From the IMG/VR virus record IMGVR_UViG_3300020373_000003, positions 1 to 60,307 of that record: a stretch of 60,307 nucleotides of DNA, one strand, 5' to 3'. The notes below the pieces were generated by a model. That model made no database searches and was not told the DNA's origin. It saw only the letters and a program-made list of their open reading frames with translations. This document shows, one piece after another, positions 1 to 60,307 of this stretch (its first letter is position 1; the number at the start of each line of letters is the position of its first letter). A program made the position numbers and the translations under genes. The DNA comes from a virus. Lineage: Duplodnaviria; Caudoviricetes.

Positions 1-797
1 ACATCCATTTTACCTTCATTGGTAAGTTCTACCCAAGCAGTACCTTGTTTATTAATAATATAAACTATACCTTTTTCATCATTAAGTAATAGTTGAGCAC
101 CACCAGCAGTTCGTAACCGTATACCCATATCAATTCCGGCATCATCACCATCATCCATTACAAATTGATGTTGTTCTGGGGTTAAAATGCCAAACACCCT
201 ACTAGGACTTTCTCGTCTAGCACCACTTGTACATGTTCCTCTAATTGCATCATATTGAGCTATTGCAAGAAGTCCTTGTGTTTTAAGGGCTTCAGCCATA
301 GGCTTATGAGCGGGACGTAATGTTGGTAATTTATCGTATTTGTTTTTTTCCGCTCCTGGTGCTGGTCCTTCGTATGTCATAGCAGACGGAATACCTGGTA
401 TAGTAAAATTAACATTTTCTTGAAAGAAACAACCTAACCAAACACCTTCGTTTATATCTCCATTAATAAAACCTACCAAACCTTCTGTTTCCATTGTTGG
501 TGGAACCATCCACATACCATAAGCAGTTTGGGTATCTTTAAATGCTGTAGACATTGGCTTTATGTCATATGGATTAGATGCTCCGGCAAATGGTGACAAA
601 TACCTAACACTTATCCAAGTATCTTCTCTAGTAGGATGAGCAATTTCAGGAATATAAACTTGCAATCTACCCATAGCGGCTGAATCTAAAGATCGCTTAA
701 TAAAGGCCCTATATATATAGGGCATAGATTTAATTTCTACTCTAGTTCCGTCGTCTTCAGTTGATTTTGCAAATTCTTTTGTAATATTTCGTATCAT
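1..797 (-). CDS. gp5: Baseplate hub/spike protein, gp5/VgrG-type N-terminal OB-fold (runs off left edge of window)
   Basis: Not in the ORF track. Manual translation from ATG at 797: MIRNITKEFAKSTEDD...DSAAMGRLQVYIPEI...WISVRYLSPFAG...YGMWMVPPT...LVGFINGDINEGVWLGC, matching the gp5 OB-fold signature. Follows other baseplate genes. Confidence 0.75.
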   Translation of the reverse strand, partial: MIRNITKEFAKSTEDDGTRVEIKSMPYIYRAFIKRSLDSAAMGRLQVYIPEIAHPTREDTWISVRYLSPFAGASNPYDIKPMSTAFKDTQTAYGMWMVPPTMETEGLVGFINGDINEGVWLGCFFQENVNFTIPGIPSAMTYEGPAPGAEKNKYDKLPTLRPAHKPMAEALKTQGLLAIAQYDAIRGTCTSGARRESPSRVFGILTPEQHQFVMDDGDDAGIDMGIRLRTAGGAQLLLNDEKGIVYIINKQGTAWVELTNEGKMD

Positions 798-800
798 AAT

Positions 801-1433
801 TTATTCCGGTACACATCCTAATTCAAACCATTGATCTGCATCTCTTGTTCTAGACCAATATTTTTTTGCTCCCCTACGTCTTCCACAATCTCTAAACTCA
901 AAATAATTTTTATTCCATCCATTACCATAATCAGCATGATTGTATTGTTGAAATAAGTTATTTCCTTTATTACCGCCCCAATGAAAACCTTGGGCTTCTG
1001 CAAGTTGACCTATTTCTTTCCAATGATCTTGATTTGAGGTTGTTATGGATCCATCGGCTTCATGTAAATATTTTGTTTTGTTTACACTATTAATACTAAC
1101 AACTTCTATTCTAAATGCAGTACCTGTTAAATGCTGACTATCTTTATAACCATGTTTAAGTGTATCTTTTTTACGTAATTCTTTATGCTTAATACGGGGT
1201 CGAACACCTGTTACAATTTTTATAATATAAATTTGCCCATGTGCCTTAGCATTAATAACAAAATTTGCCGCAAGTTTTCGTAATTTAGGATGCAATCTTG
1301 CTATCTCAATATTAGTTCCAATATCATCTGTACTAGGAAAAGACCAATTACCATCCTTATCAGGCTTCTCACCAAAACCTGCGTAACTACCTACTGGTGG
1401 TTTTTCTCCAAATTGTGTTTTATATGTTGCCAT
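801..1433 (-). CDS. Peptidase M15-like (L-Ala-D-Glu peptidase fold) protein, possibly degenerate tail lysin
   Basis: LHPKLR..., SQHLTGTAF resembling SxHxxGxAxD, and GFHWGG motif. Located between hub and gp5 genes. Confidence 0.6.
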   Translation of the reverse strand: MATYKTQFGEKPPVGSYAGFGEKPDKDGNWSFPSTDDIGTNIEIARLHPKLRKLAANFVINAKAHGQIYIIKIVTGVRPRIKHKELRKKDTLKHGYKDSQHLTGTAFRIEVVSINSVNKTKYLHEADGSITTSNQDHWKEIGQLAEAQGFHWGGNKGNNLFQQYNHADYGNGWNKNYFEFRDCGRRRGAKKYWSRTRDADQWFELGCVPE

Positions 1434-3565
1434 TAATATATTCCTCCAGTTTTTTGAGCAGTTGTAGCATCGGCGGCGGCTTGAGCTGTATGAGCTTCTT
1501 GTTTTACTTCGTCTTCATTTGTAAATCTTAATAAAGTAGGGCGAGCCAATTCATAATTAGTTCCAATATCTCTAATTGCTGATAAAGATTGTGTAAAGGC
1601 ACCATTAACAAATCGAGATATAACATTTGTTACTTTAAATATTCCGCTTATTGTTGTATTGTCTACAAATTCCATTTTTCCTGTATTTTCATCCGGTTCA
1701 ACAGGACTCCGAACATTTAACCAAAACATATTTGCACCTTGTTCGTACATTGCAAAATCTGCTATACCTGTACTTGCTCCTCTAAATTGTTTAGTTAAAT
1801 TTGACATACCTAACCAATATGGATCTCCTTTAATTTCTATATCAATTTTAGCCAATTCTGAACCGCCTGTTAATTCCATATACTGATTACCTAATTTTAT
1901 TCGTCCAGTGCTTCTATCAGGTGTTACATTTTGTTGTAAAGCATTACCGCTATCAACAGTATCTGATGAAATTGTAAGAAATGAAACATTTTCCTGGGTG
2001 GATGGTAATGTATATGATTCAATATACAGTCCACTACCTTTTCTAATATTTGTTCCAGTTTCACTAGCAAGAGCCGCTTGGGCTTTTTCTAATTCTTCTG
2101 CATCCTCAGGATTTGCTCCATATACTAATCCTTGATCGCTTAAAGGACCATATGTTTTACCAAAATATTTTCTCATTTCTGGAGGTATATCGTTTTTCTT
2201 TCTATTTTTCTTTGATTCAGCTCCTTTAGCAGTAGCTCCTACTGGTTGTTTTATTGATCCTTGTACGCCAGTTCGTTGACCTTGGTGTCCTTTTCTAATA
2301 GGAATGGTTCTAAAATATGTAAGATCTAAGTTTATATCAAAATTTAGTACTTCTGTGTTTAATCCTGTAAAATTATAATCATATCGTTTAGTAAGTAATT
2401 GTTCTTGCAATAATTTAGTTACTCGTTCTTTCATTACATTTTTATCATTAAATTGAGTTGCAAGGTCTCCAGTAGATACTGATGGATCTTTATATGATTG
2501 AAATGAATATAAATATTTTCTTGAATATCTTTTTCGTTTTATATCATAATCTCCAAATCTCATATCGCAAACTAAACGAAAAGTTTCTGGAATACTTTTA
2601 GCATCTGTTGCATCGGCATCTACACCCCCTTGATGTATAAATCCGCCCTCAGTAGTTTTAATTCGTTGAAATTCTTCTGTTGCTCCCATTACAGAATTTA
2701 ATATATCAGGAATACGTGACCCTTTTGCTATTTGAATCATTAATTTAGAATTATTGTCAAATGCTCGTGTTCCTTGGTCGTTTTCTTTAGATTTTGTATT
2801 AGAAAATTTATAATTTTTCCATGCATCATCTATAATAATACCATATGAATCTCTAATAAAATGTGCTTCTGCATCAACTTCATCTTGAGCACATTTATTT
2901 AAAAATTTTTTAAATCCTTTAACCCATTCACCTAAAGTAGATGCGCCAATAGTTGATACATTTTTTATTGTAGGTCCTGTTTGTCCTGCATATGCAGATA
3001 CACCAGGTTCTGTTGCATTAATTCTATATTGACCACCTTTTTCTGTAATTGATATATTCATATTTTCAAATATAAGTGGATAAACAAAATAATATTCAGA
3101 TTGCCCTGGCTCTACATTGTCTGCATTACCATTATTAAACATTATTTCTAATAGATAAGTTGCTTCTTTAGGTGTTTTAATACCTAAATCTTTACATGCT
3201 TTATTAATATAATCTAAAAGAGCCGCGCCGTGTGTTTCGACTATTGTTATATTTGCTCCTATTCCTTGAGCTGATCTAGTTTGTTCATTCCAACTAACAA
3301 CATGAAATATTTCTAAATCTGTAATTGCAAATATAGCCGTGGTTGCAGTTTCTGCAATTATTATTTTTTTCTTATTGTTCATTGATAAATTATGCACAAT
3401 AGTTGGATGACAAACACTCAATCTAGTGTAATATGTAGCAGTAGGCATTGAACTCAAGGCATTACCTATAAATCCTCTAGGAGAATATTTTATAGCATCT
3501 TTTGGTGTATACCCAGACTTTTCTTTGCTTACCTGTGAGTATTGTTCATTGAGTAACGGATCCAT
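1433..3565 (-). CDS. Baseplate hub protein (gp27/phage late control D-like)
   Basis: 710 aa with C-terminal IEIKGDPYWL and SGIFKVTNVISRFVNGAFTQSL hub motifs, in baseplate operon context. Confidence 0.6.
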   Translation of the reverse strand: MDPLLNEQYSQVSKEKSGYTPKDAIKYSPRGFIGNALSSMPTATYYTRLSVCHPTIVHNLSMNNKKKIIIAETATTAIFAITDLEIFHVVSWNEQTRSAQGIGANITIVETHGAALLDYINKACKDLGIKTPKEATYLLEIMFNNGNADNVEPGQSEYYFVYPLIFENMNISITEKGGQYRINATEPGVSAYAGQTGPTIKNVSTIGASTLGEWVKGFKKFLNKCAQDEVDAEAHFIRDSYGIIIDDAWKNYKFSNTKSKENDQGTRAFDNNSKLMIQIAKGSRIPDILNSVMGATEEFQRIKTTEGGFIHQGGVDADATDAKSIPETFRLVCDMRFGDYDIKRKRYSRKYLYSFQSYKDPSVSTGDLATQFNDKNVMKERVTKLLQEQLLTKRYDYNFTGLNTEVLNFDINLDLTYFRTIPIRKGHQGQRTGVQGSIKQPVGATAKGAESKKNRKKNDIPPEMRKYFGKTYGPLSDQGLVYGANPEDAEELEKAQAALASETGTNIRKGSGLYIESYTLPSTQENVSFLTISSDTVDSGNALQQNVTPDRSTGRIKLGNQYMELTGGSELAKIDIEIKGDPYWLGMSNLTKQFRGASTGIADFAMYEQGANMFWLNVRSPVEPDENTGKMEFVDNTTISGIFKVTNVISRFVNGAFTQSLSAIRDIGTNYELARPTLLRFTNEDEVKQEAHTAQAAADATTAQKTGGIY

Positions 3566-3581
3566 AATTTATTGCCTTTTA

Positions 3582-3881
3582 TTAACTTAAATAAGCACTT
3601 ACTTCTGATGGACTAGGTGTTAATATTTCTAGTCCTTCGATAAAATCCCAAATAGGATCATTTAATTTATCTGGATTTATCATTTTAAAAACCCACCACA
3701 AGTGGGGTGTTCCATATAATTCATTACTTAAAAGATCTGGTCGATTTCTATAATGCCGTGAAATTATCATAGTTATTTCGTTTCCAGTAATTACAATTTC
3801 TGGTGTCTCCCAAATTCCTAATTTACCCGAATCCATTGGGGTTAATGCGTATATACTATTGGGCTTATATGAAGTTGCCAT
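3582..3881 (-). CDS. gp53: Baseplate wedge subunit gp53-like (LysM-like)
   Basis: RPDLLSNELYGTPHLWWVF...N motif typical of gp53. Confidence 0.75.
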   Translation of the reverse strand: MATSYKPNSIYALTPMDSGKLGIWETPEIVITGNEITMIISRHYRNRPDLLSNELYGTPHLWWVFKMINPDKLNDPIWDFIEGLEILTPSPSEVSAYLS

Positions 3882-4516
3882 TAAATAAATCCATCCTTAA
3901 CTAGTTTACCTGATTTAAAATCATTCATAGTAAATGTTGTTCTAAGTTTACTTGGAGTCTGTTGAATTACTAAATCAATTACTAAGTTCATCATAGTAGG
4001 TACCTTTGAACTAAATCCATCTGAGAATCCAGCTTCTGCTGATTCTGTATCAACATCTATATAATCTATTTCTTGTCCTAAATCATACGCAAAAGAACGA
4101 ACCAAGACCGGAACATTACTAAACATTAAATCTCCATATGCACTAAATTTTAATACAGGCGGCGGCGTACCTCGTTTAGGATCATTCATTCCAAAATGCA
4201 TTTTAGTAACTACACGTAAAAAATGTAAAACTGCTAACATATAATTTCCTTCAGCCGCCGAATTTGCAGTTAACGGTCCTGACACCTGTAAAGCAGGAGG
4301 TCGACTTTTGGAAAAATATTGGACAGGATAATTAGAATGGGTAATGTCATATTCGCCATACTCTGCTTGATGGGATATATTAATAGTTGGTGTATACGGC
4401 CAAATTATCCCATTAAATTTTTTAAGTGGTAATAAAATAGGATTTACTTTTCCACTTTCGGTTTTTAATATATCACTATTTCGTGGCAAAGATAATCTTG
4501 CTCGTATATCTTTCAT
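3881..4516 (-). CDS. Baseplate/tail-tube initiator protein (gp48/gp54-like)
   Basis: WPYTPTI...GTPPPVLKFSAYG...NVPVLV motif, directly upstream of gp53. Confidence 0.6.
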   Translation of the reverse strand: MKDIRARLSLPRNSDILKTESGKVNPILLPLKKFNGIIWPYTPTINISHQAEYGEYDITHSNYPVQYFSKSRPPALQVSGPLTANSAAEGNYMLAVLHFLRVVTKMHFGMNDPKRGTPPPVLKFSAYGDLMFSNVPVLVRSFAYDLGQEIDYIDVDTESAEAGFSDGFSSKVPTMMNLVIDLVIQQTPSKLRTTFTMNDFKSGKLVKDGFI

Positions 4517-5151
4517 CTTCTAATTCCTCGCATTACTGTTCCAAATATTCTATCTCTAGCATTATGATCTGTTTGTATATTACCAAAATATTCATTAAAC
4601 AATTCTTGCATTTGTAATTGATCATCTTCTTTTGTTATATCGGCTCTAAAAGATGATGCATTTATTCCTCCTGCTTGAGAAGGAACAATATATTTGTATG
4701 CACGTTCTTGTCCAGTTTCTGGATCTACAGAAGGTTCTGGTAATATATTTTTGTTGTATTCTTGTATAACATTTCCTACTTTTAATCTAGCGGTTTCTTT
4801 ATCACCTAATGCTAGTACAACATAATTTGTTGCAGGATCTCTACCGACTTTAGTTAGGTCAGGTCTATATGGCATTGTTTCTACAATATGATCTTTGGGT
4901 ATTTTATACATTGTAGATATAATATCTGCCTTCTCTTGAAAAGTAAATGGGTCTGTTGTATAATCACCTGCTGTATGGGCTTGTTGTTGTTTCTTCCCAA
5001 ACATAGTGGCGATAAATACATTATTGGCACCAAACTTTTCACTTAAATGTTTGTATACACCATAATGTCCTTTATGCATAGGCTGAAACCTACCTCCATA
5101 AAATACAACCGGCGTTTTAGCAACTGCTTCAAAAAGTTCAAGAATTCTCAT
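4513..5151 (-). CDS. Cytidyltransferase-like nucleotidyltransferase (HxGH family)
   Basis: GGRFQPMHKGH, DPFTFQEK and INASSFR motifs. Start moved to ATG at 5151 (MRILELFEA) because a late-promoter motif overlaps the upstream TTG start. Confidence 0.75.
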   Translation of the reverse strand: MRILELFEAVAKTPVVFYGGRFQPMHKGHYGVYKHLSEKFGANNVFIATMFGKKQQQAHTAGDYTTDPFTFQEKADIISTMYKIPKDHIVETMPYRPDLTKVGRDPATNYVVLALGDKETARLKVGNVIQEYNKNILPEPSVDPETGQERAYKYIVPSQAGGINASSFRADITKEDDQLQMQELFNEYFGNIQTDHNARDRIFGTVMRGIRR

Positions 5152-5175
5152 ATTAATATTTATCGTCAAAAATTC

Positions 5176-5204
5176 TTGACTTTAGATGCATAATACTGTA
5201 TAAT
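5176..5204 (+). promoter_or_regulatory. Sigma70-type promoter for gp55 operon
   Basis: TTGACT-17 nt-TATAAT, followed by GGAG Shine-Dalgarno before ATG 5232. Confidence 0.8.
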
Positions 5205-5231
5205 AATAGCAGTAAATAATCACGGAGACAC

Positions 5232-6206
5232 ATGGCAGCAAAACGAAATTACCTAAATAATAAAGATATTTTAAAACAGATACATTTATCAAAACAAACA
5301 TATAGTGCATATACACATGATAAATTTAAAGATTACGATTTAATAGTAGCAGAACATGTAAATTGTATTGATATAGATGAATTAACCAAAGAACATAAAG
5401 AAGAAGCAATTACTAATCGAAAAAAACGATTAGAAATTGACAAGAATGTCGAAGTAGAAATTGATCCTAATGATATAGTATATAGAGTATACGATTTTTC
5501 GCATATTCCATTAGAGCCAGGACGAAAAAATAAACCAAAAACAATAGCAGATCATCATGCTAAAGTAAATTTTCCTCCTTGGAAACATCTTGTTTGGAAT
5601 CCAAATAAAAACAGATATAAAGAAGTCGCAAGATCACATTGGAAGGGTACTATTTCTACAGGTAAGTTTTGTGTTGACCATGGTTACATGACAGATGAAC
5701 TTGCTAATATGTGTATGAAACTTACCGAACGATATGCTACACGATCTAATTGGCGAGGATACACTTATGTAGATGAAATGCGGTCACAAGCATTATTACA
5801 ATTATCACAAATTTCATTACAATTTGATGAAAGTAAATCTCAAAACCCTTTTGCATATTATACGGCCGCAATTACAAATTCTTTTACTCGAGTATTAAAT
5901 GTAGAAAAACGTAGTCAAAATATTCGCGATGATTTGTTAGAAAAAGCAGGGCATAGTCCTAGTTATACACGACAAATGGCCCATCACCTTGCAATAGCAG
6001 AAAAAACAGAAGCAGAAAGAAGGACTCGAGATGGAGATCACGAAACAGAACGAATAGAGCAACAAATAGAACGAAAAGAGCGGTTAGAGCTAGGAGAGGA
6101 AACCCGTACCGATCGACGAGAAGCAAAATTGCAAGAAAAAAAACGAATAGAGCGAGTAGAACGGGAAGTAAAACGAAGGGAACTGGTAGAACATAATGCT
6201 TCATAG
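5232..6206 (+). CDS. gp55: T4-like late-transcription sigma factor
   Basis: NYLNNKD N-terminus and NWRGYTYVDEM...QFDESKSQNPFAYYT...NSF motif; lies upstream of gp47/gp46 as in T4-like phages. Confidence 0.85.
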   Translation: MAAKRNYLNNKDILKQIHLSKQTYSAYTHDKFKDYDLIVAEHVNCIDIDELTKEHKEEAITNRKKRLEIDKNVEVEIDPNDIVYRVYDFSHIPLEPGRKNKPKTIADHHAKVNFPPWKHLVWNPNKNRYKEVARSHWKGTISTGKFCVDHGYMTDELANMCMKLTERYATRSNWRGYTYVDEMRSQALLQLSQISLQFDESKSQNPFAYYTAAITNSFTRVLNVEKRSQNIRDDLLEKAGHSPSYTRQMAHHLAIAEKTEAERRTRDGDHETERIEQQIERKERLELGEETRTDRREAKLQEKKRIERVEREVKRRELVEHNAS

Positions 6207-6951
6207 TAAAATTAATTTTAATGAAGAGATTGCAACAAATGTTAGGTTATTCAATCCTTTTGGACCCAACATGTTTTATATGTCATTTAATGATCAACAT
6301 ATAGCAGAACTGTTAGAAATAGTTAATAAACTTAGTAGCCAACAAGATATGAAAGATAAGTTGGATGCATCTGAACAAATGGTTATTCACGGTACCAGAG
6401 GAAAAGAAAATCAAAAAAATAGTATAGTCGATGGAGAAATGTATCCTATACGTACAGAATTTTTAGAAGAAAATGATAAACAAATTCTTGTAGATGTAAT
6501 TACAAATTTAACATTAACATATGGTCAAATTGTTACTTCTCATGTTAAAGATGATCTTGCATTAAGAGATGATCCTGACGCCATTGAAGCACTAAAAAAA
6601 GAAGAGAATGAATATGTAGCCGAAATACAAGGTCTTTGGTATGTTAAAATGAAGGCTGGAGATTTTCATATATTACACGAACATGGGTCATCCGGAGCAA
6701 CTATGAGCGGAGCAATTTATTTAGATGTACCTGATACCCCTTGGCCTCAAGGTAATATGAATTGGATTCCTCCTGGCGAAGGAAACACTATGTATAATGG
6801 AACATGGCAACTTAGTCCTAAATCGGGCGATGTTATTATGTGGCCAGCATGGTTATTACATACAGTATACCCATTTAAGAGTGATAAAGAACGAATTATG
6901 ATTTCTTTTAATTCTGTTTTATTAACCCAAAGAGGTGAAAAAATTGTATGA
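6196..6951 (+). CDS. 2OG-Fe(II) oxygenase family protein (paralog 1)
   Basis: HILHEH...SGAIYL...WPAWLLHTVYPF...RIMISFN double-stranded beta-helix motifs. Confidence 0.8.
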   Translation: MLHSKINFNEEIATNVRLFNPFGPNMFYMSFNDQHIAELLEIVNKLSSQQDMKDKLDASEQMVIHGTRGKENQKNSIVDGEMYPIRTEFLEENDKQILVDVITNLTLTYGQIVTSHVKDDLALRDDPDAIEALKKEENEYVAEIQGLWYVKMKAGDFHILHEHGSSGATMSGAIYLDVPDTPWPQGNMNWIPPGEGNTMYNGTWQLSPKSGDVIMWPAWLLHTVYPFKSDKERIMISFNSVLLTQRGEKIV

Positions 6952-6964
6952 AGAAAGGTAAAAA

Positions 6965-7726
6965 ATGTTAGTACAAAACGTATCAACTTTTCCTAATGAA
7001 TTAGGAACAAATGTAAAATTTTTTAATCCATTTGGACCTAATTTATTACATTATACATTACAACCTGATATTCTAAAAAAATGTTTAGATTGTGTAAATG
7101 ATTATAGAGGTAATCGAGAAGTTATAGAAAAAATAAAATCTGAAGGCCAAATTGTCCAAGGGTCTAGGGCTATAGAAAATCAAGCTAATTCTATTACTGA
7201 CGGTGAAATGTTAACTTTAGATCACGAATTTCAAGAAAAATATTATGATAATATTTTTAAAGAAGTTATTTCGGTATCTGTTTATAATTACGGTTTACAA
7301 TCTGCTATGGCAAGTATTGACGACATAGGAATGAGAGAAGTTGAAGATGATTATTTTGCATCCATAGAGCATAATGTCGAATCAATGGAAGTTGAAATTA
7401 AAGATTGTTGGTTTGTTTGTTTAAAATCAGGAGATTTTCATATTTTACATGAACATAATCATGGTGGCGTTCTTCTCAGCGGAGCAATTTATTTAGATGT
7501 ACCTGATAACCCTTGGCCTCAAGGTAATATGAATTGGATAGTAAATGGAAATTCGGCTAGCATGTTTAATGCAAGTTGGGGGGTTCAACCAAAAGCAGGA
7601 GATGTTTTTATTTGGCCGGCTTGGATTAAACATTCAGTATATCCTTTTAAAGGAGAAGGCGAACGACTTATGGTATCATTTAATACTATACTAACTATAA
7701 AAAAGGACGGAAATGAAACTGTTTAA
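6965..7726 (+). CDS. 2OG-Fe(II) oxygenase family protein (paralog 2)
   Basis: HILHEHNH...SGAIYL...WPAWIKHSVYPF...RLMVSFN; collinear with the upstream gene. Confidence 0.8.
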   Translation: MLVQNVSTFPNELGTNVKFFNPFGPNLLHYTLQPDILKKCLDCVNDYRGNREVIEKIKSEGQIVQGSRAIENQANSITDGEMLTLDHEFQEKYYDNIFKEVISVSVYNYGLQSAMASIDDIGMREVEDDYFASIEHNVESMEVEIKDCWFVCLKSGDFHILHEHNHGGVLLSGAIYLDVPDNPWPQGNMNWIVNGNSASMFNASWGVQPKAGDVFIWPAWIKHSVYPFKGEGERLMVSFNTILTIKKDGNETV

Positions 7727-8735
7727 AAAAGTTGCGTGTTTTACAGACATACATTTTGGCTTAAGAAACAATAGTAGATTACATAATACAGATTGCGAAG
7801 AATTTGTTAAATGGTTTATTAAACAAGCCAAAAAAGCAAAATGTGAAACTTGTATATTTTTAGGTGACTGGCATCATCATAGAGCATCCATTAATGTTAG
7901 CACTTTAAATTATACAATGTCGAATTTAGAGTTTTTATCTAAAGCATTTACAAATGTATTTGTTATAATGGGCAACCATGATCTATTTTACAGAGATAAA
8001 CGTGAAATTAATAGTGTATCATTTGGTGGCTTATATGATAATATACACATCATAGATAGTATTTTTACAGAAGGTGATGTTAGTATTGTTCCGTGGTTAG
8101 TACAAGACGAATGGAAGGAAATGCCTAAGATAAAATCTAAGTATATATTTGGTCATTTTGAATTAGGCGGATTTCAAATGAATCAACTTGTAGCAATGCC
8201 AGAAAATGGAGGATTAGGACAACAACATTTTAAAAATCAAGAATATGTTTTTAGCGGTCACTTTCATCATAGGCAACAACAAAAAAATGTAATATATATA
8301 GGTAACACATTTCCCCATAATTATTCAGATACATGGACTGATGATAGAGGAATGATGACATTAGAATGGGGCAAAGAACCTCAATATACTGCATGGCCAA
8401 ATGCACCATCATTTAAAACAATTAACCTTAGTAAATTAATTGATAAACCTGAAAAATATTTAAAACCAAAAACATATATAAGAGTAACATTAGACGTAGA
8501 CATTTCATATGAAGAAGCAACTCATATTAAACAAGTGTTTACTGATGAATATGATCTACGAGAAATAGTATTATTACCAGAAAGAGAGGACGAACACGAA
8601 ATAGATTGGTCCGACGGCGAGGTTCCAAAATTTGAATCTGTAGATCAAATAGTATTAAATGAACTTTCTACTATTAAATCAACCCATATTAATAACAATA
8701 AATTGGTTGACATCTATAACAATCTGACTGTATAA
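7713..8735 (+). CDS. gp47: Recombination nuclease, Mre11/SbcD-like
   Basis: DIHFG, GDWHH, GNHD and SGHFH metallophosphoesterase motifs. Confidence 0.92.
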   Translation: MKLFKKVACFTDIHFGLRNNSRLHNTDCEEFVKWFIKQAKKAKCETCIFLGDWHHHRASINVSTLNYTMSNLEFLSKAFTNVFVIMGNHDLFYRDKREINSVSFGGLYDNIHIIDSIFTEGDVSIVPWLVQDEWKEMPKIKSKYIFGHFELGGFQMNQLVAMPENGGLGQQHFKNQEYVFSGHFHHRQQQKNVIYIGNTFPHNYSDTWTDDRGMMTLEWGKEPQYTAWPNAPSFKTINLSKLIDKPEKYLKPKTYIRVTLDVDISYEEATHIKQVFTDEYDLREIVLLPEREDEHEIDWSDGEVPKFESVDQIVLNELSTIKSTHINNNKLVDIYNNLTV

Positions 8736-8744
8736 TAATAAGTT

Positions 8745-10478
8745 ATGCTTACTATCAAGGAAATTACCATCAAGAATTTCATGAGTGTTGGTAATGTGAC
8801 ACAAGGAGTTCTTTTAAACGACACCGGTTTAACTTTGGTTCTTGGAAACAATTTAGATTTAGGAGGTGACGGATCCCGCAATGGTACAGGAAAAACAACT
8901 CTTGTAAATGCGTTATCTTATGGTTTATTTGGCCTACCACTGACTAATATTAAACGTGATAATTTAATTAATAAAACAAACGGCAAGCATATGCTTGTTA
9001 CAATCGAATTTTCATGTAATCGTACTAATTATAGAATTGAACGAGGACGTAAACCAGGTATACTAAAATTTTATGTAAATGATGCTGAACAAATTGATGC
9101 AACAGATGAAGGACAAGGTGAAAGCAAATTAACCCAAAGACAAATAGATAAGATTTTAGGTATGACACATAATATGTTTAAACATGTTATGGCACTTAAT
9201 ACATACACAGAACCATTTCTTGCTATGCGTCAAAATGATCAGCGTAACCTAATAGAAGAATTGTTAGGTATTACTATGCTATCAGAAAAAGCAACAATAT
9301 TAAAAGAATTAGTTCGAGAAACAAAAGAAAATCACAAAGAAGAAGAATATAGAATAGGTGGTATACAACAAGCAAATGAACAAATAGAAAGCTCAATAAA
9401 AGACTTGCAACGGCGTAGTGATTTATGGGATAAAAAATATAACGAAAGCATAGAAGAATTAAAGACTAAGTTGCTAGAATTAGCCAACGTAGACATAGAA
9501 ACAGAATTACAAGCTCATAAAGACCTTGAAGTATATAGTGAGCTTCAAAGAAAAACGTCGCAACTAGACGCGAATACTGCACAATTAGACACCAAAATTT
9601 CCAAGTTAAACCAGGATCTATCAAGTATAAAAGATGATAATTGTTATGTATGCGGAAAACCATTAGATGATGATTTACATAAAAAATTATTAAAAACAAA
9701 AGAAGATAAATTAAAAACTTATACAGAAGAAATTTCAGAATATAAAAAAGAAAGAGAAGAGTTAGGAGAACTAGGAAAACAACCTATAACTCATTATGAC
9801 AGAATAAGTGATGCGTATAATCATAAAACAACATTAGATACATTATCAAATCAATTAGAAAATAAATTAATAGAAACAAATCAATATGTAGATCAAATTG
9901 AAACATTAAAAAATAAAGGACTACAAGAAATAAATTGGCATAAAATTAACGACTTAAATAGTTTAAAAGAACACCAAGAATTTTTATTAAAGCTTCTGAC
10001 AAACAAGGATTCTTTCATAAGAAAGAAGATTATAGACCAAAACTTAGCATATTTAAATACAAGACTTAAATACTACTTACAAAAACTAGGATTACCACAT
10101 TATGTTAGGTTTCTAAACGATATGAGTGTAGAAATTACAGAACATGGTAGGGATTTAGATTTTGATAACTTGTCAAGAGGAGAGCGAAACAGACTTATAT
10201 TAGGTTTAAGTTTCTCATTTAGAGATATATTTGAATCTATGAACACACCTATAAATTTGTTATTCATTGATGAATTAATTGATTCAGGTATGGATACAAC
10301 CGGCGTCGAGTCTGCTTTGGCTGAGCTTAAAAGAATCACACGAGAAAGAAACAAAAATGTTTTTTTAATATCACATAAGGACGAACTCGTAGGGCGAGTA
10401 AACGACATACTAAACGTAATTAAAGAGGATGGATTTACATCATTTAGTTGTGATAAGGAGATATTAGAACATGTCTAA
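8745..10478 (+). CDS. gp46: Recombination ATPase, Rad50/SbcC-like
   Basis: Walker A NGTGKTT, coiled coil with CYVC zinc hook, signature LSRGE, Walker B LFIDE, ISH. Confidence 0.93.
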   Translation: MLTIKEITIKNFMSVGNVTQGVLLNDTGLTLVLGNNLDLGGDGSRNGTGKTTLVNALSYGLFGLPLTNIKRDNLINKTNGKHMLVTIEFSCNRTNYRIERGRKPGILKFYVNDAEQIDATDEGQGESKLTQRQIDKILGMTHNMFKHVMALNTYTEPFLAMRQNDQRNLIEELLGITMLSEKATILKELVRETKENHKEEEYRIGGIQQANEQIESSIKDLQRRSDLWDKKYNESIEELKTKLLELANVDIETELQAHKDLEVYSELQRKTSQLDANTAQLDTKISKLNQDLSSIKDDNCYVCGKPLDDDLHKKLLKTKEDKLKTYTEEISEYKKEREELGELGKQPITHYDRISDAYNHKTTLDTLSNQLENKLIETNQYVDQIETLKNKGLQEINWHKINDLNSLKEHQEFLLKLLTNKDSFIRKKIIDQNLAYLNTRLKYYLQKLGLPHYVRFLNDMSVEITEHGRDLDFDNLSRGERNRLILGLSFSFRDIFESMNTPINLLFIDELIDSGMDTTGVESALAELKRITRERNKNVFLISHKDELVGRVNDILNVIKEDGFTSFSCDKEILEHV

Positions 10479-10671
10479 TACACCATGGGTAGATAAAAAA
10501 TCTATATTAGAAATAACCCAGCAATCTAGAGGAGGAGCAGGATTGGCACCGCTAGATATGGGGTTTTTATATTTTTTTAAGAATGGTGAAACAAGGCATT
10601 GTCTAGATGATTCGGAGGCGCACGATTTTTATGCAAAAAACAAAGACAGACTTAACACAGAAAAAGAATAA
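10471..10671 (+). CDS. Hypothetical protein
   Basis: 66-aa ORF overlapping the gp46 stop, with GGAG upstream. Confidence 0.5.
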   Translation: MSNTPWVDKKSILEITQQSRGGAGLAPLDMGFLYFFKNGETRHCLDDSEAHDFYAKNKDRLNTEKE

Positions 10672-11380
10672 ATTTTTTATAGCGACACCATTTGGCAATT
10701 ATATTAAACACGAAAATGCAATTAGAGTAAAAGGCACATATACAATATTACCTAGACCAGGATTAATTAAACAACTAATTAAAACTCTTAGATATGATTT
10801 TAATAAAAAAGGTTGGAAAAACGAATTAGGACTCTGTAATCCAGGGATTAGATACGGACTTAATAAATACAGAAACAACGGCAAAGAAGTTATAAGCATT
10901 GCCGCAATACTACCAATTGATTGGGTAGACTTTGCAAAAAAAATACCTGATCATGTAAACTTAGAATTAAATTTAAGTTGTCCAAATATCGATAAAGTAG
11001 AAATAGATTATAAAGCCCTTACTAAGTTTTATAATGCATTTTGGGATAATAAACGAGAATGGTGTATAGCCAAAATATCGCCCCTATCTACAAAGGACGA
11101 AATCAAACGATTATTAGACATTGGGTTTGGTCAGATCCACTGCTCCAACACCCTCCCTATTACTGGCGGAGGATTGAGCGGAAAGGAATTGATAAGTTAT
11201 ACGATCAAACACATAGATTACATAAAGACACAGTTTCCCTCAGTGAAGATTATCGCAGGAGGAGGAATTAATCATATTGATATTGTAAATTATTATAAAA
11301 GTAAAGGTGCAGATTATTTCAGTTTAGGAACTGTATGTTTTACACCTTGGAAATTACTAAAAATACTTAATGCCAAGTAA
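10631..11380 (+). CDS. pyrD: Dihydroorotate dehydrogenase-like FMN enzyme
   Basis: NELGLCNPG, ELNLSCPN (catalytic Cys), AKISP, SNT, GGLSG and IIAGGGI motifs of class 1 DHODH. Start codon uncertain (10607 or 10631). Confidence 0.75.
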   Translation: MQKTKTDLTQKKNKFFIATPFGNYIKHENAIRVKGTYTILPRPGLIKQLIKTLRYDFNKKGWKNELGLCNPGIRYGLNKYRNNGKEVISIAAILPIDWVDFAKKIPDHVNLELNLSCPNIDKVEIDYKALTKFYNAFWDNKREWCIAKISPLSTKDEIKRLLDIGFGQIHCSNTLPITGGGLSGKELISYTIKHIDYIKTQFPSVKIIAGGGINHIDIVNYYKSKGADYFSLGTVCFTPWKLLKILNAK

Positions 11381-11885
11381 AAGTAAAACAAAAGGCAGTT
11401 CATTTGAAAGAGAAATAGCAAAAGAACTATCGGATTTATATAATGAGAGCTTTATAAGGACTCCATCGTCGGGTGCTTATGTTGGCGGCTCTAATGTCGT
11501 AAGAAAAGATTTTTTATCCGAGGGTCAAATACAATCCTTCAGAGGAGACATAATACCACCCGACGACTGGAAATATTTTAACGTTGAATGCAAATCATAT
11601 GCTGATTTCCCTTTTCACCAATTTTTATGTCAAGGTGATATTAGGTTATTAGATGAATGGATAGAACAAATACTAGAAGTAGCAGAAGAAAAAGATTTAA
11701 ACTTATTAATACTAAAATTTAACCGCAAAGGCAAATACATAGGCTTCCAAGAACACTTACTTAATTCTTCATTCTACACATATAGACACATAAACTACAA
11801 AGGCTGGATTTTTACAGGCTACAAAGACTTTATGGAACAAAACAATGGCTCAATTAAATACCTCTCAGTTGAAGGGGTACTATAG
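11370..11885 (+). CDS. Holliday junction resolvase (Hjc-like PD-(D/E)XK nuclease)
   Basis: KGSSFERE...SGA...GDI...VECK motif. Confidence 0.8.
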   Translation: MPSKSKTKGSSFEREIAKELSDLYNESFIRTPSSGAYVGGSNVVRKDFLSEGQIQSFRGDIIPPDDWKYFNVECKSYADFPFHQFLCQGDIRLLDEWIEQILEVAEEKDLNLLILKFNRKGKYIGFQEHLLNSSFYTYRHINYKGWIFTGYKDFMEQNNGSIKYLSVEGVL

Positions 11886-11886
11886 C

Positions 11887-12243
11887 CTCAATTGTCGTAA
11901 GACCGGTTGAGAACGAGTACGCTCGTTTAGATCTCCGTTGGCAAAAACTGTAAAAAAAACGAGCAGGCTCTCCTGACAATTTGGAACCTGCAAGGTATAT
12001 AAGGTAGATCTAATTGCTTTATATAAACCTGCGTTGGATAAGCAGAACATAAAAAGGTACCGCCCAACCGCCTTAACCTATATGGTTGTTCTATTAGAAT
12101 GTGCTATGTCCGAAGGAAATAGTTAACTTAGCCGTAAACAGGCTAAGTGTGACTTGACTCTCAGGAAATAGTTAAATAGTAATAATAGAAGTTCGATATG
12201 AATTACGAAGTAATGAAATATCGTGATGAGCTTTAGCTCATCA
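11887..12243 (+). ncRNA. Candidate structured non-coding RNA or cis-element
   Basis: ORF-free ~370 nt with at least 8 hand-identified stems, including GTAA (GNRA) and TACG (UNCG) tetraloop hairpins. Confidence 0.5.
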
Positions 12244-12257
12244 TTAAAGGAAGGTAA

Positions 12258-12779
12258 ATGAAATTAACTGATGTTGACTATCCTCAAATATACTGCGACA
12301 TGGATGGAGTTTTAGTAGATTTAATTAAAGGGGCAACTAAAATATTAGGTTATGATTTTGCTAAACGTTACGGATACGTTTCAGGAAAACATGAACTATG
12401 GGATCAATTAGCAGAAGATAAAATGTTTTGGGCTGAATTGCCTCCTATGCCTGATAAAAATCAATTATGGAATTTTATATCAACTTTCCAACCTTACATA
12501 TTAACCGCTATTCCTGCTGTTAGGTTAATATGGGATCCTCCAGCAGGAATACAAAAAGCAATGTGGTGTGAAAGAAACTTAGGTATTAGTAAAGATAGAG
12601 TATATGCAGTAAAACGGCCTGACAAAAAACATTTTGCTAAATCTCACGATGGGCGGCCTAATATATTAATTGATGATCATCCGCAAAATATTAATGAATG
12701 GAATAAAGCAGGTGGTAAAGGAATACATCATACTTCAGCAAGTAATAGTATTAAACAATTAGAAACTTTCGGTTTTTAA
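12258..12779 (+). CDS. HAD-family 5'(3')-deoxyribonucleotidase (NT5C-like)
   Basis: YCDMDGVL, ILTA, QK and ILIDD...NINEW motifs. Confidence 0.85.
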   Translation: MKLTDVDYPQIYCDMDGVLVDLIKGATKILGYDFAKRYGYVSGKHELWDQLAEDKMFWAELPPMPDKNQLWNFISTFQPYILTAIPAVRLIWDPPAGIQKAMWCERNLGISKDRVYAVKRPDKKHFAKSHDGRPNILIDDHPQNINEWNKAGGKGIHHTSASNSIKQLETFGF

Positions 12780-12973
12780 AGCATTTCGGTTTTCTTCTTT
12801 CCTGATTTAGCATCTAACTTTTCTTTAATAATCTCAAAAAATAATTCTCGTTCTGTTTGAGTTAAATTCCAAGCATCATTATACGAAATAACTTCTGAAT
12901 ATACTACCAATTCAATTATATGTTTCTGAAAGGCCCTTACATCCTCTTTCATGTTCTTAAAAAGCTCCGGCAT
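12776..12973 (-). CDS. Small tail/baseplate assembly chaperone segment (gp51/gpT-like), probably also made as a frameshift fusion
   Basis: ISYNDAWNLTQTERELF motif; open in the -1 frame back to the T7 run of the upstream gene. Confidence 0.6.
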   Translation of the reverse strand: MPELFKNMKEDVRAFQKHIIELVVYSEVISYNDAWNLTQTERELFFEIIKEKLDAKSGKKKTEML

Positions 12974-12999
12974 TTCCTCCGGAGACGTTTGTAAGAGCC

Positions 13000-14061
13000 T
13001 TAGCCGAAAAAAACTGTTGGATCAAAAATAACAGGAATCGAATTTACTTTGGCACAATCTTTACAACTAAAATCAACACTACTTTTAAAACCAGCTTCTG
13101 TTACCTTTAGAACTTCTGATGATATTTTTTCAAATGTGTTTTTACCAACATCATGTAACCATTCAGCAATCAATTGTTTATCCTCAATACTTTCTTGAGG
13201 AGTGTCTATTTTTATAATTGATCGCAATATTAATTCATATGTTATTTCTGTTATCTTCCTTAACGATTTACCTAGCTCAACTTGTTTGTCAGCATCTGTT
13301 GTTTCAGTATCAACTAAAATATTATTAGTAATTGCTTGCTGTTCAAAAGTAGCCAAAGCAGATTGAATTTGACAACGAAGATCATATGGTTTAACATATA
13401 CAGTTAATTCATCTATACTTGCTTTATATTCTCTTTCAAGAAAAGTAATTTGGGTATCTAATAAAAATTCAATGTCTACACTAAATTCTGTTGCAGTAGC
13501 ACAATCAGGACATCCTCCGGTATAAGGGAAGTCTTTACCATATGTTGCTAATCTTATTGCTAACATCAATACACTAAAATCAGGTCCAGGTATTTCGTTA
13601 GGATCTTCAATGCCTGGTACACATGATTTAACTACTTCGATTAAAGATTCACCATTCATTAAAATATCAGGTGATTTAAATAATAATTCATCTTTAGCAG
13701 TCATAGGTCGTACAAGTACTTCATCTAAACTTGATAATAACGGTTTCTTTGTATAAAAATTACCTTTACTTGGTAATACAACATAAACACCCGGAGGTCT
13801 ATGATATTGCATTAATGGATTAGAAGAAGTAGTTTCTAATACTGTATGCCGTATATTATGTTTTTTAGTTTCAACAGGTTGTTCTTCTTTTTTAGCCTGT
13901 TTAGGAATAGTTGAAAAATTATCTAATGCTTGATTTGCTATTTTTATAACAGGGTCTGCTTCTGGATTGTCTTTGTGTTTTTCTATAAATTGTTCTACTT
14001 GTTTTTTTGATTCGTTAATGTCATAAAATTCGTTTAATATAACATTTGCATCTTCTGGCAT
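13000..14061 (-). CDS. gp26: Baseplate hub assembly chaperone (gp26-like)
   Basis: NPL...LPSKG.FY, PMTAKDE, AIRLATYG, two CxxC pairs (CPDC, CKDC), ending in FFG. Confidence 0.75.
   Translation of the reverse strand: MPEDANVILNEFYDINESKKQVEQFIEKHKDNPEADPVIKIANQALDNFSTIPKQAKKEEQPVETKKHNIRHTVLETTSSNPLMQYHRPPGVYVVLPSKGNFYTKKPLLSSLDEVLVRPMTAKDELLFKSPDILMNGESLIEVVKSCVPGIEDPNEIPGPDFSVLMLAIRLATYGKDFPYTGGCPDCATATEFSVDIEFLLDTQITFLEREYKASIDELTVYVKPYDLRCQIQSALATFEQQAITNNILVDTETTDADKQVELGKSLRKITEITYELILRSIIKIDTPQESIEDKQLIAEWLHDVGKNTFEKISSEVLKVTEAGFKSSVDFSCKDCAKVNSIPVIFDPTVFFG
13006..13014 (-). other. Candidate -1 ribosomal frameshift slippery site (GTT TTT TTC)
   Basis: T-TTT-TTC heptamer just before the stop; the -1 frame continues into the 12776..12973 ORF; downstream CTCCGG/CCGGAG hairpin. 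Confidence 0.6.
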
Positions 14062-14071
14062 TTTCCTCCTT

Positions 14072-14097
14072 AATAAATATATATAACTCTATTTATA
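14072..14097. promoter_or_regulatory. Pair of oppositely oriented T4-type late promoters
   Basis: AATAAATA on + strand (14072) and TATAAATA on - strand (14090-14097) in the 46-nt gap between divergent gp26 and tape measure genes. Confidence 0.6.
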
Positions 14098-14107
14098 GGT
14101 AAAATTT

Positions 14108-16657
14108 ATGGCCTCAATTTCAATTCCAGGTATAGGATCCGTTGAAGTTCCTGAATTTGCAACAGATTATACATTAAATCAAATATTATCTGTTCTTTCT
14201 AGTCAAGAATCTGAACGATTAAATGCATTAAGTGACATAGAAGGAGGCATAAGTCGAGAAGCAGGAATTTTACGAGCAAGTTTAGCAGAACAACGAGACA
14301 CAAGTTCAGATACCGGAGCATTAAAGAGAGCTCAACAAGCCGCAAATAAAACTAGTCTTCAAACGTTGCAACATATGAAAAAGCAACATAGAGATTTAGA
14401 AAAAGGGTTTGCAAAGTCTACTAGACTTTTACCTGTTCAAACATCACAAATTTTAAGAAGTGCGGCCTCTATGGTAGGAGGTAAAGGCATTAGTGATGTA
14501 TTAAGTATGATGCCTGGTAATTGGGGACAAGGTATAGCATTAGCAACAAAAGTTGTAGGAGAATTTGCAGATTCTCAACGTAGATTAACAGATGTTGGAT
14601 TTGGTTTAGGTACTTCAATTCTTAAAACAACAAAAGCAGTAGCAGGTTTTAATGTGCCATTAAGTGAAATAGAACGAATTTCAGGAACACATGCAGTAAC
14701 ATTGGATTATTTAAATGATGCTACAGGTCTTGCAATACAAGGCATGGAAAATTTTGAGAAGGATGGAGTTAAGCAAGGTATTGTAGCATTTGCCCAATTG
14801 TCTCATAGTGTTAGAAAAAGTATGGAGGCGTTTGGTAATTATGGATTTACTGTAACAGAAGTTGATTCGTACCTAGCTGAATATTTAGAATCTGATAGAA
14901 AACGAGGAATAAATGCAGACGTTTCAGTAAACAATTTAACAAGGAATTTTGAATCTTTAGCGATGGAAGTATCTGCGTATGCCGCCGATACAGGTAGAAA
15001 TCGTAAAGATTTAATGAAAGCCCAATTAGAAAATAAAAATAGAACCGATTCAGCTACATATTCTATGATGCTTAGAATGAAAGGTGAAGATGCCGCCGCA
15101 GAAACATTTGAAAAGAATTTAGAATTAATTACAAATGAAATGAAATCTCGATACGGAGATAATGCAGATGCAATGATTGATGCGTGGATACAAGCCCAAA
15201 CACAAGGCAGAGGATTAGAAGCAACTGCTGAAGGTGCAGAGTTTATGGCCATGTTAGGTCCAGCAGGTGCTGTTTTAGATCAAATGGCAAGATCAGGTGA
15301 AGCAATTGATCCTGCAACATTTAAACTATTTGATGATAAATTAAAAGAATCTGTAGATGCATATGATACCCAAAATTTTGCACTATTAGCAAAACAAAAA
15401 GAATCATTAAATATAGCCGCTAATATGATTATGTATAGTAGAGATACTTCAAAAGAATCTCGAGCTCAATGGTCGGCAGATATAGTACAAAAGGTAGCAC
15501 AACATAAAGCAGGGGAAACAATATTAAAAGCAAATGAAGCAATGGTTGAAATAACAACCAATCTTCAAGCAGGATTAGTAAGTGTAACAGATGCTTTAGT
15601 AGGAAATGAAGGAGCACTTTCAGGACAATTACAAAAAGCAATTACATCGGTAGGTCAATTTTCAGATGCTGTTGGCTTATTTGCTAAAGGCGAAACATTA
15701 CAAGCGGCACAACAAGTTGGACAAATGATTGCAGATAATCCTTGGCAATTTTTGTTAGGAACTATGGGTTCATCAATGGGATTATTAGGTGCTCTCGGCG
15801 TTGGTGGTGCAAAAGCAATTCCTGGAGGAATGTTGTCCGGAGCAGGACAAGGAAGACTTGCCACAGAGTTAGCGGCCCAGAATGTAGCAGGTGGTTCAGT
15901 ACAAGGCGGCAATTGGGTTGATAAAGCAGGGGGAAAAACTGCTATAAAAGATGGAAAATTTAATTTAAATGGTGTTGAATATGAAATGAAAAATGGTAAG
16001 CCTACACCAACTGCTAAAGGTATAAAATCAATTAGAGGTGGTGGCAAGCCAGGAGCCGGAACTGTTGGAGGATTATTTACATTAGCAATGGCCGCTTATG
16101 GAGGATATCAAGAGTATAGTGCTGAAAAAGAAGGATTTGCTTCTAGAACTGAAGGTATGGATACAAAGAGTGCAAAATATAAAGAATTAGAGGCAAAATC
16201 TGAGGAAAGAATACAACAAATTGTTAAAAATACTTTAGCAAAAGGTGGAGGAGGTGCCCTTGGTGGTGCGGCAATGGGTACTTTAATGGGAATGTTTACA
16301 GCAAACCCAATACTAATGGGAATTGCAGGAATGACAGGAGCCTATGTAGGATGGGAACTTGGTGATGAAATGACTAAGGTTGACCAAAGTCAATATTCAA
16401 GTTACGTGGGCGACATGTCAAAACGAACAAAAGCAGAAACATCTATGTCTTCTGAGGAAATAAAAACTAGATATCAACGTGATGCAAAAATGCAACAGGC
16501 CCAAACTGATCCTACTTATTTAAAATTAGAAGCAATAAGAAAATTATTAGAAGATATGGGCGGTGATGTATCAGTAACAGCGGGAGCAACATCATCAACT
16601 GCTATAGATACAAAAAAGAATAATCAAAACACCCCGAGTGGAGTTCACCCCCCATAA
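14108..16657 (+). CDS. Tail tape measure protein
   Basis: 849 aa, helical Ala/Gln-rich, with Gly-rich hydrophobic segments near the C-terminus; adjacent to the chaperone gene. Confidence 0.65.
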   Translation: MASISIPGIGSVEVPEFATDYTLNQILSVLSSQESERLNALSDIEGGISREAGILRASLAEQRDTSSDTGALKRAQQAANKTSLQTLQHMKKQHRDLEKGFAKSTRLLPVQTSQILRSAASMVGGKGISDVLSMMPGNWGQGIALATKVVGEFADSQRRLTDVGFGLGTSILKTTKAVAGFNVPLSEIERISGTHAVTLDYLNDATGLAIQGMENFEKDGVKQGIVAFAQLSHSVRKSMEAFGNYGFTVTEVDSYLAEYLESDRKRGINADVSVNNLTRNFESLAMEVSAYAADTGRNRKDLMKAQLENKNRTDSATYSMMLRMKGEDAAAETFEKNLELITNEMKSRYGDNADAMIDAWIQAQTQGRGLEATAEGAEFMAMLGPAGAVLDQMARSGEAIDPATFKLFDDKLKESVDAYDTQNFALLAKQKESLNIAANMIMYSRDTSKESRAQWSADIVQKVAQHKAGETILKANEAMVEITTNLQAGLVSVTDALVGNEGALSGQLQKAITSVGQFSDAVGLFAKGETLQAAQQVGQMIADNPWQFLLGTMGSSMGLLGALGVGGAKAIPGGMLSGAGQGRLATELAAQNVAGGSVQGGNWVDKAGGKTAIKDGKFNLNGVEYEMKNGKPTPTAKGIKSIRGGGKPGAGTVGGLFTLAMAAYGGYQEYSAEKEGFASRTEGMDTKSAKYKELEAKSEERIQQIVKNTLAKGGGGALGGAAMGTLMGMFTANPILMGIAGMTGAYVGWELGDEMTKVDQSQYSSYVGDMSKRTKAETSMSSEEIKTRYQRDAKMQQAQTDPTYLKLEAIRKLLEDMGGDVSVTAGATSSTAIDTKKNNQNTPSGVHPP

Positions 16658-16668
16658 TAATTAAATGG

Positions 16669-16704
16669 TTGACAAAACACATATAAGAGCATATAATATA
16701 AATA
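16669..16704 (+). promoter_or_regulatory. Overlapping sigma70 consensus promoter and T4 late promoter upstream of portal
   Basis: TTGACA-17 nt-TATAAT (16669-16697) overlapping TATAAATA (16697-16704). Confidence 0.7.
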
Positions 16705-16721
16705 TTACTATAGGATAATAT

Positions 16722-18446
16722 ATGAGCTGGAAAAAACATTTTACAGTATACCAATTCGGTAATACTAAAAAAGTAGGACAATCACATACAAGTGCAAGTA
16801 AATTTGGTTCTTGGTTACCTGAAGTTTATACAGGACAACCTAATAGAATTGAACGTTATGTTCAGTATGACCAAATGGATATCGATTCCGAGGTTAATGC
16901 GGCCTTGGATACTATTGCAGAATTTTCAACACAATTTGCAGATAAAACAAATATACCTTTTGAAGTTGAATGGAAAGAAGATTCAACTGAAACAGAAGTT
17001 GCATTATTAGAAAAAGCATTAGAACAATGGAATAATTTAAACGATTGGGATAAACGTATTTGGAGAATATTTAGAAATACATGCAAATACGGAGATCAAT
17101 TTTTTATTCGAGACCCAGAAACATACGAATGGAATTGGTGTAATCCAATGGATGTTACAAAAGTTATTATTAATGAAGCAAAAGGTAAAGAACCTGAACA
17201 ATACATTATTCGTAATTTAGCATTAAATTTACAAGAAAAAACAGCATCAAATATTATTCCACATAGTGATCAATTTGCATCAGTTACCGCTATGCAACGA
17301 GGTGGTATTATAGATAGAGGTGCATATGGTACAGGCAGTGGTCATAGTCAAAGTGGCTATGGTGGCGGAGAACAAGAAGAATACGGGGTTGATGCAAATC
17401 ATATAGTACATTTAGGAATGACAGAAGGCATGGATATTAATTGGCCTTTTGGTCAGAGCATTCTTGATCCGGTGTTTAAAACGTACAAACAAAAAGAATT
17501 ATTAGAAGATTCTATCATAATTTATCGAGTACAGCGAGCTCCAGAGCGTAGAGTATTTTACATAGATGTGGGAAACATGCCATCACATAAAGCAATGGGA
17601 TTTGTAGAACGTGTGAAAAATGAAATCCACCAACGTAGAATACCTAATAAGACTGGAGGCGGAACTACGATTATGGATGCTAGTTACAATCCTCTTTCGA
17701 TAATGGAAGATTACTTTTTTGCACAAACGGCAGAAGGAAGAGGATCTAAAGTTGAAGTGTTACCGGGAGGTGAGAACTTAGGACAGATAGATGATTTAAG
17801 GTATTTTACTAATAAAATTTTAAGAGCGTTAAGAGTGCCTAGCTCTTACCTCCCTACTGGTCCAGATGATGGAACCTCAAGTTATGTAGACGGACGAGTA
17901 GGAACTGCATTTATTCAAGAGTATAGATTTACAAAATATTGTCAACGTATACAAGCATTATTAGGACCTACATTTGATAAAGAATTTAAACTCTTTTTAA
18001 AGTGGAAAGGTATTAATATTGATTCAGGTACGTTTGAACTTAGATTTACAGATCCACAGAGCTTTAGTCAATATAGAGAAGTAGAAGTTGACCAAGCAAG
18101 ATCAGCAGTATTCAGTGGACTTGCTGAAGCACCATTTATGTCTAAACGTTTTGCATTAAAAAAATACCTAGGACTTACAGAAGATGAAATTGTAGAAAAT
18201 GAACAAATGTGGAGACAAGAAAATGGTGAACAGGATACACAATTAGATCCTGAAAGTGATATGAGTGGATTAGGAGCAGTAGGTGTTCAACCTATGGATC
18301 CAAATATGATGCAACCTATGGAACCCGAACCTCTGCCAGGAGAAGATCCAATGGCACCAGGTCCCGGAGGAGTAGCAGGTGCAGATGGAGCGGCCTCTCC
18401 AATTACTGGAAATGAACTACCAGGAGCCCCAGGAGCAGTACAATGA
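16722..18446 (+). CDS. gp20: Portal vertex protein
   Basis: LLEDSIIIYRVQRAPERRVFYIDVGNMP, EDYFF, GRGSKVEVLPGG and LRVPSS motifs. Confidence 0.95.
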   Translation: MSWKKHFTVYQFGNTKKVGQSHTSASKFGSWLPEVYTGQPNRIERYVQYDQMDIDSEVNAALDTIAEFSTQFADKTNIPFEVEWKEDSTETEVALLEKALEQWNNLNDWDKRIWRIFRNTCKYGDQFFIRDPETYEWNWCNPMDVTKVIINEAKGKEPEQYIIRNLALNLQEKTASNIIPHSDQFASVTAMQRGGIIDRGAYGTGSGHSQSGYGGGEQEEYGVDANHIVHLGMTEGMDINWPFGQSILDPVFKTYKQKELLEDSIIIYRVQRAPERRVFYIDVGNMPSHKAMGFVERVKNEIHQRRIPNKTGGGTTIMDASYNPLSIMEDYFFAQTAEGRGSKVEVLPGGENLGQIDDLRYFTNKILRALRVPSSYLPTGPDDGTSSYVDGRVGTAFIQEYRFTKYCQRIQALLGPTFDKEFKLFLKWKGINIDSGTFELRFTDPQSFSQYREVEVDQARSAVFSGLAEAPFMSKRFALKKYLGLTEDEIVENEQMWRQENGEQDTQLDPESDMSGLGAVGVQPMDPNMMQPMEPEPLPGEDPMAPGPGGVAGADGAASPITGNELPGAPGAVQ

Positions 18447-18703
18447 AAAACTATGTAGATATGATGAAAGAATTTAGACAGTTATCAGAAGCACCTCATT
18501 CAGATAATGTGGGCACACAATACGAAGTAATAGAAGATCAATCAAAATATGAATATGATGATAGTAGACGTCCTCGATTAACTCTTACACATTTAAATAA
18601 ATTAAAGAAAATGCGTAAGTTAAAAAAGCTAGATCTTGATAAAAGATACAAATTTTTTAAAGAAATTTACGGAATTCCACCAGCACCGCCTCCAACTATG
18701 TAA
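18443..18703 (+). CDS. Small head-module protein
   Basis: ATGA overlap with portal stop; RRPRLTLTHLNKLKKMR basic motif. Confidence 0.65.
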   Translation: MKNYVDMMKEFRQLSEAPHSDNVGTQYEVIEDQSKYEYDDSRRPRLTLTHLNKLKKMRKLKKLDLDKRYKFFKEIYGIPPAPPPTM

Positions 18704-18805
18704 TTTTTTTCCAAAAAAGGCAATTTTTAGACCTCTTTCTAATACATTTTCACCTCAAATTGTAAATACTATAGTTTCAAAGAACGCTTTCTTTAGGAGT
18801 AAAAT

Positions 18806-19684
18806 ATGACCACGAGAGAAAAACTTGAAAAGGTCCTCGAATTTATCATAAACGAGGAAAATGAAAAGGCCAGCGACCTCCTTCATGATGTATTTGTGGA
18901 AAAGGCTCGAGGCATTTACGAAGAGATTGCAACCGAAGACGAAGATCTTGAGGAAGCAACAGAAGAAGAAGTCGAGGAAGCAAAATCCGACGACGATAAA
19001 GAAGACAAAGAACAAGTAGACGAAGCAGACATTCAAGATCAATTTGCAGACGAAGTCGAAACCGACAGCGAACAAATTGACCAAGAAGAAGTAGCCGAAG
19101 AAGATCCAATGGCTGACGAATTACCTATGGATGATGAAATGGGTGATGAAGCAGGCGAAGATCCTGTAGAAGATGCTTTTATGAATGTTGAAGATGCTTT
19201 AGACGAACTTAAAGCTGAATTTGCTCAATTGATGGGTGATGAAGAGCCTATGGATGATGAAATGGGTGACGCACCAGTTGATGACATGAGCGACATGGTT
19301 GATGCAGAAGAAGAAGATGCATTAATGATGGGTGGCAACGATGAAGAGCCAGTAGAAGAAGAACTTGATTACGAACAAGTTGGTGAAGGTGCAGTAAATG
19401 TTCCAGATCCAAATATGAGCGAAACAGGTTTTGCAGCCGCTGGTGGATCTACCGGAGCAGTAGGTAGTAAATCCCCTGTAGCAGGTAAAAATGATATGGG
19501 CGGAAACGTTGTTAAAGTTAATGATGGCTCCGAAGGCGATCATGGTGACAATGCTGTTAAAGAAGATAACGCAGGGAACGTAAATGTACCAGGCGGAAAA
19601 GCCGGAAAAGCACAATCAAACGTAGCCGATCCAAAAAACAGTGAAGAAGCAAGTAATAAAAAATCACCAATAGATGGTTCGTAA
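18806..19684 (+). CDS. Acidic prohead core protein (gp67/gp68-like)
   Basis: Extremely Asp/Glu-rich, strong AGGAG SD, lies between portal and protease. Confidence 0.65.
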   Translation: MTTREKLEKVLEFIINEENEKASDLLHDVFVEKARGIYEEIATEDEDLEEATEEEVEEAKSDDDKEDKEQVDEADIQDQFADEVETDSEQIDQEEVAEEDPMADELPMDDEMGDEAGEDPVEDAFMNVEDALDELKAEFAQLMGDEEPMDDEMGDAPVDDMSDMVDAEEEDALMMGGNDEEPVEEELDYEQVGEGAVNVPDPNMSETGFAAAGGSTGAVGSKSPVAGKNDMGGNVVKVNDGSEGDHGDNAVKEDNAGNVNVPGGKAGKAQSNVADPKNSEEASNKKSPIDGS

Positions 19685-19695
19685 GGAAAAAATAA

Positions 19696-20325
19696 ATGGG
19701 CGTAACATTAGTAGAAAAATTAAGTTTTGATCAAGCTAATATACAAGTAGAATCCGTTGATGACAATGGAACAAAGAATCTCTTTATGAGAGGTGTCTTT
19801 ATTCAAGGTGATGTTAAAAATCAAAATCAACGGGTTTACCCAATTAACGAAATTAATAAAGCAGTAAAAACGCTAAAAGAAAAAATAACCTCAGGGTTTT
19901 CGGTATTAGGAGAAGCCGACCATCCAGAAGATCTAACAGTTAATTTAGATCGTGTTTCTCATGTAATAACAGAAATGGATATGCATGGAGCAGATGGAGT
20001 AGGAAAACTTAAAATTTTACCAACGCCTATGGGGAATCTAGTTAAAACACTATTAGAGAGTGGTGTTAAACTAGGAGTTAGTTCAAGGGGATCAGGAAAT
20101 GTCAGTGAAGGTGGAAAGGTCTCCGATTTTGAAATTGTGACAGTTGATATTGTCGCACAACCGAGTGCCCCTAACGCTTACCCGGATCCAATTTACGAGA
20201 AGCTGGAAAATTACAAAAAAGGCGGATCATTGTTGGAATTAGCTGAAGCGGTTAGGTATGATAAAAAGGCACAAAAGCACCTTACTAAAGGGATTACTAA
20301 TTTTATTAGTGATCTTAAATTTTAG
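19696..20325 (+). CDS. gp21: Prohead protease
   Basis: KNQNQRVYP, GEADHP, VSH, GVSSRGSG and DIVAQPSAPNAY motifs. Confidence 0.95.
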   Translation: MGVTLVEKLSFDQANIQVESVDDNGTKNLFMRGVFIQGDVKNQNQRVYPINEINKAVKTLKEKITSGFSVLGEADHPEDLTVNLDRVSHVITEMDMHGADGVGKLKILPTPMGNLVKTLLESGVKLGVSSRGSGNVSEGGKVSDFEIVTVDIVAQPSAPNAYPDPIYEKLENYKKGGSLLELAEAVRYDKKAQKHLTKGITNFISDLKF

Positions 20326-20336
20326 GAGAATTTAAT

Positions 20337-21473
20337 ATGGCAGACGCTTTTGAAGAACTATTAGGTGGAGACGTCCTGTCGGAAGATGTTAAAACTTCGT
20401 TAACAGAGGCTTGGGAAAAGAAATTAACCGAGGCTCGTGAGCAGATTACAAATGAAATCCGTGAAGAATTTGCTGGTCGTTACACAAACGATAAAGAGCA
20501 AATTGTTGAAGCAATGGATAACATGTTGACCGATGCTATTAAGCAAGAGGTTGAGGAATTTGCCCATGATAAAGGTGCATTAGTTGAAGCACGAGTTCAG
20601 TACAAACAAAAAATGCAAGAACACGCAGAAGTACTGGATAAGTTTTTAATGGATGCCCTGAAGAAGGAAATAACCGAACTCCGTGAGGATCGGAACACCC
20701 AAGGCACAAACTTCAAAAAACTAGAAGGTTTTGTCTTGAAACAGTTAACAAAAGAGTTGAATGAATTCCATACAGATAAACAATCTGTTGTAGAACAGAA
20801 GGTTAAACTGGTTAAGGAAGGAAAACAACTTTTACGTAATACAAAGGCTAATTTTGTCAAGAAGGCCGCCGAAAAAGTGGAGAGCATTGTTGAAAGCACG
20901 CTCAGAGGAGAAATTGGTTCCTTGAAAGAGGATATCAAATCAGCCCGAGAAAATGCTTTTGGAAGAAAAATGTTTGAAGCATTTGCGGCAGAATTTATGA
21001 CAAGTCACTTAGCTGAGGGGACAGAAGTTAAAAAACTGTCTCACAAACTTAAAGACATGGAAGGACAACTTGAAGAGGCGAATGTATCAATTTCGGCTAA
21101 ACAAGTAGAAATTTCAGAAGCACAAAAACAAGCTCGTATTGCAGAAGGTATGCAAGCACGAGATAAAGTTTTATCAGAATTGTTGACACCTCTTTCTAGA
21201 GATAAGAAAGAGATTATGGAAGATCTGTTATCAACAGTACAAACAGAAAATCTTAAAAAACAGTATGAAAAATACTTACCAACAGTTCTTAATGAAAATG
21301 TTAAAAAAGAAGCAAAAAGTACCGCTTCCAAAAAAACATTAAGAGAAAATGTACAGCCAAAAGCTAGAGCACAGAAAACTGTGATAACAGGTAATAAGCC
21401 AGTCCATGTATCCCCGGAAACGACGGATGCACAGGCTGAGATTATTAACCTTAGAAAACTAGCAGGATTATAA
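20337..21473 (+). CDS. gp22: Prohead scaffolding protein
   Basis: Coiled-coil Glu/Lys-rich protein with FGRKMFEAF, located between gp21 and the capsid gene. Confidence 0.8.
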   Translation: MADAFEELLGGDVLSEDVKTSLTEAWEKKLTEAREQITNEIREEFAGRYTNDKEQIVEAMDNMLTDAIKQEVEEFAHDKGALVEARVQYKQKMQEHAEVLDKFLMDALKKEITELREDRNTQGTNFKKLEGFVLKQLTKELNEFHTDKQSVVEQKVKLVKEGKQLLRNTKANFVKKAAEKVESIVESTLRGEIGSLKEDIKSARENAFGRKMFEAFAAEFMTSHLAEGTEVKKLSHKLKDMEGQLEEANVSISAKQVEISEAQKQARIAEGMQARDKVLSELLTPLSRDKKEIMEDLLSTVQTENLKKQYEKYLPTVLNENVKKEAKSTASKKTLRENVQPKARAQKTVITGNKPVHVSPETTDAQAEIINLRKLAGL

Positions 21474-21492
21474 TTTTTAAGGAGAATTAATT

Positions 21493-22662
21493 ATGGCAGA
21501 CGCACTATTCGAGTCCAACTGGCAACCGACTAAGGACGCTCTGTGCGAGGGACTAGAAGGCAACAAAAGAACAGTAATGGAAACCACATTAGAAAATACA
21601 CGTCAAGCACTGATGGAGACAGCAGGCGCAGGCGCAACTAATGCAGGTAACGTTGCTACTTTAAATAAAGTTATCCTTCCTGTTATCAGAAGGGTAATGC
21701 CTACTGTTATCGCAAACGAGCTAATTGGTGTACAACCAATGACCGGTCCTGTAGGACAAATTCATACTCTGCGTGTAAGATATGCAGATACAGATAACGG
21801 AGCAACCGCGGGTGAAGAAGCATTGAGCCCATTTAAGATTGCTAACGCTTATTCTGGATTACCAGGCGGAAGTGCCGCTCCTAGCGCCACAGGCGTTATG
21901 GAGGGGATTCCTGGTAATAAAATGTCAATCCAAATCTTGAAGCAAACAGTTGAAGCGAAAACTCGCAGACTGTCCGCTCGTTGGACCTTTGAAGCATCTC
22001 AGGATGCCCAAAGCCAGCATGGTATTGATGTTGAGGCCGAAGTAATGGCCGCTCTTGCACAAGAGATTACCACAGAAATCGATCAAGAGATTATCGGTTC
22101 TTTAACAACTTTATCAGGAACAGCAGTTGACACATATGACCAAGCCGCTGTTTCAGGTACAGCAACTTTTGTTGGTGACGAACACGCCGCATTAGCAGTT
22201 CTGGTAAACAGAGCCGCTAACATTATCGCCGCACGTACAAGACGTGGAGCAGGTAACTGGGTAGTTGTTAGTCCTTTTGCATTAACAATACTTCAAAGTG
22301 CAACAACTTCAGCGTTCGCAAGAACAACTGAAGGTACTTTTGAAGCACCAACTAACACAAAATTTGTTGGAACTTTAAATAGTTCAGTTCGTGTTTATGT
22401 AAATCAGTATGCCGCAGATAGCGCCGCAGTACTGGTTGGTTATAAGGGCCCAGGGGAAATGGATGCCGCAAGTTTTTATTGCCCATACATTCCGCTGATG
22501 AGCTCCGGGGTCGTGCTTGATCCAAGTTCATTCGAACCAGTCGTTTCATTTATGACACGTTATGGTTATGTTGAGCTTTCGAACCAAGCTTCATCCTTGG
22601 GTAACGCCGCTGACTACTTGGCAAATATTGCCGTTACTAACGCAAACGTTAAGTTTCAGTAA
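21493..22662 (+). CDS. gp23: Major capsid protein
   Basis: IGVQPMTGPVGQI, VEAKTRRLSARWT, EIDQEII, FYCPYIPL and FMTRYG motifs. Confidence 0.96.
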   Translation: MADALFESNWQPTKDALCEGLEGNKRTVMETTLENTRQALMETAGAGATNAGNVATLNKVILPVIRRVMPTVIANELIGVQPMTGPVGQIHTLRVRYADTDNGATAGEEALSPFKIANAYSGLPGGSAAPSATGVMEGIPGNKMSIQILKQTVEAKTRRLSARWTFEASQDAQSQHGIDVEAEVMAALAQEITTEIDQEIIGSLTTLSGTAVDTYDQAAVSGTATFVGDEHAALAVLVNRAANIIAARTRRGAGNWVVVSPFALTILQSATTSAFARTTEGTFEAPTNTKFVGTLNSSVRVYVNQYAADSAAVLVGYKGPGEMDAASFYCPYIPLMSSGVVLDPSSFEPVVSFMTRYGYVELSNQASSLGNAADYLANIAVTNANVKFQ

Positions 22663-22683
22663 ACCGTTACTTTATTGGTTACT

Positions 22684-22716
22684 AAAGGGTATATCTTCGG
22701 ATATACCCTTTTTTTA
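22684..22716 (+). terminator. Rho-independent terminator after major capsid gene
   Basis: AAAGGGTATATC-TTCG-GATATACCCTTT followed by T-run. Confidence 0.9.
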
Positions 22717-22831
22717 TCATACCATCATACCATTATATTATACTATTATATTATTGATAAATATTATTGCCCGAAAGGGTTTATGGGGTATACCCACCCC
22801 GTAGTTGGATAGAACCACAAAGGAGAAACAA

Positions 22832-23224
22832 ATGGGAAGACCTATTAATAAAAGACACTTCGGTACCCCTGATGACGGTCTCGATTTTAAATGTAGATAT
22901 CATTACGGAACATTATCCGATGGCTGGATTCTTAAACAAGTCGGATCAAAACGTTTTAAGTGTACAAATAAAGCCGGTAACGATTATATTTGTACCTTAG
23001 TAGACAAAGCACAAGGATCATTAGCACAAGGCGAAATGTCTATTAGTGTTAAAGATAGTGCAGATAGTAATGCTATTAAGCGAATAACAAAAATTACAGG
23101 TAGACGAGTTACATTATCAGGTGGAACCCAGATACCTTGGGATTTTACTGGTGCAGGCGCAACTGTAGAGATGGAAGAAGCTGGAACAGACGAAGACAAC
23201 GCTGGAACAGATAACTTCGAATAA
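22832..23224 (+). CDS. Putative virion structural protein
   Basis: ATG 22832 with AAGGAG SD (MGRPINKRHFG...); preceded by a late-promoter motif and followed by a terminator. Confidence 0.65.
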   Translation: MGRPINKRHFGTPDDGLDFKCRYHYGTLSDGWILKQVGSKRFKCTNKAGNDYICTLVDKAQGSLAQGEMSISVKDSADSNAIKRITKITGRRVTLSGGTQIPWDFTGAGATVEMEEAGTDEDNAGTDNFE

Positions 23225-23232
23225 TCAATTTT

Positions 23233-23261
23233 AAAATGGGGCATATTTTGCCCCATTTTTA
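23233..23261 (+). terminator. Rho-independent terminator
   Basis: AAAATGGGGCA-TATTT-TGCCCCATTTT-T inverted repeat. Confidence 0.8.
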
Positions 23262-23308
23262 TCCTCACTTCGAGGGATAAATATTATTAATGGAGTGCAG
23301 GATGAATA

Positions 23309-23731
23309 ATGGCTTTAAAAACTACCAGTTTAATTTCAGATGAATCAGTAACAGCATCAAATCTTAAAACTCAAAATGCGGCTACAGCAGGTGATGCAGT
23401 AGCAACAGATGGAGTAGGGAATTTAGTTTATAAAACATTACATGGTGCTCAACCAACTGTAACATATAAAAATGCAAATTTTTCAATTACCGCTGGCGAA
23501 AACGTCCAGGTTGATACACGATCTAATCCGGTTAGTATAACCTTACCAGCAAATCCTGATATAGGTGATGCGGTTAGAATATCTGATGGTGGCGGAAACT
23601 TTGCAAGTTTAAATGTTACAGTTTTAAGAAATGGTAATACAATTATGGATTTAGGAGACGATTTATTAGTAGATTACAATAATGCGTCTTTTGGATTATC
23701 TTATAATGGTACTACTTGGAGAATATTTTAA
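23309..23731 (+). CDS. Virion protein with T4 gp34-like N-terminal repeat module
   Basis: VDTRSNPVSITLPANPDIGDAVRISDGGGNF...YNGTTWRIF. Confidence 0.65.
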   Translation: MALKTTSLISDESVTASNLKTQNAATAGDAVATDGVGNLVYKTLHGAQPTVTYKNANFSITAGENVQVDTRSNPVSITLPANPDIGDAVRISDGGGNFASLNVTVLRNGNTIMDLGDDLLVDYNNASFGLSYNGTTWRIF

Positions 23732-24171
23732 TGGCAATTTATCTTTCTGATTATTTAAGTCCTTCCGCCGGCTCTGTGACAGGCGCCGGATCTGTTGATA
23801 CAATATCTGATGAATATGCTTATCATGCATTTGAAAGAGATGCTGATGGTCTTTTAACATATACTAAAGTAAAATTAAATGGAACAGAAGCTGTAGAACT
23901 TACAAATGATGGTGGTTTTGCATATAATGGTTTAGAAGATATGTTAGATGGTTCGTTGGATGATGGAGAAACGCAAGTTAATTCTCTTCCTGTAGGATAT
24001 ACAGAAACTGGAAGAAATCAATGGGACACAAACATAGGTTTTAGGAATCATGACCAATTTAGATTTGATAATTTAAAATTATTTTATTATTTAAATAGTG
24101 ACGGAAAGATAGTAGCAAGATATAAACAAGATTATGTATACGTATCAACTGGTGGGTCAACAGCAGTTTAA
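23731..24171 (+). CDS. Hypothetical virion protein
   Basis: TAATG overlap with the previous gene (MAIYLSDY...); structural operon context. Confidence 0.55.
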   Translation: MAIYLSDYLSPSAGSVTGAGSVDTISDEYAYHAFERDADGLLTYTKVKLNGTEAVELTNDGGFAYNGLEDMLDGSLDDGETQVNSLPVGYTETGRNQWDTNIGFRNHDQFRFDNLKLFYYLNSDGKIVARYKQDYVYVSTGGSTAV

Positions 24172-24231
24172 AGTATAATTTTAATGGAAATTATCGAATA
24201 AATATATTAAATCATATAAGGAATCACACTA

Positions 24232-27200
24232 ATGGCTGATTTTATTTTAGGACGATTAAAGTTTAAATGGAAAGGTGACTGGGTTACCTCCACACAATAT
24301 ATTATAGATGACATTGTTAAGTATGGAGGTAATACATATGTATGTATTATTAATCATACTGCAGATGCTTTATTTTATACAGACTTAGATAGTAATGCAT
24401 ACTGGTCGTTACATACTGAAAGTTTTGCATACGATTCAAGTAATACAGCATGGCAGGCAACTACAGCATATAAAAATAATGATGTAGTGCGTTGGGGAGC
24501 AAATTTATATCTTTGTAATACTCATCACACTTCAGGCAACGATTGGGCAACCAATTCTGCTAAATTTACTTTATTTGTTCCTGGTTTAGAATTTGAAGAT
24601 TCATATAATAATACCACACAATATCAATTAGGGGATGTTGTTACATATGGTGGTTATACTTATACAGCAAAACAAGATACTGTAGGTAATTTACCTACAC
24701 ATACTACATATTGGGATGTTTTAACAACAGGATTTAAAGTTAGAGGCGAATATAATGCAGGTACAGCATATAATCCAGGTAATGTTGTAACTCGAAATGG
24801 TTATGTTTATGTAGCAATAGTAGATACAACAGGTAACTCACCAACAATACAAGACACAGATCCTCAATCACAAACATATAACGAAACAATTACAAATGCA
24901 ACATATTGGGAATTAATAAACACTGGTTTTCAATTTAAAGGTGATTGGAATGGTGCTTCAACTTATTACTTAGGTGATGTAGCAAAAGAAGGTAATAGTT
25001 CTTATATTTGTGTAGATGAACATACAGGAGACGGAAGTTCATCTTCTCCAACAAAACCACCTTCTGCATATTGGGATACCCTTGCCGCTGGTGATACAAC
25101 TATTGTTATGAACACCCCAGGTGACATAATGATAAGAACTTCTACTAACCAAAAATTAAATGTAGGAGCAAAAGGTTGGAAATTACGAGCAGATGAAGGA
25201 CAAAACTTTCCTATACATTGGGATCCAGATGATGAATCATACACATGGTATGTTGATTATCATAAAGGTTCAGACGAAGAAAATCTTACTTATAGTCCAG
25301 GCGTAGTTTCAACAGGATCTATGTCAAGTGGTGAACAAACATTATGTACAAGAGACTTAGGTTATGTATTAGATGCCGCAAAGTATGATATGGCAGTAGG
25401 CACAAATTATATGCAACATATAGTTGGTGTTAGAATGAATTATGGTGTGAATGTAACAACTGCTGATAGGATAAGAGTATTAGGTGCAATTGAACATGCA
25501 AAATTAGCAACTGTTGCTATTAATAGTGTTTCGTCAAAAAGTGTAATATTAGCAGAAGTAACACAATCATTTGATGAAGTAACAGATATTATAAACAATG
25601 GTCTTCCTGCGGCAGATCCAATATCTTTTCCAGATTTTGGTGCTTCTTCTAATAAAATAAATGCAGTAGCACAAATGCAAGCAAATAAAAACTTTATAGC
25701 CGCAGAAGTTAATGCATGGATAGAAGATTATATTGGTGCAATGACACAAGCAGAACAAGATTTATGTACAAGAGATATAGAATATGTAATTAATGCCGCA
25801 AAATATGATATGGCTATGGCCACAAATTATATGTCGGTTATTACAGGTATTAGATTTAATCATGCATTATATGCTGTTTCTTCAGATAAAGTACGAGTTC
25901 AAGAGGCCGTAGATCATTCAGAAGCATCCATACAAGCATTAACTAATGTAACTGGTGGATCAGAAGCCGCAATAGTTGCCGCTTATGCAGAAATTAAAGA
26001 TATTATGGATAATGGTATTGGTAATGCCGATACACCAACTTTTCCAGATTTTAATACTGGTAGATCAGATTGGACAGATAGAAAAAATGGTGGAGCTCAA
26101 TTACAAGCAAATAAAGATTTTATAGCTGAGGATGTGAATAAATGGGTATCGGTTAATCATACATCTCACTTTAATACATATGATGAAGCAAAATGTACAA
26201 GAGACACAGGGTATCTTTTAGATGCAATAACATATGATTTAATGTATGGTGGCACAAGTGCAACAACTATAATGGCTAAAGCATTTTTTGATGGTGGAAT
26301 ATCACAATTAACAACTCCAACTGAAAGAAATGTAACTGTTCAAGCATATCAACATTTAGCATTAATTGCTGATGATGTTGTTCAAGAAACAGCGGTAACC
26401 CCTCAAACAGGAAATAATGAAGTACAAGATACAAGTGGTACAGCCGCAACACAAGCAGAAGGTACAATAGTTCAAAATTTAATGCAGATTATAGAAGATG
26501 CAATTTATGCTAATAGTGTTTCTGGTGTACCAGCGGCTATATATCCAGATGTTGCTACTTCAACTCACATAACTCCATTTACAGATATTGGAACTGATCA
26601 AACAACAATAATAGCGGCGGCGGTAGGCTCTGTTGCTAGTAGTGCTGGTTATGTTCATAATGCATCATTATGTACAAGAGACTCTAAATATTTTATAGAT
26701 GCATTAAGTTACGATTTATTATACGGAGGTGATTTTGGAACGCATGTCTGTGCATTTTCATTTTTTGATGGAGGAGCATCACAAATACCTGCAAATCATA
26801 GAGAAACTACAGGATTAGCATATAATTATATGGCAGATGTTCTCAAATATTGTATAGAAGAAGATACAACTTGGAATCCAGAACAATCTGTAATAACCCA
26901 AAATACTTCAGGACAAGCAGGAACAAGTGCAGAAAGCACAATAGTTGATACAAATTTACAAGTTATAGAAACTGCGGTAACCACTAATACTATACCGGCT
27001 ACTTCTATAACTTATCCTGCAATAACTAATGCATTAGTAGATAATACAACTGCATTTAATGATATAACATCAAGCCAAGGAACTATTATATCTAATGCAG
27101 TAGCGGCAGTAGCGGCAGGACAAATAACAGGTTCAGGAGTTGCTGATTATGCTGGTGGTACAACATATACAGCAGGTACTGTATGTAGATGGGCCCCACC

Positions 27201-30123
27201 TGCATGGGCAAGTGCAGGTACATATGTGTTAGGACAAATAGTATCACATACTGATGTTACCCATCCGAATGAAGATAAATCAAGATGGTATAAATGTATA
27301 GATACAACTAATGCAGGCGTTGGTCCTCCATCCGTAAGTGGTAATGTATCTGCTCCATGGAAATTAATTGCTCCATCAGATCCTATTACACAAACAACAG
27401 CAGTAGATCCAAATAATTTGCAAGTATTTTATGGTAAAGATAGATTATATGGTAGATCAGATCATACTACAACTGCTAATTTTGGTGGTGATGAAACAAG
27501 GTATCAAGTATTCATAGCCATAAAAGATAGATCATCAGTAGAGCCAATGAATTCAGTTACTGGTGAAGTAAATGAAGGTTGGCGATTAGTAATGAACGGA
27601 TTAAAAGTAGATGTATATGGACAAGTAACCGGTGTTATTACTTGGGGTAAAAATACTAGTGCGGCATTTAAAACAATACGATATGCCCTACAAAGATCAA
27701 GATCAGGTGACCAAATTATGTGTGCACCAGGGGTATATAAAGAATTTTGCCCAATGGTAATCCCGGCAGGAGTCGGTCTACAAGGGAAAGAAATGCGTAC
27801 AACTTTTGTTGAACCTAATATGGAAGACGATGGTGGTAATGGAGTCGGAGTATCTATGTTAGGAGCAGGGTATCCTAACAATGAAGTTGCAATGTTTTAT
27901 GTAAATGATGCAGTAACAGTTAGAGGATTTACATTTAGAGGTATGGGTGGTACCTCTATAGGTGTAGGTACTCCTCATGAAGAGCCTGTAATTAAAGGTG
28001 TATGTTTTAGATTAGATCCAAATGGTGCAATTAATCTTAAATCTCCATTTATTCAAAATGCTGTTTCGATTTGTGATGGAGGCGGTGGAATATATTGTGA
28101 TGGTCATGATGCACCTTATGGTCGATATCAAAGCATGTGTACAAACGACTTTACACAGGTAAATTCAGATGGATTTGGTATATTTTGTACAAACAAAGGG
28201 CGAGTTGAAGCAGTATCGGTATTTACATATTATAATCATGTAGGATTTACTACAACTCATGGTGGTGTTTTACGTGCCGCAAACTGTAACAATTCATATG
28301 GAGAATACGGTGCAGTTTCTGAAGGTAACTTTGCAAATGAAGTAGACTTACCTCAAAAAACTGCTTCTATTGATAACAAAACAGGTGAAGCAGTACCATA
28401 TAGAGTTATGGTTGATGAAGTAAACGGAGAAGTTATAAGAGTAGAATGGAAACATGCAGGTGAAGATTATACAACTGCTAATCTAACATTTTCTGCCTCA
28501 GGTGATAATGATGCAGGAACTCCAGCGGCAGGTGGTCCGGCTGCTTTTTCATCTACTTTTGTTAACAATGGAATAACAAGAATAACATCATCAAATAATG
28601 TAGTGAATCTTAATAGATATTTTGGTAATGCCCAAGCAGGAACAAACCCAGGTTCCGGAGATGCTACTCTCCAATTAACAGCAACAGCAAACACAACACC
28701 AGCCGTAAACTTTATTGGAATGACTATTAATATTATAGGTGGTGCGGCCGCAGGGCAATTTGGAACTATTCAATCTTATGATTTTGCTACAAAAACAGCA
28801 ACATTAAATGGTGTATGGCAATCAATGAATGCTAGTGCAACTGGAACACCAGACTTTACTTCACAATATGAAGTTGTTCCGACTGTAACTTTAACATCAA
28901 CACCTGCGGCATCGGTTGATGCTATAATACATTGCCAAGTTTCAGGGCTAGCCGATGTTGAACAAATGCTTATTATACATCCAGGTTCAGGATATGATGT
29001 AACTGCACCTCCTACAATGACTATAGTCGATCCTGGAGCAGATCAAAATTCATTATCTGGATATAACCCAAGTTTTGAAATTGCCAATGGAGTGCCTGTT
29101 TGGACACGAACAGATGCTGGAGGCGGATACCCAACAGGTATGCAACAAGGACAACTTACACCTGGAACAACTATAGCAACTGTAGCAGGAGATGGTTTTG
29201 CAAATGTAAAACAAATAGGTGGTTACTTATATGTTAGAAATTTATCTCGAGAACCTAAAGATGGTTCAAATATGGAAATTGCAGGCGATTTAACTTTTTA
29301 TACTGTAGTTAATGTTTTGGGATATGCTAATACTGGCGGCGCAACCGGAACAGCATTAATACAAATATCACCTCAAATGCTAACTCAAGATTCGCCTGTT
29401 CATGGAACATTTGTTCAATTTAGAGAAGAATATTCTAGTTGTAGAATGACAGGACATGACTTTTTAGATATTGGCACAGGCGACTTTGCTACTTCTAATT
29501 ATCCAGGAATACCAACCCAAGATGCAGATCCTACACATGAGACACAAGAACATTGTGGAGGAAGAGTATTTTTTACATCAACTGACCAAGATGGTAACTA
29601 TAGTGTTGGTGGATTATTTTCTGTACAACAATCAACTGGACGAGCTACTCTTAATGCTGAAGACTTTTCATTAGCAGGATTAAATGAATTAAAACTTGGA
29701 GCATTACAATTTTCTGGATATGGTGCAACTATTGATGAATTTTCATCTGATGGAACATTAAGTGGTAATTCAGATAGTGCATTAGTAACAGAAAAAGCAA
29801 TTCGAACATACATAACTAACCAATTGGGCGGTGGTGATAACCAATTAGAGGTAAATACTGCTACAGTTGGTTCAGTATTTATATCAGGTCAAGAAATTTC
29901 AACAGTGGCCGCATCGGGAATGGACTTACAACTAACTTCAGATAGTGGTAAGGTTGTGTTTGTAGGCGAACCGCAATCTAATGCGACAATAACAACCGAT
30001 ACAAGTTTAATTACTAAAACATATTTTGAAGATAATTTCTTAACTCAAAATTTAGTTTCAAATATTATGGAAACATTAGATAATACTAGAGTAGCAGGAA
30101 CAGGATCACCGGATACACCCTAA
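24232..30123 (+). CDS. Giant multidomain virion/fibre protein (carbohydrate-binding-like repeats, CxRD helical repeats, beta-helix domain)
   Basis: 1963 aa. N-terminal W..Y..GDVV.YGG..Y repeats, four CTRD..Y..DA..YD repeats, AFKTIRYAL...PGVYKE pectin-lyase-like start, C-terminal GHDFLDIGTG and IDEFSSDGTL motifs. Confidence 0.7.
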   Translation: MADFILGRLKFKWKGDWVTSTQYIIDDIVKYGGNTYVCIINHTADALFYTDLDSNAYWSLHTESFAYDSSNTAWQATTAYKNNDVVRWGANLYLCNTHHTSGNDWATNSAKFTLFVPGLEFEDSYNNTTQYQLGDVVTYGGYTYTAKQDTVGNLPTHTTYWDVLTTGFKVRGEYNAGTAYNPGNVVTRNGYVYVAIVDTTGNSPTIQDTDPQSQTYNETITNATYWELINTGFQFKGDWNGASTYYLGDVAKEGNSSYICVDEHTGDGSSSSPTKPPSAYWDTLAAGDTTIVMNTPGDIMIRTSTNQKLNVGAKGWKLRADEGQNFPIHWDPDDESYTWYVDYHKGSDEENLTYSPGVVSTGSMSSGEQTLCTRDLGYVLDAAKYDMAVGTNYMQHIVGVRMNYGVNVTTADRIRVLGAIEHAKLATVAINSVSSKSVILAEVTQSFDEVTDIINNGLPAADPISFPDFGASSNKINAVAQMQANKNFIAAEVNAWIEDYIGAMTQAEQDLCTRDIEYVINAAKYDMAMATNYMSVITGIRFNHALYAVSSDKVRVQEAVDHSEASIQALTNVTGGSEAAIVAAYAEIKDIMDNGIGNADTPTFPDFNTGRSDWTDRKNGGAQLQANKDFIAEDVNKWVSVNHTSHFNTYDEAKCTRDTGYLLDAITYDLMYGGTSATTIMAKAFFDGGISQLTTPTERNVTVQAYQHLALIADDVVQETAVTPQTGNNEVQDTSGTAATQAEGTIVQNLMQIIEDAIYANSVSGVPAAIYPDVATSTHITPFTDIGTDQTTIIAAAVGSVASSAGYVHNASLCTRDSKYFIDALSYDLLYGGDFGTHVCAFSFFDGGASQIPANHRETTGLAYNYMADVLKYCIEEDTTWNPEQSVITQNTSGQAGTSAESTIVDTNLQVIETAVTTNTIPATSITYPAITNALVDNTTAFNDITSSQGTIISNAVAAVAAGQITGSGVADYAGGTTYTAGTVCRWAPPAWASAGTYVLGQIVSHTDVTHPNEDKSRWYKCIDTTNAGVGPPSVSGNVSAPWKLIAPSDPITQTTAVDPNNLQVFYGKDRLYGRSDHTTTANFGGDETRYQVFIAIKDRSSVEPMNSVTGEVNEGWRLVMNGLKVDVYGQVTGVITWGKNTSAAFKTIRYALQRSRSGDQIMCAPGVYKEFCPMVIPAGVGLQGKEMRTTFVEPNMEDDGGNGVGVSMLGAGYPNNEVAMFYVNDAVTVRGFTFRGMGGTSIGVGTPHEEPVIKGVCFRLDPNGAINLKSPFIQNAVSICDGGGGIYCDGHDAPYGRYQSMCTNDFTQVNSDGFGIFCTNKGRVEAVSVFTYYNHVGFTTTHGGVLRAANCNNSYGEYGAVSEGNFANEVDLPQKTASIDNKTGEAVPYRVMVDEVNGEVIRVEWKHAGEDYTTANLTFSASGDNDAGTPAAGGPAAFSSTFVNNGITRITSSNNVVNLNRYFGNAQAGTNPGSGDATLQLTATANTTPAVNFIGMTINIIGGAAAGQFGTIQSYDFATKTATLNGVWQSMNASATGTPDFTSQYEVVPTVTLTSTPAASVDAIIHCQVSGLADVEQMLIIHPGSGYDVTAPPTMTIVDPGADQNSLSGYNPSFEIANGVPVWTRTDAGGGYPTGMQQGQLTPGTTIATVAGDGFANVKQIGGYLYVRNLSREPKDGSNMEIAGDLTFYTVVNVLGYANTGGATGTALIQISPQMLTQDSPVHGTFVQFREEYSSCRMTGHDFLDIGTGDFATSNYPGIPTQDADPTHETQEHCGGRVFFTSTDQDGNYSVGGLFSVQQSTGRATLNAEDFSLAGLNELKLGALQFSGYGATIDEFSSDGTLSGNSDSALVTEKAIRTYITNQLGGGDNQLEVNTATVGSVFISGQEISTVAASGMDLQLTSDSGKVVFVGEPQSNATITTDTSLITKTYFEDNFLTQNLVSNIMETLDNTRVAGTGSPDTP

Positions 30124-30134
30124 AAGGATAAATT

Positions 30135-31682
30135 ATGGCAACAGGTACAACAACAAAACAAACATTATTAGATCAAATTGATAATAAAGTAGCAACTGCA
30201 AATGCTACAGAAGTATCTCAACTTTCAAAAGCGATTAATAATGTACAAGAGGTAATCCAAGAGGATAGAGTATTTTCTCAACATCCTAGAGGATCGAATG
30301 AATTATATTTTGAACGAGATGCAGAATTTGTCATTTGGTGTGGTAGACAGCATAATCATAGTCATGATGGTGGTGGAGCTATTATATACGATAGCAATTT
30401 AGATATTTACGATAATACTCAATTTGCAGGATTTCATTGTTATAATGGAGGTGTTGATGGTACTTTTGGACACCATGGTTGGGGATCAACTGAAGCATGG
30501 GACCACGGCGGAAATCATTGTTGGTTAGATACTACATGTCATTCACACACACATCATTGTTATATTAATGGAACAGATGCAGTAGGTGAATTAGGTCATT
30601 ATAGACTTAAAATGGGAGAAGGTGGACATATAGGTTATTATACTTCTCATTTAGGTACTTTTAGACAAAGAGAAATGTCTAAGATAGGATCCTGGGAAGT
30701 TCGTGATAATAGATATTATGTTACTTACACTCATAATCAAGTTGCTATTATTAACAGATTTATGACAGAACATGGTAGAGCAACTGCAACATCATCAAAA
30801 CATATACCAGGGGAAACAGGTAACAATTATGGTTGTTCTTCGTTTAATAGAAAACGTAAAGAAGTATGTTTTATTAATCCTGCTCAACCTGTAATGGATT
30901 ATGCTAGTAATCATTTAACTTCTACGAATAGTCATCATTGGAATGCTATTACAAATGGTGGTGAATTAGAAACCATGGAAGGTAATCAAATGAATAGGCA
31001 TCGTTGCCGAATGTATTATGGTATTCAGCAGATTGATGGTGCAACAAATTTAGAAAAAGTATTAGATGATAAAACTGCAAAAAATTTATACTTTAACTGG
31101 ATTTATGGTATGAATACTTGTTATATAGGTTCACATTGGCAGGCAAAATGTACTTTAGTTGATAATGGATCAATATTTGCAATGACACAAAATCCATATA
31201 ACTCTTATACATTAGCAAGATTGGTTAGACAACGTGATGATAGAGCAATTAGGTTTGAAACAAGACAAACACAATATTGTAATAACTGTTATGGACAGCA
31301 TAATAATCACGCCGCAGGAGTAAGAATTGTTCAAAGTAGAAATAAACGAAATGTATGTATGTTTGGGCCTTATTACTATTATGGTGGTGGAATGTGCGGT
31401 TGGATTATTTCAAGAGATACCTCAAGAGAATATCCGGAATTATGGAGTCATCATACAAGTTATGGCTTACAAATAAGTCCATTTAGAGATGCAGATTTTT
31501 ATTTGCATGTTGCACATGATTGGAATGATTGGGGCGGTCATAATAAAACCTCAAGAATAGCATTTCAAAATGGAAAAGGACATTTTGAATCATATTGGGT
31601 AGGTGAACAAATGGATTCACAAGGGCATAGCACACAGTATCCGGCTGTTTGTCCTTTACATAAAGACGGTTTAACATATTAA
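30135..31682 (+). CDS. His/Cys/Trp-rich virion appendage protein, paralog 1 of 4
   Basis: Shares KQ.L.D.I N-terminus, GTDAVGELGHYR, QSRNK and terminal T.YP...P with the next three ORFs. Confidence 0.6.
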   Translation: MATGTTTKQTLLDQIDNKVATANATEVSQLSKAINNVQEVIQEDRVFSQHPRGSNELYFERDAEFVIWCGRQHNHSHDGGGAIIYDSNLDIYDNTQFAGFHCYNGGVDGTFGHHGWGSTEAWDHGGNHCWLDTTCHSHTHHCYINGTDAVGELGHYRLKMGEGGHIGYYTSHLGTFRQREMSKIGSWEVRDNRYYVTYTHNQVAIINRFMTEHGRATATSSKHIPGETGNNYGCSSFNRKRKEVCFINPAQPVMDYASNHLTSTNSHHWNAITNGGELETMEGNQMNRHRCRMYYGIQQIDGATNLEKVLDDKTAKNLYFNWIYGMNTCYIGSHWQAKCTLVDNGSIFAMTQNPYNSYTLARLVRQRDDRAIRFETRQTQYCNNCYGQHNNHAAGVRIVQSRNKRNVCMFGPYYYYGGGMCGWIISRDTSREYPELWSHHTSYGLQISPFRDADFYLHVAHDWNDWGGHNKTSRIAFQNGKGHFESYWVGEQMDSQGHSTQYPAVCPLHKDGLTY

Positions 31683-31694
31683 GGTGATTTAACT

Positions 31695-33125
31695 ATGAGT
31701 AATGAAACTATTAAACAAGCAAAAGATGCAGTATTAGATAGAATAACGGCATTGGCTGAAGATTCAAATACAGATGCATCTGATACTATATTATTAACAG
31801 ATGCTTTAACTACAGTTAATGATGGAGTAAATGAAACTACTGCAATTAAACCCGCTCCAGACTATCATTATCGTAATACTAGGCCAGAATATGGAATATG
31901 GTCTTCGCATCATGGCCATGGTGGCGGAATAACAATTGTAGATGAAATGGCATACCCAATTAGACAACGAGGGTATTGGCATACTAGTTACGAAGATACT
32001 GCCGATGGCGGTTGGAATGGAGTTTATTCCGGCGGAATGAAAGAACAATGGGCAGGTAATAATTGTTATTATAGATGTAATGATCATGCACCTAGTGGTA
32101 CAGATTGTTATTTAAGTGGTACAACATCTGTAGGTGAGTTAGGTCATTATAGAATGATTGTAGGTTACAGATCATTAGAAACTTGCAGAGTTGCGGCATG
32201 GGCAGATAATTATCGAACAGAAAATTTTTATGCAGGTAATGCAGAATTAGATGATAGAGAATGTTACTTAAAATATCAAGACCAAACTGTATCTTTACGT
32301 TTGCGACATTTTGCATATGACCATACTCCATTAAGTTCATATGATACCACTAATAATACTAATAATAACAGAGGTGGAGTTTCTTATAATAAAGCAATTG
32401 CCGAGTTAGTTGTTCTTAATAGAAAGTTAACTACTAGTACATTTACTACAAAAATTTATAAAAATATAACAGAAATAAACCGAAAAACTAATTTAGACAC
32501 AGTTTTAGCCGCCGCAGTTTCAGGTGGTAATTCTGTTGCATTAGACTATACTCATGCAGATGGTTATGATGCAGGTGATTTAGAAACATATGAAAATAAT
32601 AAAATTGTATTATGTGATGATAAAACTATGTTTGTTACTACACATCAACCTAGCAATTATCTTCATATTGCCCAATTAACAAGAGATGTTGCTGATACTA
32701 CACTTTCATATGGAAACCATGCCCAAAGGCAGGTAGGATCACCTACATATGGTCAAGGTAATAATGCCGGTCATGGACATATGTTAGTTCAAAGTAGAGA
32801 TAAGAAAAATATATTTTTGTTTTGTCCTTATTATCAATATCAACGAGGTATGGTAAGTTATATTGTTTGTAAAGATAGAAGTGAATATAAAGAAGGATTT
32901 AACTGGGATACTACAACTCATGGAGCTCAAGTAGGACCATATGGTGATAGAGGGTTTGCTATATCACGAAATCATAATTGGGATTGGCCCGGATCTCAAT
33001 CAGTTATATGTATGATACAAAAAGAAACCGACGGAACATGGATCGAAACAGATACCGGTGGACAGATGGATAATAATAGTTGGTGGACAACAATGTATCC
33101 AACTTTAGTACCATTAAATTATTAA
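31695..33125 (+). CDS. His/Cys/Trp-rich virion appendage protein, paralog 2 of 4
   Basis: GTTSVGELGHYR, QSRDKKN and TMYPTLVP motifs. Confidence 0.6.
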   Translation: MSNETIKQAKDAVLDRITALAEDSNTDASDTILLTDALTTVNDGVNETTAIKPAPDYHYRNTRPEYGIWSSHHGHGGGITIVDEMAYPIRQRGYWHTSYEDTADGGWNGVYSGGMKEQWAGNNCYYRCNDHAPSGTDCYLSGTTSVGELGHYRMIVGYRSLETCRVAAWADNYRTENFYAGNAELDDRECYLKYQDQTVSLRLRHFAYDHTPLSSYDTTNNTNNNRGGVSYNKAIAELVVLNRKLTTSTFTTKIYKNITEINRKTNLDTVLAAAVSGGNSVALDYTHADGYDAGDLETYENNKIVLCDDKTMFVTTHQPSNYLHIAQLTRDVADTTLSYGNHAQRQVGSPTYGQGNNAGHGHMLVQSRDKKNIFLFCPYYQYQRGMVSYIVCKDRSEYKEGFNWDTTTHGAQVGPYGDRGFAISRNHNWDWPGSQSVICMIQKETDGTWIETDTGGQMDNNSWWTTMYPTLVPLNY

Positions 33126-33137
33126 GGAATATAAAAA

Positions 33138-34952
33138 ATGCAATTTAACCAAGAACGATTAGACGAAGTAATTCCTCGGAAAGAAACGATAGTTAAGCAA
33201 AAATTAATGGACAAAATTAATGCTTTAGGAGCTGATTCGAGCACTTCTGTAAAAGATTTAACTTATTTGTCTAAATCCTTAGAGGTTTTAAATAAAAAAG
33301 TTAAAGAAGATACATTTACAGATGGAACAGGACCTGATTGCTATGGTCGTCGACTTAAACAACAAGAAGTACCGCATACTTCACTGCCTGGATGGAATAC
33401 AGGAAGAGGTGAATCAAGAAATGCGTCTCCTGCTCAATTTGGTATTTATACTTCGCACTATGCATGGTCATGTGGTATAACAATTTATGATGAAAAATGT
33501 GAACCAATGACTAATTCTCGTTGGTCATGGTGCCATCATTATGGTGGTTCTACCGGAGGGCAATACGGACCTTGGTCAACCGGACAAAGAAGTGCATGTT
33601 GGGATTGGAACGGTAATCCTTGTTATTTTAATACCCATACTCATACATCAAGTAGTCATTGCTATAATAATGGTGCAGATTCATGCGGACCACATGGTAA
33701 TAGTAACTTAATTACATCACCTGCGGCATCGTTATCTACTGTTTTTTGGAATAATGAAAATAACCAAGCAAGTGGTATTGGTATGCGACATGAAAAAAGA
33801 AACGAACAAATTGAAACCGGTAACTACGAACCAACAGACAAATATACATATTTAATATATCAAAATTCGTCTATTAGATTACGAAATAAAAAAGTTATGC
33901 CAGGAGCGGCTAACTTAGATTATTCCCAAAAAGCTACAACAAATGGTGATTCTGCCGCATATGGTTCATTATCACATAATGCAGAACGTAAAGAATTAGC
34001 AGTTTTAAATAGAAATCATGCTATTTTGAATCAAGAAAATCAGAATGGTTATTATTTTGATACAAAAATTTACAAAAATGTGCCCGACATTAATTTATCA
34101 ACTGATTTAGGTACAGCATTAGATAATGCTACATCAAAAACATTTCGAAATAGAATAGATGATGGTGGTGGCCAAGGTACTTATACTCCAATATCTAATG
34201 CTGGAAATAGTTTAGAATATGGTATTCAAGGTAGACAGATATATGGAAATACCCTTTATGATCCAGGCGAACGGGAAGAAGGAAGAGCAGGAATGAAAAT
34301 TGTATTAGTTGACACTGGTGATATTTATTGGAGTATTACTCATTCTTCTGCTCATTCTTTACATAGATGTAATAGATATACTGTTGACGGTGTAACAAAT
34401 GATGATTTTTATGCTGGAGGATTTGTACCAGTTTGGAATAAAATGGCCGCAATGGCTGGTTATAAAGGACAAGATGAATATTTAAATGAAAATCAAATTG
34501 GTTATGATGATAGAACTGAAGTAGTACAATATATGTATTTAAACAATTTTTATGGAAGAGAAGCAGGAACAAGTCATCCAAACGGAGCTTCTCATTCTCC
34601 TAATCATGTTAATATAATGAGTAGAAATCATAGAAATATTATATTACAAACGGCTTATTATCATTATGGTTGTGGAATGGCCGCATTTTTAATTGATAAA
34701 CGATTTAGTAGGCATCAAATTGCATGGTACACAAGGGACACAACATATGGATGTCAATGGGGTCCTTTTGGTGAAGAAGGTTTTGTTGCTAGTTTTAGTC
34801 GTAATAAGCATGGATCTGATGGCTCATATCGTTTATATCTTATGAGACAAGACCAAAATACAGGTACATGGATGCGGAGTGAAATGTCAAGAGCAATGGC
34901 ATCAACCAATCCTAATTATACAACATATCCAACATTGATACCAATACTGTAA
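33138..34952 (+). CDS. His/Cys/Trp-rich virion appendage protein, paralog 3 of 4
   Basis: KQKLMDKINAL, GNPCYFNTHTH, MSRNHRN and TTYPTLIP motifs. Confidence 0.6.
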   Translation: MQFNQERLDEVIPRKETIVKQKLMDKINALGADSSTSVKDLTYLSKSLEVLNKKVKEDTFTDGTGPDCYGRRLKQQEVPHTSLPGWNTGRGESRNASPAQFGIYTSHYAWSCGITIYDEKCEPMTNSRWSWCHHYGGSTGGQYGPWSTGQRSACWDWNGNPCYFNTHTHTSSSHCYNNGADSCGPHGNSNLITSPAASLSTVFWNNENNQASGIGMRHEKRNEQIETGNYEPTDKYTYLIYQNSSIRLRNKKVMPGAANLDYSQKATTNGDSAAYGSLSHNAERKELAVLNRNHAILNQENQNGYYFDTKIYKNVPDINLSTDLGTALDNATSKTFRNRIDDGGGQGTYTPISNAGNSLEYGIQGRQIYGNTLYDPGEREEGRAGMKIVLVDTGDIYWSITHSSAHSLHRCNRYTVDGVTNDDFYAGGFVPVWNKMAAMAGYKGQDEYLNENQIGYDDRTEVVQYMYLNNFYGREAGTSHPNGASHSPNHVNIMSRNHRNIILQTAYYHYGCGMAAFLIDKRFSRHQIAWYTRDTTYGCQWGPFGEEGFVASFSRNKHGSDGSYRLYLMRQDQNTGTWMRSEMSRAMASTNPNYTTYPTLIPIL

Positions 34953-34966
34953 TACAAGGAAAATAA

Positions 34967-36916
34967 ATGGCAACTTTTAATAGTATAAAACAAAAATTGA
35001 TAGATAGAGTATATAACTTAGCTGGTTTTGCTAATGCCGCAGATACTAACTTTCTAGCAAAAGCATTAGATCAAATTGAATCTAATCCTCAACATCCATA
35101 TCTAGGTAGGGTTAATATTGAAAATGCAGAGTTAAATGAAGACGGTCTTGATAGAGAACGAGCAACTCAATCTACTTCTACTTCTGTAATTTCTCCTTTA
35201 GGGGGCGGAGTTCATAGAGAACAACAAACACGATCCGATGGAGAAATGGGAACATATACAAACTATCAAAATAATAAAGGCCAACGTGATGAGGCAAAAC
35301 CTCAATTTTCTATATGGAGTGCTCATAGTAATTATACAGGTGGTAGTATTACATATGATCAATATTTTCGGCCTTATGAACGAAGACAATATAAAACACA
35401 AGGTGGTCATTGGTATACAGGTGGAGATGGTGGAGATACAACATCATTATATTCAAGCCATCATAAAAATTGGGGTGCCCATAATAATCATTGTTGGTTA
35501 AAAACAGGATGTCATGCTACATCTAGTAATACATCAACAGGTGAACAACATCCAAGTGGAACAGATGCTGTCGGTGAAGTCGGACATTATAGAATTAAAA
35601 TGGGGCATGGAGCGATGCCAACATCAAGATTCCATGATTATGGTAATGCATTTAGATATGAGAATGTTGAAGCAGGTAGTTGTGATTTAGACCATAGACA
35701 ATCTTATATGAAATACCAAGGACATTATGTCCATTTAAGAGAGAAATGGATGCCAGGAACTCATGTAACATGGGCAAGTCATGATGCATGGGCTATGTAC
35801 GAATATAGAGGTTCTCCTTCTATGTATGAAATTACATATAATGAGGCTACAACTGTTGAATCAGGATATGGAACATTAACTTATAATAAAACAAGAGAAG
35901 AATTTGTAGTTGCTAATCAGTTAGCAGATGGTTCTGCAGGATACATTATGAAAATTTTTACTAATGTTCCAAAAATAGATAGATTAACTTGTTTAGAAGA
36001 TGTATTGTTAGAAGAAAATGCAGTTTATGTAAAATTTTCTTGGGGATCAGGATTTAACTCTGCAAATGCAGAATCACAACGATGTGGTAAATTTACTTTA
36101 GTAGATGATGGACAAATTTATGCTACTATGATGAATCTAAGTAATAACTATAATTTAGGAAAAATAGATAATACATGGCGAGATAAATCAACCCAATCAA
36201 CTGGCGATCAACCTAATAATAAAGTATATAGATTAATTATTACTAAACCAGGAAAAGGATATACTTCTGCTCCAACTTTTTCTATTGCGACACCGGCTGA
36301 TGTTAGTGGAACCCAAGCAACTGGTACAGTTACCGTGGCAAATGGGAGAGGAACAGATACAACTGTTGTTGATGGCGGTAGTCATTATGATTATTCAGTA
36401 GAACCTAATCCGGTTGTTACTATAGATAATGGTTCCACTGGTGGAACAGGAATGGAAATTAAAGCAGTATTAGTTACTATTGGTGCATTTTCTGCATTAG
36501 ATTCACAATCATTAAATAGTCCAACATATGGCAGAGATTCAGGACCGTATGGACAACGAATTGTAATGAGCAGAAATAAGCAAATAGTATATCATTATTG
36601 CCAATATTATGGATTAAGATGTGGTATGCGAAGTTGGATTATTGATAAAAAGAATAGTGAATGGACCCAAGGAGAATCTAATAGTGATAATTCTTATGGT
36701 TGGCAAGTAGTAGCATTTGGAGAAGAAGATTTTTATGTCCATCATGGAGATAATTGGGATAACCCTGATGATGGTTCACAACATCATGGTTATGTTTGGT
36801 ATCAAGTTGCACCACATGATGGTACATCGACTTCTTGGAAAAATAACATGATTGGCAAACATTTAGACATAATGGCACATACAACAAACTATCCGTGTGT
36901 GGTGCCAATCTTCTGA
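34967..36916 (+). CDS. His/Cys/Trp-rich virion appendage protein, paralog 4 of 4 (with inserted beta-repeat)
   Basis: KQKLIDRV, GTDAVGEVGHYR, MSRNKQ and TNYPCVVP motifs; extra PGKGYTSAPT segment. Confidence 0.6.
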   Translation: MATFNSIKQKLIDRVYNLAGFANAADTNFLAKALDQIESNPQHPYLGRVNIENAELNEDGLDRERATQSTSTSVISPLGGGVHREQQTRSDGEMGTYTNYQNNKGQRDEAKPQFSIWSAHSNYTGGSITYDQYFRPYERRQYKTQGGHWYTGGDGGDTTSLYSSHHKNWGAHNNHCWLKTGCHATSSNTSTGEQHPSGTDAVGEVGHYRIKMGHGAMPTSRFHDYGNAFRYENVEAGSCDLDHRQSYMKYQGHYVHLREKWMPGTHVTWASHDAWAMYEYRGSPSMYEITYNEATTVESGYGTLTYNKTREEFVVANQLADGSAGYIMKIFTNVPKIDRLTCLEDVLLEENAVYVKFSWGSGFNSANAESQRCGKFTLVDDGQIYATMMNLSNNYNLGKIDNTWRDKSTQSTGDQPNNKVYRLIITKPGKGYTSAPTFSIATPADVSGTQATGTVTVANGRGTDTTVVDGGSHYDYSVEPNPVVTIDNGSTGGTGMEIKAVLVTIGAFSALDSQSLNSPTYGRDSGPYGQRIVMSRNKQIVYHYCQYYGLRCGMRSWIIDKKNSEWTQGESNSDNSYGWQVVAFGEEDFYVHHGDNWDNPDDGSQHHGYVWYQVAPHDGTSTSWKNNMIGKHLDIMAHTTNYPCVVPIF

Positions 36917-37010
36917 ATGAAAGGTATAAATATATAAAAGAACTTTGCACAGAAATGTAAATTGCATCGAATTGCAAATGATAAATATATTGTAAGTAAA
37001 AGGATTACAA

Positions 37011-37625
37011 ATGGCAAAAATAGATTTTGATACAAAAAACATTGGAAAACAAATTCATGATGACGGTGAATTTGATTTACCTGCACACTTACATAGCGGA
37101 GAAGGACAAGACTTAACTTTGCCATCTAGATACGGCATTAATAAATCAGAAGATCCTGTTATTGTGTTTGATAGATTTCCGGGGTGGACAGACGACGCGG
37201 CAAAGACAGAATTAGATAGAATTTGGACAGAAGATGTTTGGCCAAGCAGAGTTTCTCAATTTTTAGCCGCTACGGAACAAATAAAAGCAGAGGCTAACGC
37301 TAGATTTAGAGAAAGTGGATGGAAATTAGAAAAAGCATTAGATACCGCTGAAGGTGATTGGACACATGCCGATGTAACGGCCGCCTTAGCAGATAGAGCA
37401 GAAACGAGAACTAAATCAGGCGAGCACGAACAAAAAATTAAAGACGCATTAGTAGCAAGAAAACATCCAGATGATTGGCCAGCAATTGACGGTTGGACTT
37501 GTCCGTTAGCAGACAAGTATAAACCTGTTCAAGATGGATCAGATACAGCGGCAGGAATTGCGGCTACCAAAGCGGCAAGAGTAAAAGCAGACTTTGATGT
37601 TGATGATCCAGGTTCTGGACTTTAA
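37011..37625 (+). CDS. Possible tail-fibre assembly chaperone
   Basis: IKAEANARF..SGWK...R...R helical pattern typical of fibre chaperones; directly after the paralog array. Confidence 0.45.
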   Translation: MAKIDFDTKNIGKQIHDDGEFDLPAHLHSGEGQDLTLPSRYGINKSEDPVIVFDRFPGWTDDAAKTELDRIWTEDVWPSRVSQFLAATEQIKAEANARFRESGWKLEKALDTAEGDWTHADVTAALADRAETRTKSGEHEQKIKDALVARKHPDDWPAIDGWTCPLADKYKPVQDGSDTAAGIAATKAARVKADFDVDDPGSGL

Positions 37626-39334
37626 AACATAGTTGTAATACTTTCAATATATTGGCGGGACTCTTTTATTTCAGAGTCCTGCAATTCCTCTACATGCTCT
37701 AACCATTTATATTGATCCTTTAAATCATAAGCATATTCACAAAAAACATCATTTAACCATTTTCGATGGGTTAATCTACCTAAAATAGTTCTAAGGGCCT
37801 GAAGGTATTCTTTTGGAGTTCTATCTTCTAATATAGCTCGTTCGTCTGCTAATGCTCCGGATTTATATGCTTCTTCTTGTCTTGGTGTTATCCAAACTTT
37901 AGATAAGTCCCAGCCATCTATTTCAGAGCCCAATTCATTACCTGCCGATAATAAACTAAATGCAGGTCTACCAAAAAATAAATGTTGTTGTTTATAATTC
38001 ATAACCTCTGAACCATGTTCTATATATTGTTTTCGTTTTTCTGCCCAATCATTCCAATATTTTGATTTATTATTTTTATTAAATGCATAATGAGCACCTA
38101 TATAATTAACTGTACAATCAAATGTATCGTGAACATATTTGTTATACATATCTATTTTTTCTTGATCCCACATGAAAAAATAGTTTACATCTAGTTGAGA
38201 TGTATCCCATGCACCGATAGATACCATTTGAACATCTTGTGGTAATTTATTTTGTTTTACTAATGATAAAAATGATATTAAATTATTATGCATAAAAAAT
38301 ATAGAAGTACTTTCTAATGGTTCTACAAATCCCGATGATAAGCCACAGGTTATCCAATTAGTACCTGCTTGCTTTTCATAGCATTCTGTGTTAAACTTAA
38401 TTAGTTGACAATCTTCATCTTTAACTCTATCACCATCATAACTATTTTTAAATTCTTGTAGTGCATCTTCTTCTGAGATATAATCTGTACTGAATACATA
38501 ACCTGTACCTATTCGATCACGTAAACCAATTTGCCATCGCCATCCTGCTTCCATTGTTTGGCATTCAACACAACTTAAATAAGGTAATTCGTTATCTTTA
38601 TCGACATAATCTATTCGGGTTGCCCATGCTCTATTATTTGGATTTTCGTCTTTCCAAGATTTAGGAGTTAACCCTATAGCATTAGGTACTAATCGCTTAA
38701 AACCACTACAATCAATAAAAAAGTCTGCTTCTATTCGTTGACCATCTTCAGTTACAAGATAATCAATTTTATCTCCATCTATAATTTTAACTTCTTTAAT
38801 CTTTTTATCTATTACTTTGGCACCTAGTTTCTTACCTTGTTTTATTAATGCTTCCCCTAATAATCCTGCATCAATATTATAAGCATATTCTCGCCACATT
38901 TTAGGTAACGGTGTATCCCAATGTTCTTGTTTTAAGAATGGAGATTTACCTGCTAATGCTAATTTTAACCCACACCAACTTTCCCAATATTCTTTAATAG
39001 GTCTATTAAAACTTACCATATCATGATATTCCATTGCAAAAAGCCCAATTGGTGTAAAATACGAATGATTATCACGTAACCAATCTTTACAATGAACTGC
39101 AAATTTAATAGCACCTCGAGCATCACCTAAACATACCTGTTCCGGATCCATCCCGCACATTTCTAAAAATATATTAATATTACCTACGGTTGCTTCACCT
39201 ACACCTACTATAGGTATTTCTTTAGAAGCAATCATTTCTATATCACAAATGTGACCTAATTTTTTTTGTAAAAATGCCAGAGCACTAGCACCTGCGGTCC
39301 CCCCGCCTATAATAACAATTTTTTTCTTTTCCAT
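37622..39334 (-). CDS. Tryptophan halogenase (PrnA-like) flavin-dependent enzyme
   Basis: GGGTAG, VGVGEAT, GAIKF (catalytic Lys position), FIDCSGF, GWRWQI and GFVEPLEST motifs. Confidence 0.88.
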   Translation of the reverse strand: MEKKKIVIIGGGTAGASALAFLQKKLGHICDIEMIASKEIPIVGVGEATVGNINIFLEMCGMDPEQVCLGDARGAIKFAVHCKDWLRDNHSYFTPIGLFAMEYHDMVSFNRPIKEYWESWCGLKLALAGKSPFLKQEHWDTPLPKMWREYAYNIDAGLLGEALIKQGKKLGAKVIDKKIKEVKIIDGDKIDYLVTEDGQRIEADFFIDCSGFKRLVPNAIGLTPKSWKDENPNNRAWATRIDYVDKDNELPYLSCVECQTMEAGWRWQIGLRDRIGTGYVFSTDYISEEDALQEFKNSYDGDRVKDEDCQLIKFNTECYEKQAGTNWITCGLSSGFVEPLESTSIFFMHNNLISFLSLVKQNKLPQDVQMVSIGAWDTSQLDVNYFFMWDQEKIDMYNKYVHDTFDCTVNYIGAHYAFNKNNKSKYWNDWAEKRKQYIEHGSEVMNYKQQHLFFGRPAFSLLSAGNELGSEIDGWDLSKVWITPRQEEAYKSGALADERAILEDRTPKEYLQALRTILGRLTHRKWLNDVFCEYAYDLKDQYKWLEHVEELQDSEIKESRQYIESITTMF

Positions 39335-39372
39335 AATTCCTTGAATAAATATAATAATAAAGAGATAGTAAA

Positions 39373-40110
39373 ATGGCTTATATTGGTTTTGATGTTGAAA
39401 ATAGATTACACAATACTGCTTTTACATTTGATAGTTACACCTCGGATGGTGTTACTTCTATTTATGCTTTAAGTGTACCTAAACCCTTAACATCTAGGGC
39501 AGTACTTGTAAGTTTTGACGGGTTAACACAACAACCTGAATTAGATTACACGTTAGACGGGGAATCAAATTTAAAAATAATAAACGTTCCTGTTAATACA
39601 ACTCAAATACAAATTTTACATTTAACAAGACCTGTTCAACTTCATACTATACCTGATAAATCTATTAGTACAAGTAAATTAGTAGGTAATTTACAAACAC
39701 CTGGTGATTTAATTGTAGGTGGTAAATTAACCATATTAGGTGGCGATGAAGAATCTGTAAGTACAGTTCTTCCTGCTTTATCTGTTCAAGCATCGACTAT
39801 TCTTATAAACGCAGATGAAAGTGGTTCTGGTGTAACATTAGGATCTGCTGGTATAAAAATAGATAGAGGCTTATTAACAGATAAATCTTTTGTGTGGGAC
39901 GATACAGTAGATAAATGGTCCACAGAAGGTGAAACATTACTTGCCCCAGTCGAAGGAACTGTTACAGGTTCAGCAACATTAAATGTTTTAAAAGCCGGTG
40001 ATACAATGACCGGTGAATTAACCCTTTCTGGTGATCCTACACTAGAAGATTCCGCCGCAACTAAATCTTATGTTGATAGAAAAGCTCTTGTCAGTGCTCT
40101 TTTATTCTAA
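39373..40110 (+). CDS. Virion structural/fibre protein
   Basis: VSFDGLTQQP domain, AGIKIDRG domain, KAGDTMTG.L...AATKSYVD fibre motif. Confidence 0.65.
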   Translation: MAYIGFDVENRLHNTAFTFDSYTSDGVTSIYALSVPKPLTSRAVLVSFDGLTQQPELDYTLDGESNLKIINVPVNTTQIQILHLTRPVQLHTIPDKSISTSKLVGNLQTPGDLIVGGKLTILGGDEESVSTVLPALSVQASTILINADESGSGVTLGSAGIKIDRGLLTDKSFVWDDTVDKWSTEGETLLAPVEGTVTGSATLNVLKAGDTMTGELTLSGDPTLEDSAATKSYVDRKALVSALLF

Positions 40111-40137
40111 ATAAATATAATAAAAGAGAGTAGGTAT

Positions 40138-40452
40138 ATGGCTTTAGCATCAACTGTGGTTGCAAATTCTAACACAACAATTATTTCTGGTACTGCCAAT
40201 AAAGTTAGAGCAGTTACATGTATATTTTTTTGTAATACACATGCTACAAATTCAGATATAATTACTGTCTATGCTGTACCAACAACAGGTACCGCAGATG
40301 ATAGTAATACTATTATAAAGTCTGCAGAAATAAATGCAACTGATACTTTAACATTTGACACAGAAAAATTATTATTAGATGATGGGGATTCTATTATTGG
40401 AATATGTACTACAGGAACAGTTAGTGCAACCGCATCATATACAGATGTATAG
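40138..40452 (+). CDS. Small virion structural protein
   Basis: Beta-rich 104 aa with FCN...EKLLLDDGDSI; late-promoter motif upstream. Confidence 0.6.
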   Translation: MALASTVVANSNTTIISGTANKVRAVTCIFFCNTHATNSDIITVYAVPTTGTADDSNTIIKSAEINATDTLTFDTEKLLLDDGDSIIGICTTGTVSATASYTDV

Positions 40453-40462
40453 GAAAATATGA

Positions 40463-41347
40463 ATGGCAAGTAGATTAAAAGGTGTAAGTAGAACAGCAGG
40501 TGATGCAACTAGATTTGGTGGTCAAGTTCCTACGTTTTATTTAGATCCTAGTAATTTTACAGGAAGCAGTTTACCTGTATCAGCAGGAGGTACTGGAGGA
40601 ATAACTCTTCAAACCGCTAGGGATAGTTTAAGTGTTTATAGTCAAGATGAAATAGATACTAAAGTTTCTACTGCGGTATTAGGTAATGCTAATGTTATTG
40701 TTAATGGAACCAATAATATAACTGTAGACCCAACTTCTCTTAAATTTGTTTTAGATGGTACTCAAGTAGGGTTGTGGGACAATTCAACTGGAATTTTTGC
40801 GATAGCAGGTAATGTAACTATTTCAGGTACATTAGATGGTGTAACAAATGTTGCCGCTAAAGCAGAATCTGCTAGTAGTTGGGGCAATCATGCAAATATT
40901 GGTTATTTAACATCTGCTCCAACATATACTACACCCGAATTAGGAGATGTATCTAGTACAGCACCTGCAACAGGCCAATATTTAGCGTGGAATGGGTCGG
41001 AATATTCTCCTATATCATTTACTATTAGTCAATTTGGTATAAATGAATTAACTGATGTTGATACAGTAAATTTTACACCCGGAGTAGGTAATGTATTAAA
41101 ATGGAACGGGGCCAATTGGATAGCAGATAGTGATCTAAGTAATGCAATACAAGTATTAAACGATTTAAATGATGTAGATACACAATCGAATGCTCCTAGT
41201 ACTAATAAAGTATTAGCATTTACTGGAGCAGAATGGAGCCCGTTAGATTTAGATACAATATTATCAGATATAAATTTAACAACTGCAACTATTGGCACAG
41301 CAAATTTAACTGATTTGTCTGTTGATTTTGGTACAATATCGGATTAA
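40463..41347 (+). CDS. Tail fibre-like protein
   Basis: Three L.DV......G.VL.WNG..W fibre repeats. Confidence 0.65.
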   Translation: MASRLKGVSRTAGDATRFGGQVPTFYLDPSNFTGSSLPVSAGGTGGITLQTARDSLSVYSQDEIDTKVSTAVLGNANVIVNGTNNITVDPTSLKFVLDGTQVGLWDNSTGIFAIAGNVTISGTLDGVTNVAAKAESASSWGNHANIGYLTSAPTYTTPELGDVSSTAPATGQYLAWNGSEYSPISFTISQFGINELTDVDTVNFTPGVGNVLKWNGANWIADSDLSNAIQVLNDLNDVDTQSNAPSTNKVLAFTGAEWSPLDLDTILSDINLTTATIGTANLTDLSVDFGTISD

Positions 41348-41358
41348 AGGAATAATTA

Positions 41359-43494
41359 ATGGCAATCCAGTTTAAAAGAGGAACTACAGGCAATAGAACT
41401 AATTATACACCAGCCGCAGGCGAATTAATAGTAGTTGACGTTGACCAAGTAAATCCTTCTTTATATGTTGGTGATGGAAGTACTGCTGGAGGTAAATTGG
41501 CTTCTGCCTCAGGCGGAGGTGGCGTTTCTAATGCTTTTACAACAATATCTGTAGCAGGACAAGATAACATACTTGCTGAACTTTCCTCTGATACACTAAC
41601 ATTCTCTGCAGGTGCTAATATTACTCTTACCACAAATGCATCAACTGATACACTAACAATTGTAAATTCATATTCTGCTCCTGCTGAAACAGATCCTATT
41701 TTTACTGCTCATGATGCATTTGCTGTAACCACAGCTAAAATAACAAGTTGGGATACAGCATTTGGATGGGGCGACCATGCACTTACCGGTTATTTAACAA
41801 ATCAAAGTAATATTAATTCTCTAAGTGATGTTGACACCACAACAACTGGGCCAATTCAAAATCAAGTATTAGCATGGAATGGAAGCAAATGGGTACCTGC
41901 AACATCAACCTCAGGAACAACTTTATCAGGGTTGTCAGATACTAATACCTCTAATGCATCTAATGGAAAAATATTAGAATATAGTAACGGTACATGGGTC
42001 ATTGGTGAAAAAACTGCAACAGGTGCTACAACAATTATAGGATTATCTGATACTCCTGCTAATTATACAGGTAAAGCAAACTTTTTTGCAAGAGTAAATT
42101 CAAATGCAACTGGTATAGATTTTAGAGATTTAACTGCAAGTCTTCCTTTAAGTTGGGATAAAGTAAATAGTGTTTTATCTTTTAGTGCAGATACCGATGA
42201 TATAAGTGAAGGATCAACTAATTTATATTATACAGATGCAAGAGTTAATACTGTTTTAGGCACCAAAACATATTTAGACGATATAGATTTTACCTCAGAA
42301 GGATTAATGAAACGGGGTTCGTCTGCTGGAAGTTATAGCATAGTTACAGATAGTTCTGCCAATTGGGATACAGCATATAGTTGGGGAGATCATTCTTCGG
42401 CTGGATATTTAACTAGCATTTCTGCTTTTGGTATAAACACATTAAGTGATGTTACAATAACATCTGCAACAAATACTCAAATTTTACGATGGAATGGCAC
42501 AAATTGGATTAATTCAGACGAAACAACAGGTATTACTGCATTAACCGGACTTTCCGATACACCAGTAAATTACGGAACATCAGGACAAGTGTTATCGTCA
42601 ACTGGATCGGGTACACAATGGATAGATCAAGCATCTGGTGGTGGTGGTGGAGCAGGGTTGCAAGATATTGCAGACGATTTAACGCCACAATTAGGTGGTA
42701 ATTTAGATGTACAAACAAGAACTATATTCACATCTACAACTGATGGAAATATTGTTATTACACCCGATGGTACTGGTCATTTAGAAATAGGTACTGCTAA
42801 TATAATTACTACAGGTAAAATATATTTTGGCAATACATTTCCTGATTTAGCAGGGTTGCCTAGTGCTACAACATATGACGGTATGTTTGCTATCGCAGAT
42901 GATACAGGAAATATATATTATTCGCATAATACTGCATGGGCAGAAGTAGCAAAACAATCAAATGTGCCGTCTGTGTTAACTGATTTAAGTATAACAGACA
43001 GTACAGCAGGTTATGCATTAACCACAAATGGCTCTGCAAGTTTTGCATTTACTAATATTAGAGAAGGTACTATATATTATACAAATGGAAATTTTGGTAT
43101 TGATGGCGATAGCAAAAGTGGAAAATATGTTTATAGAGGATTAACCTCAGATGGTAATCAAAATGAAATTTTTATAGGTGGGGTTGTTAATTCAAGATTA
43201 GATTTTCAAAATAATTCAATTAATACTGTAGAAGTATTGGTTACAGGTACAAAAACAGCAACCTTAGGAGGAGCATCTTTTAAATTTGAGGCATGTTTTA
43301 GAAATACAGCAGGAGTATTAACTCTGTTAGGAACAGTTAATAAAACAAGAATAGGCTATACTGATAGTGCATACGATGTAATATTAGATGTTGATGCTGA
43401 TGCTACTAATACAATGAGACTTAGATGTAAAGGAAAGACCGGCCATACCCTTCGTTGGATGGCAGTAGTTAATACAGTTGAGGTAGCACAATGA
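41359..43494 (+). CDS. Tail fibre protein
   Basis: MAIQFKRGT...GEL...LYVGDG head domain, WDTA..WGDH and LSD repeats, TPQLGGNLDV. Confidence 0.75.
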   Translation: MAIQFKRGTTGNRTNYTPAAGELIVVDVDQVNPSLYVGDGSTAGGKLASASGGGGVSNAFTTISVAGQDNILAELSSDTLTFSAGANITLTTNASTDTLTIVNSYSAPAETDPIFTAHDAFAVTTAKITSWDTAFGWGDHALTGYLTNQSNINSLSDVDTTTTGPIQNQVLAWNGSKWVPATSTSGTTLSGLSDTNTSNASNGKILEYSNGTWVIGEKTATGATTIIGLSDTPANYTGKANFFARVNSNATGIDFRDLTASLPLSWDKVNSVLSFSADTDDISEGSTNLYYTDARVNTVLGTKTYLDDIDFTSEGLMKRGSSAGSYSIVTDSSANWDTAYSWGDHSSAGYLTSISAFGINTLSDVTITSATNTQILRWNGTNWINSDETTGITALTGLSDTPVNYGTSGQVLSSTGSGTQWIDQASGGGGGAGLQDIADDLTPQLGGNLDVQTRTIFTSTTDGNIVITPDGTGHLEIGTANIITTGKIYFGNTFPDLAGLPSATTYDGMFAIADDTGNIYYSHNTAWAEVAKQSNVPSVLTDLSITDSTAGYALTTNGSASFAFTNIREGTIYYTNGNFGIDGDSKSGKYVYRGLTSDGNQNEIFIGGVVNSRLDFQNNSINTVEVLVTGTKTATLGGASFKFEACFRNTAGVLTLLGTVNKTRIGYTDSAYDVILDVDADATNTMRLRCKGKTGHTLRWMAVVNTVEVAQ

Positions 43495-46400
43495 AATATA
43501 TTATAAACTTATATAATACTGTTATTGATACTCAAGCCGTTGCAGATCGTTTAGGTATAACCGGAACTGTTTTATTAAATCTTAAAACTATACATGTTGA
43601 AGATCCTACTCAAGAACAAGTAGATGCTTGGTTAGCAGATGCTGATATAAAAGCAATTGTGCCTGATCAAGGAACTGTTTGTACAGATGTTGATATTTTT
43701 GATACAGTTCAAGCACAAAGTCAACCAACAAATAGCGAAACATTTGGTCAAAGCGTTGGAGGGGAATCAACCCAAAGTACTTTAGCATTTAATGATGGTA
43801 ATAAGGATTGGTGGTATTGGCATTTACCAGCGTCATCACAACGACCTAGACCAGATTATTATTATAATCCTACATATACCTATGTAAATGACGGAACTAA
43901 TGTTGATCTTTATATTTTAGATTCGGGTGTTGCTGGTGCATGTTTACAAACAAATGGTGGAGCCGCCGCAAATGCAAAAGGGGTGCCCGATGTACTTGGT
44001 ATAATGCATCCTGAATTTGAAGATCCTCAAGCTGATAATGGTTCACCACAGAATGATCAATATCGTGTAATGCATCAAGGTCTACCGGCGTTAAATATAG
44101 GTTCAGGTTCAGGAGTTGGCGGTGGTGGTTGGCAAAATGAAGATACACAAGGACATGGTACATATTGTGCTATGTTTGCCGCAGGAAAATTAGCAGGAAT
44201 GGCTAAAAAATCATATATATGGTCAGCAAAAGTAATGGATGCAACGGGTGTTGGGTCTAATTCAGGTTGGTTATCAGATTTAGAATTAGGAATGGATGCA
44301 ATTATTAATCATGTTCAAACTAAAGGCAACGGGCGACCGAGTATTGCAAATATATCTATAGGAGTTAGTTTTTATAGATCTCCATGTGAAATTAATATAA
44401 ATGAGGATATAGGCGATACTATAAATGAACTGCTAGATGATCATGAAAAAATTATGGGCAGTAATGAAATTTTTATTTGTCGATCTGCAGGCAATGGTAT
44501 TAATAATAATGTAAATGACCAAATACCACACGGGCCTGTTCAAGCATCTTTCGTAACAGGACCAAGAACAGGCGGAGTAATACCTACTGATCCATGGAAT
44601 TTAAGCGGTATAGGTCAAGATAAATTAGGTGTAGGTGCATTAGAATATGTAGAAATGGCAGGACATGCAGGAGATCCTAGAAATGGTAATGGATGGTATA
44701 ACTTACAATTATCAAATTTTTCTAATTACGGTAATTCAGTACAAATAAGTGCTCCGGGAAAAAATTTAGTTGTTAAACATTGGAATGCTAATGAATTTCT
44801 TTCTAATGGAACATATTTAACATCTGCATCAGGTACATCATTTTCTTCGCCTATTGTTGCAGGTGCGGCATGCCTTCGTCAACAACAAGTACCTAATGAG
44901 GCTGTTGGTCTTACAAAAGCATTTTTATTGAGTTCTTCTAGTAGAACACATGATTATCAAAATTTAATAGATTATACTTACCCACATGAACAACAATGGC
45001 CAATATTAAATGCTATAAAATATTTAAATAGTCCGAATGTACAAAAAAATGATAATATACAAGCATTAAACGGTAGCAATTTAGTTGCTATTAGATTGAG
45101 TCCATATCTATATGGTGTAAAAACAAATACAACTGATGCTGATGAATTGGCACATAGTCCATCAAATAATGGTAATCAAATGAAAATAGCAAGAAGAGAT
45201 TATTTTATATTTGACGAAACTGTTAAAACTGATGCAGGAGCCATTGGAGTTCCATTTCTTCATGGTTATGCTCATCGAGTAGCATATAGATTTTTTGGTT
45301 ATTTAGATTTAGCACCTGGTGATCCAACTGGTGGAACTACTCTTGTCGCTCCAGCGACGGGTACTCCTGTTGTTGATGCAGTTGACGCAAATATTGCAAA
45401 TAATGGCACAACGCAACTTCAAGTATTATCAGCCGCAGTAAATACTGCCGGTACACTTTGTCGAGTATGGTTAACAGGTATAGATTCTTATCCGGCTAAT
45501 TGGGTAGATGGACAACCATTTGATATACCAGCTGGTATAATAACGGGTGTGTGGAATAGTAGATGGCTTACACAAGGAAATGCATCAGGAATTTATTTCG
45601 GAAAAATAGAAAATATGAATATTGCTACAACTAGTACAGTTACAGATAATGTATCAGCATTAGATGGTTGGGTAGTATTTAAAGCAACCGCAAGTGCTAC
45701 GGATAATTTTTCATCAGACGGAGATGGATTAAAAGTAGCAAATTTATCTGGTACAAATTCTTTAGGAGTTGACACAAATGCAAATCCAAATGTAACATAT
45801 AATGCGGCACAATATGGAAATGGTAATGGCATATGGGACGATTTACATTGGCGTGATGGTTTATTACTAGACATAGATGTAGATAATATTGGTACTGTGG
45901 GTATGCTTGGAGTATATGATTTAATAGCAGATCAGCCTATACGAGATTATCTACCTATAAAGGACACAAGTCAAAATATATTATTTAATTGGTATGTTGA
46001 AAAGGAATTAATGGTTCCCAATTTAACAAGTGGAGGAGCACCATGGTTTATGTCTACTGCTACTCAAACAATTAATGTAAAACAAAATGATGTAATAGAT
46101 CTCCATTTAGGTATGTGTTGGATAGATACAAATACAAATTTTATTATTGGATACCAACATTTAGAAGCAGAACCTACTTCATATGTTGTTACAGATGGAG
46201 CGTTACCCGACGGACTGGCTTTAAATAGTGCTACAGGCGAATTAACAGGTACAATTACAGCAGATATCGATACAGTTAATCAGTTTACTATTAATACCCA
46301 AGGAATGAATGCTATATATATTTTTAATATAGCTGAAAATATAGAAATTGGTTATTTTTATGATGGAACAAATTTAACATTACCTGGTACTATTGTTGAA

Positions 46401-46721
46401 GGTTGGATAGAAGTTATAACAGATTATTATCAATTAGAAGTTAATACTAATTATATGATAGATTCTGGAGCATTAACTGGACTTCCGATGCATTTAAGTT
46501 TACCTAGTACTGCAAAAACGGGTGATAAAATAGTACTTCTTGATGCAACCGAAACAGCTAATACTAATAATTGGCTTATAAACACAAATGGTGGAGTAGT
46601 GATGGGCCAAAATCAACCAGGTGGACAGTGGACTGTAGCTACTATGGGTGTCCAATACGAACTTGTGTATTTTGAATCTACTAGATTTAGCGATTATTGG
46701 ATAGTTAGAGAGACAACATGA
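43491..46721 (+). CDS. Subtilisin-like S8 serine protease, probably virion-associated
   Basis: Catalytic triad motifs ILDSG, HGTYCA, GTSFSSP and oxyanion SAGN; C-terminal Ig-like (GALPDGLALNSATGELTGT) and gp34-like modules. Confidence 0.85.
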   Translation: MKYIINLYNTVIDTQAVADRLGITGTVLLNLKTIHVEDPTQEQVDAWLADADIKAIVPDQGTVCTDVDIFDTVQAQSQPTNSETFGQSVGGESTQSTLAFNDGNKDWWYWHLPASSQRPRPDYYYNPTYTYVNDGTNVDLYILDSGVAGACLQTNGGAAANAKGVPDVLGIMHPEFEDPQADNGSPQNDQYRVMHQGLPALNIGSGSGVGGGGWQNEDTQGHGTYCAMFAAGKLAGMAKKSYIWSAKVMDATGVGSNSGWLSDLELGMDAIINHVQTKGNGRPSIANISIGVSFYRSPCEININEDIGDTINELLDDHEKIMGSNEIFICRSAGNGINNNVNDQIPHGPVQASFVTGPRTGGVIPTDPWNLSGIGQDKLGVGALEYVEMAGHAGDPRNGNGWYNLQLSNFSNYGNSVQISAPGKNLVVKHWNANEFLSNGTYLTSASGTSFSSPIVAGAACLRQQQVPNEAVGLTKAFLLSSSSRTHDYQNLIDYTYPHEQQWPILNAIKYLNSPNVQKNDNIQALNGSNLVAIRLSPYLYGVKTNTTDADELAHSPSNNGNQMKIARRDYFIFDETVKTDAGAIGVPFLHGYAHRVAYRFFGYLDLAPGDPTGGTTLVAPATGTPVVDAVDANIANNGTTQLQVLSAAVNTAGTLCRVWLTGIDSYPANWVDGQPFDIPAGIITGVWNSRWLTQGNASGIYFGKIENMNIATTSTVTDNVSALDGWVVFKATASATDNFSSDGDGLKVANLSGTNSLGVDTNANPNVTYNAAQYGNGNGIWDDLHWRDGLLLDIDVDNIGTVGMLGVYDLIADQPIRDYLPIKDTSQNILFNWYVEKELMVPNLTSGGAPWFMSTATQTINVKQNDVIDLHLGMCWIDTNTNFIIGYQHLEAEPTSYVVTDGALPDGLALNSATGELTGTITADIDTVNQFTINTQGMNAIYIFNIAENIEIGYFYDGTNLTLPGTIVEGWIEVITDYYQLEVNTNYMIDSGALTGLPMHLSLPSTAKTGDKIVLLDATETANTNNWLINTNGGVVMGQNQPGGQWTVATMGVQYELVYFESTRFSDYWIVRETT

Positions 46722-47389
46722 AATTTTTAAAGAAAAGAAGCGTTGATACAGCAGAAGTACAACAAGATGTTTTTACCGGAACTGGTGCCGAAACCGAATT
46801 TAATCTTACTTTTACTGTAATGGATGTAAAACAATTATTTGTATCTATAGATGGATTAACACAAGAACCTATTGCGGCATATGGTGTCAGTAATGATGGT
46901 TCAAAAGTTGTATTTACAGGAGCACCAATTTTAGATGCAAAAATTTTATGCAAATATATTGAAGCATCTCCAATTAATATTACAACTGTAAATCAAAATT
47001 CTATAGGAATAGATGAACTTGCTGTAACAGACGGAACATATGGACAGGCATTAACCACAGATGGTGCCGGAGCACTAAGTTTTGCCGCTGTTGATCCTGG
47101 AGGATTTGAATATAAAAATGATACAGATTCTCCATTTACATCATATGCTGGCCAAGCAGTCCAAATCGATACAACAAATGCACCAGTTACTATGAAATTA
47201 CCTGCTAGTCCTAATCAAAATGATGCTGTTACTATAGTAGATGGTGGCGGAAATTTTGGTGGATACCCATTAATTGTTGATCGAAATGGTAGTACAATAA
47301 TGGATGTAGCAGACGATTTAGTAGTTAATTATGAACGTACTTATTTTGGTTTAGTATATAATGGTACTACCTGGAGGATATTTGCATAA
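46718..47389 (+). CDS. Virion protein with gp34-like C-terminal module
   Basis: VSIDGLTQEP N-domain; C-terminus paralogous to 23309..23731 (YNGTTWRIF). Confidence 0.65.
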   Translation: MKFLKKRSVDTAEVQQDVFTGTGAETEFNLTFTVMDVKQLFVSIDGLTQEPIAAYGVSNDGSKVVFTGAPILDAKILCKYIEASPINITTVNQNSIGIDELAVTDGTYGQALTTDGAGALSFAAVDPGGFEYKNDTDSPFTSYAGQAVQIDTTNAPVTMKLPASPNQNDAVTIVDGGGNFGGYPLIVDRNGSTIMDVADDLVVNYERTYFGLVYNGTTWRIFA

Positions 47390-50300
47390 TGGCGTTAACA
47401 AAATTACCAGGGGGATCTATTGTTGATGGATCAATAACAAGTGCAAAAATTGCTGGGACAACTATACTTGGAGAAGATATAGGAATTGGAGCAATTTCAG
47501 CAGATAAAATAAACACAACATTAGATATTTCATCGCACACAATAACATTACCTCAAGATTTAATAGGTCATAGAGAATTAAATATAACATTTACCTCCCC
47601 TGCAGATGATGATAAATTTTTACAAATATCATCTGCTGGAGTATTACAATGGGCCGCACCTGGTACTTATCCTATTACATATGCCGCATTATCAGGTGTT
47701 ATACCTGCTGGTCATATAGCAGACGAAACTGTTACGTCAGCAATGATCGAAAATTTAACTATAGCAGATGGTAACATAGCAGATGGTACAATAACGGCAG
47801 TAAAATTAAATACAACATTAGATTTATCTACAAAAACGATAACTTATCCTACCGATAACTCATTAACCAATTTAACAATAACAGGAGATCTACACATAAC
47901 AGGCACAACAACTGAAGTAGATACTCAAAATTTATTAGTTAAAGATAACATAATAGTAATTAATGACGAAGAAAGCGGAGTCGGAGTAACTGCCGGAGCC
48001 GCAGGTATAGAAATTCATAGAGGCCCAGGTCAAGATAAAGCCACTATTATGTGGAATGAAACAAGTGATAAATTTGAATTTAAAATAGGAGCTCAAGATG
48101 CTGTCTTAGTTTTTGATAATGTAGATCCTCCAACTTCGTCGGTAGGATACGACCAAGTGAAAATAAACAACTTAACTGATCCTGGGCCCGGAGTTAATAC
48201 GTTTTTAGAATCAGATGGAACAGGTAATTTTAATTTAACTCAAATACAAATAGCTGGTATTACATTAGATGGAGCAGTAACAGGTCCGGTAGATGATAAT
48301 ACCTTAGCAAATTATTCTGTAACTGCAGATCATTTACAAGATTTTTGTATTACATCAGCTAAAATAGATACAACTCTTTCATTTGTTGGAAAAACAATTA
48401 TTTTAAATCCAGGAGATATTTTAACTGCAATAAATGGTGCAGGCTCTTTTAATGTATCAAATCCTAATTTTACTGTTCCTGATAATTGTATAGATAGTGC
48501 AAAAATATTAGATGGTTCTGTAACTGGTTATAAATTGGCTGATACTTTAAATCTTGTATCTAAAACAATTCAATGGCCATCCCTTCAAACGTTCGATGAT
48601 GTAGTAATAGAAGATACATTAATTGTTGAGAATTCGACAGTATTAAACAATGTATTAACTGTTACTGATAAAGTAACAATTACCAATGGTGGTCTTAATG
48701 ATGCATTAATAGTTAATAATTCATCATCTGCTAATATTATGAAATTACAAAATAGTTCAACTGATGTTTTTGTAGTAGATAATAGCGGTGATGTAACAGT
48801 TAAGCAAAATTTATTTATTGAAAAAAATATTCTTGAAAGAAAAGGAACAACAGTTATAAATGGAAATACTTTAACTATAGATTTAGCAACTGGTAGTCAT
48901 TTTGAAGTAGAACTTGATGGTCTTACACAAAATATAGAATATTTTTTAATAAACAATACAAATTCAACCGCTAATACAATATCTAGTTTTTATATGAAAG
49001 TCATTCAAGGTACAGTAGATAGAACGTTTATATGGTCCGGAATGGCTAACATTAAATGGCCAACTAATTTTGGAGATGGTTCATTAAGTGGAATTGATCC
49101 ACCTATTATAACTTCAGGGAATAATAAAGAAGACCTTTTTAAATTTACTTCATATGATAATGGATCAACTTGGTATGCTTCTATAATTGGTATGGATTTC
49201 CTATCTTCTGCTCCAATTGCTAGTACCAGTTACGGTCAAACTATACATACTATCGGTTATGCTATTGTACAAAGTACCGCAATAGGTACGGCTTACCTAG
49301 TTAATACAACAGTTTCACCTTTATTCTTAGAAAGCCACATTACAGGTGCCGCAGATGATCAGTGGAATAGTGTTGCTATTACCACTGCCGATACTAACAC
49401 CAACTTACCAGCCACTGGACTTGCGGACGGCACCTACAAAGTTTATGCAGTGAACGCCGCAGGTACCATTTCAATTGCTTCTATTAATAGCGTGACAGTA
49501 GACACCACAGGGCCAATAGCCAGCGTCACCACTGCCACTATAACCACCTCAGGCAATGCCGTGGTACAGAGCACAGAGACTGGCACGGCCTACCTAGTTC
49601 ATACTAATGTTACGGTTGTTAGTCAAGCAAGTATTACTAATTCCGCAAGCAATGAATGGAATAGTGTTCCTATCATCTTAGCAAATACCAATACTAATTT
49701 AGCTGCCGCTGGGCTTATCGATGGTACCTACAAAGTTTATGCAGTGGATGCCGTAGGCAACCTCTCCAGCGCCTCGAGCAACAGCGTGACGGTCGACATG
49801 ACAGAACCCACGGTAAGTGTGACCACCGCTACCATTAGTAATTCCGGCTTTGCCGTTGTACAGAGCACGGAGACCGGCACAGCATACCTGGTCAACACAG
49901 CCATAACGGTCAGCGATCTTGCTAGTATCACAGGGTCTGCGGACAACCAGTGGAATAGTGTTGCCATCAGCTCTGCCAATACCAACACCAACCTGATGGC
50001 AACAGGACTGGCAGATGGTACATACAAAGTTTATGCGACAGATGCATTAGACAACCTCTCAATCGCTTCTACTGGAACTATAACTATTGGACCAATGGCG
50101 GCTACTGGAGGAACTGCGACTACTTATGGCAATTATAAAGTTCACACATTTACCAGCTCTGGTGCTTTTCAACCTGATAGGGCTGGAACTATAGATGTTC
50201 TAGTAGTTGCCGGTGGCGGAGGCGGTACTGGTGGTTCAGACTGGGGCGGTGGCGGAGGAGCCGGCGGTGTTGTTGTTTGTTCAAATAAAGCAGTCACTGC

Positions 50301-50919
50301 TCAGCAATATACAGTCACTATAGGTGCAGGTGGCACTGGTAGCACATACACTCCTCCCAACGGCAATGGAGTCGATAGTACATTTATAGATATAGTTGCT
50401 AAAGGTGGCGGTGGTGGCGGTGGCGCCGCGAATGGAGCAGATGGTGGCTCTGGAGGAGGATGCCCATCTAATTCATATGTTCCTTATCGTGGTGAAGCAA
50501 CTCAATTATCATTAGGATCACAAGGAGGAGGCACAGGATACGGAAATCCAGGTGGCGGGGCAACCTCAGGTACTGGACATAGCAGTAGTGGTTCTGGTGG
50601 AGGTGCAGGTAGTAAAGGATATGCCGCCTTTCTGGATGGACCAAATTATACCGGCGGCCCTTGGAATGAACAAGCTTCACCTGGTGGTATAGGTATCCAA
50701 AATCTCTTCCAAACAGGAAGTAACCAATATTATGGTGGTGGTGGTGCAAGTAAAGGCACTTTACCACTGGGTATGCCCCAGACACCAGAATCTGGAGGAC
50801 TAGGAGGCGGAGGTGATTCTGACACAAATGGTACTGCTAACACTGGAGGCGGTGGAGGCGGTGGTGCTAGTACTACAGGTGGTTCGGGTATAGTAGTAAT
50901 AAGATATTTGTATCAATAA
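47389..50919 (+). CDS. Long tail fibre/adhesin with three Ig-like repeats and Gly-rich C-terminal domain
   Basis: ITSAKI repeats, three ~98-aa repeats, C-terminal VHTFTSSG...VVAGGGGG...GGSGIVVIRY domain. Confidence 0.75.
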   Translation: MALTKLPGGSIVDGSITSAKIAGTTILGEDIGIGAISADKINTTLDISSHTITLPQDLIGHRELNITFTSPADDDKFLQISSAGVLQWAAPGTYPITYAALSGVIPAGHIADETVTSAMIENLTIADGNIADGTITAVKLNTTLDLSTKTITYPTDNSLTNLTITGDLHITGTTTEVDTQNLLVKDNIIVINDEESGVGVTAGAAGIEIHRGPGQDKATIMWNETSDKFEFKIGAQDAVLVFDNVDPPTSSVGYDQVKINNLTDPGPGVNTFLESDGTGNFNLTQIQIAGITLDGAVTGPVDDNTLANYSVTADHLQDFCITSAKIDTTLSFVGKTIILNPGDILTAINGAGSFNVSNPNFTVPDNCIDSAKILDGSVTGYKLADTLNLVSKTIQWPSLQTFDDVVIEDTLIVENSTVLNNVLTVTDKVTITNGGLNDALIVNNSSSANIMKLQNSSTDVFVVDNSGDVTVKQNLFIEKNILERKGTTVINGNTLTIDLATGSHFEVELDGLTQNIEYFLINNTNSTANTISSFYMKVIQGTVDRTFIWSGMANIKWPTNFGDGSLSGIDPPIITSGNNKEDLFKFTSYDNGSTWYASIIGMDFLSSAPIASTSYGQTIHTIGYAIVQSTAIGTAYLVNTTVSPLFLESHITGAADDQWNSVAITTADTNTNLPATGLADGTYKVYAVNAAGTISIASINSVTVDTTGPIASVTTATITTSGNAVVQSTETGTAYLVHTNVTVVSQASITNSASNEWNSVPIILANTNTNLAAAGLIDGTYKVYAVDAVGNLSSASSNSVTVDMTEPTVSVTTATISNSGFAVVQSTETGTAYLVNTAITVSDLASITGSADNQWNSVAISSANTNTNLMATGLADGTYKVYATDALDNLSIASTGTITIGPMAATGGTATTYGNYKVHTFTSSGAFQPDRAGTIDVLVVAGGGGGTGGSDWGGGGGAGGVVVCSNKAVTAQQYTVTIGAGGTGSTYTPPNGNGVDSTFIDIVAKGGGGGGGAANGADGGSGGGCPSNSYVPYRGEATQLSLGSQGGGTGYGNPGGGATSGTGHSSSGSGGGAGSKGYAAFLDGPNYTGGPWNEQASPGGIGIQNLFQTGSNQYYGGGGASKGTLPLGMPQTPESGGLGGGGDSDTNGTANTGGGGGGGASTTGGSGIVVIRYLYQ
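49261..50090 (+). repeat. Three tandem ~295-nt coding repeats
   Basis: Units start near 49261, 49558 and 49852, each encoding A.VQST..GTAYLV...WNSV.I...TNL.A.GL.DGTYKVYA. Confidence 0.85.
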
Positions 50920-50923
50920 ATTA

Positions 50924-51355
50924 TTAAGCGGCTAATTTTTGTGCATTTGTTGCTATAGTTTGTATTTTTTTAATGGCTGATTTATCATAAAAAACTAGTT
51001 TAGCACCTGAATGTAACGGCTTAGGCCAATTACCTATATCTACCCAACAATATCCGCTAGATTCTCTATTTAATATAGGAACAAATTCGTCATAACAAGC
51101 AATAACAAATGTCTTGTAATCAAATCCATTTTCTGATTCAAATATATGTAAAGGATATATTTTATGGGAAGTGGGAAGTTTTCCCATTTCTTCTTCTAAT
51201 TCTCGTTCTAATGTTTCTAATGGCTGTTCGTCTTTTTCTGCTTTACCACCCCAAAATGCCCAAGTGCCAGGATGACTGACATTTTTTGATCGCATTTGAA
51301 GTAATATTCTGCTAGTAGGTAAAGACAAAAAGATAGCGCCTACTCCGCTAATCAT
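50924..51355 (-). CDS. NUDIX hydrolase
   Basis: Nudix box GGKAEKDEQPLETLERELEEEMG. Start likely ATG 51355, overlapping the gp15 stop. Confidence 0.88.
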   Translation of the reverse strand: MISGVGAIFLSLPTSRILLQMRSKNVSHPGTWAFWGGKAEKDEQPLETLERELEEEMGKLPTSHKIYPLHIFESENGFDYKTFVIACYDEFVPILNRESSGYCWVDIGNWPKPLHSGAKLVFYDKSAIKKIQTIATNAQKLAA

Positions 51356-53619
51356 AAATATAATCTCCAATAGCCGGCTGGATAGTTTGCTTCAATTGCA
51401 CTAATCCATTCTGTACCATTCCATTTCCATTTTTTACTATCTTGTGCATTTTGTGTAAATTTTACAGATCCCCATGTATGTCCTGCGGTTTCGCATGTAG
51501 ATTTAACTGTATGTTCGTTAGTAGGACAACCTATATAAGCGGTACTTGAATCAAAGTCTATAGCCCACTCAGAGGAAGTTTGGTTATACTCTATTATATC
51601 ATACTTATTGCCATGGGTTCCATGAATATCTGAAGTAACAATATGTGCATTATGTGCCACACCAATAAATGTATGCCCGCCAAATGCTAAACCATATATA
51701 TGTTTTTCTGTAGGCGATGTTTGTTGTGTCCAAGACGCTCCGTTATTTGATGAAGTAGCAATAACTCCGTTGGATCCTGCGGTAACAAAAACGCCATTCC
51801 CAAAAACAACTTCATAAAATCCGTCTGTTATTCCTGAATTCCTTGAAGTCCAAGTGATTCCATCAACTGATGTAAGAATAGTATCATTTACTCCTGTAAC
51901 AACAAATGTACCATTTCCATATGCTATTCCTCTAAGATGTTCTGAAGATCCAGAGGTTCTTGGAGTCCAGGCACCTGCATCAGGAGAAGTATAAATTTTA
52001 CCATTCCAAGTTACAAAAACATATAAACTATCTACCCAAATAACATCAAATATTATTACTGTAATTGGTGTAGATTGTTCTGTCCACGTTATACCATCGG
52101 GGGAAGTAATAAGAGCTCCACCGGCACCTACTACAACATATTGGTTATTGCCCCATGTAACAGCTCTGAGTTGATTTGTAAATGCATTTGGGGGCGTTTG
52201 AGGAGTCCAAGTAATTGCATCAGGTGATGTAAGAATAGTTGCATTATTTCCTACCGCAATCCATTGATCATTTCCATATGTAATACCATATATGGACTCA
52301 GTTGTGCCTGAAGTTCTTTCAGTCCATGCTTCTCCATGCCCTGGTGAACTTTGAATTTTACCATCCATGCCGACGCTTACAAATAAACCATTATAGTAAG
52401 CAACATCATTTAAATGCACCCCTACGACAGTCTGACCTAATGACTGCCATTCTTCGCCTATAGTTCCGGTTCCTGTGCCTCCTGGCCAAGGAGTACCAAC
52501 TGGTACCTCATTTAACACCAAATATCGTTGACCATCGGCCGCCGCTGGTAAGGTACCGTCTCCGGGATAAGCAACTGTCGGATCTATAATAGCATCTACT
52601 GTAGCAGTATCTGCTGAGTTTGAAGGTAAAGTATCTGTATCTATAGTTGCTGTAAGTTGTGGACCTGTTGGCTCAGATAAAGTACCATATACTTGAAAAT
52701 TTGCTTCACTTTCTACTAAAGCATCCATTAATTTAATTTGACTAACTCCTGTTCTAAAGTCAGCACCTCGTTCTAGGAATAAATCTTCCCAAGTATCGGT
52801 TGTAACAGATCCATCTTTATCTAATAATGTTAATAAATTGCCTGTCAAGTTAACAACCTTATCACCATATGTTGTTACCATATAACTAGAATCTGCACCC
52901 GGAATAGAACCAGTACTACTAAATAGTTCCATTTCTGCTGATGATTTTGCAGTAACAACAGAAGAAATAATTTGATGTATAAGTTTTTGTTTTGTTACTT
53001 TTGCTGGAACTGTTAAATGTATAGGCATTTTAAACATTAATGTTGCAATATCTATGGTGTCTTCAACACCAGTTGGTATAGATCTATTTGTCCATTGAAC
53101 ACTAGTTAATTCTACAATAGATAATCTTGTCCAATCAAATGGATTATCTGTAGCATTAATATCAACAGAAGGATTATATAAAGTTAAAATTTGTTCTAAT
53201 AATTGAAATTTTTGATCACTATTACTTGTCCATATATCAACCTGCATTGTTAGATTATACGGAACAGGCATGTGTCGTTCAATTTGATATGTGTTACCTA
53301 ATTCATTATCATATTGATTGGTTGTATAGTTAAACTTTTTTTCAAATACTTGTACTTTATCTACTTCCATAGGTGCTCGTCTAGATTCTGGACTTATCTC
53401 TAATGCTTGAATCCAACAACTAATAAATGGTGCAGAATTTATTACATTTTCTGAATTTTGTTTTAAAATATGCATTGCCATACGGTTAGCATCACCGTAT
53501 CTAACAGGGACAGTTCTATATGTTTCTGTTTCTCTATCTATTTCGATTTGGAAATTTGCAAATAGTCGCATAAATTGTTGCAAATATCTACGAGTTTGTT
53601 TATCGTAAAAAAAGTCCAT
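51352..53619 (-). CDS. gp15: Tail sheath stabiliser/terminator gp15-like, with inserted beta-propeller
   Basis: FFYD.Q.RRY, VPVRYGD, PVPYNLTMQVDIW and QLLEQIL motifs; repeated TSPDGITWT (BNR-like) block. Confidence 0.8.
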   Translation of the reverse strand: MDFFYDKQTRRYLQQFMRLFANFQIEIDRETETYRTVPVRYGDANRMAMHILKQNSENVINSAPFISCWIQALEISPESRRAPMEVDKVQVFEKKFNYTTNQYDNELGNTYQIERHMPVPYNLTMQVDIWTSNSDQKFQLLEQILTLYNPSVDINATDNPFDWTRLSIVELTSVQWTNRSIPTGVEDTIDIATLMFKMPIHLTVPAKVTKQKLIHQIISSVVTAKSSAEMELFSSTGSIPGADSSYMVTTYGDKVVNLTGNLLTLLDKDGSVTTDTWEDLFLERGADFRTGVSQIKLMDALVESEANFQVYGTLSEPTGPQLTATIDTDTLPSNSADTATVDAIIDPTVAYPGDGTLPAAADGQRYLVLNEVPVGTPWPGGTGTGTIGEEWQSLGQTVVGVHLNDVAYYNGLFVSVGMDGKIQSSPGHGEAWTERTSGTTESIYGITYGNDQWIAVGNNATILTSPDAITWTPQTPPNAFTNQLRAVTWGNNQYVVVGAGGALITSPDGITWTEQSTPITVIIFDVIWVDSLYVFVTWNGKIYTSPDAGAWTPRTSGSSEHLRGIAYGNGTFVVTGVNDTILTSVDGITWTSRNSGITDGFYEVVFGNGVFVTAGSNGVIATSSNNGASWTQQTSPTEKHIYGLAFGGHTFIGVAHNAHIVTSDIHGTHGNKYDIIEYNQTSSEWAIDFDSSTAYIGCPTNEHTVKSTCETAGHTWGSVKFTQNAQDSKKWKWNGTEWISAIEANYPAGYWRLYL

Positions 53620-54602
53620 TATACATCACTCTTTGGTTTTATTACACTAGATAATCCTTGCTTAGATTTAACATCTTCCCCAGGCATAGATATTGTATCT
53701 GGATTATTTGTAAATCTTCGTTGGGAGAATGTTCTTGCTTCCCAACTGTTATCATTTGGATTATAATCTGCTGTATATGTCCATAATGTTTCGACACGTT
53801 TATATAACCTATTAGGTGTAAAATCAGTCCGGACAAAGAAGTCGCCTTCAGCAGGATTAGCAGGAAATTGTGTTCCGCTTGCAGGTGATATCGAATCATA
53901 ATCAAATAAGTGGGAAGTATCTAAAATGCCTTTATTTTCTTGTTCTGCGGCTTCAATAATTGTATCAGATATTTCAATCTCAGATGCATATGTACTAAGA
54001 ACATCTGTATCAGTTTCCATGATATCCTGAAATTCTTGCGTATCTGTCATAGGACCTACTTTCACACGCCATATATGGGGCCACCAAGATTGAGAAAATC
54101 CTTCTGATGCTCTATTAGCATCTTCAACTACATAAAATTTATTAATACCATTTAAACTTGGATCTAACAATGTATCATCACGTAAATGTGGTAATTCTAA
54201 TACATCACCTGACATTAGTTTTCTGCCAAGTTTTGCTATCATATCATTAATGTGAAATGATACAAATAAATTATCTGCTGTTAAAAAGAAACCAAATTGG
54301 GAAAGATCAAAATCATTATCACTTACATTATATAAACCACGTAATTCATAAATATCAGGATCATATTTTCTATCCCTATTTTCCATTAATAACATGTCTT
54401 GTATTGTTACTTCAGACGCACCATCTGTTGATGCATAGTGATTAGGTTGGGTTGGATCATTTTGTTCACCAACATTTTCTGGTCCTAAATATTTGTGTAC
54501 TAAAAAGGCAGTCCCGCCCACTTCAAATTGTTCTCTAATGTTTGAATCAAAAAAGTTATAATCGTTGGTTTTTTCTTGTCGCCAAAGGCTGAGTCGGGGC
54601 AT
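53619..54602 (-). CDS. gp14: Neck/head-closure protein gp14-like
   Basis: IQD.L.MENRDRKYD, LSQFGFFL and GDVLELPHL motifs; directly upstream of gp15. Confidence 0.7.
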   Translation of the reverse strand: MPRLSLWRQEKTNDYNFFDSNIREQFEVGGTAFLVHKYLGPENVGEQNDPTQPNHYASTDGASEVTIQDMLLMENRDRKYDPDIYELRGLYNVSDNDFDLSQFGFFLTADNLFVSFHINDMIAKLGRKLMSGDVLELPHLRDDTLLDPSLNGINKFYVVEDANRASEGFSQSWWPHIWRVKVGPMTDTQEFQDIMETDTDVLSTYASEIEISDTIIEAAEQENKGILDTSHLFDYDSISPASGTQFPANPAEGDFFVRTDFTPNRLYKRVETLWTYTADYNPNDNSWEARTFSQRRFTNNPDTISMPGEDVKSKQGLSSVIKPKSDV

Positions 54603-54651
54603 ATATCATTCCTTATTCTTAATATTTATCGAAATGTTGAGCCCCGAGATA

Positions 54652-55866
54652 TTAATTTGTTGCTAGTTTTCCTCTTACTGTTTGTTCGCCCTTCCATATT
54701 GCAGAAGTTTTAGAAAGTGAATATGCTGGCGTACTAAATTCAGCCGAATCTACACCTTCTATTTCTTGCTCAAGAGAAAGTCGAATACCTACTGTATACT
54801 TTAATCCTACCCAAACAACAAAACACGACACAAAAACAAATGCACCAATAATAGATACACCTGTTAATTGGGTAGCAAAAGATACATCATCTTTAAATAT
54901 TCCTACTGCTAAAGTACCCCAAACACCTGCAACTAGGTGAACTGATAGTGCTCCAACTGGGTCATCGATTTTGAATTTATCAAACATTGGAACGGCAACT
55001 AATACTAATAATCCGCCTATCATGCCGATTGCCATTGCTAATTCCATTGTAGGATAATCAGGTCCTGCTGTAATGCTTACAAGTCCTGCTAACGCACCGT
55101 TAAGTACCATAGTTAAATCTACTCGTTTATAGATAAGTTGTGTTGCAATTAATGCTGTTAATGCACCAGCACAGGCGGCAATGTTTGTATTTGCAATAAT
55201 TTGTGCTACCGCATTTACATCTGCTATTGTGCCCATTGCTAACTGACTTCCGCCATTAAATCCAAACCAACCTAACCATAATATAAATGTACCCAATGTT
55301 GCTAATGGTAAATTTGCTGGAGGTATTAAATTTGGTGAACCATTTTCATTATAACGACCATGTCTTGCACCTAGTAAAATTGCACCTGCTAATGCACACC
55401 ATCCACCTACGGAGTGTACAATAGTTGAGCCAGCGAAATCATTAAAACCCATTTCAGATAGCCATCCGCCGCCCCAGGTCCAATTACCTTGTAAAGGATA
55501 AATGATTGCTGAAAGTACTGCTACCATTCCCATAAAGGGCCAAAACTTAATACGTTCTGCAAGTGTTCCAGATACTATACTTGCCGCGGTTGCTACAAAC
55601 ACAACCTGAAAAAAGAAATCACTCATACCAGAATGATCTCCATCTGTTATGTTACCATACATAATTTGATAGCCAACTATATAAAACATAATACATGCCA
55701 AAGCATATAATGTTATATTTTTTGTTAAAATTGCTGTAGTATTTTTTGACCTTACTAATCCCGATTCTAGCATTGCAAAACCTGCCGCCATCCACATGAC
55801 GAGGCATCCGCTAAAAACTAATAAAAAGGTGTTGAAAATATAAGCAACGTCTGTGAAATTTTCCAT
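54652..55866 (-). CDS. amt: Ammonium transporter (Amt/Mep family)
   Basis: Multi-pass membrane protein with GFAMLESG, SGTLAER, DFAGSTIVHSVGG, WFGFNGGS, NGALAGLV and DDPVGALSVH motifs; both pore histidines present. Confidence 0.95.
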   Translation of the reverse strand: MENFTDVAYIFNTFLLVFSGCLVMWMAAGFAMLESGLVRSKNTTAILTKNITLYALACIMFYIVGYQIMYGNITDGDHSGMSDFFFQVVFVATAASIVSGTLAERIKFWPFMGMVAVLSAIIYPLQGNWTWGGGWLSEMGFNDFAGSTIVHSVGGWCALAGAILLGARHGRYNENGSPNLIPPANLPLATLGTFILWLGWFGFNGGSQLAMGTIADVNAVAQIIANTNIAACAGALTALIATQLIYKRVDLTMVLNGALAGLVSITAGPDYPTMELAMAIGMIGGLLVLVAVPMFDKFKIDDPVGALSVHLVAGVWGTLAVGIFKDDVSFATQLTGVSIIGAFVFVSCFVVWVGLKYTVGIRLSLEQEIEGVDSAEFSTPAYSLSKTSAIWKGEQTVRGKLATN

Positions 55867-56057
55867 TGTTTTCCTTTCGAAAATGCTTAATTTTATGACA
55901 TTTTTCTCATTGAGTATTTACCCCATTATAATATAATTTAACCGGTTACGAGAAATTTAAAAATTTCTGCGTAAATACCTAGCATTGTGTATAAAAAATA
56001 AATATATATGGAAACCTATAATAGGAAACCACGTTAATAATTAAAGCGGGGTAACAT

Positions 56058-56339
56058 ATGTTTCTTACAGATCATCTACAAAATGCGGCAAAAGCCGCCA
56101 AACGAAAACCAGGATGGGGTTACTATTTTTTTCATGCCTGGGTTGCACTTAAATGTGGAACCATATACTACTACATAGCATTCTTCTCTCAAGTACACGC
56201 AATTTTCCCATTTGTTCACGCAGATTTTGGGCTCGCAGAAATGATTGTAGCCCGAACCAATGTAATTCGTAAAAGTATTCCTAACTGGGAAGGCTGGAAG
56301 GAATTAGATAATTGGGACGATGAAAAATATGCCTCTTGA
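56058..56339 (+). CDS. Small hypothetical protein with conserved-looking His pattern
   Basis: HL...Y..H...HAIFPF pattern; GGGG SD upstream. Confidence 0.6.
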   Translation: MFLTDHLQNAAKAAKRKPGWGYYFFHAWVALKCGTIYYYIAFFSQVHAIFPFVHADFGLAEMIVARTNVIRKSIPNWEGWKELDNWDDEKYAS

Positions 56340-56386
56340 TAATTTTTTAGAACGATTAGATAAAGAGCGAATAACAAGGGCCCATT

Positions 56387-56806
56387 ATGGACATTAGAGG
56401 ATTACATCATTATGCATGGAAATGTGCTAATGTTAACGAGACTAAAAAGTTTTATAGTGGTATTTTAAATTTACCACATGTACATACTATAAAAAAAGAT
56501 TATGTTCCTAGTACAGGAGAATATGCTCCGTATGAACATATATTTTTTAAAATGGACGAAGGAAGCCATATCGCTTTTTTTGATATGGGGGATGGAAAAG
56601 GAACAACTACTGATTGTGATAATTGGATAGTTCATTTTGCATTCCGTGTCGATACAAAAGAAGATGTAGATAAATGGTATGAAAAATTAAAAGATTATAA
56701 TGTAGATGTTATAGGTCCTACTAATCATGATGATTGGATTTATAGCATTTACTTTTTTGATCCAAATGGTTTAAGATTAGAAATCACAACGGAGCTGAAA
56801 AAATGA
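56387..56806 (+). CDS. VOC/glyoxalase family protein
   Basis: LHHYA, HFAF and SIYFFDPNGLRLE motifs. Confidence 0.9.
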   Translation: MDIRGLHHYAWKCANVNETKKFYSGILNLPHVHTIKKDYVPSTGEYAPYEHIFFKMDEGSHIAFFDMGDGKGTTTDCDNWIVHFAFRVDTKEDVDKWYEKLKDYNVDVIGPTNHDDWIYSIYFFDPNGLRLEITTELKK

Positions 56807-57852
56807 GACTTGCTATTATCGGTGCAGGACGAATAGGTCTTGCTATAAATGATTTATTAGAAGATGATTTTGATATCAAATTGTGCGATTCTAGGGTTGA
56901 GGCAGAAACTTATGGAGTTAACTTACCAATAGTTGATTTTATTGATGCTTCTGATATAAAGATGTTAGGTTCGTTTATAGATTACTCTGATGTTGTTATT
57001 TCAGCAGTTAATTATAAATTTAATAGAGATATATTTCAACTTGCATTAAAAAAAGGAAAACATTATATTGATTTAACAGAAGATGTTGAAACAACAAATT
57101 GGATTAGAGAAAATTCAAAAGATGCTAGTGTATCAATTATTCCTCAATGTGGATTGGCTCCTGGAGCAATTAATATTATAGGAGCTCATTTAGCAAGGCA
57201 ATTTGAAAAACCTATATCACTTAAACTTAGAGTGGGTGCTTTACCTTTGTATCCTACAAATAATATGTCGTATTATTTAAGTTGGAATACTGCTGGATTA
57301 TTAAATGAATATGTTAATATGTGTGACGCTATTGTTAATAGAGGAAAAGCAAAAGTTAAACCACTTGAAGGCTTAGAAAAAATAATAATAAATGGTATCG
57401 AATACGAAGCATTTAACACATCAGGAGGAGTTGGGACATTAACTGATACGTATTTGCTAAAAATAGATGAATTAGATTATAAAACAATTAGATATCCAGG
57501 GCATGTAGATTATTTGCGTTTTATGTTTGAGGATTTAGGACTTAAAAATAATATGAAATTAGCAAATGAAATTTTTAATCAAAATGTACCTACAACAACA
57601 GATGATGTGGTGATATTTTTTGCAAAAGCAACTGGGTATATTAATGATAGTATAACAGAAAAAAATTGGGTATGCAAAATATACGGAAAAAATAACATGA
57701 CAGCAATTGAACGAGCAACAGCAAGCGGAGTTGCAGAAGTTTTATGTATGTTAAAAGATAATAAATTATCTTCCGGTTTTATAAAGCAAGAGGACTTACC
57801 ATTTGATAATTTCATTAATGGTAAGTTTGGAGAAATATATGGAACCACATGA
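56803..57852 (+). CDS. Saccharopine dehydrogenase / L-lysine 6-dehydrogenase family
   Basis: GAGRIG, YIDLTED, PQCGLAPG, RVGALP, EAFNTSGG and YKTIRYPGH motifs. Confidence 0.88.
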   Translation: MRLAIIGAGRIGLAINDLLEDDFDIKLCDSRVEAETYGVNLPIVDFIDASDIKMLGSFIDYSDVVISAVNYKFNRDIFQLALKKGKHYIDLTEDVETTNWIRENSKDASVSIIPQCGLAPGAINIIGAHLARQFEKPISLKLRVGALPLYPTNNMSYYLSWNTAGLLNEYVNMCDAIVNRGKAKVKPLEGLEKIIINGIEYEAFNTSGGVGTLTDTYLLKIDELDYKTIRYPGHVDYLRFMFEDLGLKNNMKLANEIFNQNVPTTTDDVVIFFAKATGYINDSITEKNWVCKIYGKNNMTAIERATASGVAEVLCMLKDNKLSSGFIKQEDLPFDNFINGKFGEIYGTT

Positions 57853-58657
57853 ACCATGGCTTATCGAAAGCGAAACACTTAGAGGACATCCAAAGGTATT
57901 ACAATTGATACAAGGATCATGGATGACAATGACACTTCCCCTTACACAATTTTGTGATGGTAGTGCATATCTTAGTCACATGGAACGAATACGAGGTGCA
58001 AGAGGCGAAACATTAGATGAATCTGCATATACTATACCATTAATGTATCAAGCAGTAAGTGACAAATTTCTACCTTGGTGTGCTAATATTCCTGCGTTTC
58101 CTTATGAATATAAAATTGACTTTGAAGCCGAAATTGGTGCAATAGTAGATACTGTTCCAATGGGAACAAGTGTTGAAGATGCAGGAAAACGAATTAAATA
58201 TATTACCATTATTAATGATATTAGTCTTCGTACTTTTTGTGCAAAAGAAGTGCAAACTGGATTTGGTTTTTTACAAGGAAAACCGCATAGTGCATTAGGA
58301 AAATGGAGCATACCAGTTATAGCATTAGAAGATGAGATTTGGCATGATAATAAATTTCATGCTACTATGATTGTTGAAGTTAACGGCGAACAAATAGGTA
58401 AAATTAATACATCAAAAGAAATGCATTTTGATTTTGCTCAATTAATAGCTCATGCCGCAAAAACTAGAGAATTAAGTAAAGGCACATTAATCGGAAGCGG
58501 GACTGTAAGCTCAAGCGATATTAACGACGGGTTTGGTTGTTTTATGGAACGAAATATAGTTACTGATAGTAAAGAATACTTAAAATCGGGAGACAAAGTA
58601 AAAATGTATATAGAAGAATTTCCAAGACATCTTTTGATAGAACAAGGAGTAGTATAA
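57839..58657 (+). CDS. Fumarylacetoacetate hydrolase family protein
   Basis: DGSAYLSH, PLMYQ, IDFEAE, NDISLR, GFGFLQGK and IGSGTVS motifs. Likely start ATG 57839. Confidence 0.85.
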   Translation: MEPHEPWLIESETLRGHPKVLQLIQGSWMTMTLPLTQFCDGSAYLSHMERIRGARGETLDESAYTIPLMYQAVSDKFLPWCANIPAFPYEYKIDFEAEIGAIVDTVPMGTSVEDAGKRIKYITIINDISLRTFCAKEVQTGFGFLQGKPHSALGKWSIPVIALEDEIWHDNKFHATMIVEVNGEQIGKINTSKEMHFDFAQLIAHAAKTRELSKGTLIGSGTVSSSDINDGFGCFMERNIVTDSKEYLKSGDKVKMYIEEFPRHLLIEQGVV

Positions 58658-58962
58658 TGAACTGGATTGGTATAATATTTCTCATTAATACAGTATGGAT
58701 TTCATTACCACCAACATTTGATTCAAAGGGTCGATTAACAGAACCACCAGGTGTAACATTTGGACTTAATGATGAATATTTTGAAGATGAAGAAGAATGT
58801 TGGGAATATTTTGATAAACATCCATCCTTTGAACTTTTAGATGTATATAGTCGTAATCATTATGATATTGAATCTATAATGAAACGATATGCAATAAAAC
58901 ATGTTGGGACTGCTTATGTTACGTGCAAACCTCACCTAAAATGGCATAAAGATGATAAATAG
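58657..58962 (+). CDS. Hypothetical protein with hydrophobic N-terminus
   Basis: TAATG overlap with the FAH gene; GGAG SD; 101 aa. Confidence 0.55.
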   Translation: MNWIGIIFLINTVWISLPPTFDSKGRLTEPPGVTFGLNDEYFEDEEECWEYFDKHPSFELLDVYSRNHYDIESIMKRYAIKHVGTAYVTCKPHLKWHKDDK

Positions 58963-58978
58963 GTTGTCTAAACTAAAC

Positions 58979-59070
58979 TGGCTCTGGGGGTAGGAATCGA
59001 ACCTACACGCCCCTCTGCAAAGGGACAATACGCAAACAACGTACCACGTCTACCGTTTCGTCACCCCAGA
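58979..59070 (-). tRNA. tRNA with GTT (Asn) anticodon, long variable arm and encoded CCA
   Basis: TCTGGGG TG ACG AAACGGTAGA CGT G GTACG TTGTTTG CGTAT T GTCCCTT TGCA GAGGGGC GT GTAGG TTCGATT CCTAC CCCCAGA G CCA; all stems pair. Confidence 0.88.
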
Positions 59071-59202
59071 GTCCGTTTCTTTTATAAGATGTTCCTCTTG
59101 ATGCTCTGCAAGTTCATCGAGGTCTGTAAATGTTTCGTCGCATTCAAAGCAACTAGCAAATCCATATTTTTTATAAAAGTTTTTATCATAATCATATTTC
59201 AA
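59050..59202 (-). CDS. 50-aa C2H2 zinc-finger microprotein (below the ORF-track cutoff)
   Basis: TTG start overlapping the upstream TGA (TTGA). MKYDYDKNFYKKYGFASCFECDETFTDLDELAEHQEEHLIKETDSGVTKR matches C-x2-C-x3-F-x5-L-x2-H-x3-H. Confidence 0.7.
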   Translation of the reverse strand: MKYDYDKNFYKKYGFASCFECDETFTDLDELAEHQEEHLIKETDSGVTKR

Positions 59203-60077
59203 AGTAATTCCGCTTTTTTCATACCTGCAATCAAACGTGTTATTCCTATTCCTCCTCCATAACGAGGTTTAAAATCATAAGATAAAAATTCTTCAAGTTC
59301 TGCTTCTACTCTTTCTTTACCAAAGAGATCATACAATAAACTGGCATACCCACCATCTGATATTGTATGGAATTGATGTTTCATTTCTTCTACATCACTA
59401 GATCGTTCAGCACTACCTATTGTTTCCATGCCACCTATGATGACATCGCATTTGTTAGCCTGTCGGTCTTTTCCTGTACTTGTCATTCCATCCATTTTCA
59501 TGTTCCAAAATGGACTTGTTGATTCAGGAAAATGAGTTAAGAAAAATACGTCACCGTATTCCGCATACATTCTACCTTCGTGGAAATCTGTTAATTCATT
59601 ATTTTCGGCCGCATAATGTGCAACCATACTCATATAATTTCCACCCGGGAAATCTAATCCTTCGTATGGTGCTCTACCGTGATCAGTTTTAAAGCCTAAA
59701 TGTGTTAATAAATCACTTTCCATTTTAAGTAAGTTTGGAAACTCACCTGGTGCCTCAAATTCGAACATTGGAAAAATAAGTTCGTGTCTACCTTCTGTGG
59801 GATTTTGTTCTTGTCTATAACTTGTACTAACACAATAACAACCTGGTAAATCAGGTTTTGTTAGTAATTCATATTCAAGCCACATTTGACCTGTTTGAGG
59901 TAGTGGCCATATCTTGCCGTTGTAATTGTAAGTCGCAACTGTAGTTGGATCCTCACAAGCGGCTAATATGCTTAATCTGTTTTGGGTATGTACTTCTTGA
60001 AAATTTAGATTATCGAAAAAGGAACGAAGACGCTTAACCACTGTTGAAAATTCCGTCGGGTCAATTAATTGTGTCAT
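59199..60077 (-). CDS. Class II aaRS (Asn/Asp) catalytic-core-only protein, asparagine synthetase AS-AR-like
   Basis: Motif 1 LRSFF...EV.T, LPQTGQMWLE, motif 2 YRQE...RH...F.MFEFE, ETIGSAER, motif 3 GGGIGITRL; no N-terminal OB-fold. Confidence 0.85.
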   Translation of the reverse strand: MTQLIDPTEFSTVVKRLRSFFDNLNFQEVHTQNRLSILAACEDPTTVATYNYNGKIWPLPQTGQMWLEYELLTKPDLPGCYCVSTSYRQEQNPTEGRHELIFPMFEFEAPGEFPNLLKMESDLLTHLGFKTDHGRAPYEGLDFPGGNYMSMVAHYAAENNELTDFHEGRMYAEYGDVFFLTHFPESTSPFWNMKMDGMTSTGKDRQANKCDVIIGGMETIGSAERSSDVEEMKHQFHTISDGGYASLLYDLFGKERVEAELEEFLSYDFKPRYGGGIGITRLIAGMKKAELL

Positions 60078-60131
60078 ATTGTTTTGGTACTCCGCCTAAA
60101 CCTAAGTATTTAGCATTTTAGCAAAAAATAC

Positions 60132-60160
60132 TTGACTTTAGAAATAATAAGTAGTATAGT
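60132..60160 (+). promoter_or_regulatory. Sigma70-type promoter firing rightwards
   Basis: TTGACT-17 nt-TATAGT; shares CTTGACTTTAGA with the promoter at 5175. Confidence 0.7.
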
Positions 60161-60307
60161 AAATATATACAAGGAAAAAAATGAAACAACTATTAATAAT
60201 TTTTATAATGGCGACATGGATCGTTTCTATGGCCAATATTATGAAGTAATACTAGGAGTTGTTTTTGGTGCAATGATACTATTTTATATTCCTGTTATGA
60301 TTAGAGA

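Follow-up and report, generated by a model that had tools for sequence, protein, structure and literature searches.

Large RNAs that combine several pseudoknots with invariant unpaired bases are rare, and the past cases have been ribozymes, riboswitches or ribonucleoprotein cores. Among the described systems with which the element reported here can be compared, GOLLD and ROOL are often phage-borne, the packaging RNA (pRNA) of phi29 carries two loops that are complementary to each other, and HEARO, the omega RNA of IscB, is a large structured RNA, recognized by comparative genomics, that lies beside a nuclease gene. Polynucleobacter-1 (RF01718) is a motif reported in 2010 from Burkholderiales and from fresh water or an estuary, and was listed as a likely RNA, likely cis-regulatory and with a question mark as a switch (Weinberg et al. 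2010, PMC2864571). A full-text literature search returned no other paper naming Polynucleobacter-1.

The element examined here lies on the + strand of a 60,307-base viral record with a completeness estimate of 15%, the whole of which was analysed and is referred to as the window. With GOLLD and ROOL (Nature 2025, PMC12286853), it shares large size, rich structure and the lack of a known function, but it gives no Rfam match, is smaller (~300-400 nt), has another fold and belongs to T4-like phages of water bacteria. Like phi29 pRNA, it comes from phages, keeps its fold and has short, putative specificity loops that vary from one related phage to the next; here, however, the two boxes are identical, and packaging genes are absent nearby. 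Like HEARO or omega RNA, it is a large structured RNA adjoining a nuclease gene, but its site carries one or the other of two unrelated nuclease folds, and it has neither a long, variable terminal guide nor an Rfam match. It shares an aquatic origin and orphan status with Polynucleobacter-1, which in relatives adjoins the same core, whereas the 5' domain in the window is a much smaller hairpin-in-helix unit, and the core of ~230 nt, the twin boxes and two hairpins (A and B) all lie outside the Rfam model. Literature searches yielded no description of the core or the twin boxes; the 2023 catalogue of viral structured RNAs (PMC10690425), which has only models of 29-151 nt, may include pieces of this RNA, its alignments being outside the scope of our search.

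A covarying fold on the + strand

The stretch at 11886-12257 (372 nt) is the longest internal stretch of the window free of open reading frames (ORFs) of at least 60 aa, a ranking that sets aside the cut left end of the window and agrees with what a sequence-only reading of the same DNA had noticed. A protein-coding gene was rejected, because the element contains no ORF of at least 60 aa and because relatives differ by inserted hairpins (for example, 401 versus 372 aligned bases) and by paired substitutions. The minimum folding energy on the + strand was -108.1 kcal/mol, compared with -78.5 ± 5.0 kcal/mol in 100 dinucleotide shuffles (z = -5.98), and none of the shuffles folded as well; on the - strand, z was -3.53. 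When a model built by hand on the window was projected onto a MAFFT alignment of 56 distinct sequences and the pairs were counted, pairing was found in 91.8% of 2687 cells, compared with 33-48% after the 3' partners had been slid by 1-3 columns, a control that favours the model, which itself came from the window. The double changes, in which both sides of a pair differ, are free of this bias and occurred at 34 of the 49 pairs, and the covariation score of 0.513 was reached by none of 500 shuffles (0.188 ± 0.007). G-U pairs are frequent on the + strand (GU:39, GU:27 and GU:16 at three pairs) and would be A-C mismatches on the - strand, which identifies the + strand as the RNA strand. The earlier proposal of a structured + strand phage RNA is strongly backed by the covariation in 56 distinct relatives and by contigs from RNA libraries that cover the element, and the existence of a structured RNA at 11887-12243 (+) is almost certain.

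In our model, a small 5' domain leads to a core of ~215 nt (11963-12176), after which come an AU-rich spacer and, at the 3' end, a pair of hairpins (Table 1); the fold outlined by the compensatory changes contains a pseudoknot formed over a long range, a kiss between two loops and a three-way junction. In helix Pa, which carries the conserved loop CUGAC, double changes were found at six of eight pairs. The loop of hairpin Pb (12005-12016) supplies the 5' strand of the pseudoknot, and the kiss between the loops of Pc and Pd becomes GUCA/UGAC, GUUGC/GUAAC or GUUGA/UCAAC in other clades. Helix Ph, which closes the junction around Pd and Pe, was absent from the stems listed by the earlier reader. 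Hairpin Pg together with the nearly invariant UGUGAC (12148-53) is the best-conserved part of the family (12127-12153). Some close relatives carry a 29-nt extra hairpin (UUGAAAACGAAA...UUUCGUUUUCAA) in the loop of Pe (L008:3700-3740, and likewise L016, L017 and L020), a peripheral insertion of the kind that structured RNAs typically tolerate.

Table 1. Features of the element and of the adjoining genes, by position in the window
Feature	Position	Strand	Evidence or detail
PDDEXK_15 putative phage endonuclease gene	11370-11885	+	Pfam PF24608, E 3.3e-26
Reduced 5' domain, hairpin-in-helix unit	11892-11937	+	H1, Px, H2 and joining strands
Conserved joining strands UUGA / AGAUCU	within 11892-11937	+	
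H1, GUC-GUAA-GAC	11894-11903	+	pairs in 35/36 cells
Closing helix Px	11904-06 with 11935-37	+	CACC/GGUG, CUCA/UGAG, CGUC/GACG in other clades, by eye
H2	11911-11928	+	69/72 cells pair; AU/GC exchange
A-rich linker	11938-11960	+	extra hairpins here in some relatives (alignments)
Helix Pa	11963-67 with 11987-91; inner 11971-73 with 11983-85	+	100% and 92.9% paired
Hairpin Pb	11994-12029	+	up to 6 pair types per position
Long-range pseudoknot	12009-12014 (UCUAAU) with 12093-12098 (AUUAGA)	+	6/6 pairs double-changed, 96.1% paired
Hairpin Pc	12030-32 with 12042-44	+	
Pc-Pd loop kiss	GUUGG 12033-37 with CCAAC 12064-68	+	96.4% paired, 3/5 pairs covary
Helix Ph	12046-49 with 12087-90	+	column-pair scan; 89.3% paired, 3/4 covary
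Hairpin Pd	12054-57 with 12071-74	+	100% paired, 3/4 covary
Pe	12077-78 with 12084-85	+	
Variable hairpin Pf and box R1	12104-12126	+	R1 = AGGAAATAGTTAA, 12114-12126
Hairpin Pg	12127-33 with 12141-47	+	97.7% paired
Box R2 in the 3' tail	12163-12175	+	exact copy of R1
Hairpin A: outer stem, GA / GAA internal loop, inner hairpin	12194-12223	+	covariation
Hairpin B, G+C-rich stem-loop	12224-12243	+	covariation
NT5C-like 5'-nucleotidase gene, downstream	12258-12779	+	Pfam PF06941, E 7.1e-4, weak, below the curated cut-off
T4_baseplate gene	13000-14061	-	

Most of the stems proposed from the letters of the window alone reappear in this model. The GCAGG/CCTGC stem is paired in every sequence at all five of its pairs, four of which covary; the long stem at 11993-12030 is backed by the covariation of Pb; the ACTTAGCC/GGCTAAGT stem corresponds to Pg, with the pairing given in Table 1; the AACGAG/CTCGTT stem corresponds to H2, with AU:7 and GC:5 at one pair; and compensatory changes were seen in both the CGATAT/ATATCG stem (61 of 72 cells paired) and the TGATGAGC/GCTCATCA stem (81 of 88). 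Two proposals held in part. The pairing of GCGTTGG with CCAACCGC is real, but it is the loop-loop contact between Pc and Pd and not a hairpin of its own; and in the first hairpin, CTCAATT-GTC[GTAA]GAC-C-GGTTGAG, the inner GUC/GAC is conserved, whereas the outer CTCAA/TTGAG pairs in 40 of 60 cells, two of its positions pairing in just 4 of 12 and 2 of 12 sequences. The suggested alternative pairing of 11921-28 with 11957-64 found no support, as the local hairpin changes from U to C while the partner stays unchanged (CA in 5 of 12).

Beyond the core, hairpin A starts 30 to ~110 nt after box R2 and has an internal loop of GA / GA(A); its pattern was detected in 44 of 65 distinct relatives, several of the misses carrying hairpin A by eye, and in 30 of 650 shuffles. 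Hairpin B follows directly after hairpin A in relatives, as judged by eye, and both hairpins are kept whether the next gene is co-oriented or convergent. Pairing of the tail with the loop of Pa is tentative, as the 71% of paired cells (no more than 50% when slid) is a weak signal with no clear double changes; if the pairing existed, R2 would belong to the fold and would not be free. The AU-rich spacer (12176-12193) and its counterparts contain, in some relatives, words that resemble the T4-type late promoter word TATAAAT (PMC9004378), one relative (L021) having TATAAATA. One RNA contig begins at 12203, and the downstream gene may have a late transcription start. A search for promoters and terminators found none that was prominent, with 8 promoter-like sites against 12.6 expected.

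Genomic site, distribution and expression

On the + strand, the genes leading up to the gap are a Metallophos (Mre11-like) gene, an AAA_23/Rad50 zinc-hook gene, a DHO_dh-like ORF and then the PDDEXK_15 gene, the 3' end of which abuts or overlaps the start of the RNA. The only DNA match to an isolated phage found by blastn is a short piece of the NT5C gene in the Methylophilales phage Melnitz (Kyanoviridae), which has an NT5C homologue without the adjoining gap; from these genes and this match we conclude that the window comes from an uncultured T4-like myophage of the sea. In relatives, the intergenic stretches homologous to the gap are 37-42% G+C, compared with 30-35% in the 2-kb windows around the site. 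Among 11 upstream ORF fragments from diverse relatives, six are of the SegE-type GIY-YIG fold, four are PDDEXK_15 and one is neither. The next ORF after the RNA, as far as crude ORF calls allow, is convergent in 29 of 52 relatives, lies on the same strand in 20 (a same-strand gene within 200 nt) and falls into neither class in three. In many relatives a small ORF and the T4_baseplate gene converge on the RNA from downstream, and the downstream genes vary from clade to clade. Taken together, the upstream nuclease genes and the downstream orientation counts indicate that the RNA holds one genomic site, at the end of a rightward block, where the nuclease gene that precedes it has one of two unrelated folds. 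The alternation of two such folds makes a dedicated nuclease-RNA partnership unlikely and fits homing-type genes beside a conserved RNA gene.

The SegE-type gene takes the place of PDDEXK_15 upstream of the RNA in L080, L054, L048, L122, L165 and L195, a swap that looks like selfish nucleases trading places beside a conserved RNA gene. Elsewhere in the window, a second stretch poor in long ORFs lies at 55867-56386 (191 nt at a threshold of 60 aa, 520 nt at 100 aa) and gave no Rfam match at E values up to 1.

Several searches were combined to delimit the family. A protein search with the PDDEXK sequence returned 44 viral loci, of which 21 proved by blastn to have the gap sequence next to them, with identities of 94-71%, and a few more were recognized by eye; in the gaps of remoter loci, the same motifs are split by variable hairpins. 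A 14-base motif search yielded at least 119 stretches, and a gapped pattern yielded 60, of which 58 are relatives by eye and the other two loci carry one unrelated G+C-rich sequence. With the window sequence as query, nhmmer matched 124 of 223 collected loci, amounting to 70 distinct stretches. The RNA family is common in uncultured T4-like phage contigs from both sea and fresh water. When the RNA of the window and those of two relatives were compared by blastn with 50,697 phage records, no isolated phage matched the RNA, and the gapped pattern, run against one genome each of 185,579 prokaryote species, gave 32 matches of which one is a true relative. That distribution argues for an RNA of uncultured lytic-type phages and not of cells. 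The lone relative from a prokaryote genome (L229) is situated on a 3-kb contig of a Flavobacteriales metagenome-assembled genome, and is probably a phage fragment binned with it. A diverged subfamily (L029:3517-3921 and L036:3517-3960), which was left out of the family counts, has the same type of 5' domain and the same layout, with a core sequence that is otherwise different; its boxes, ACAUGAA, stand on either side of a hairpin GGAACC...GGUUCC, which is followed by GUCUGAC.

Six metatranscriptome runs contain a small share of the 2-kb stretch, and four of them were compared with the window. One RNA-library contig of 272 nt corresponds to 11873-12145; a second run provided a 163-nt contig (11953-12115), one piece spanning 11911-11981 and another contig covering 12203-12430; in a relative, an 869-nt RNA contig extends from inside the nuclease gene to 12166; and the fourth run (X18) covers upstream genes only. 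No joined or skipped forms were seen in the four runs, and the contigs end at different positions (12115, 12145 and 12166). The RNA is therefore present in RNA libraries and co-transcribed with the nuclease gene, as seen in contigs, for which DNA carry-over is possible and which give neither ends nor levels.

The Polynucleobacter-1 domain and the twin boxes

At gathering scores, the whole window gave no Rfam match, and a permissive search of 11700-12400 gave no Rfam family at E values up to 10 apart from two chance hits (MicF and BSnc150). Only the permissive run counts for the element, since the fast-filter run over the whole window missed a tRNA at 58982-59070 (-) and such filters can evidently miss real RNAs. 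This tRNA (~89-92 nt) is called as Asn (GTT) by ARAGORN and scores 41.4 bits against the Rfam tRNA model in a permissive run; its length, unusual for a tRNA, hints at an intron or at an extra arm of large size. Several known kinds of RNA were considered for the element and set aside. ARAGORN found no tRNA in the element and no tmRNA in the window, and no Rfam tmRNA model matched at E values up to 10; tmRNA, in one piece or as a permuted two-piece form, is described in Melnitz-like phages (PMC9004378). A group I or group II intron was rejected, there being no Rfam match and the flanking ORFs both being complete and separate, and no Rfam model of the known small self-cleaving ribozymes matched at E values up to 10.

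In relatives, the situation is different. When 20 of them were searched with cmscan, RF01718 was found in nine, at 44.9-109.8 bits against a gathering score of 37, a level that the window did not attain even at E values up to 10. These hits cover the 5' domain only and stop a few bases short of the core that these relatives have in common with the window. A profile (nhmmer) built from the nine hits placed RF01718 5-23 nt upstream of the core in at least 22 of the 58 distinct members with 200 nt or more of upstream sequence, a lower bound because further members (such as L191 and L039) carry a diverged copy by eye. The earlier description of the element as uncharacterized therefore holds for the window, which lacks an Rfam match, but not for the family, in which the same core is fused to RF01718. 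Its place directly upstream of the shared core suggests that RF01718 forms the 5' part of a larger RNA, and the simplest reading of this arrangement would be that it represents one version of a changeable 5' domain, the core of the larger RNA being absent from Rfam. The window element is a new, reduced variant of this composite RNA, only the accessory 5' domain of which has been catalogued so far.

Concerted change of the two boxes is the strangest feature of the RNA. The 13-mer AGGAAATAGTTAA occurs as exactly two copies in the window, at 12114 and 12163, and a search of the 60-kb window for a third copy or a reverse complement found no excess (6 matches, 4.9 expected). Family members repeat in their tail a 5-13-nt box that is part of hairpin Pf, and R2 begins 11-13 nt past the Pg motif in most relatives. 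The longest word shared by the middle region and the tail of the same sequence was at least 7 nt in 51 of 67 sequences, a length reached in 3.9% of 3402 cross pairs, in which the middle region of one member was set against the unlike tail of another. The 31 variants of the box correspond to 31 different tail 10-mers, and in close, otherwise alike relatives both boxes have changed together (for example, GGUAAAG, GGCAAG and GACAAG). Within a phage the boxes are identical, between phages they differ, and the two evolve in concert. The boxes flank Pg, and upstream of each stands UGUG, followed by a linker that is similar in length for both, so that the 3' half of the core resembles a pair of like modules with this hairpin between them. 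Most clades have R1 inside the apical loop of Pf or adjoining it. Duplex scans for an internal partner of the boxes found no site that recurs across clades: the Pd/Pe strand suits the boxes in some clades (such as L102) but not in the close relatives L126 and L068. A ribosome hop like that of T4 gene 60 was rejected, as the boxes are in no reading frame and both run into stops.

Possible modes of action

We favour, with a probability of roughly 0.4, a stand-alone structured RNA that acts in trans and whose scaffold displays two specificity boxes. Three observations fit this choice best: the fold is complex, the family is confined to phages, and the boxes are displayed and change fast; from these we infer both the action in trans and the role of the boxes. 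The upstream nuclease gene would be transcribed together with the RNA, which would form the tail of that transcript, and the core is locked by the long-range pseudoknot, the loop-loop kiss and the three-way junction. Such an RNA would most likely work alone in trans, possibly with a protein, its rigid, conserved scaffold presenting R2 within the 3' tail and R1 inside a hairpin loop or next to one, and the identical, clade-specific boxes may recognize their partner by base pairing. A more specific proposal, which we consider rather improbable, is that the family would form a new class of phage RNA, its fixed scaffold of ribozyme grade carrying two programmable, co-evolving boxes for guiding to targets or for cutting, with Polynucleobacter-1 as an accessory 5' domain. 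If the boxes were guides, they would lead the RNA, alone or with a protein, to two copies of a short target in phage or host nucleic acid; if they were cutting sites, the core would cleave both and free the invariant Pg hairpin as a small RNA.

The listing of RF01718 as probably cis-regulatory, with a question mark as a switch (PMC2864571), raises the possibility, in our opinion a doubtful one, of a cis-acting, riboswitch-like regulator in which the core binds a ligand or protein while R1 and R2 are alternative partners of one strand. The choice between them would then govern how the next gene, which in the window is the NT5C-like nucleotidase that follows hairpins A and B, is reached by read-through, processed or translated. 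Direct repeats that co-vary are to be expected where two strands compete for one partner, the 5' strand of Pf in the window can pair with R1 locally or with R2 in the minimum-energy fold, conserved hairpins A and B stand just before the next gene, and that gene is on the same strand in 20 of 52 relatives. However, a position consistently upstream of a same-strand gene is not what these counts describe, and the convergent next ORF in 29 of 52 disfavours a 5'-UTR switch, though a cis role may hold in the others; the downstream genes also differ among clades. In the comparison made for an expression platform, R1 equals R2, yet no partner strand common to the clades is conserved, and several clades have R1 in an apical loop with its complement absent nearby. 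The nuclease genes offer another starting point: with two unrelated folds at one site (six SegE_GIY-YIG and four PDDEXK_15 of 11) and an 869-nt RNA contig that links nuclease gene and RNA, the element could be a 3'-UTR element of the nuclease mRNA, protecting or timing the upstream transcript, or a conserved site at which homing endonucleases land, in which case the nuclease genes, SegE-type or PDDEXK, would be selfish settlers beside a conserved sequence. We think this unlikely, as a stabilizer would need neither a double pseudoknot nor co-evolving boxes, PDDEXK_15 homologues without the RNA exist (blastn found the stretch at 21 of the 44 loci, to which reading by eye added a few), and the status of a homing site is silent on the role of the RNA itself.

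Fold complexity of ribozyme grade, invariant unpaired bases and identical sites on either side of the best-conserved hairpin would suit a self-processing ribozyme, the core of which cuts, or cuts and joins, at both boxes and so frees a Pg hairpin unit of ~49 nt or sets the 3' end of the RNA. Contigs end 2 nt into R1 (12115) and 4 nt into R2 (12166), contig ends being weak evidence, but R1 is crossed unbroken by the contig that extends to 12145 and by the one that extends to 12166; neither a joined nor a skipped form appeared in the four RNA runs, and no known ribozyme family matched at E values up to 10, so that we regard self-processing as very unlikely. The RNA-primed replication origin that the sequence-only reading had offered would fit a non-coding stretch where converging gene blocks meet, but it found no support in the cumulative GC skew, which does not turn at the site. 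There are no iterons besides the two boxes, and the compensatory changes, G-U pairs included, preserve RNA pairs on one strand only, which leaves an origin with an RNA primer extremely improbable.

The RNA has two identical boxes that change in concert over 31 variants, a feature for which we found no earlier description and which provides a direct handle for experiments. The larger molecule to which they belong absorbs an orphan Rfam motif of 2010, and it is widespread in the uncultured T4-like phages of sea and fresh water.

Follow-up and report, generated by a model that had tools for sequence, protein, structure and literature searches.

A catalytic core of the AsnRS type and a chimeric tRNA with the Asn anticodon GUU recur side by side in marine phages, and this pairing is not a matter of chance. 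Tentatively, the two are predicted to constitute a private Asn-charging enzyme/tRNA pair. The unit was studied in the window, i.e., the whole stretch of 60,307 nucleotides of viral DNA that was analyzed, and the features of the window relevant to the argument are as follows.

59199..60077, minus strand: class IIb synthetase-core open reading frame (ORF) of 292 amino acids (aa), AsnRS-like, without an N-terminal anticodon-binding domain
59050..59202, minus strand: C2H2-finger microprotein ORF of 50 aa with a TTG start and a single classical finger motif
58979..59070, minus strand: tRNA(GUU) of 92 nt, detected by ARAGORN, Rfam, and the family model R1
54652..55866, minus strand: ammonium transporter (Amt) gene (Pfam Ammonium_transp, E 2.5e-95), 3.1 kb downstream of the tRNA
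10607..11380, plus strand: DHO_dh-like (dihydroorotate-dehydrogenase family) ORF (Pfam PF01180, E 1.6e-10)

The TGA stop of the enzyme ORF and the TTG start of the finger ORF share the four bases TTGA, and the TAG stop of the finger ORF coincides with nucleotides 19-21 of the tRNA, within the GGTAG of the D-loop. The preliminary description had recognized three minus-strand elements overlapping in this manner, an AsnRS-type core devoid of an anticodon-binding domain, and an aberrant Asn-anticodon tRNA; the overlaps were reproduced, and the other two observations are confirmed by the Pfam coverage and structural alignment of the enzyme and by the covariation and composite origin of the tRNA presented below. 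The three-element arrangement is beyond chance, as evidenced by covariation in the tRNA, recurrence of the enzyme-tRNA pair, and conservation of the finger. The enzyme and the tRNA may be produced from a single transcript, which is weakly suggested by RNA-library contigs spanning both the tRNA/finger and the finger/enzyme junctions; these contigs are derived from relatives only (approximately 91% similar), carry no strand information, have shares of at most 0.25, and are uninformative for the parts that they do not cover. Scanning the minus strand around the unit for sigma-70 promoters and terminators gave no candidates.

The 292-aa ORF matches Pfam tRNA-synt_2 (PF00152) with 63.2 bits against a cut-off of 25 (E 2.7e-17), and because the match spans positions 26-294 of the 308 profile positions, with the ORF starting 11 residues before the core match, the enzyme comprises the catalytic core only. 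An AlphaFold2 model of the enzyme (pLDDT 87.7) was compared with solved structures using VIA-align, and the nearest were AsnRSs (Z 27.6-26.5, identity 20-24%), including those from human (Z 27.6) and P. horikoshii (Z 26.7). Residues 1-290 of the model align with AsnRS residues 122-417 or 236-531, i.e., with the catalytic domain alone, and the OB-fold anticodon-binding domain of canonical AsnRS is absent according to both Pfam and the structural alignment; the longer homologs of the enzyme bear DHO_dh or GIY-YIG domains, never an OB domain. Z scores range from 23 to 27.6 across AsnRS, AspRS, and LysRS structures, and the values for GenX and AS-AR are 23.2 and 23.7, respectively, the latter with 17% identity and alignment to residues 9-274 of 3REX. 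Furthermore, the enzyme-family profile matched AsnRS with E 2e-10, and its match to AS-AR (E 3e-3) is confined to residues 62-160. Both structure and profile thus place the enzyme nearer to genuine AsnRS than to AS-AR. Its score on the NCBIfam AsnRS equivalog (NF003037/TIGR00457) is 19.9 bits, below the cut-off of 414. A protein-atlas search with the enzyme returned nothing beyond its own family.

The enzyme displays the class II fold, motifs, and ATP-binding arginines of a class IIb catalytic domain. Motif 2 (SYRQE..GRHELIFPMFEFE) and motif 3 (GGGIGxTR) are invariant among 31 homologs, as are the arginines of both motifs and the residues R88, R97-H98, and R281. The segment QTGQMWLE aligns with QSSQLYLE of the Brugia, Entamoeba, and human AsnRSs, and Leishmania AspRS has QLYKQ at the same place. 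The flipping-loop Glu of AsnRS (VEGG), which in the human enzyme touches the Asn moiety (PMC10831071), has its counterpart in the Glu of ACEDP, a residue that is invariant in the family. Judged from these residues, the amino-acid pocket looks Asn-type and not Asp-type. The DHO_dh fusions, together with I101 at the position of the "EF" Glu, had prompted consideration of a dihydroorotate-like substrate without a free amino group, which was set aside because the flipping-loop Glu contacting the amino-acid moiety is invariant. Likewise, a split AsnRS with a stand-alone OB anticodon-binding gene (PF01336) was sought in five CPR genomes; no small protein was shared among them, and the idea was rejected because the PF01336 matches are located inside full-length synthetases or replication/repair proteins.

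ARAGORN assigned the tRNA to Asn(GTT) and predicted a D stem of 3 bp, a variable arm of 7 bp, a discriminator G, and an encoded CCA. It scores 88.3 bits on R1 and, in a search of a 501-nt region, 41.4 bits on the Rfam tRNA model (gathering score 29; E 1.8e-7); the Rfam gathering scan of the whole window gave 0 matches and missed this tRNA despite its score above the threshold, which we attribute to loss at the speed filter owing to the long variable arm. Compensatory changes are observed in 18 of the 20 pairs of the cloverleaf among 29 homologs. When the tRNA was aligned with tRNA-Leu of phages and with canonical tRNA-Asn, its D-arm and variable region resembled those of tRNA-Leu and its acceptor end that of tRNA-Asn; the molecule is a true chimera, with a Leu-like body and an Asn-like acceptor end. 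Among 53 distinct family sequences, 52 of which are complete, U1-A72 and G73 are present in every complete copy (52/52), the pairs from 2-71 to 7-66 covary, and CCA is encoded in 49 of 52. CPR bacteria and huge phages possessing the same enzyme family have canonical tRNA-Asn with a matching acceptor end. G34-U35 is strictly conserved (53/53) and U36 nearly so (52/53); one tRNA (L056) has GUC, an Asp anticodon, beside a nearly identical enzyme. The loop in the window reads UUGUUUG, with U at position 37 as in 41 of the 53 sequences, and 10 of the 53 have C, A, or G in place of U33. Thus, GUU, G73, and U1-A72 are shared with bacterial tRNA-Asn, whereas the short D stem (3 bp), the D-loop of the Leu type, the variable arm of 7 bp, and U37 deviate from its class I body and its U33/purine-37 loop. 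The length of the variable region is unconstrained, and the tRNAs measure 77-111 nt. The remaining parts are canonical for translation, including the 7+5-bp acceptor/T helix, the GG of the D-loop, the T-loop GTTCRA, and CCA. Co-evolution between pair 2-71 of the tRNA and columns of the enzyme alignment was assessed by independent pairs, and this comparison is powerless because only five such pairs are available.

In 70 of the 86 phage sources, among them the cyanophages P-SSM2, P-SSM5, and P-SSM7, a covariance model located the dedicated tRNA directly downstream of the enzyme gene and in the same orientation; two of the other 16 stop too early to reveal one. On the family tree, sources with the tRNA account for 28 of 31 and 34 of 37 rows in two phage clades, and in these two deep clades the spacing from enzyme to tRNA is 4-230 nt, with overlapping ORFs. 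The dedicated tRNA is absent from 12 other viral enzyme loci, all with room for it, and from two huge phages. Since the unit occurs in differing genomic neighborhoods in P-SSM2/5 and P-SSM7, it moves as a cassette. At least 596 matches to the enzyme family were confirmed in IMG/VR, and at least 8,000 family proteins were scored in the protein search. The literature searched yielded no description of the enzyme-tRNA pair, and in the excerpt consulted, a gene-table label, "tRNA ligase," is the only prior annotation of the enzyme (PMC3037559).

The finger conforms to the pattern CX2CX3FX5LX2HX3H (CFECDETFTDLDELAEHQEEH), with Cys and His invariant in nine homologs. Its score on Pfam zf-C2H2 is 21.9 bits, below the cut-off of 25.2, and two homologs (L031 and L007) score 20.0-20.4 bits. 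In 35 of 36 pairs, the ratio pN/pS is less than 1; the finger ORF is a genuine gene maintained by purifying selection. Matches to its profile are confined to the slot between the enzyme and the tRNA and occur in 15 of the 86 phage sources, and because of this restricted occurrence the finger is classed as an accessory of the unit, not as one of its core components. In 24 loci, the slot is filled by an unrelated small module ("IPIYKNG," module A), and in most loci the tRNA follows 4-50 nt after the enzyme. Complex prediction for the enzyme, Zn, and the finger gave a score of 0.00 against a mark of 0.32, with the fold of the finger itself uncertain, and this score bears on binding in neither direction. 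In the co-occurrence test suggested in the preliminary description, the association of enzyme homologs with a dedicated tRNA is thus conserved and co-oriented in two marine-phage clades, whereas a role of the finger as a general tRNA-binding adaptor is not supported.

In the explanation that we favor with this reserve, the three elements would represent a mobile phage cassette consisting essentially of a minimal AsnRS-type core enzyme and its own tRNA, the body of which would have been taken from a phage tRNA-Leu. The enzyme, probably co-transcribed with the tRNA, would read the acceptor end, the sole strictly tRNA-Asn-like part (U1-A72, G73, and CCA), would activate asparagine as Asn-AMP, and would subsequently esterify the tRNA; GUU would be retained so that Asn reaches AAY codons on the ribosome. 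The pair would supply Asn-tRNA independently of host AsnRS or the Asp-tRNA/GatCAB route, and such a supply would suit an AT-rich genome with many AAU codons (Asn represents 6.24% of the 18,308 codons of the window, with 932 AAT vs. 211 AAC) or a host whose tRNA-Asn is in short supply or is being attacked. The C2H2 microprotein and the "IPIYKNG" module would be lineage-specific accessories carried on the same message. Prochlorococcus hosts are not known to encode AsnRS. If correct, this explanation would imply an AsnRS working from the acceptor end alone and the conversion of a Leu-type tRNA body into an acceptor for Asn; the pair is abundant, and its presence in cultured cyanophages makes it directly testable.

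Few natural synthetase/tRNA pairs are separate from the set that the cell itself uses, and it is from such pairs that genetic-code engineering starts. Known pairs of a synthetase with an unusual tRNA include PylRS-tRNAPyl (also split as PylSc/PylSn), ProRSx-tRNAProX, and the Ser-type chimeric "allo-tRNAs." As in the phage unit, a synthetase is encoded there beside its own odd tRNA; it ignores the anticodon, as predicted for the phage enzyme, and is sometimes accompanied by a small tRNA-binding protein. However, these pairs recode stop or sense codons, whereas the phage pair is viral, keeps the cognate Asn anticodon on a Leu-type body, and has small proteins that are not universal. The truncated synthetase paralogs EpmA/GenX (PoxA), which modifies EF-P, and GluQRS (YadB), which modifies queuosine in tRNA-Asp, similarly retain adenylate chemistry and have a dedicated acceptor; by contrast, the phage enzyme is linked to an entire tRNA, CCA included, as its acceptor, and its pocket is apparently of the Asn type and not of the Lys or Glu type. 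Canonical AsnRS is the best structural and profile match of the phage enzyme and shares class II motifs 2 and 3, QxxQxxLE, and the flipping-loop Glu, but the phage enzyme lacks the entire N-terminal OB fold, has 20-24% core identity, and is partnered by a non-canonical tRNA. AS-AR (PDB 3P8T/3REX) and AsnA are likewise class IIb cores of approximately 290 aa (range 290-330) without an anticodon domain. To our knowledge, AS-AR is not gene-linked to a tRNA, in contrast to the phage enzyme, whose family also occurs in genomes without AsnRS.

Certain features weigh against private charging. U37 and non-U33 are poor features for a decoding tRNA, and they appear to fit a non-ribosomal role better. 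A dedicated tRNA is not intrinsic to the function of the enzyme, since the family exists without a special tRNA in CPR bacteria, the two huge phages, and the 12 viral loci. Furthermore, G34-U35-U36 and G73 form the identity set of ordinary AsnRS, and a host enzyme could therefore charge the tRNA.

A serious rival, raised in the preliminary description as the simpler alternative but regarded by us as rather doubtful, is that the unit increases the supply of Asn. The enzyme would then be an analogue of AS-AR/AsnA, producing free Asn from Asp, ATP, and ammonium without ever touching tRNA, and tRNA(GUU) would be an ordinary if odd phage tRNA-Asn charged by host AsnRS or by ND-AspRS/GatCAB, the two being linked only because both raise the capacity for Asn decoding. 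The core-only architecture of approximately 290 aa is that of AS-AR (294 aa), which at Z 23.7 remains a strong structural match and is to this extent a point against private charging; however, the greater proximity of the enzyme to true AsnRS disfavors free Asn synthesis. The retention of GUU and G73, the set read by host AsnRS, agrees with an ordinary tRNA-Asn, as does U1-A72, described as a GatCAB determinant in a review (PMC2330236), but the rebuilding of a Leu body with U37 and the tight enzyme-tRNA linkage in two deep phage clades would be left unexplained.

The genomic context of the transporter bears on the same question. In two close relatives (L008 and L010), an Amt gene, 78% and 99% identical, directly follows the tRNA on the same strand, whereas in the window four plus-strand genes (56058-58962) are interposed between the tRNA and Amt. 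Amt is possibly the ancestral neighbor of the unit, and its position in L008 and L010 would fit ammonia-dependent Asn synthesis, which together with the GUC tRNA of L056 is at odds with private charging; however, these two relatives are the only ones with the Amt link among 85 phage loci. If free Asn synthesis were the function, the unit would contain a new viral nitrogen-metabolism gene that couples Asn synthesis to ammonium uptake.

The enzyme is chromosomal in CPR bacteria, and 75 of the 80 loci on genome contigs are without a special tRNA, which together with its occurrence in some large viruses accords with the synthesis of free Asn; the five loci with the dedicated tRNA are interpreted as marine contigs that are likely phage. 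By contrast, three of the five CPR genomes checked (G001, G002, and G004) carry the enzyme family without AsnRS, the best scores on the asnS model being 88-120 bits against a cut-off of 342.6, and all three carry GatB. Since AsnRS is absent there, free Asn would be barred from translation unless the enzyme charges tRNA, and, according to the same review, AsnA-containing genomes rely on AsnRS instead of GatCAB (PMC2330236). The presence of the enzyme in these bacteria raises the question of how Asn-tRNA is made or used there.

It is unlikely, in our estimation, that the tRNA is a dedicated aminoacyl carrier and not a decoder, loaded by the enzyme with Asp or Asn for chemistry off the ribosome. 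Such chemistry could be the ATP- and ammonia-dependent amidation of tRNA-bound Asp without GatCAB or the donation of the aminoacyl group to another acceptor, and GUU(U) would serve as a recognition mark for a protein. The frequency of U37 and non-U33 beside the invariant G34-U35 suggests a loop read by a protein and not tuned to the ribosome, although the rest of the tRNA is canonical for translation. The invariant GatCAB mark U1-A72 and the GUC of L056 are consistent with such a carrier; the pocket, however, seems to be of the Asn type, and enzymes of the Fem, MprF, CDPS, or L/F-transferase type, which could act as acceptors, are absent from the flanks examined. The family is also tied to flavin enzymes acting on uracil-type rings, with the CPR gene located behind a gene for the tRNA-modifying Dus in 21 of the 80 genome loci and DHO_dh-like neighbors and fusions elsewhere; the Dus neighborhood also counts in favor of private charging. 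An anticodon-blind enzyme acting with a carrier tRNA, and with Dus- or DHO_dh-type flavin partners in other lineages, in chemistry on tRNA-bound Asp or Asn is held to be just as unlikely. In the most attractive version of the carrier, a single enzyme would generate Asn-tRNA in an ammonia-dependent manner, bypassing AsnRS and GatCAB, and if this were true, the CPR homologs would represent an unrecognized third way to Asn-tRNA in bacteria without AsnRS.

Some phage tRNAs are known to escape cleavage by anticodon nucleases owing to an altered loop, and a counter-defense pair, in which a nuclease-resistant tRNA replaces host tRNA-Asn cut or depleted during infection and the phage carries its own anticodon-blind synthetase because the altered loop and foreign body escape both the nuclease and the host synthetase, would differ from private charging only in the selective reason and not in the charging mechanism; it is considered quite improbable, since no tRNA-Asn-specific nuclease is known in the hosts concerned and the window bears no sign of such a conflict, even though the loop is changed precisely at positions 33 and 37 with GUU kept and other phage tRNAs (Leu-UAA and Cys-GCA in L006 and L008) have ordinary A37 loops. 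The capsid encoded in the window is nearest to those of PA5oct/Phosso-type jumbo phages.

With respect to the DHO_dh-like ORF of the window, a co-occurrence search of the phage collection gave a single match (LR756511), itself without the enzyme, and no phyletic match. Homologs of this ORF with 48% and 41% identity adjoin the enzyme-tRNA unit in two loci (L145 and L097), proteins in which PF01180 is fused to PF00152 exist, and the ORF is a possible distant partner of the unit.

A three-element unit, with a conserved enzyme-tRNA pairing and an enzyme bearing an Asn-type pocket, is located at the right end of the window, and the minus-strand layout given in the preliminary description is exact, the overlap of the two ORFs and the finger stop in the tRNA D-loop both being present.

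59199-60077, minus strand: enzyme ORF, 292 aa, at the right end of the window
59050-59202, minus strand: finger ORF, 50 aa, TTG start overlapping the enzyme TGA (TTGA)
58979-59070, minus strand: dedicated tRNA, 92 nt, nucleotides 19-21 (TAG, D-loop) serving as the finger stop codon

The enzyme and the dedicated tRNA may well constitute a private charging pair, the likeliest of the readings weighed but put forward tentatively. The enzyme belongs to the class IIb core superfamily, matching Pfam tRNA-synt_2 (class II D/K/N core; E 2.7e-17) over profile positions 26-294 of 308, and this coverage leaves no room for an N-terminal domain in the 292-aa ORF. It scores far under the cut-off of every NCBIfam synthetase equivalog (ND-AspRS, the top one, 32.6 bits vs 353; AsnRS, 19.9 bits vs 414), and in PHROGs it matches an unnamed family only. 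With no N-terminal domain and a score under the equivalog cut-off, the enzyme is not a canonical AsnRS. A confident AlphaFold2 model (31 homologs; pLDDT 87.7, pTM 0.88) was ranked structurally by Foldseek and VIA-align, giving human AsnRS (Z 27.6, identity 24%), P. horikoshii AsnRS (26.7, 24%), archaeal AspRS (26.4, 19%), archaeal asparagine synthetase A (AS-AR; 23.7, 17%), LysRS (23.6, 18%), and GenX (23.2, 18%). Only the catalytic domains of these structures are aligned by the model, which, together with the Pfam coverage, bears out the earlier proposal of an AsnRS-like core lacking an anticodon-binding domain. With the family profile, E is 2e-10 for Brugia AsnRS and 3e-3 for AS-AR. In HMM alignments, the invariant QTGQMWLE of the enzyme falls on QSSQLYLE of AsnRS, where Leishmania AspRS has QLYKQ, and the invariant Glu of LAACEDP falls on the flipping-loop Glu of AsnRS, which in human AsnRS touches the asparagine moiety of Asn-AMP, according to PMC10831071. 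Invariance extends to the arginines of motifs 2 and 3. On the modeled fold and pocket, the enzyme is predicted to be an AsnRS type that has lost its anticodon reader, and it is probably not closely related to AS-AR.

The window tRNA was called by ARAGORN, a local Rfam scan (41.4 bits), and the family covariance model (88.3 bits), although an Rfam scan of the whole window at the gathering score did not recover it. Its cloverleaf is supported by compensatory changes in 18 of 20 pairs among 29 homologs, all of which have U1-A72. Among 53 distinct sequences from 70 sources, U1-A72 and G73 occur in all 52 complete tRNAs, and CCA is encoded in 49 of these; G34-U35 is present in 53/53 and U36 in 52/53. 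At position 37, U is found in 41, G in nine, and A in three; position 33 has U in 43, C in seven, A in two, and G in one. Lengths span 77-111 nt, since the variable region can expand or disappear without constraint. The D-arm (GUGRYGRAA..GGUARAC) and variable arm look like those of tRNA-Leu(UAA) from the phage itself; on the family model, tRNA-Leu genes of phages reach 63-65 bits, other complete tRNAs of the phage loci at most 42 bits, and the top matches in two huge phages are again tRNA-Leu. The acceptor end and anticodon are those of canonical tRNA-Asn as found in huge phages and CPR bacteria, set on a Leu-type body, so that the term chimeric, as applied in the preliminary description, is accurate. 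The single exception at U36, a phage locus (L056:3868-3966), carries GUC (Asp anticodon) in the loop CUGUCGA with a divergent D-arm, and its enzyme is nearly identical to neighbors whose tRNAs carry GUU.

Enzyme matches number nine in the cultured and curated phage collection and at least 596 (confirmed) in IMG/VR; the protein search scored at least 8,000 proteins, and those listed form 163 clusters at 50% clustering with E 1e-30 or better. Among 86 sources (the window and 85 phage loci), the covariance model shows a dedicated tRNA immediately after the enzyme, in the same orientation, in 70. The remaining 16 include L034 and L042, in which the DNA stops 94 and 207 nt past the enzyme gene, the huge phages L004 and L005, and L047, L050, L051, L054, L060, L061, L063, L064, L069, L072, L076, and L079. 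In a FastTree phylogeny of 151 distinct family proteins, drawn with midpoint rooting and SH-like supports only, and with L004 and L005 as long branches, tRNA-linked enzymes fill two phage clades (28/31 and 34/37 rows), and the linkage label changes seven times vs 47.9 in shuffles. In P-SSM2, P-SSM5, and P-SSM7 the enzyme is annotated "tRNA ligase" and ARAGORN finds an 87-88-nt tRNA-Asn(GTT) 10-18 nt past it, in a neighborhood that differs between P-SSM2/5 and P-SSM7. The RefSeq record of P-SSM2 (L001, NC_006883.2) places tRNA-Asn PSSM2_199 within CDS PSSM2_205 (164094-164179), whereas ARAGORN puts it just past the "tRNA ligase" (locus 4813-4900), in keeping with the order of the locus tags; the annotation seems to be shifted by about 2 kb. 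The P-SSM2 and P-SSM7 enzyme appears in print as a table row, "tRNA ligase", T4-GC 194 (PMC3037559), the only mention found in full-text literature searches, which gave no description of the pair, the chimeric tRNA, or the CPR homologs.

The slot between enzyme and tRNA carries one or the other of two peptide modules that are unrelated, or a fusion of the two, and within the loci neither was found outside it. Module A (IPIYKNGxGIHxLIxELQRQA), which has no Pfam match, is found in 24 loci, at times duplicated (carriers include L018-L025, L027, L030, L033, L042, L043, L046, and L073), and nine loci have both modules. The finger (FYKKYGFxSCFECDxxFxxLxxLxxHxxxHLI) fits the classical C2H2 pattern but scores below the Pfam cut-off. 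For its core, 35 of 36 pairs give pN/pS under 1 (window vs L031: pS 0.84, pN 0.185), indicating purifying selection, and in most other loci the tRNA starts 4-50 nt past the enzyme; accordingly, the finger is a genuine gene, though an accessory confined to certain lineages. Thus, of the co-occurrence that the preliminary description proposed to score, the tRNA linkage stands, whereas the finger, present in 15 of 86 sources, is not a constant part of the unit. In the window, module A is lost and the finger begins at a TTG coupled to the enzyme stop.

Outside phages, 414 relatives were found in species-representative genomes, of which the best 80 are mostly from CPR/Patescibacteria (54-62% identity), including a complete 716-kb Saccharibacteria chromosome. 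Among these 80, a dedicated tRNA occurs in five (L096, L097, L122, L132, and L145; Methylophilaceae, Chloroflexota, Legionellales, Flavobacteriaceae, and Bacteroidetes MAG bins), which are probably marine MAG contigs of phage DNA in bacterial bins. Two loci labeled archaeal (L155 and L166) sit in a phage clade of the enzyme tree. In CPR, the enzyme gene follows Dus (tRNA dihydrouridine synthase) on the same strand in 21 of the best 80 loci (L099, L100, L102-L104, L108, L110, L111, L113-L115, L118, L125, L129, L142, L144, L149, L151, L156, L160, and L162). A frequent CPR gene order is class II synthetase, FtsQ, Dus, core, DnaX, and in 11 CPR loci (L100, L102, L111, L113, L118, L135, L142, L151, L156, L160, and L162) the enzyme is followed, 0.15-3.5 kb away, by tRNA-Gln(UUG) in the same orientation. 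In none of five CPR genomes (G001-G005) does any protein exceed the asnS cut-off: G001, G002, and G004 give only cross-matches of 88-120 bits and G003 one candidate of 244 bits, all with GatB, whereas G005, which lacks GatB, gives three candidates of 244-273 bits. All five genomes have tRNA-Asn genes of the canonical kind, and no stand-alone anticodon-binding protein shared by the five was found. Longer enzyme forms, none with an OB domain, are fusions with a GIY-YIG endonuclease or a full DHO_dh (dihydroorotate-dehydrogenase-family) domain (eight clusters: P0121-P0127 and P0129). DHO_dh-like genes adjoin the enzyme in L101, L105, L106, L128, L147, and L157, and a window-type one does so in L145 and L097; the window's own DHO_dh-like ORF (10607-11380) lies 48 kb from the unit, and in the phage collection the window-type gene shows no co-occurrence with the enzyme.

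If charging is private, the anticodon-blind AsnRS core would bind the never-varying part of the tRNA (U1-A72, G73, and CCA), form Asn-AMP, and then esterify Asn to the tRNA; with GUU kept, Asn would be delivered to AAY codons. AAY codons are frequent, Asn accounting for 6.24% of the 18,308 codons of the window (AAT 932, AAC 211). We infer that the enzyme charges the tRNA, that Asn is the amino acid used, and that the ribosome uses the product. Co-transcription is hinted at by RNA-library contigs of ~91% relatives, which span both unit junctions. PylRS/tRNAPyl and ProRSx/tRNAProX are dedicated synthetase/tRNA pairs, and by analogy the unit may work alike, as may the enzyme with GenX, GluQRS, and AS-AR as truncated synthetase paralogs. 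Several points stand against private charging, and three rivals are therefore weighed. AS-AR has the same architecture, the enzyme is common without a special tRNA, and in the relatives L008 and L010 an ammonium transporter (Amt) gene comes after the tRNA in the same orientation; the Amt gene of the window lies 3.1 kb from the tRNA, behind four inserted plus-strand genes. Free Asn synthesis by the enzyme, with the tRNA charged by the host, is a less likely but serious alternative. AsnA-bearing genomes use AsnRS, not GatCAB, according to a review (PMC2330236). The presence of the enzyme in genomes without AsnRS favors a tRNA-directed role. Private charging is further opposed by U37 and the variable position 33, which are bad for decoding; a non-decoding carrier, e.g., for tRNA-bound amidation or aminoacyl donation, is nonetheless improbable. 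A counter-defense reason for the same charging mechanism is more doubtful still.

Alongside T4-type portal, prohead protease, major capsid, and baseplate genes, the window (60,307 bases, 35% G+C) has several genes of metabolism. The capsid protein is nearest to those of jumbo myoviruses (Sinorhizobium phage Phosso, 74%; a Vibrio phage, 69%; PA5oct-type, 66%) and not to those of Kyanoviridae cyanophages. Unusual auxiliary genes are abundant (5232-8735, 37622-39334, and 56387-58657), including two 2OG-Fe(II) oxygenases, a tryptophan-halogenase-family flavoenzyme, a glyoxalase-fold protein, a saccharopine-dehydrogenase-like protein, and a fumarylacetoacetase-family hydrolase. Amid the structural genes, a 1,963-aa ORF (24232-30123) carries CBM_5_12 repeats of the chitin-binding kind and a segment with a weak likeness to phycobilisome proteins.
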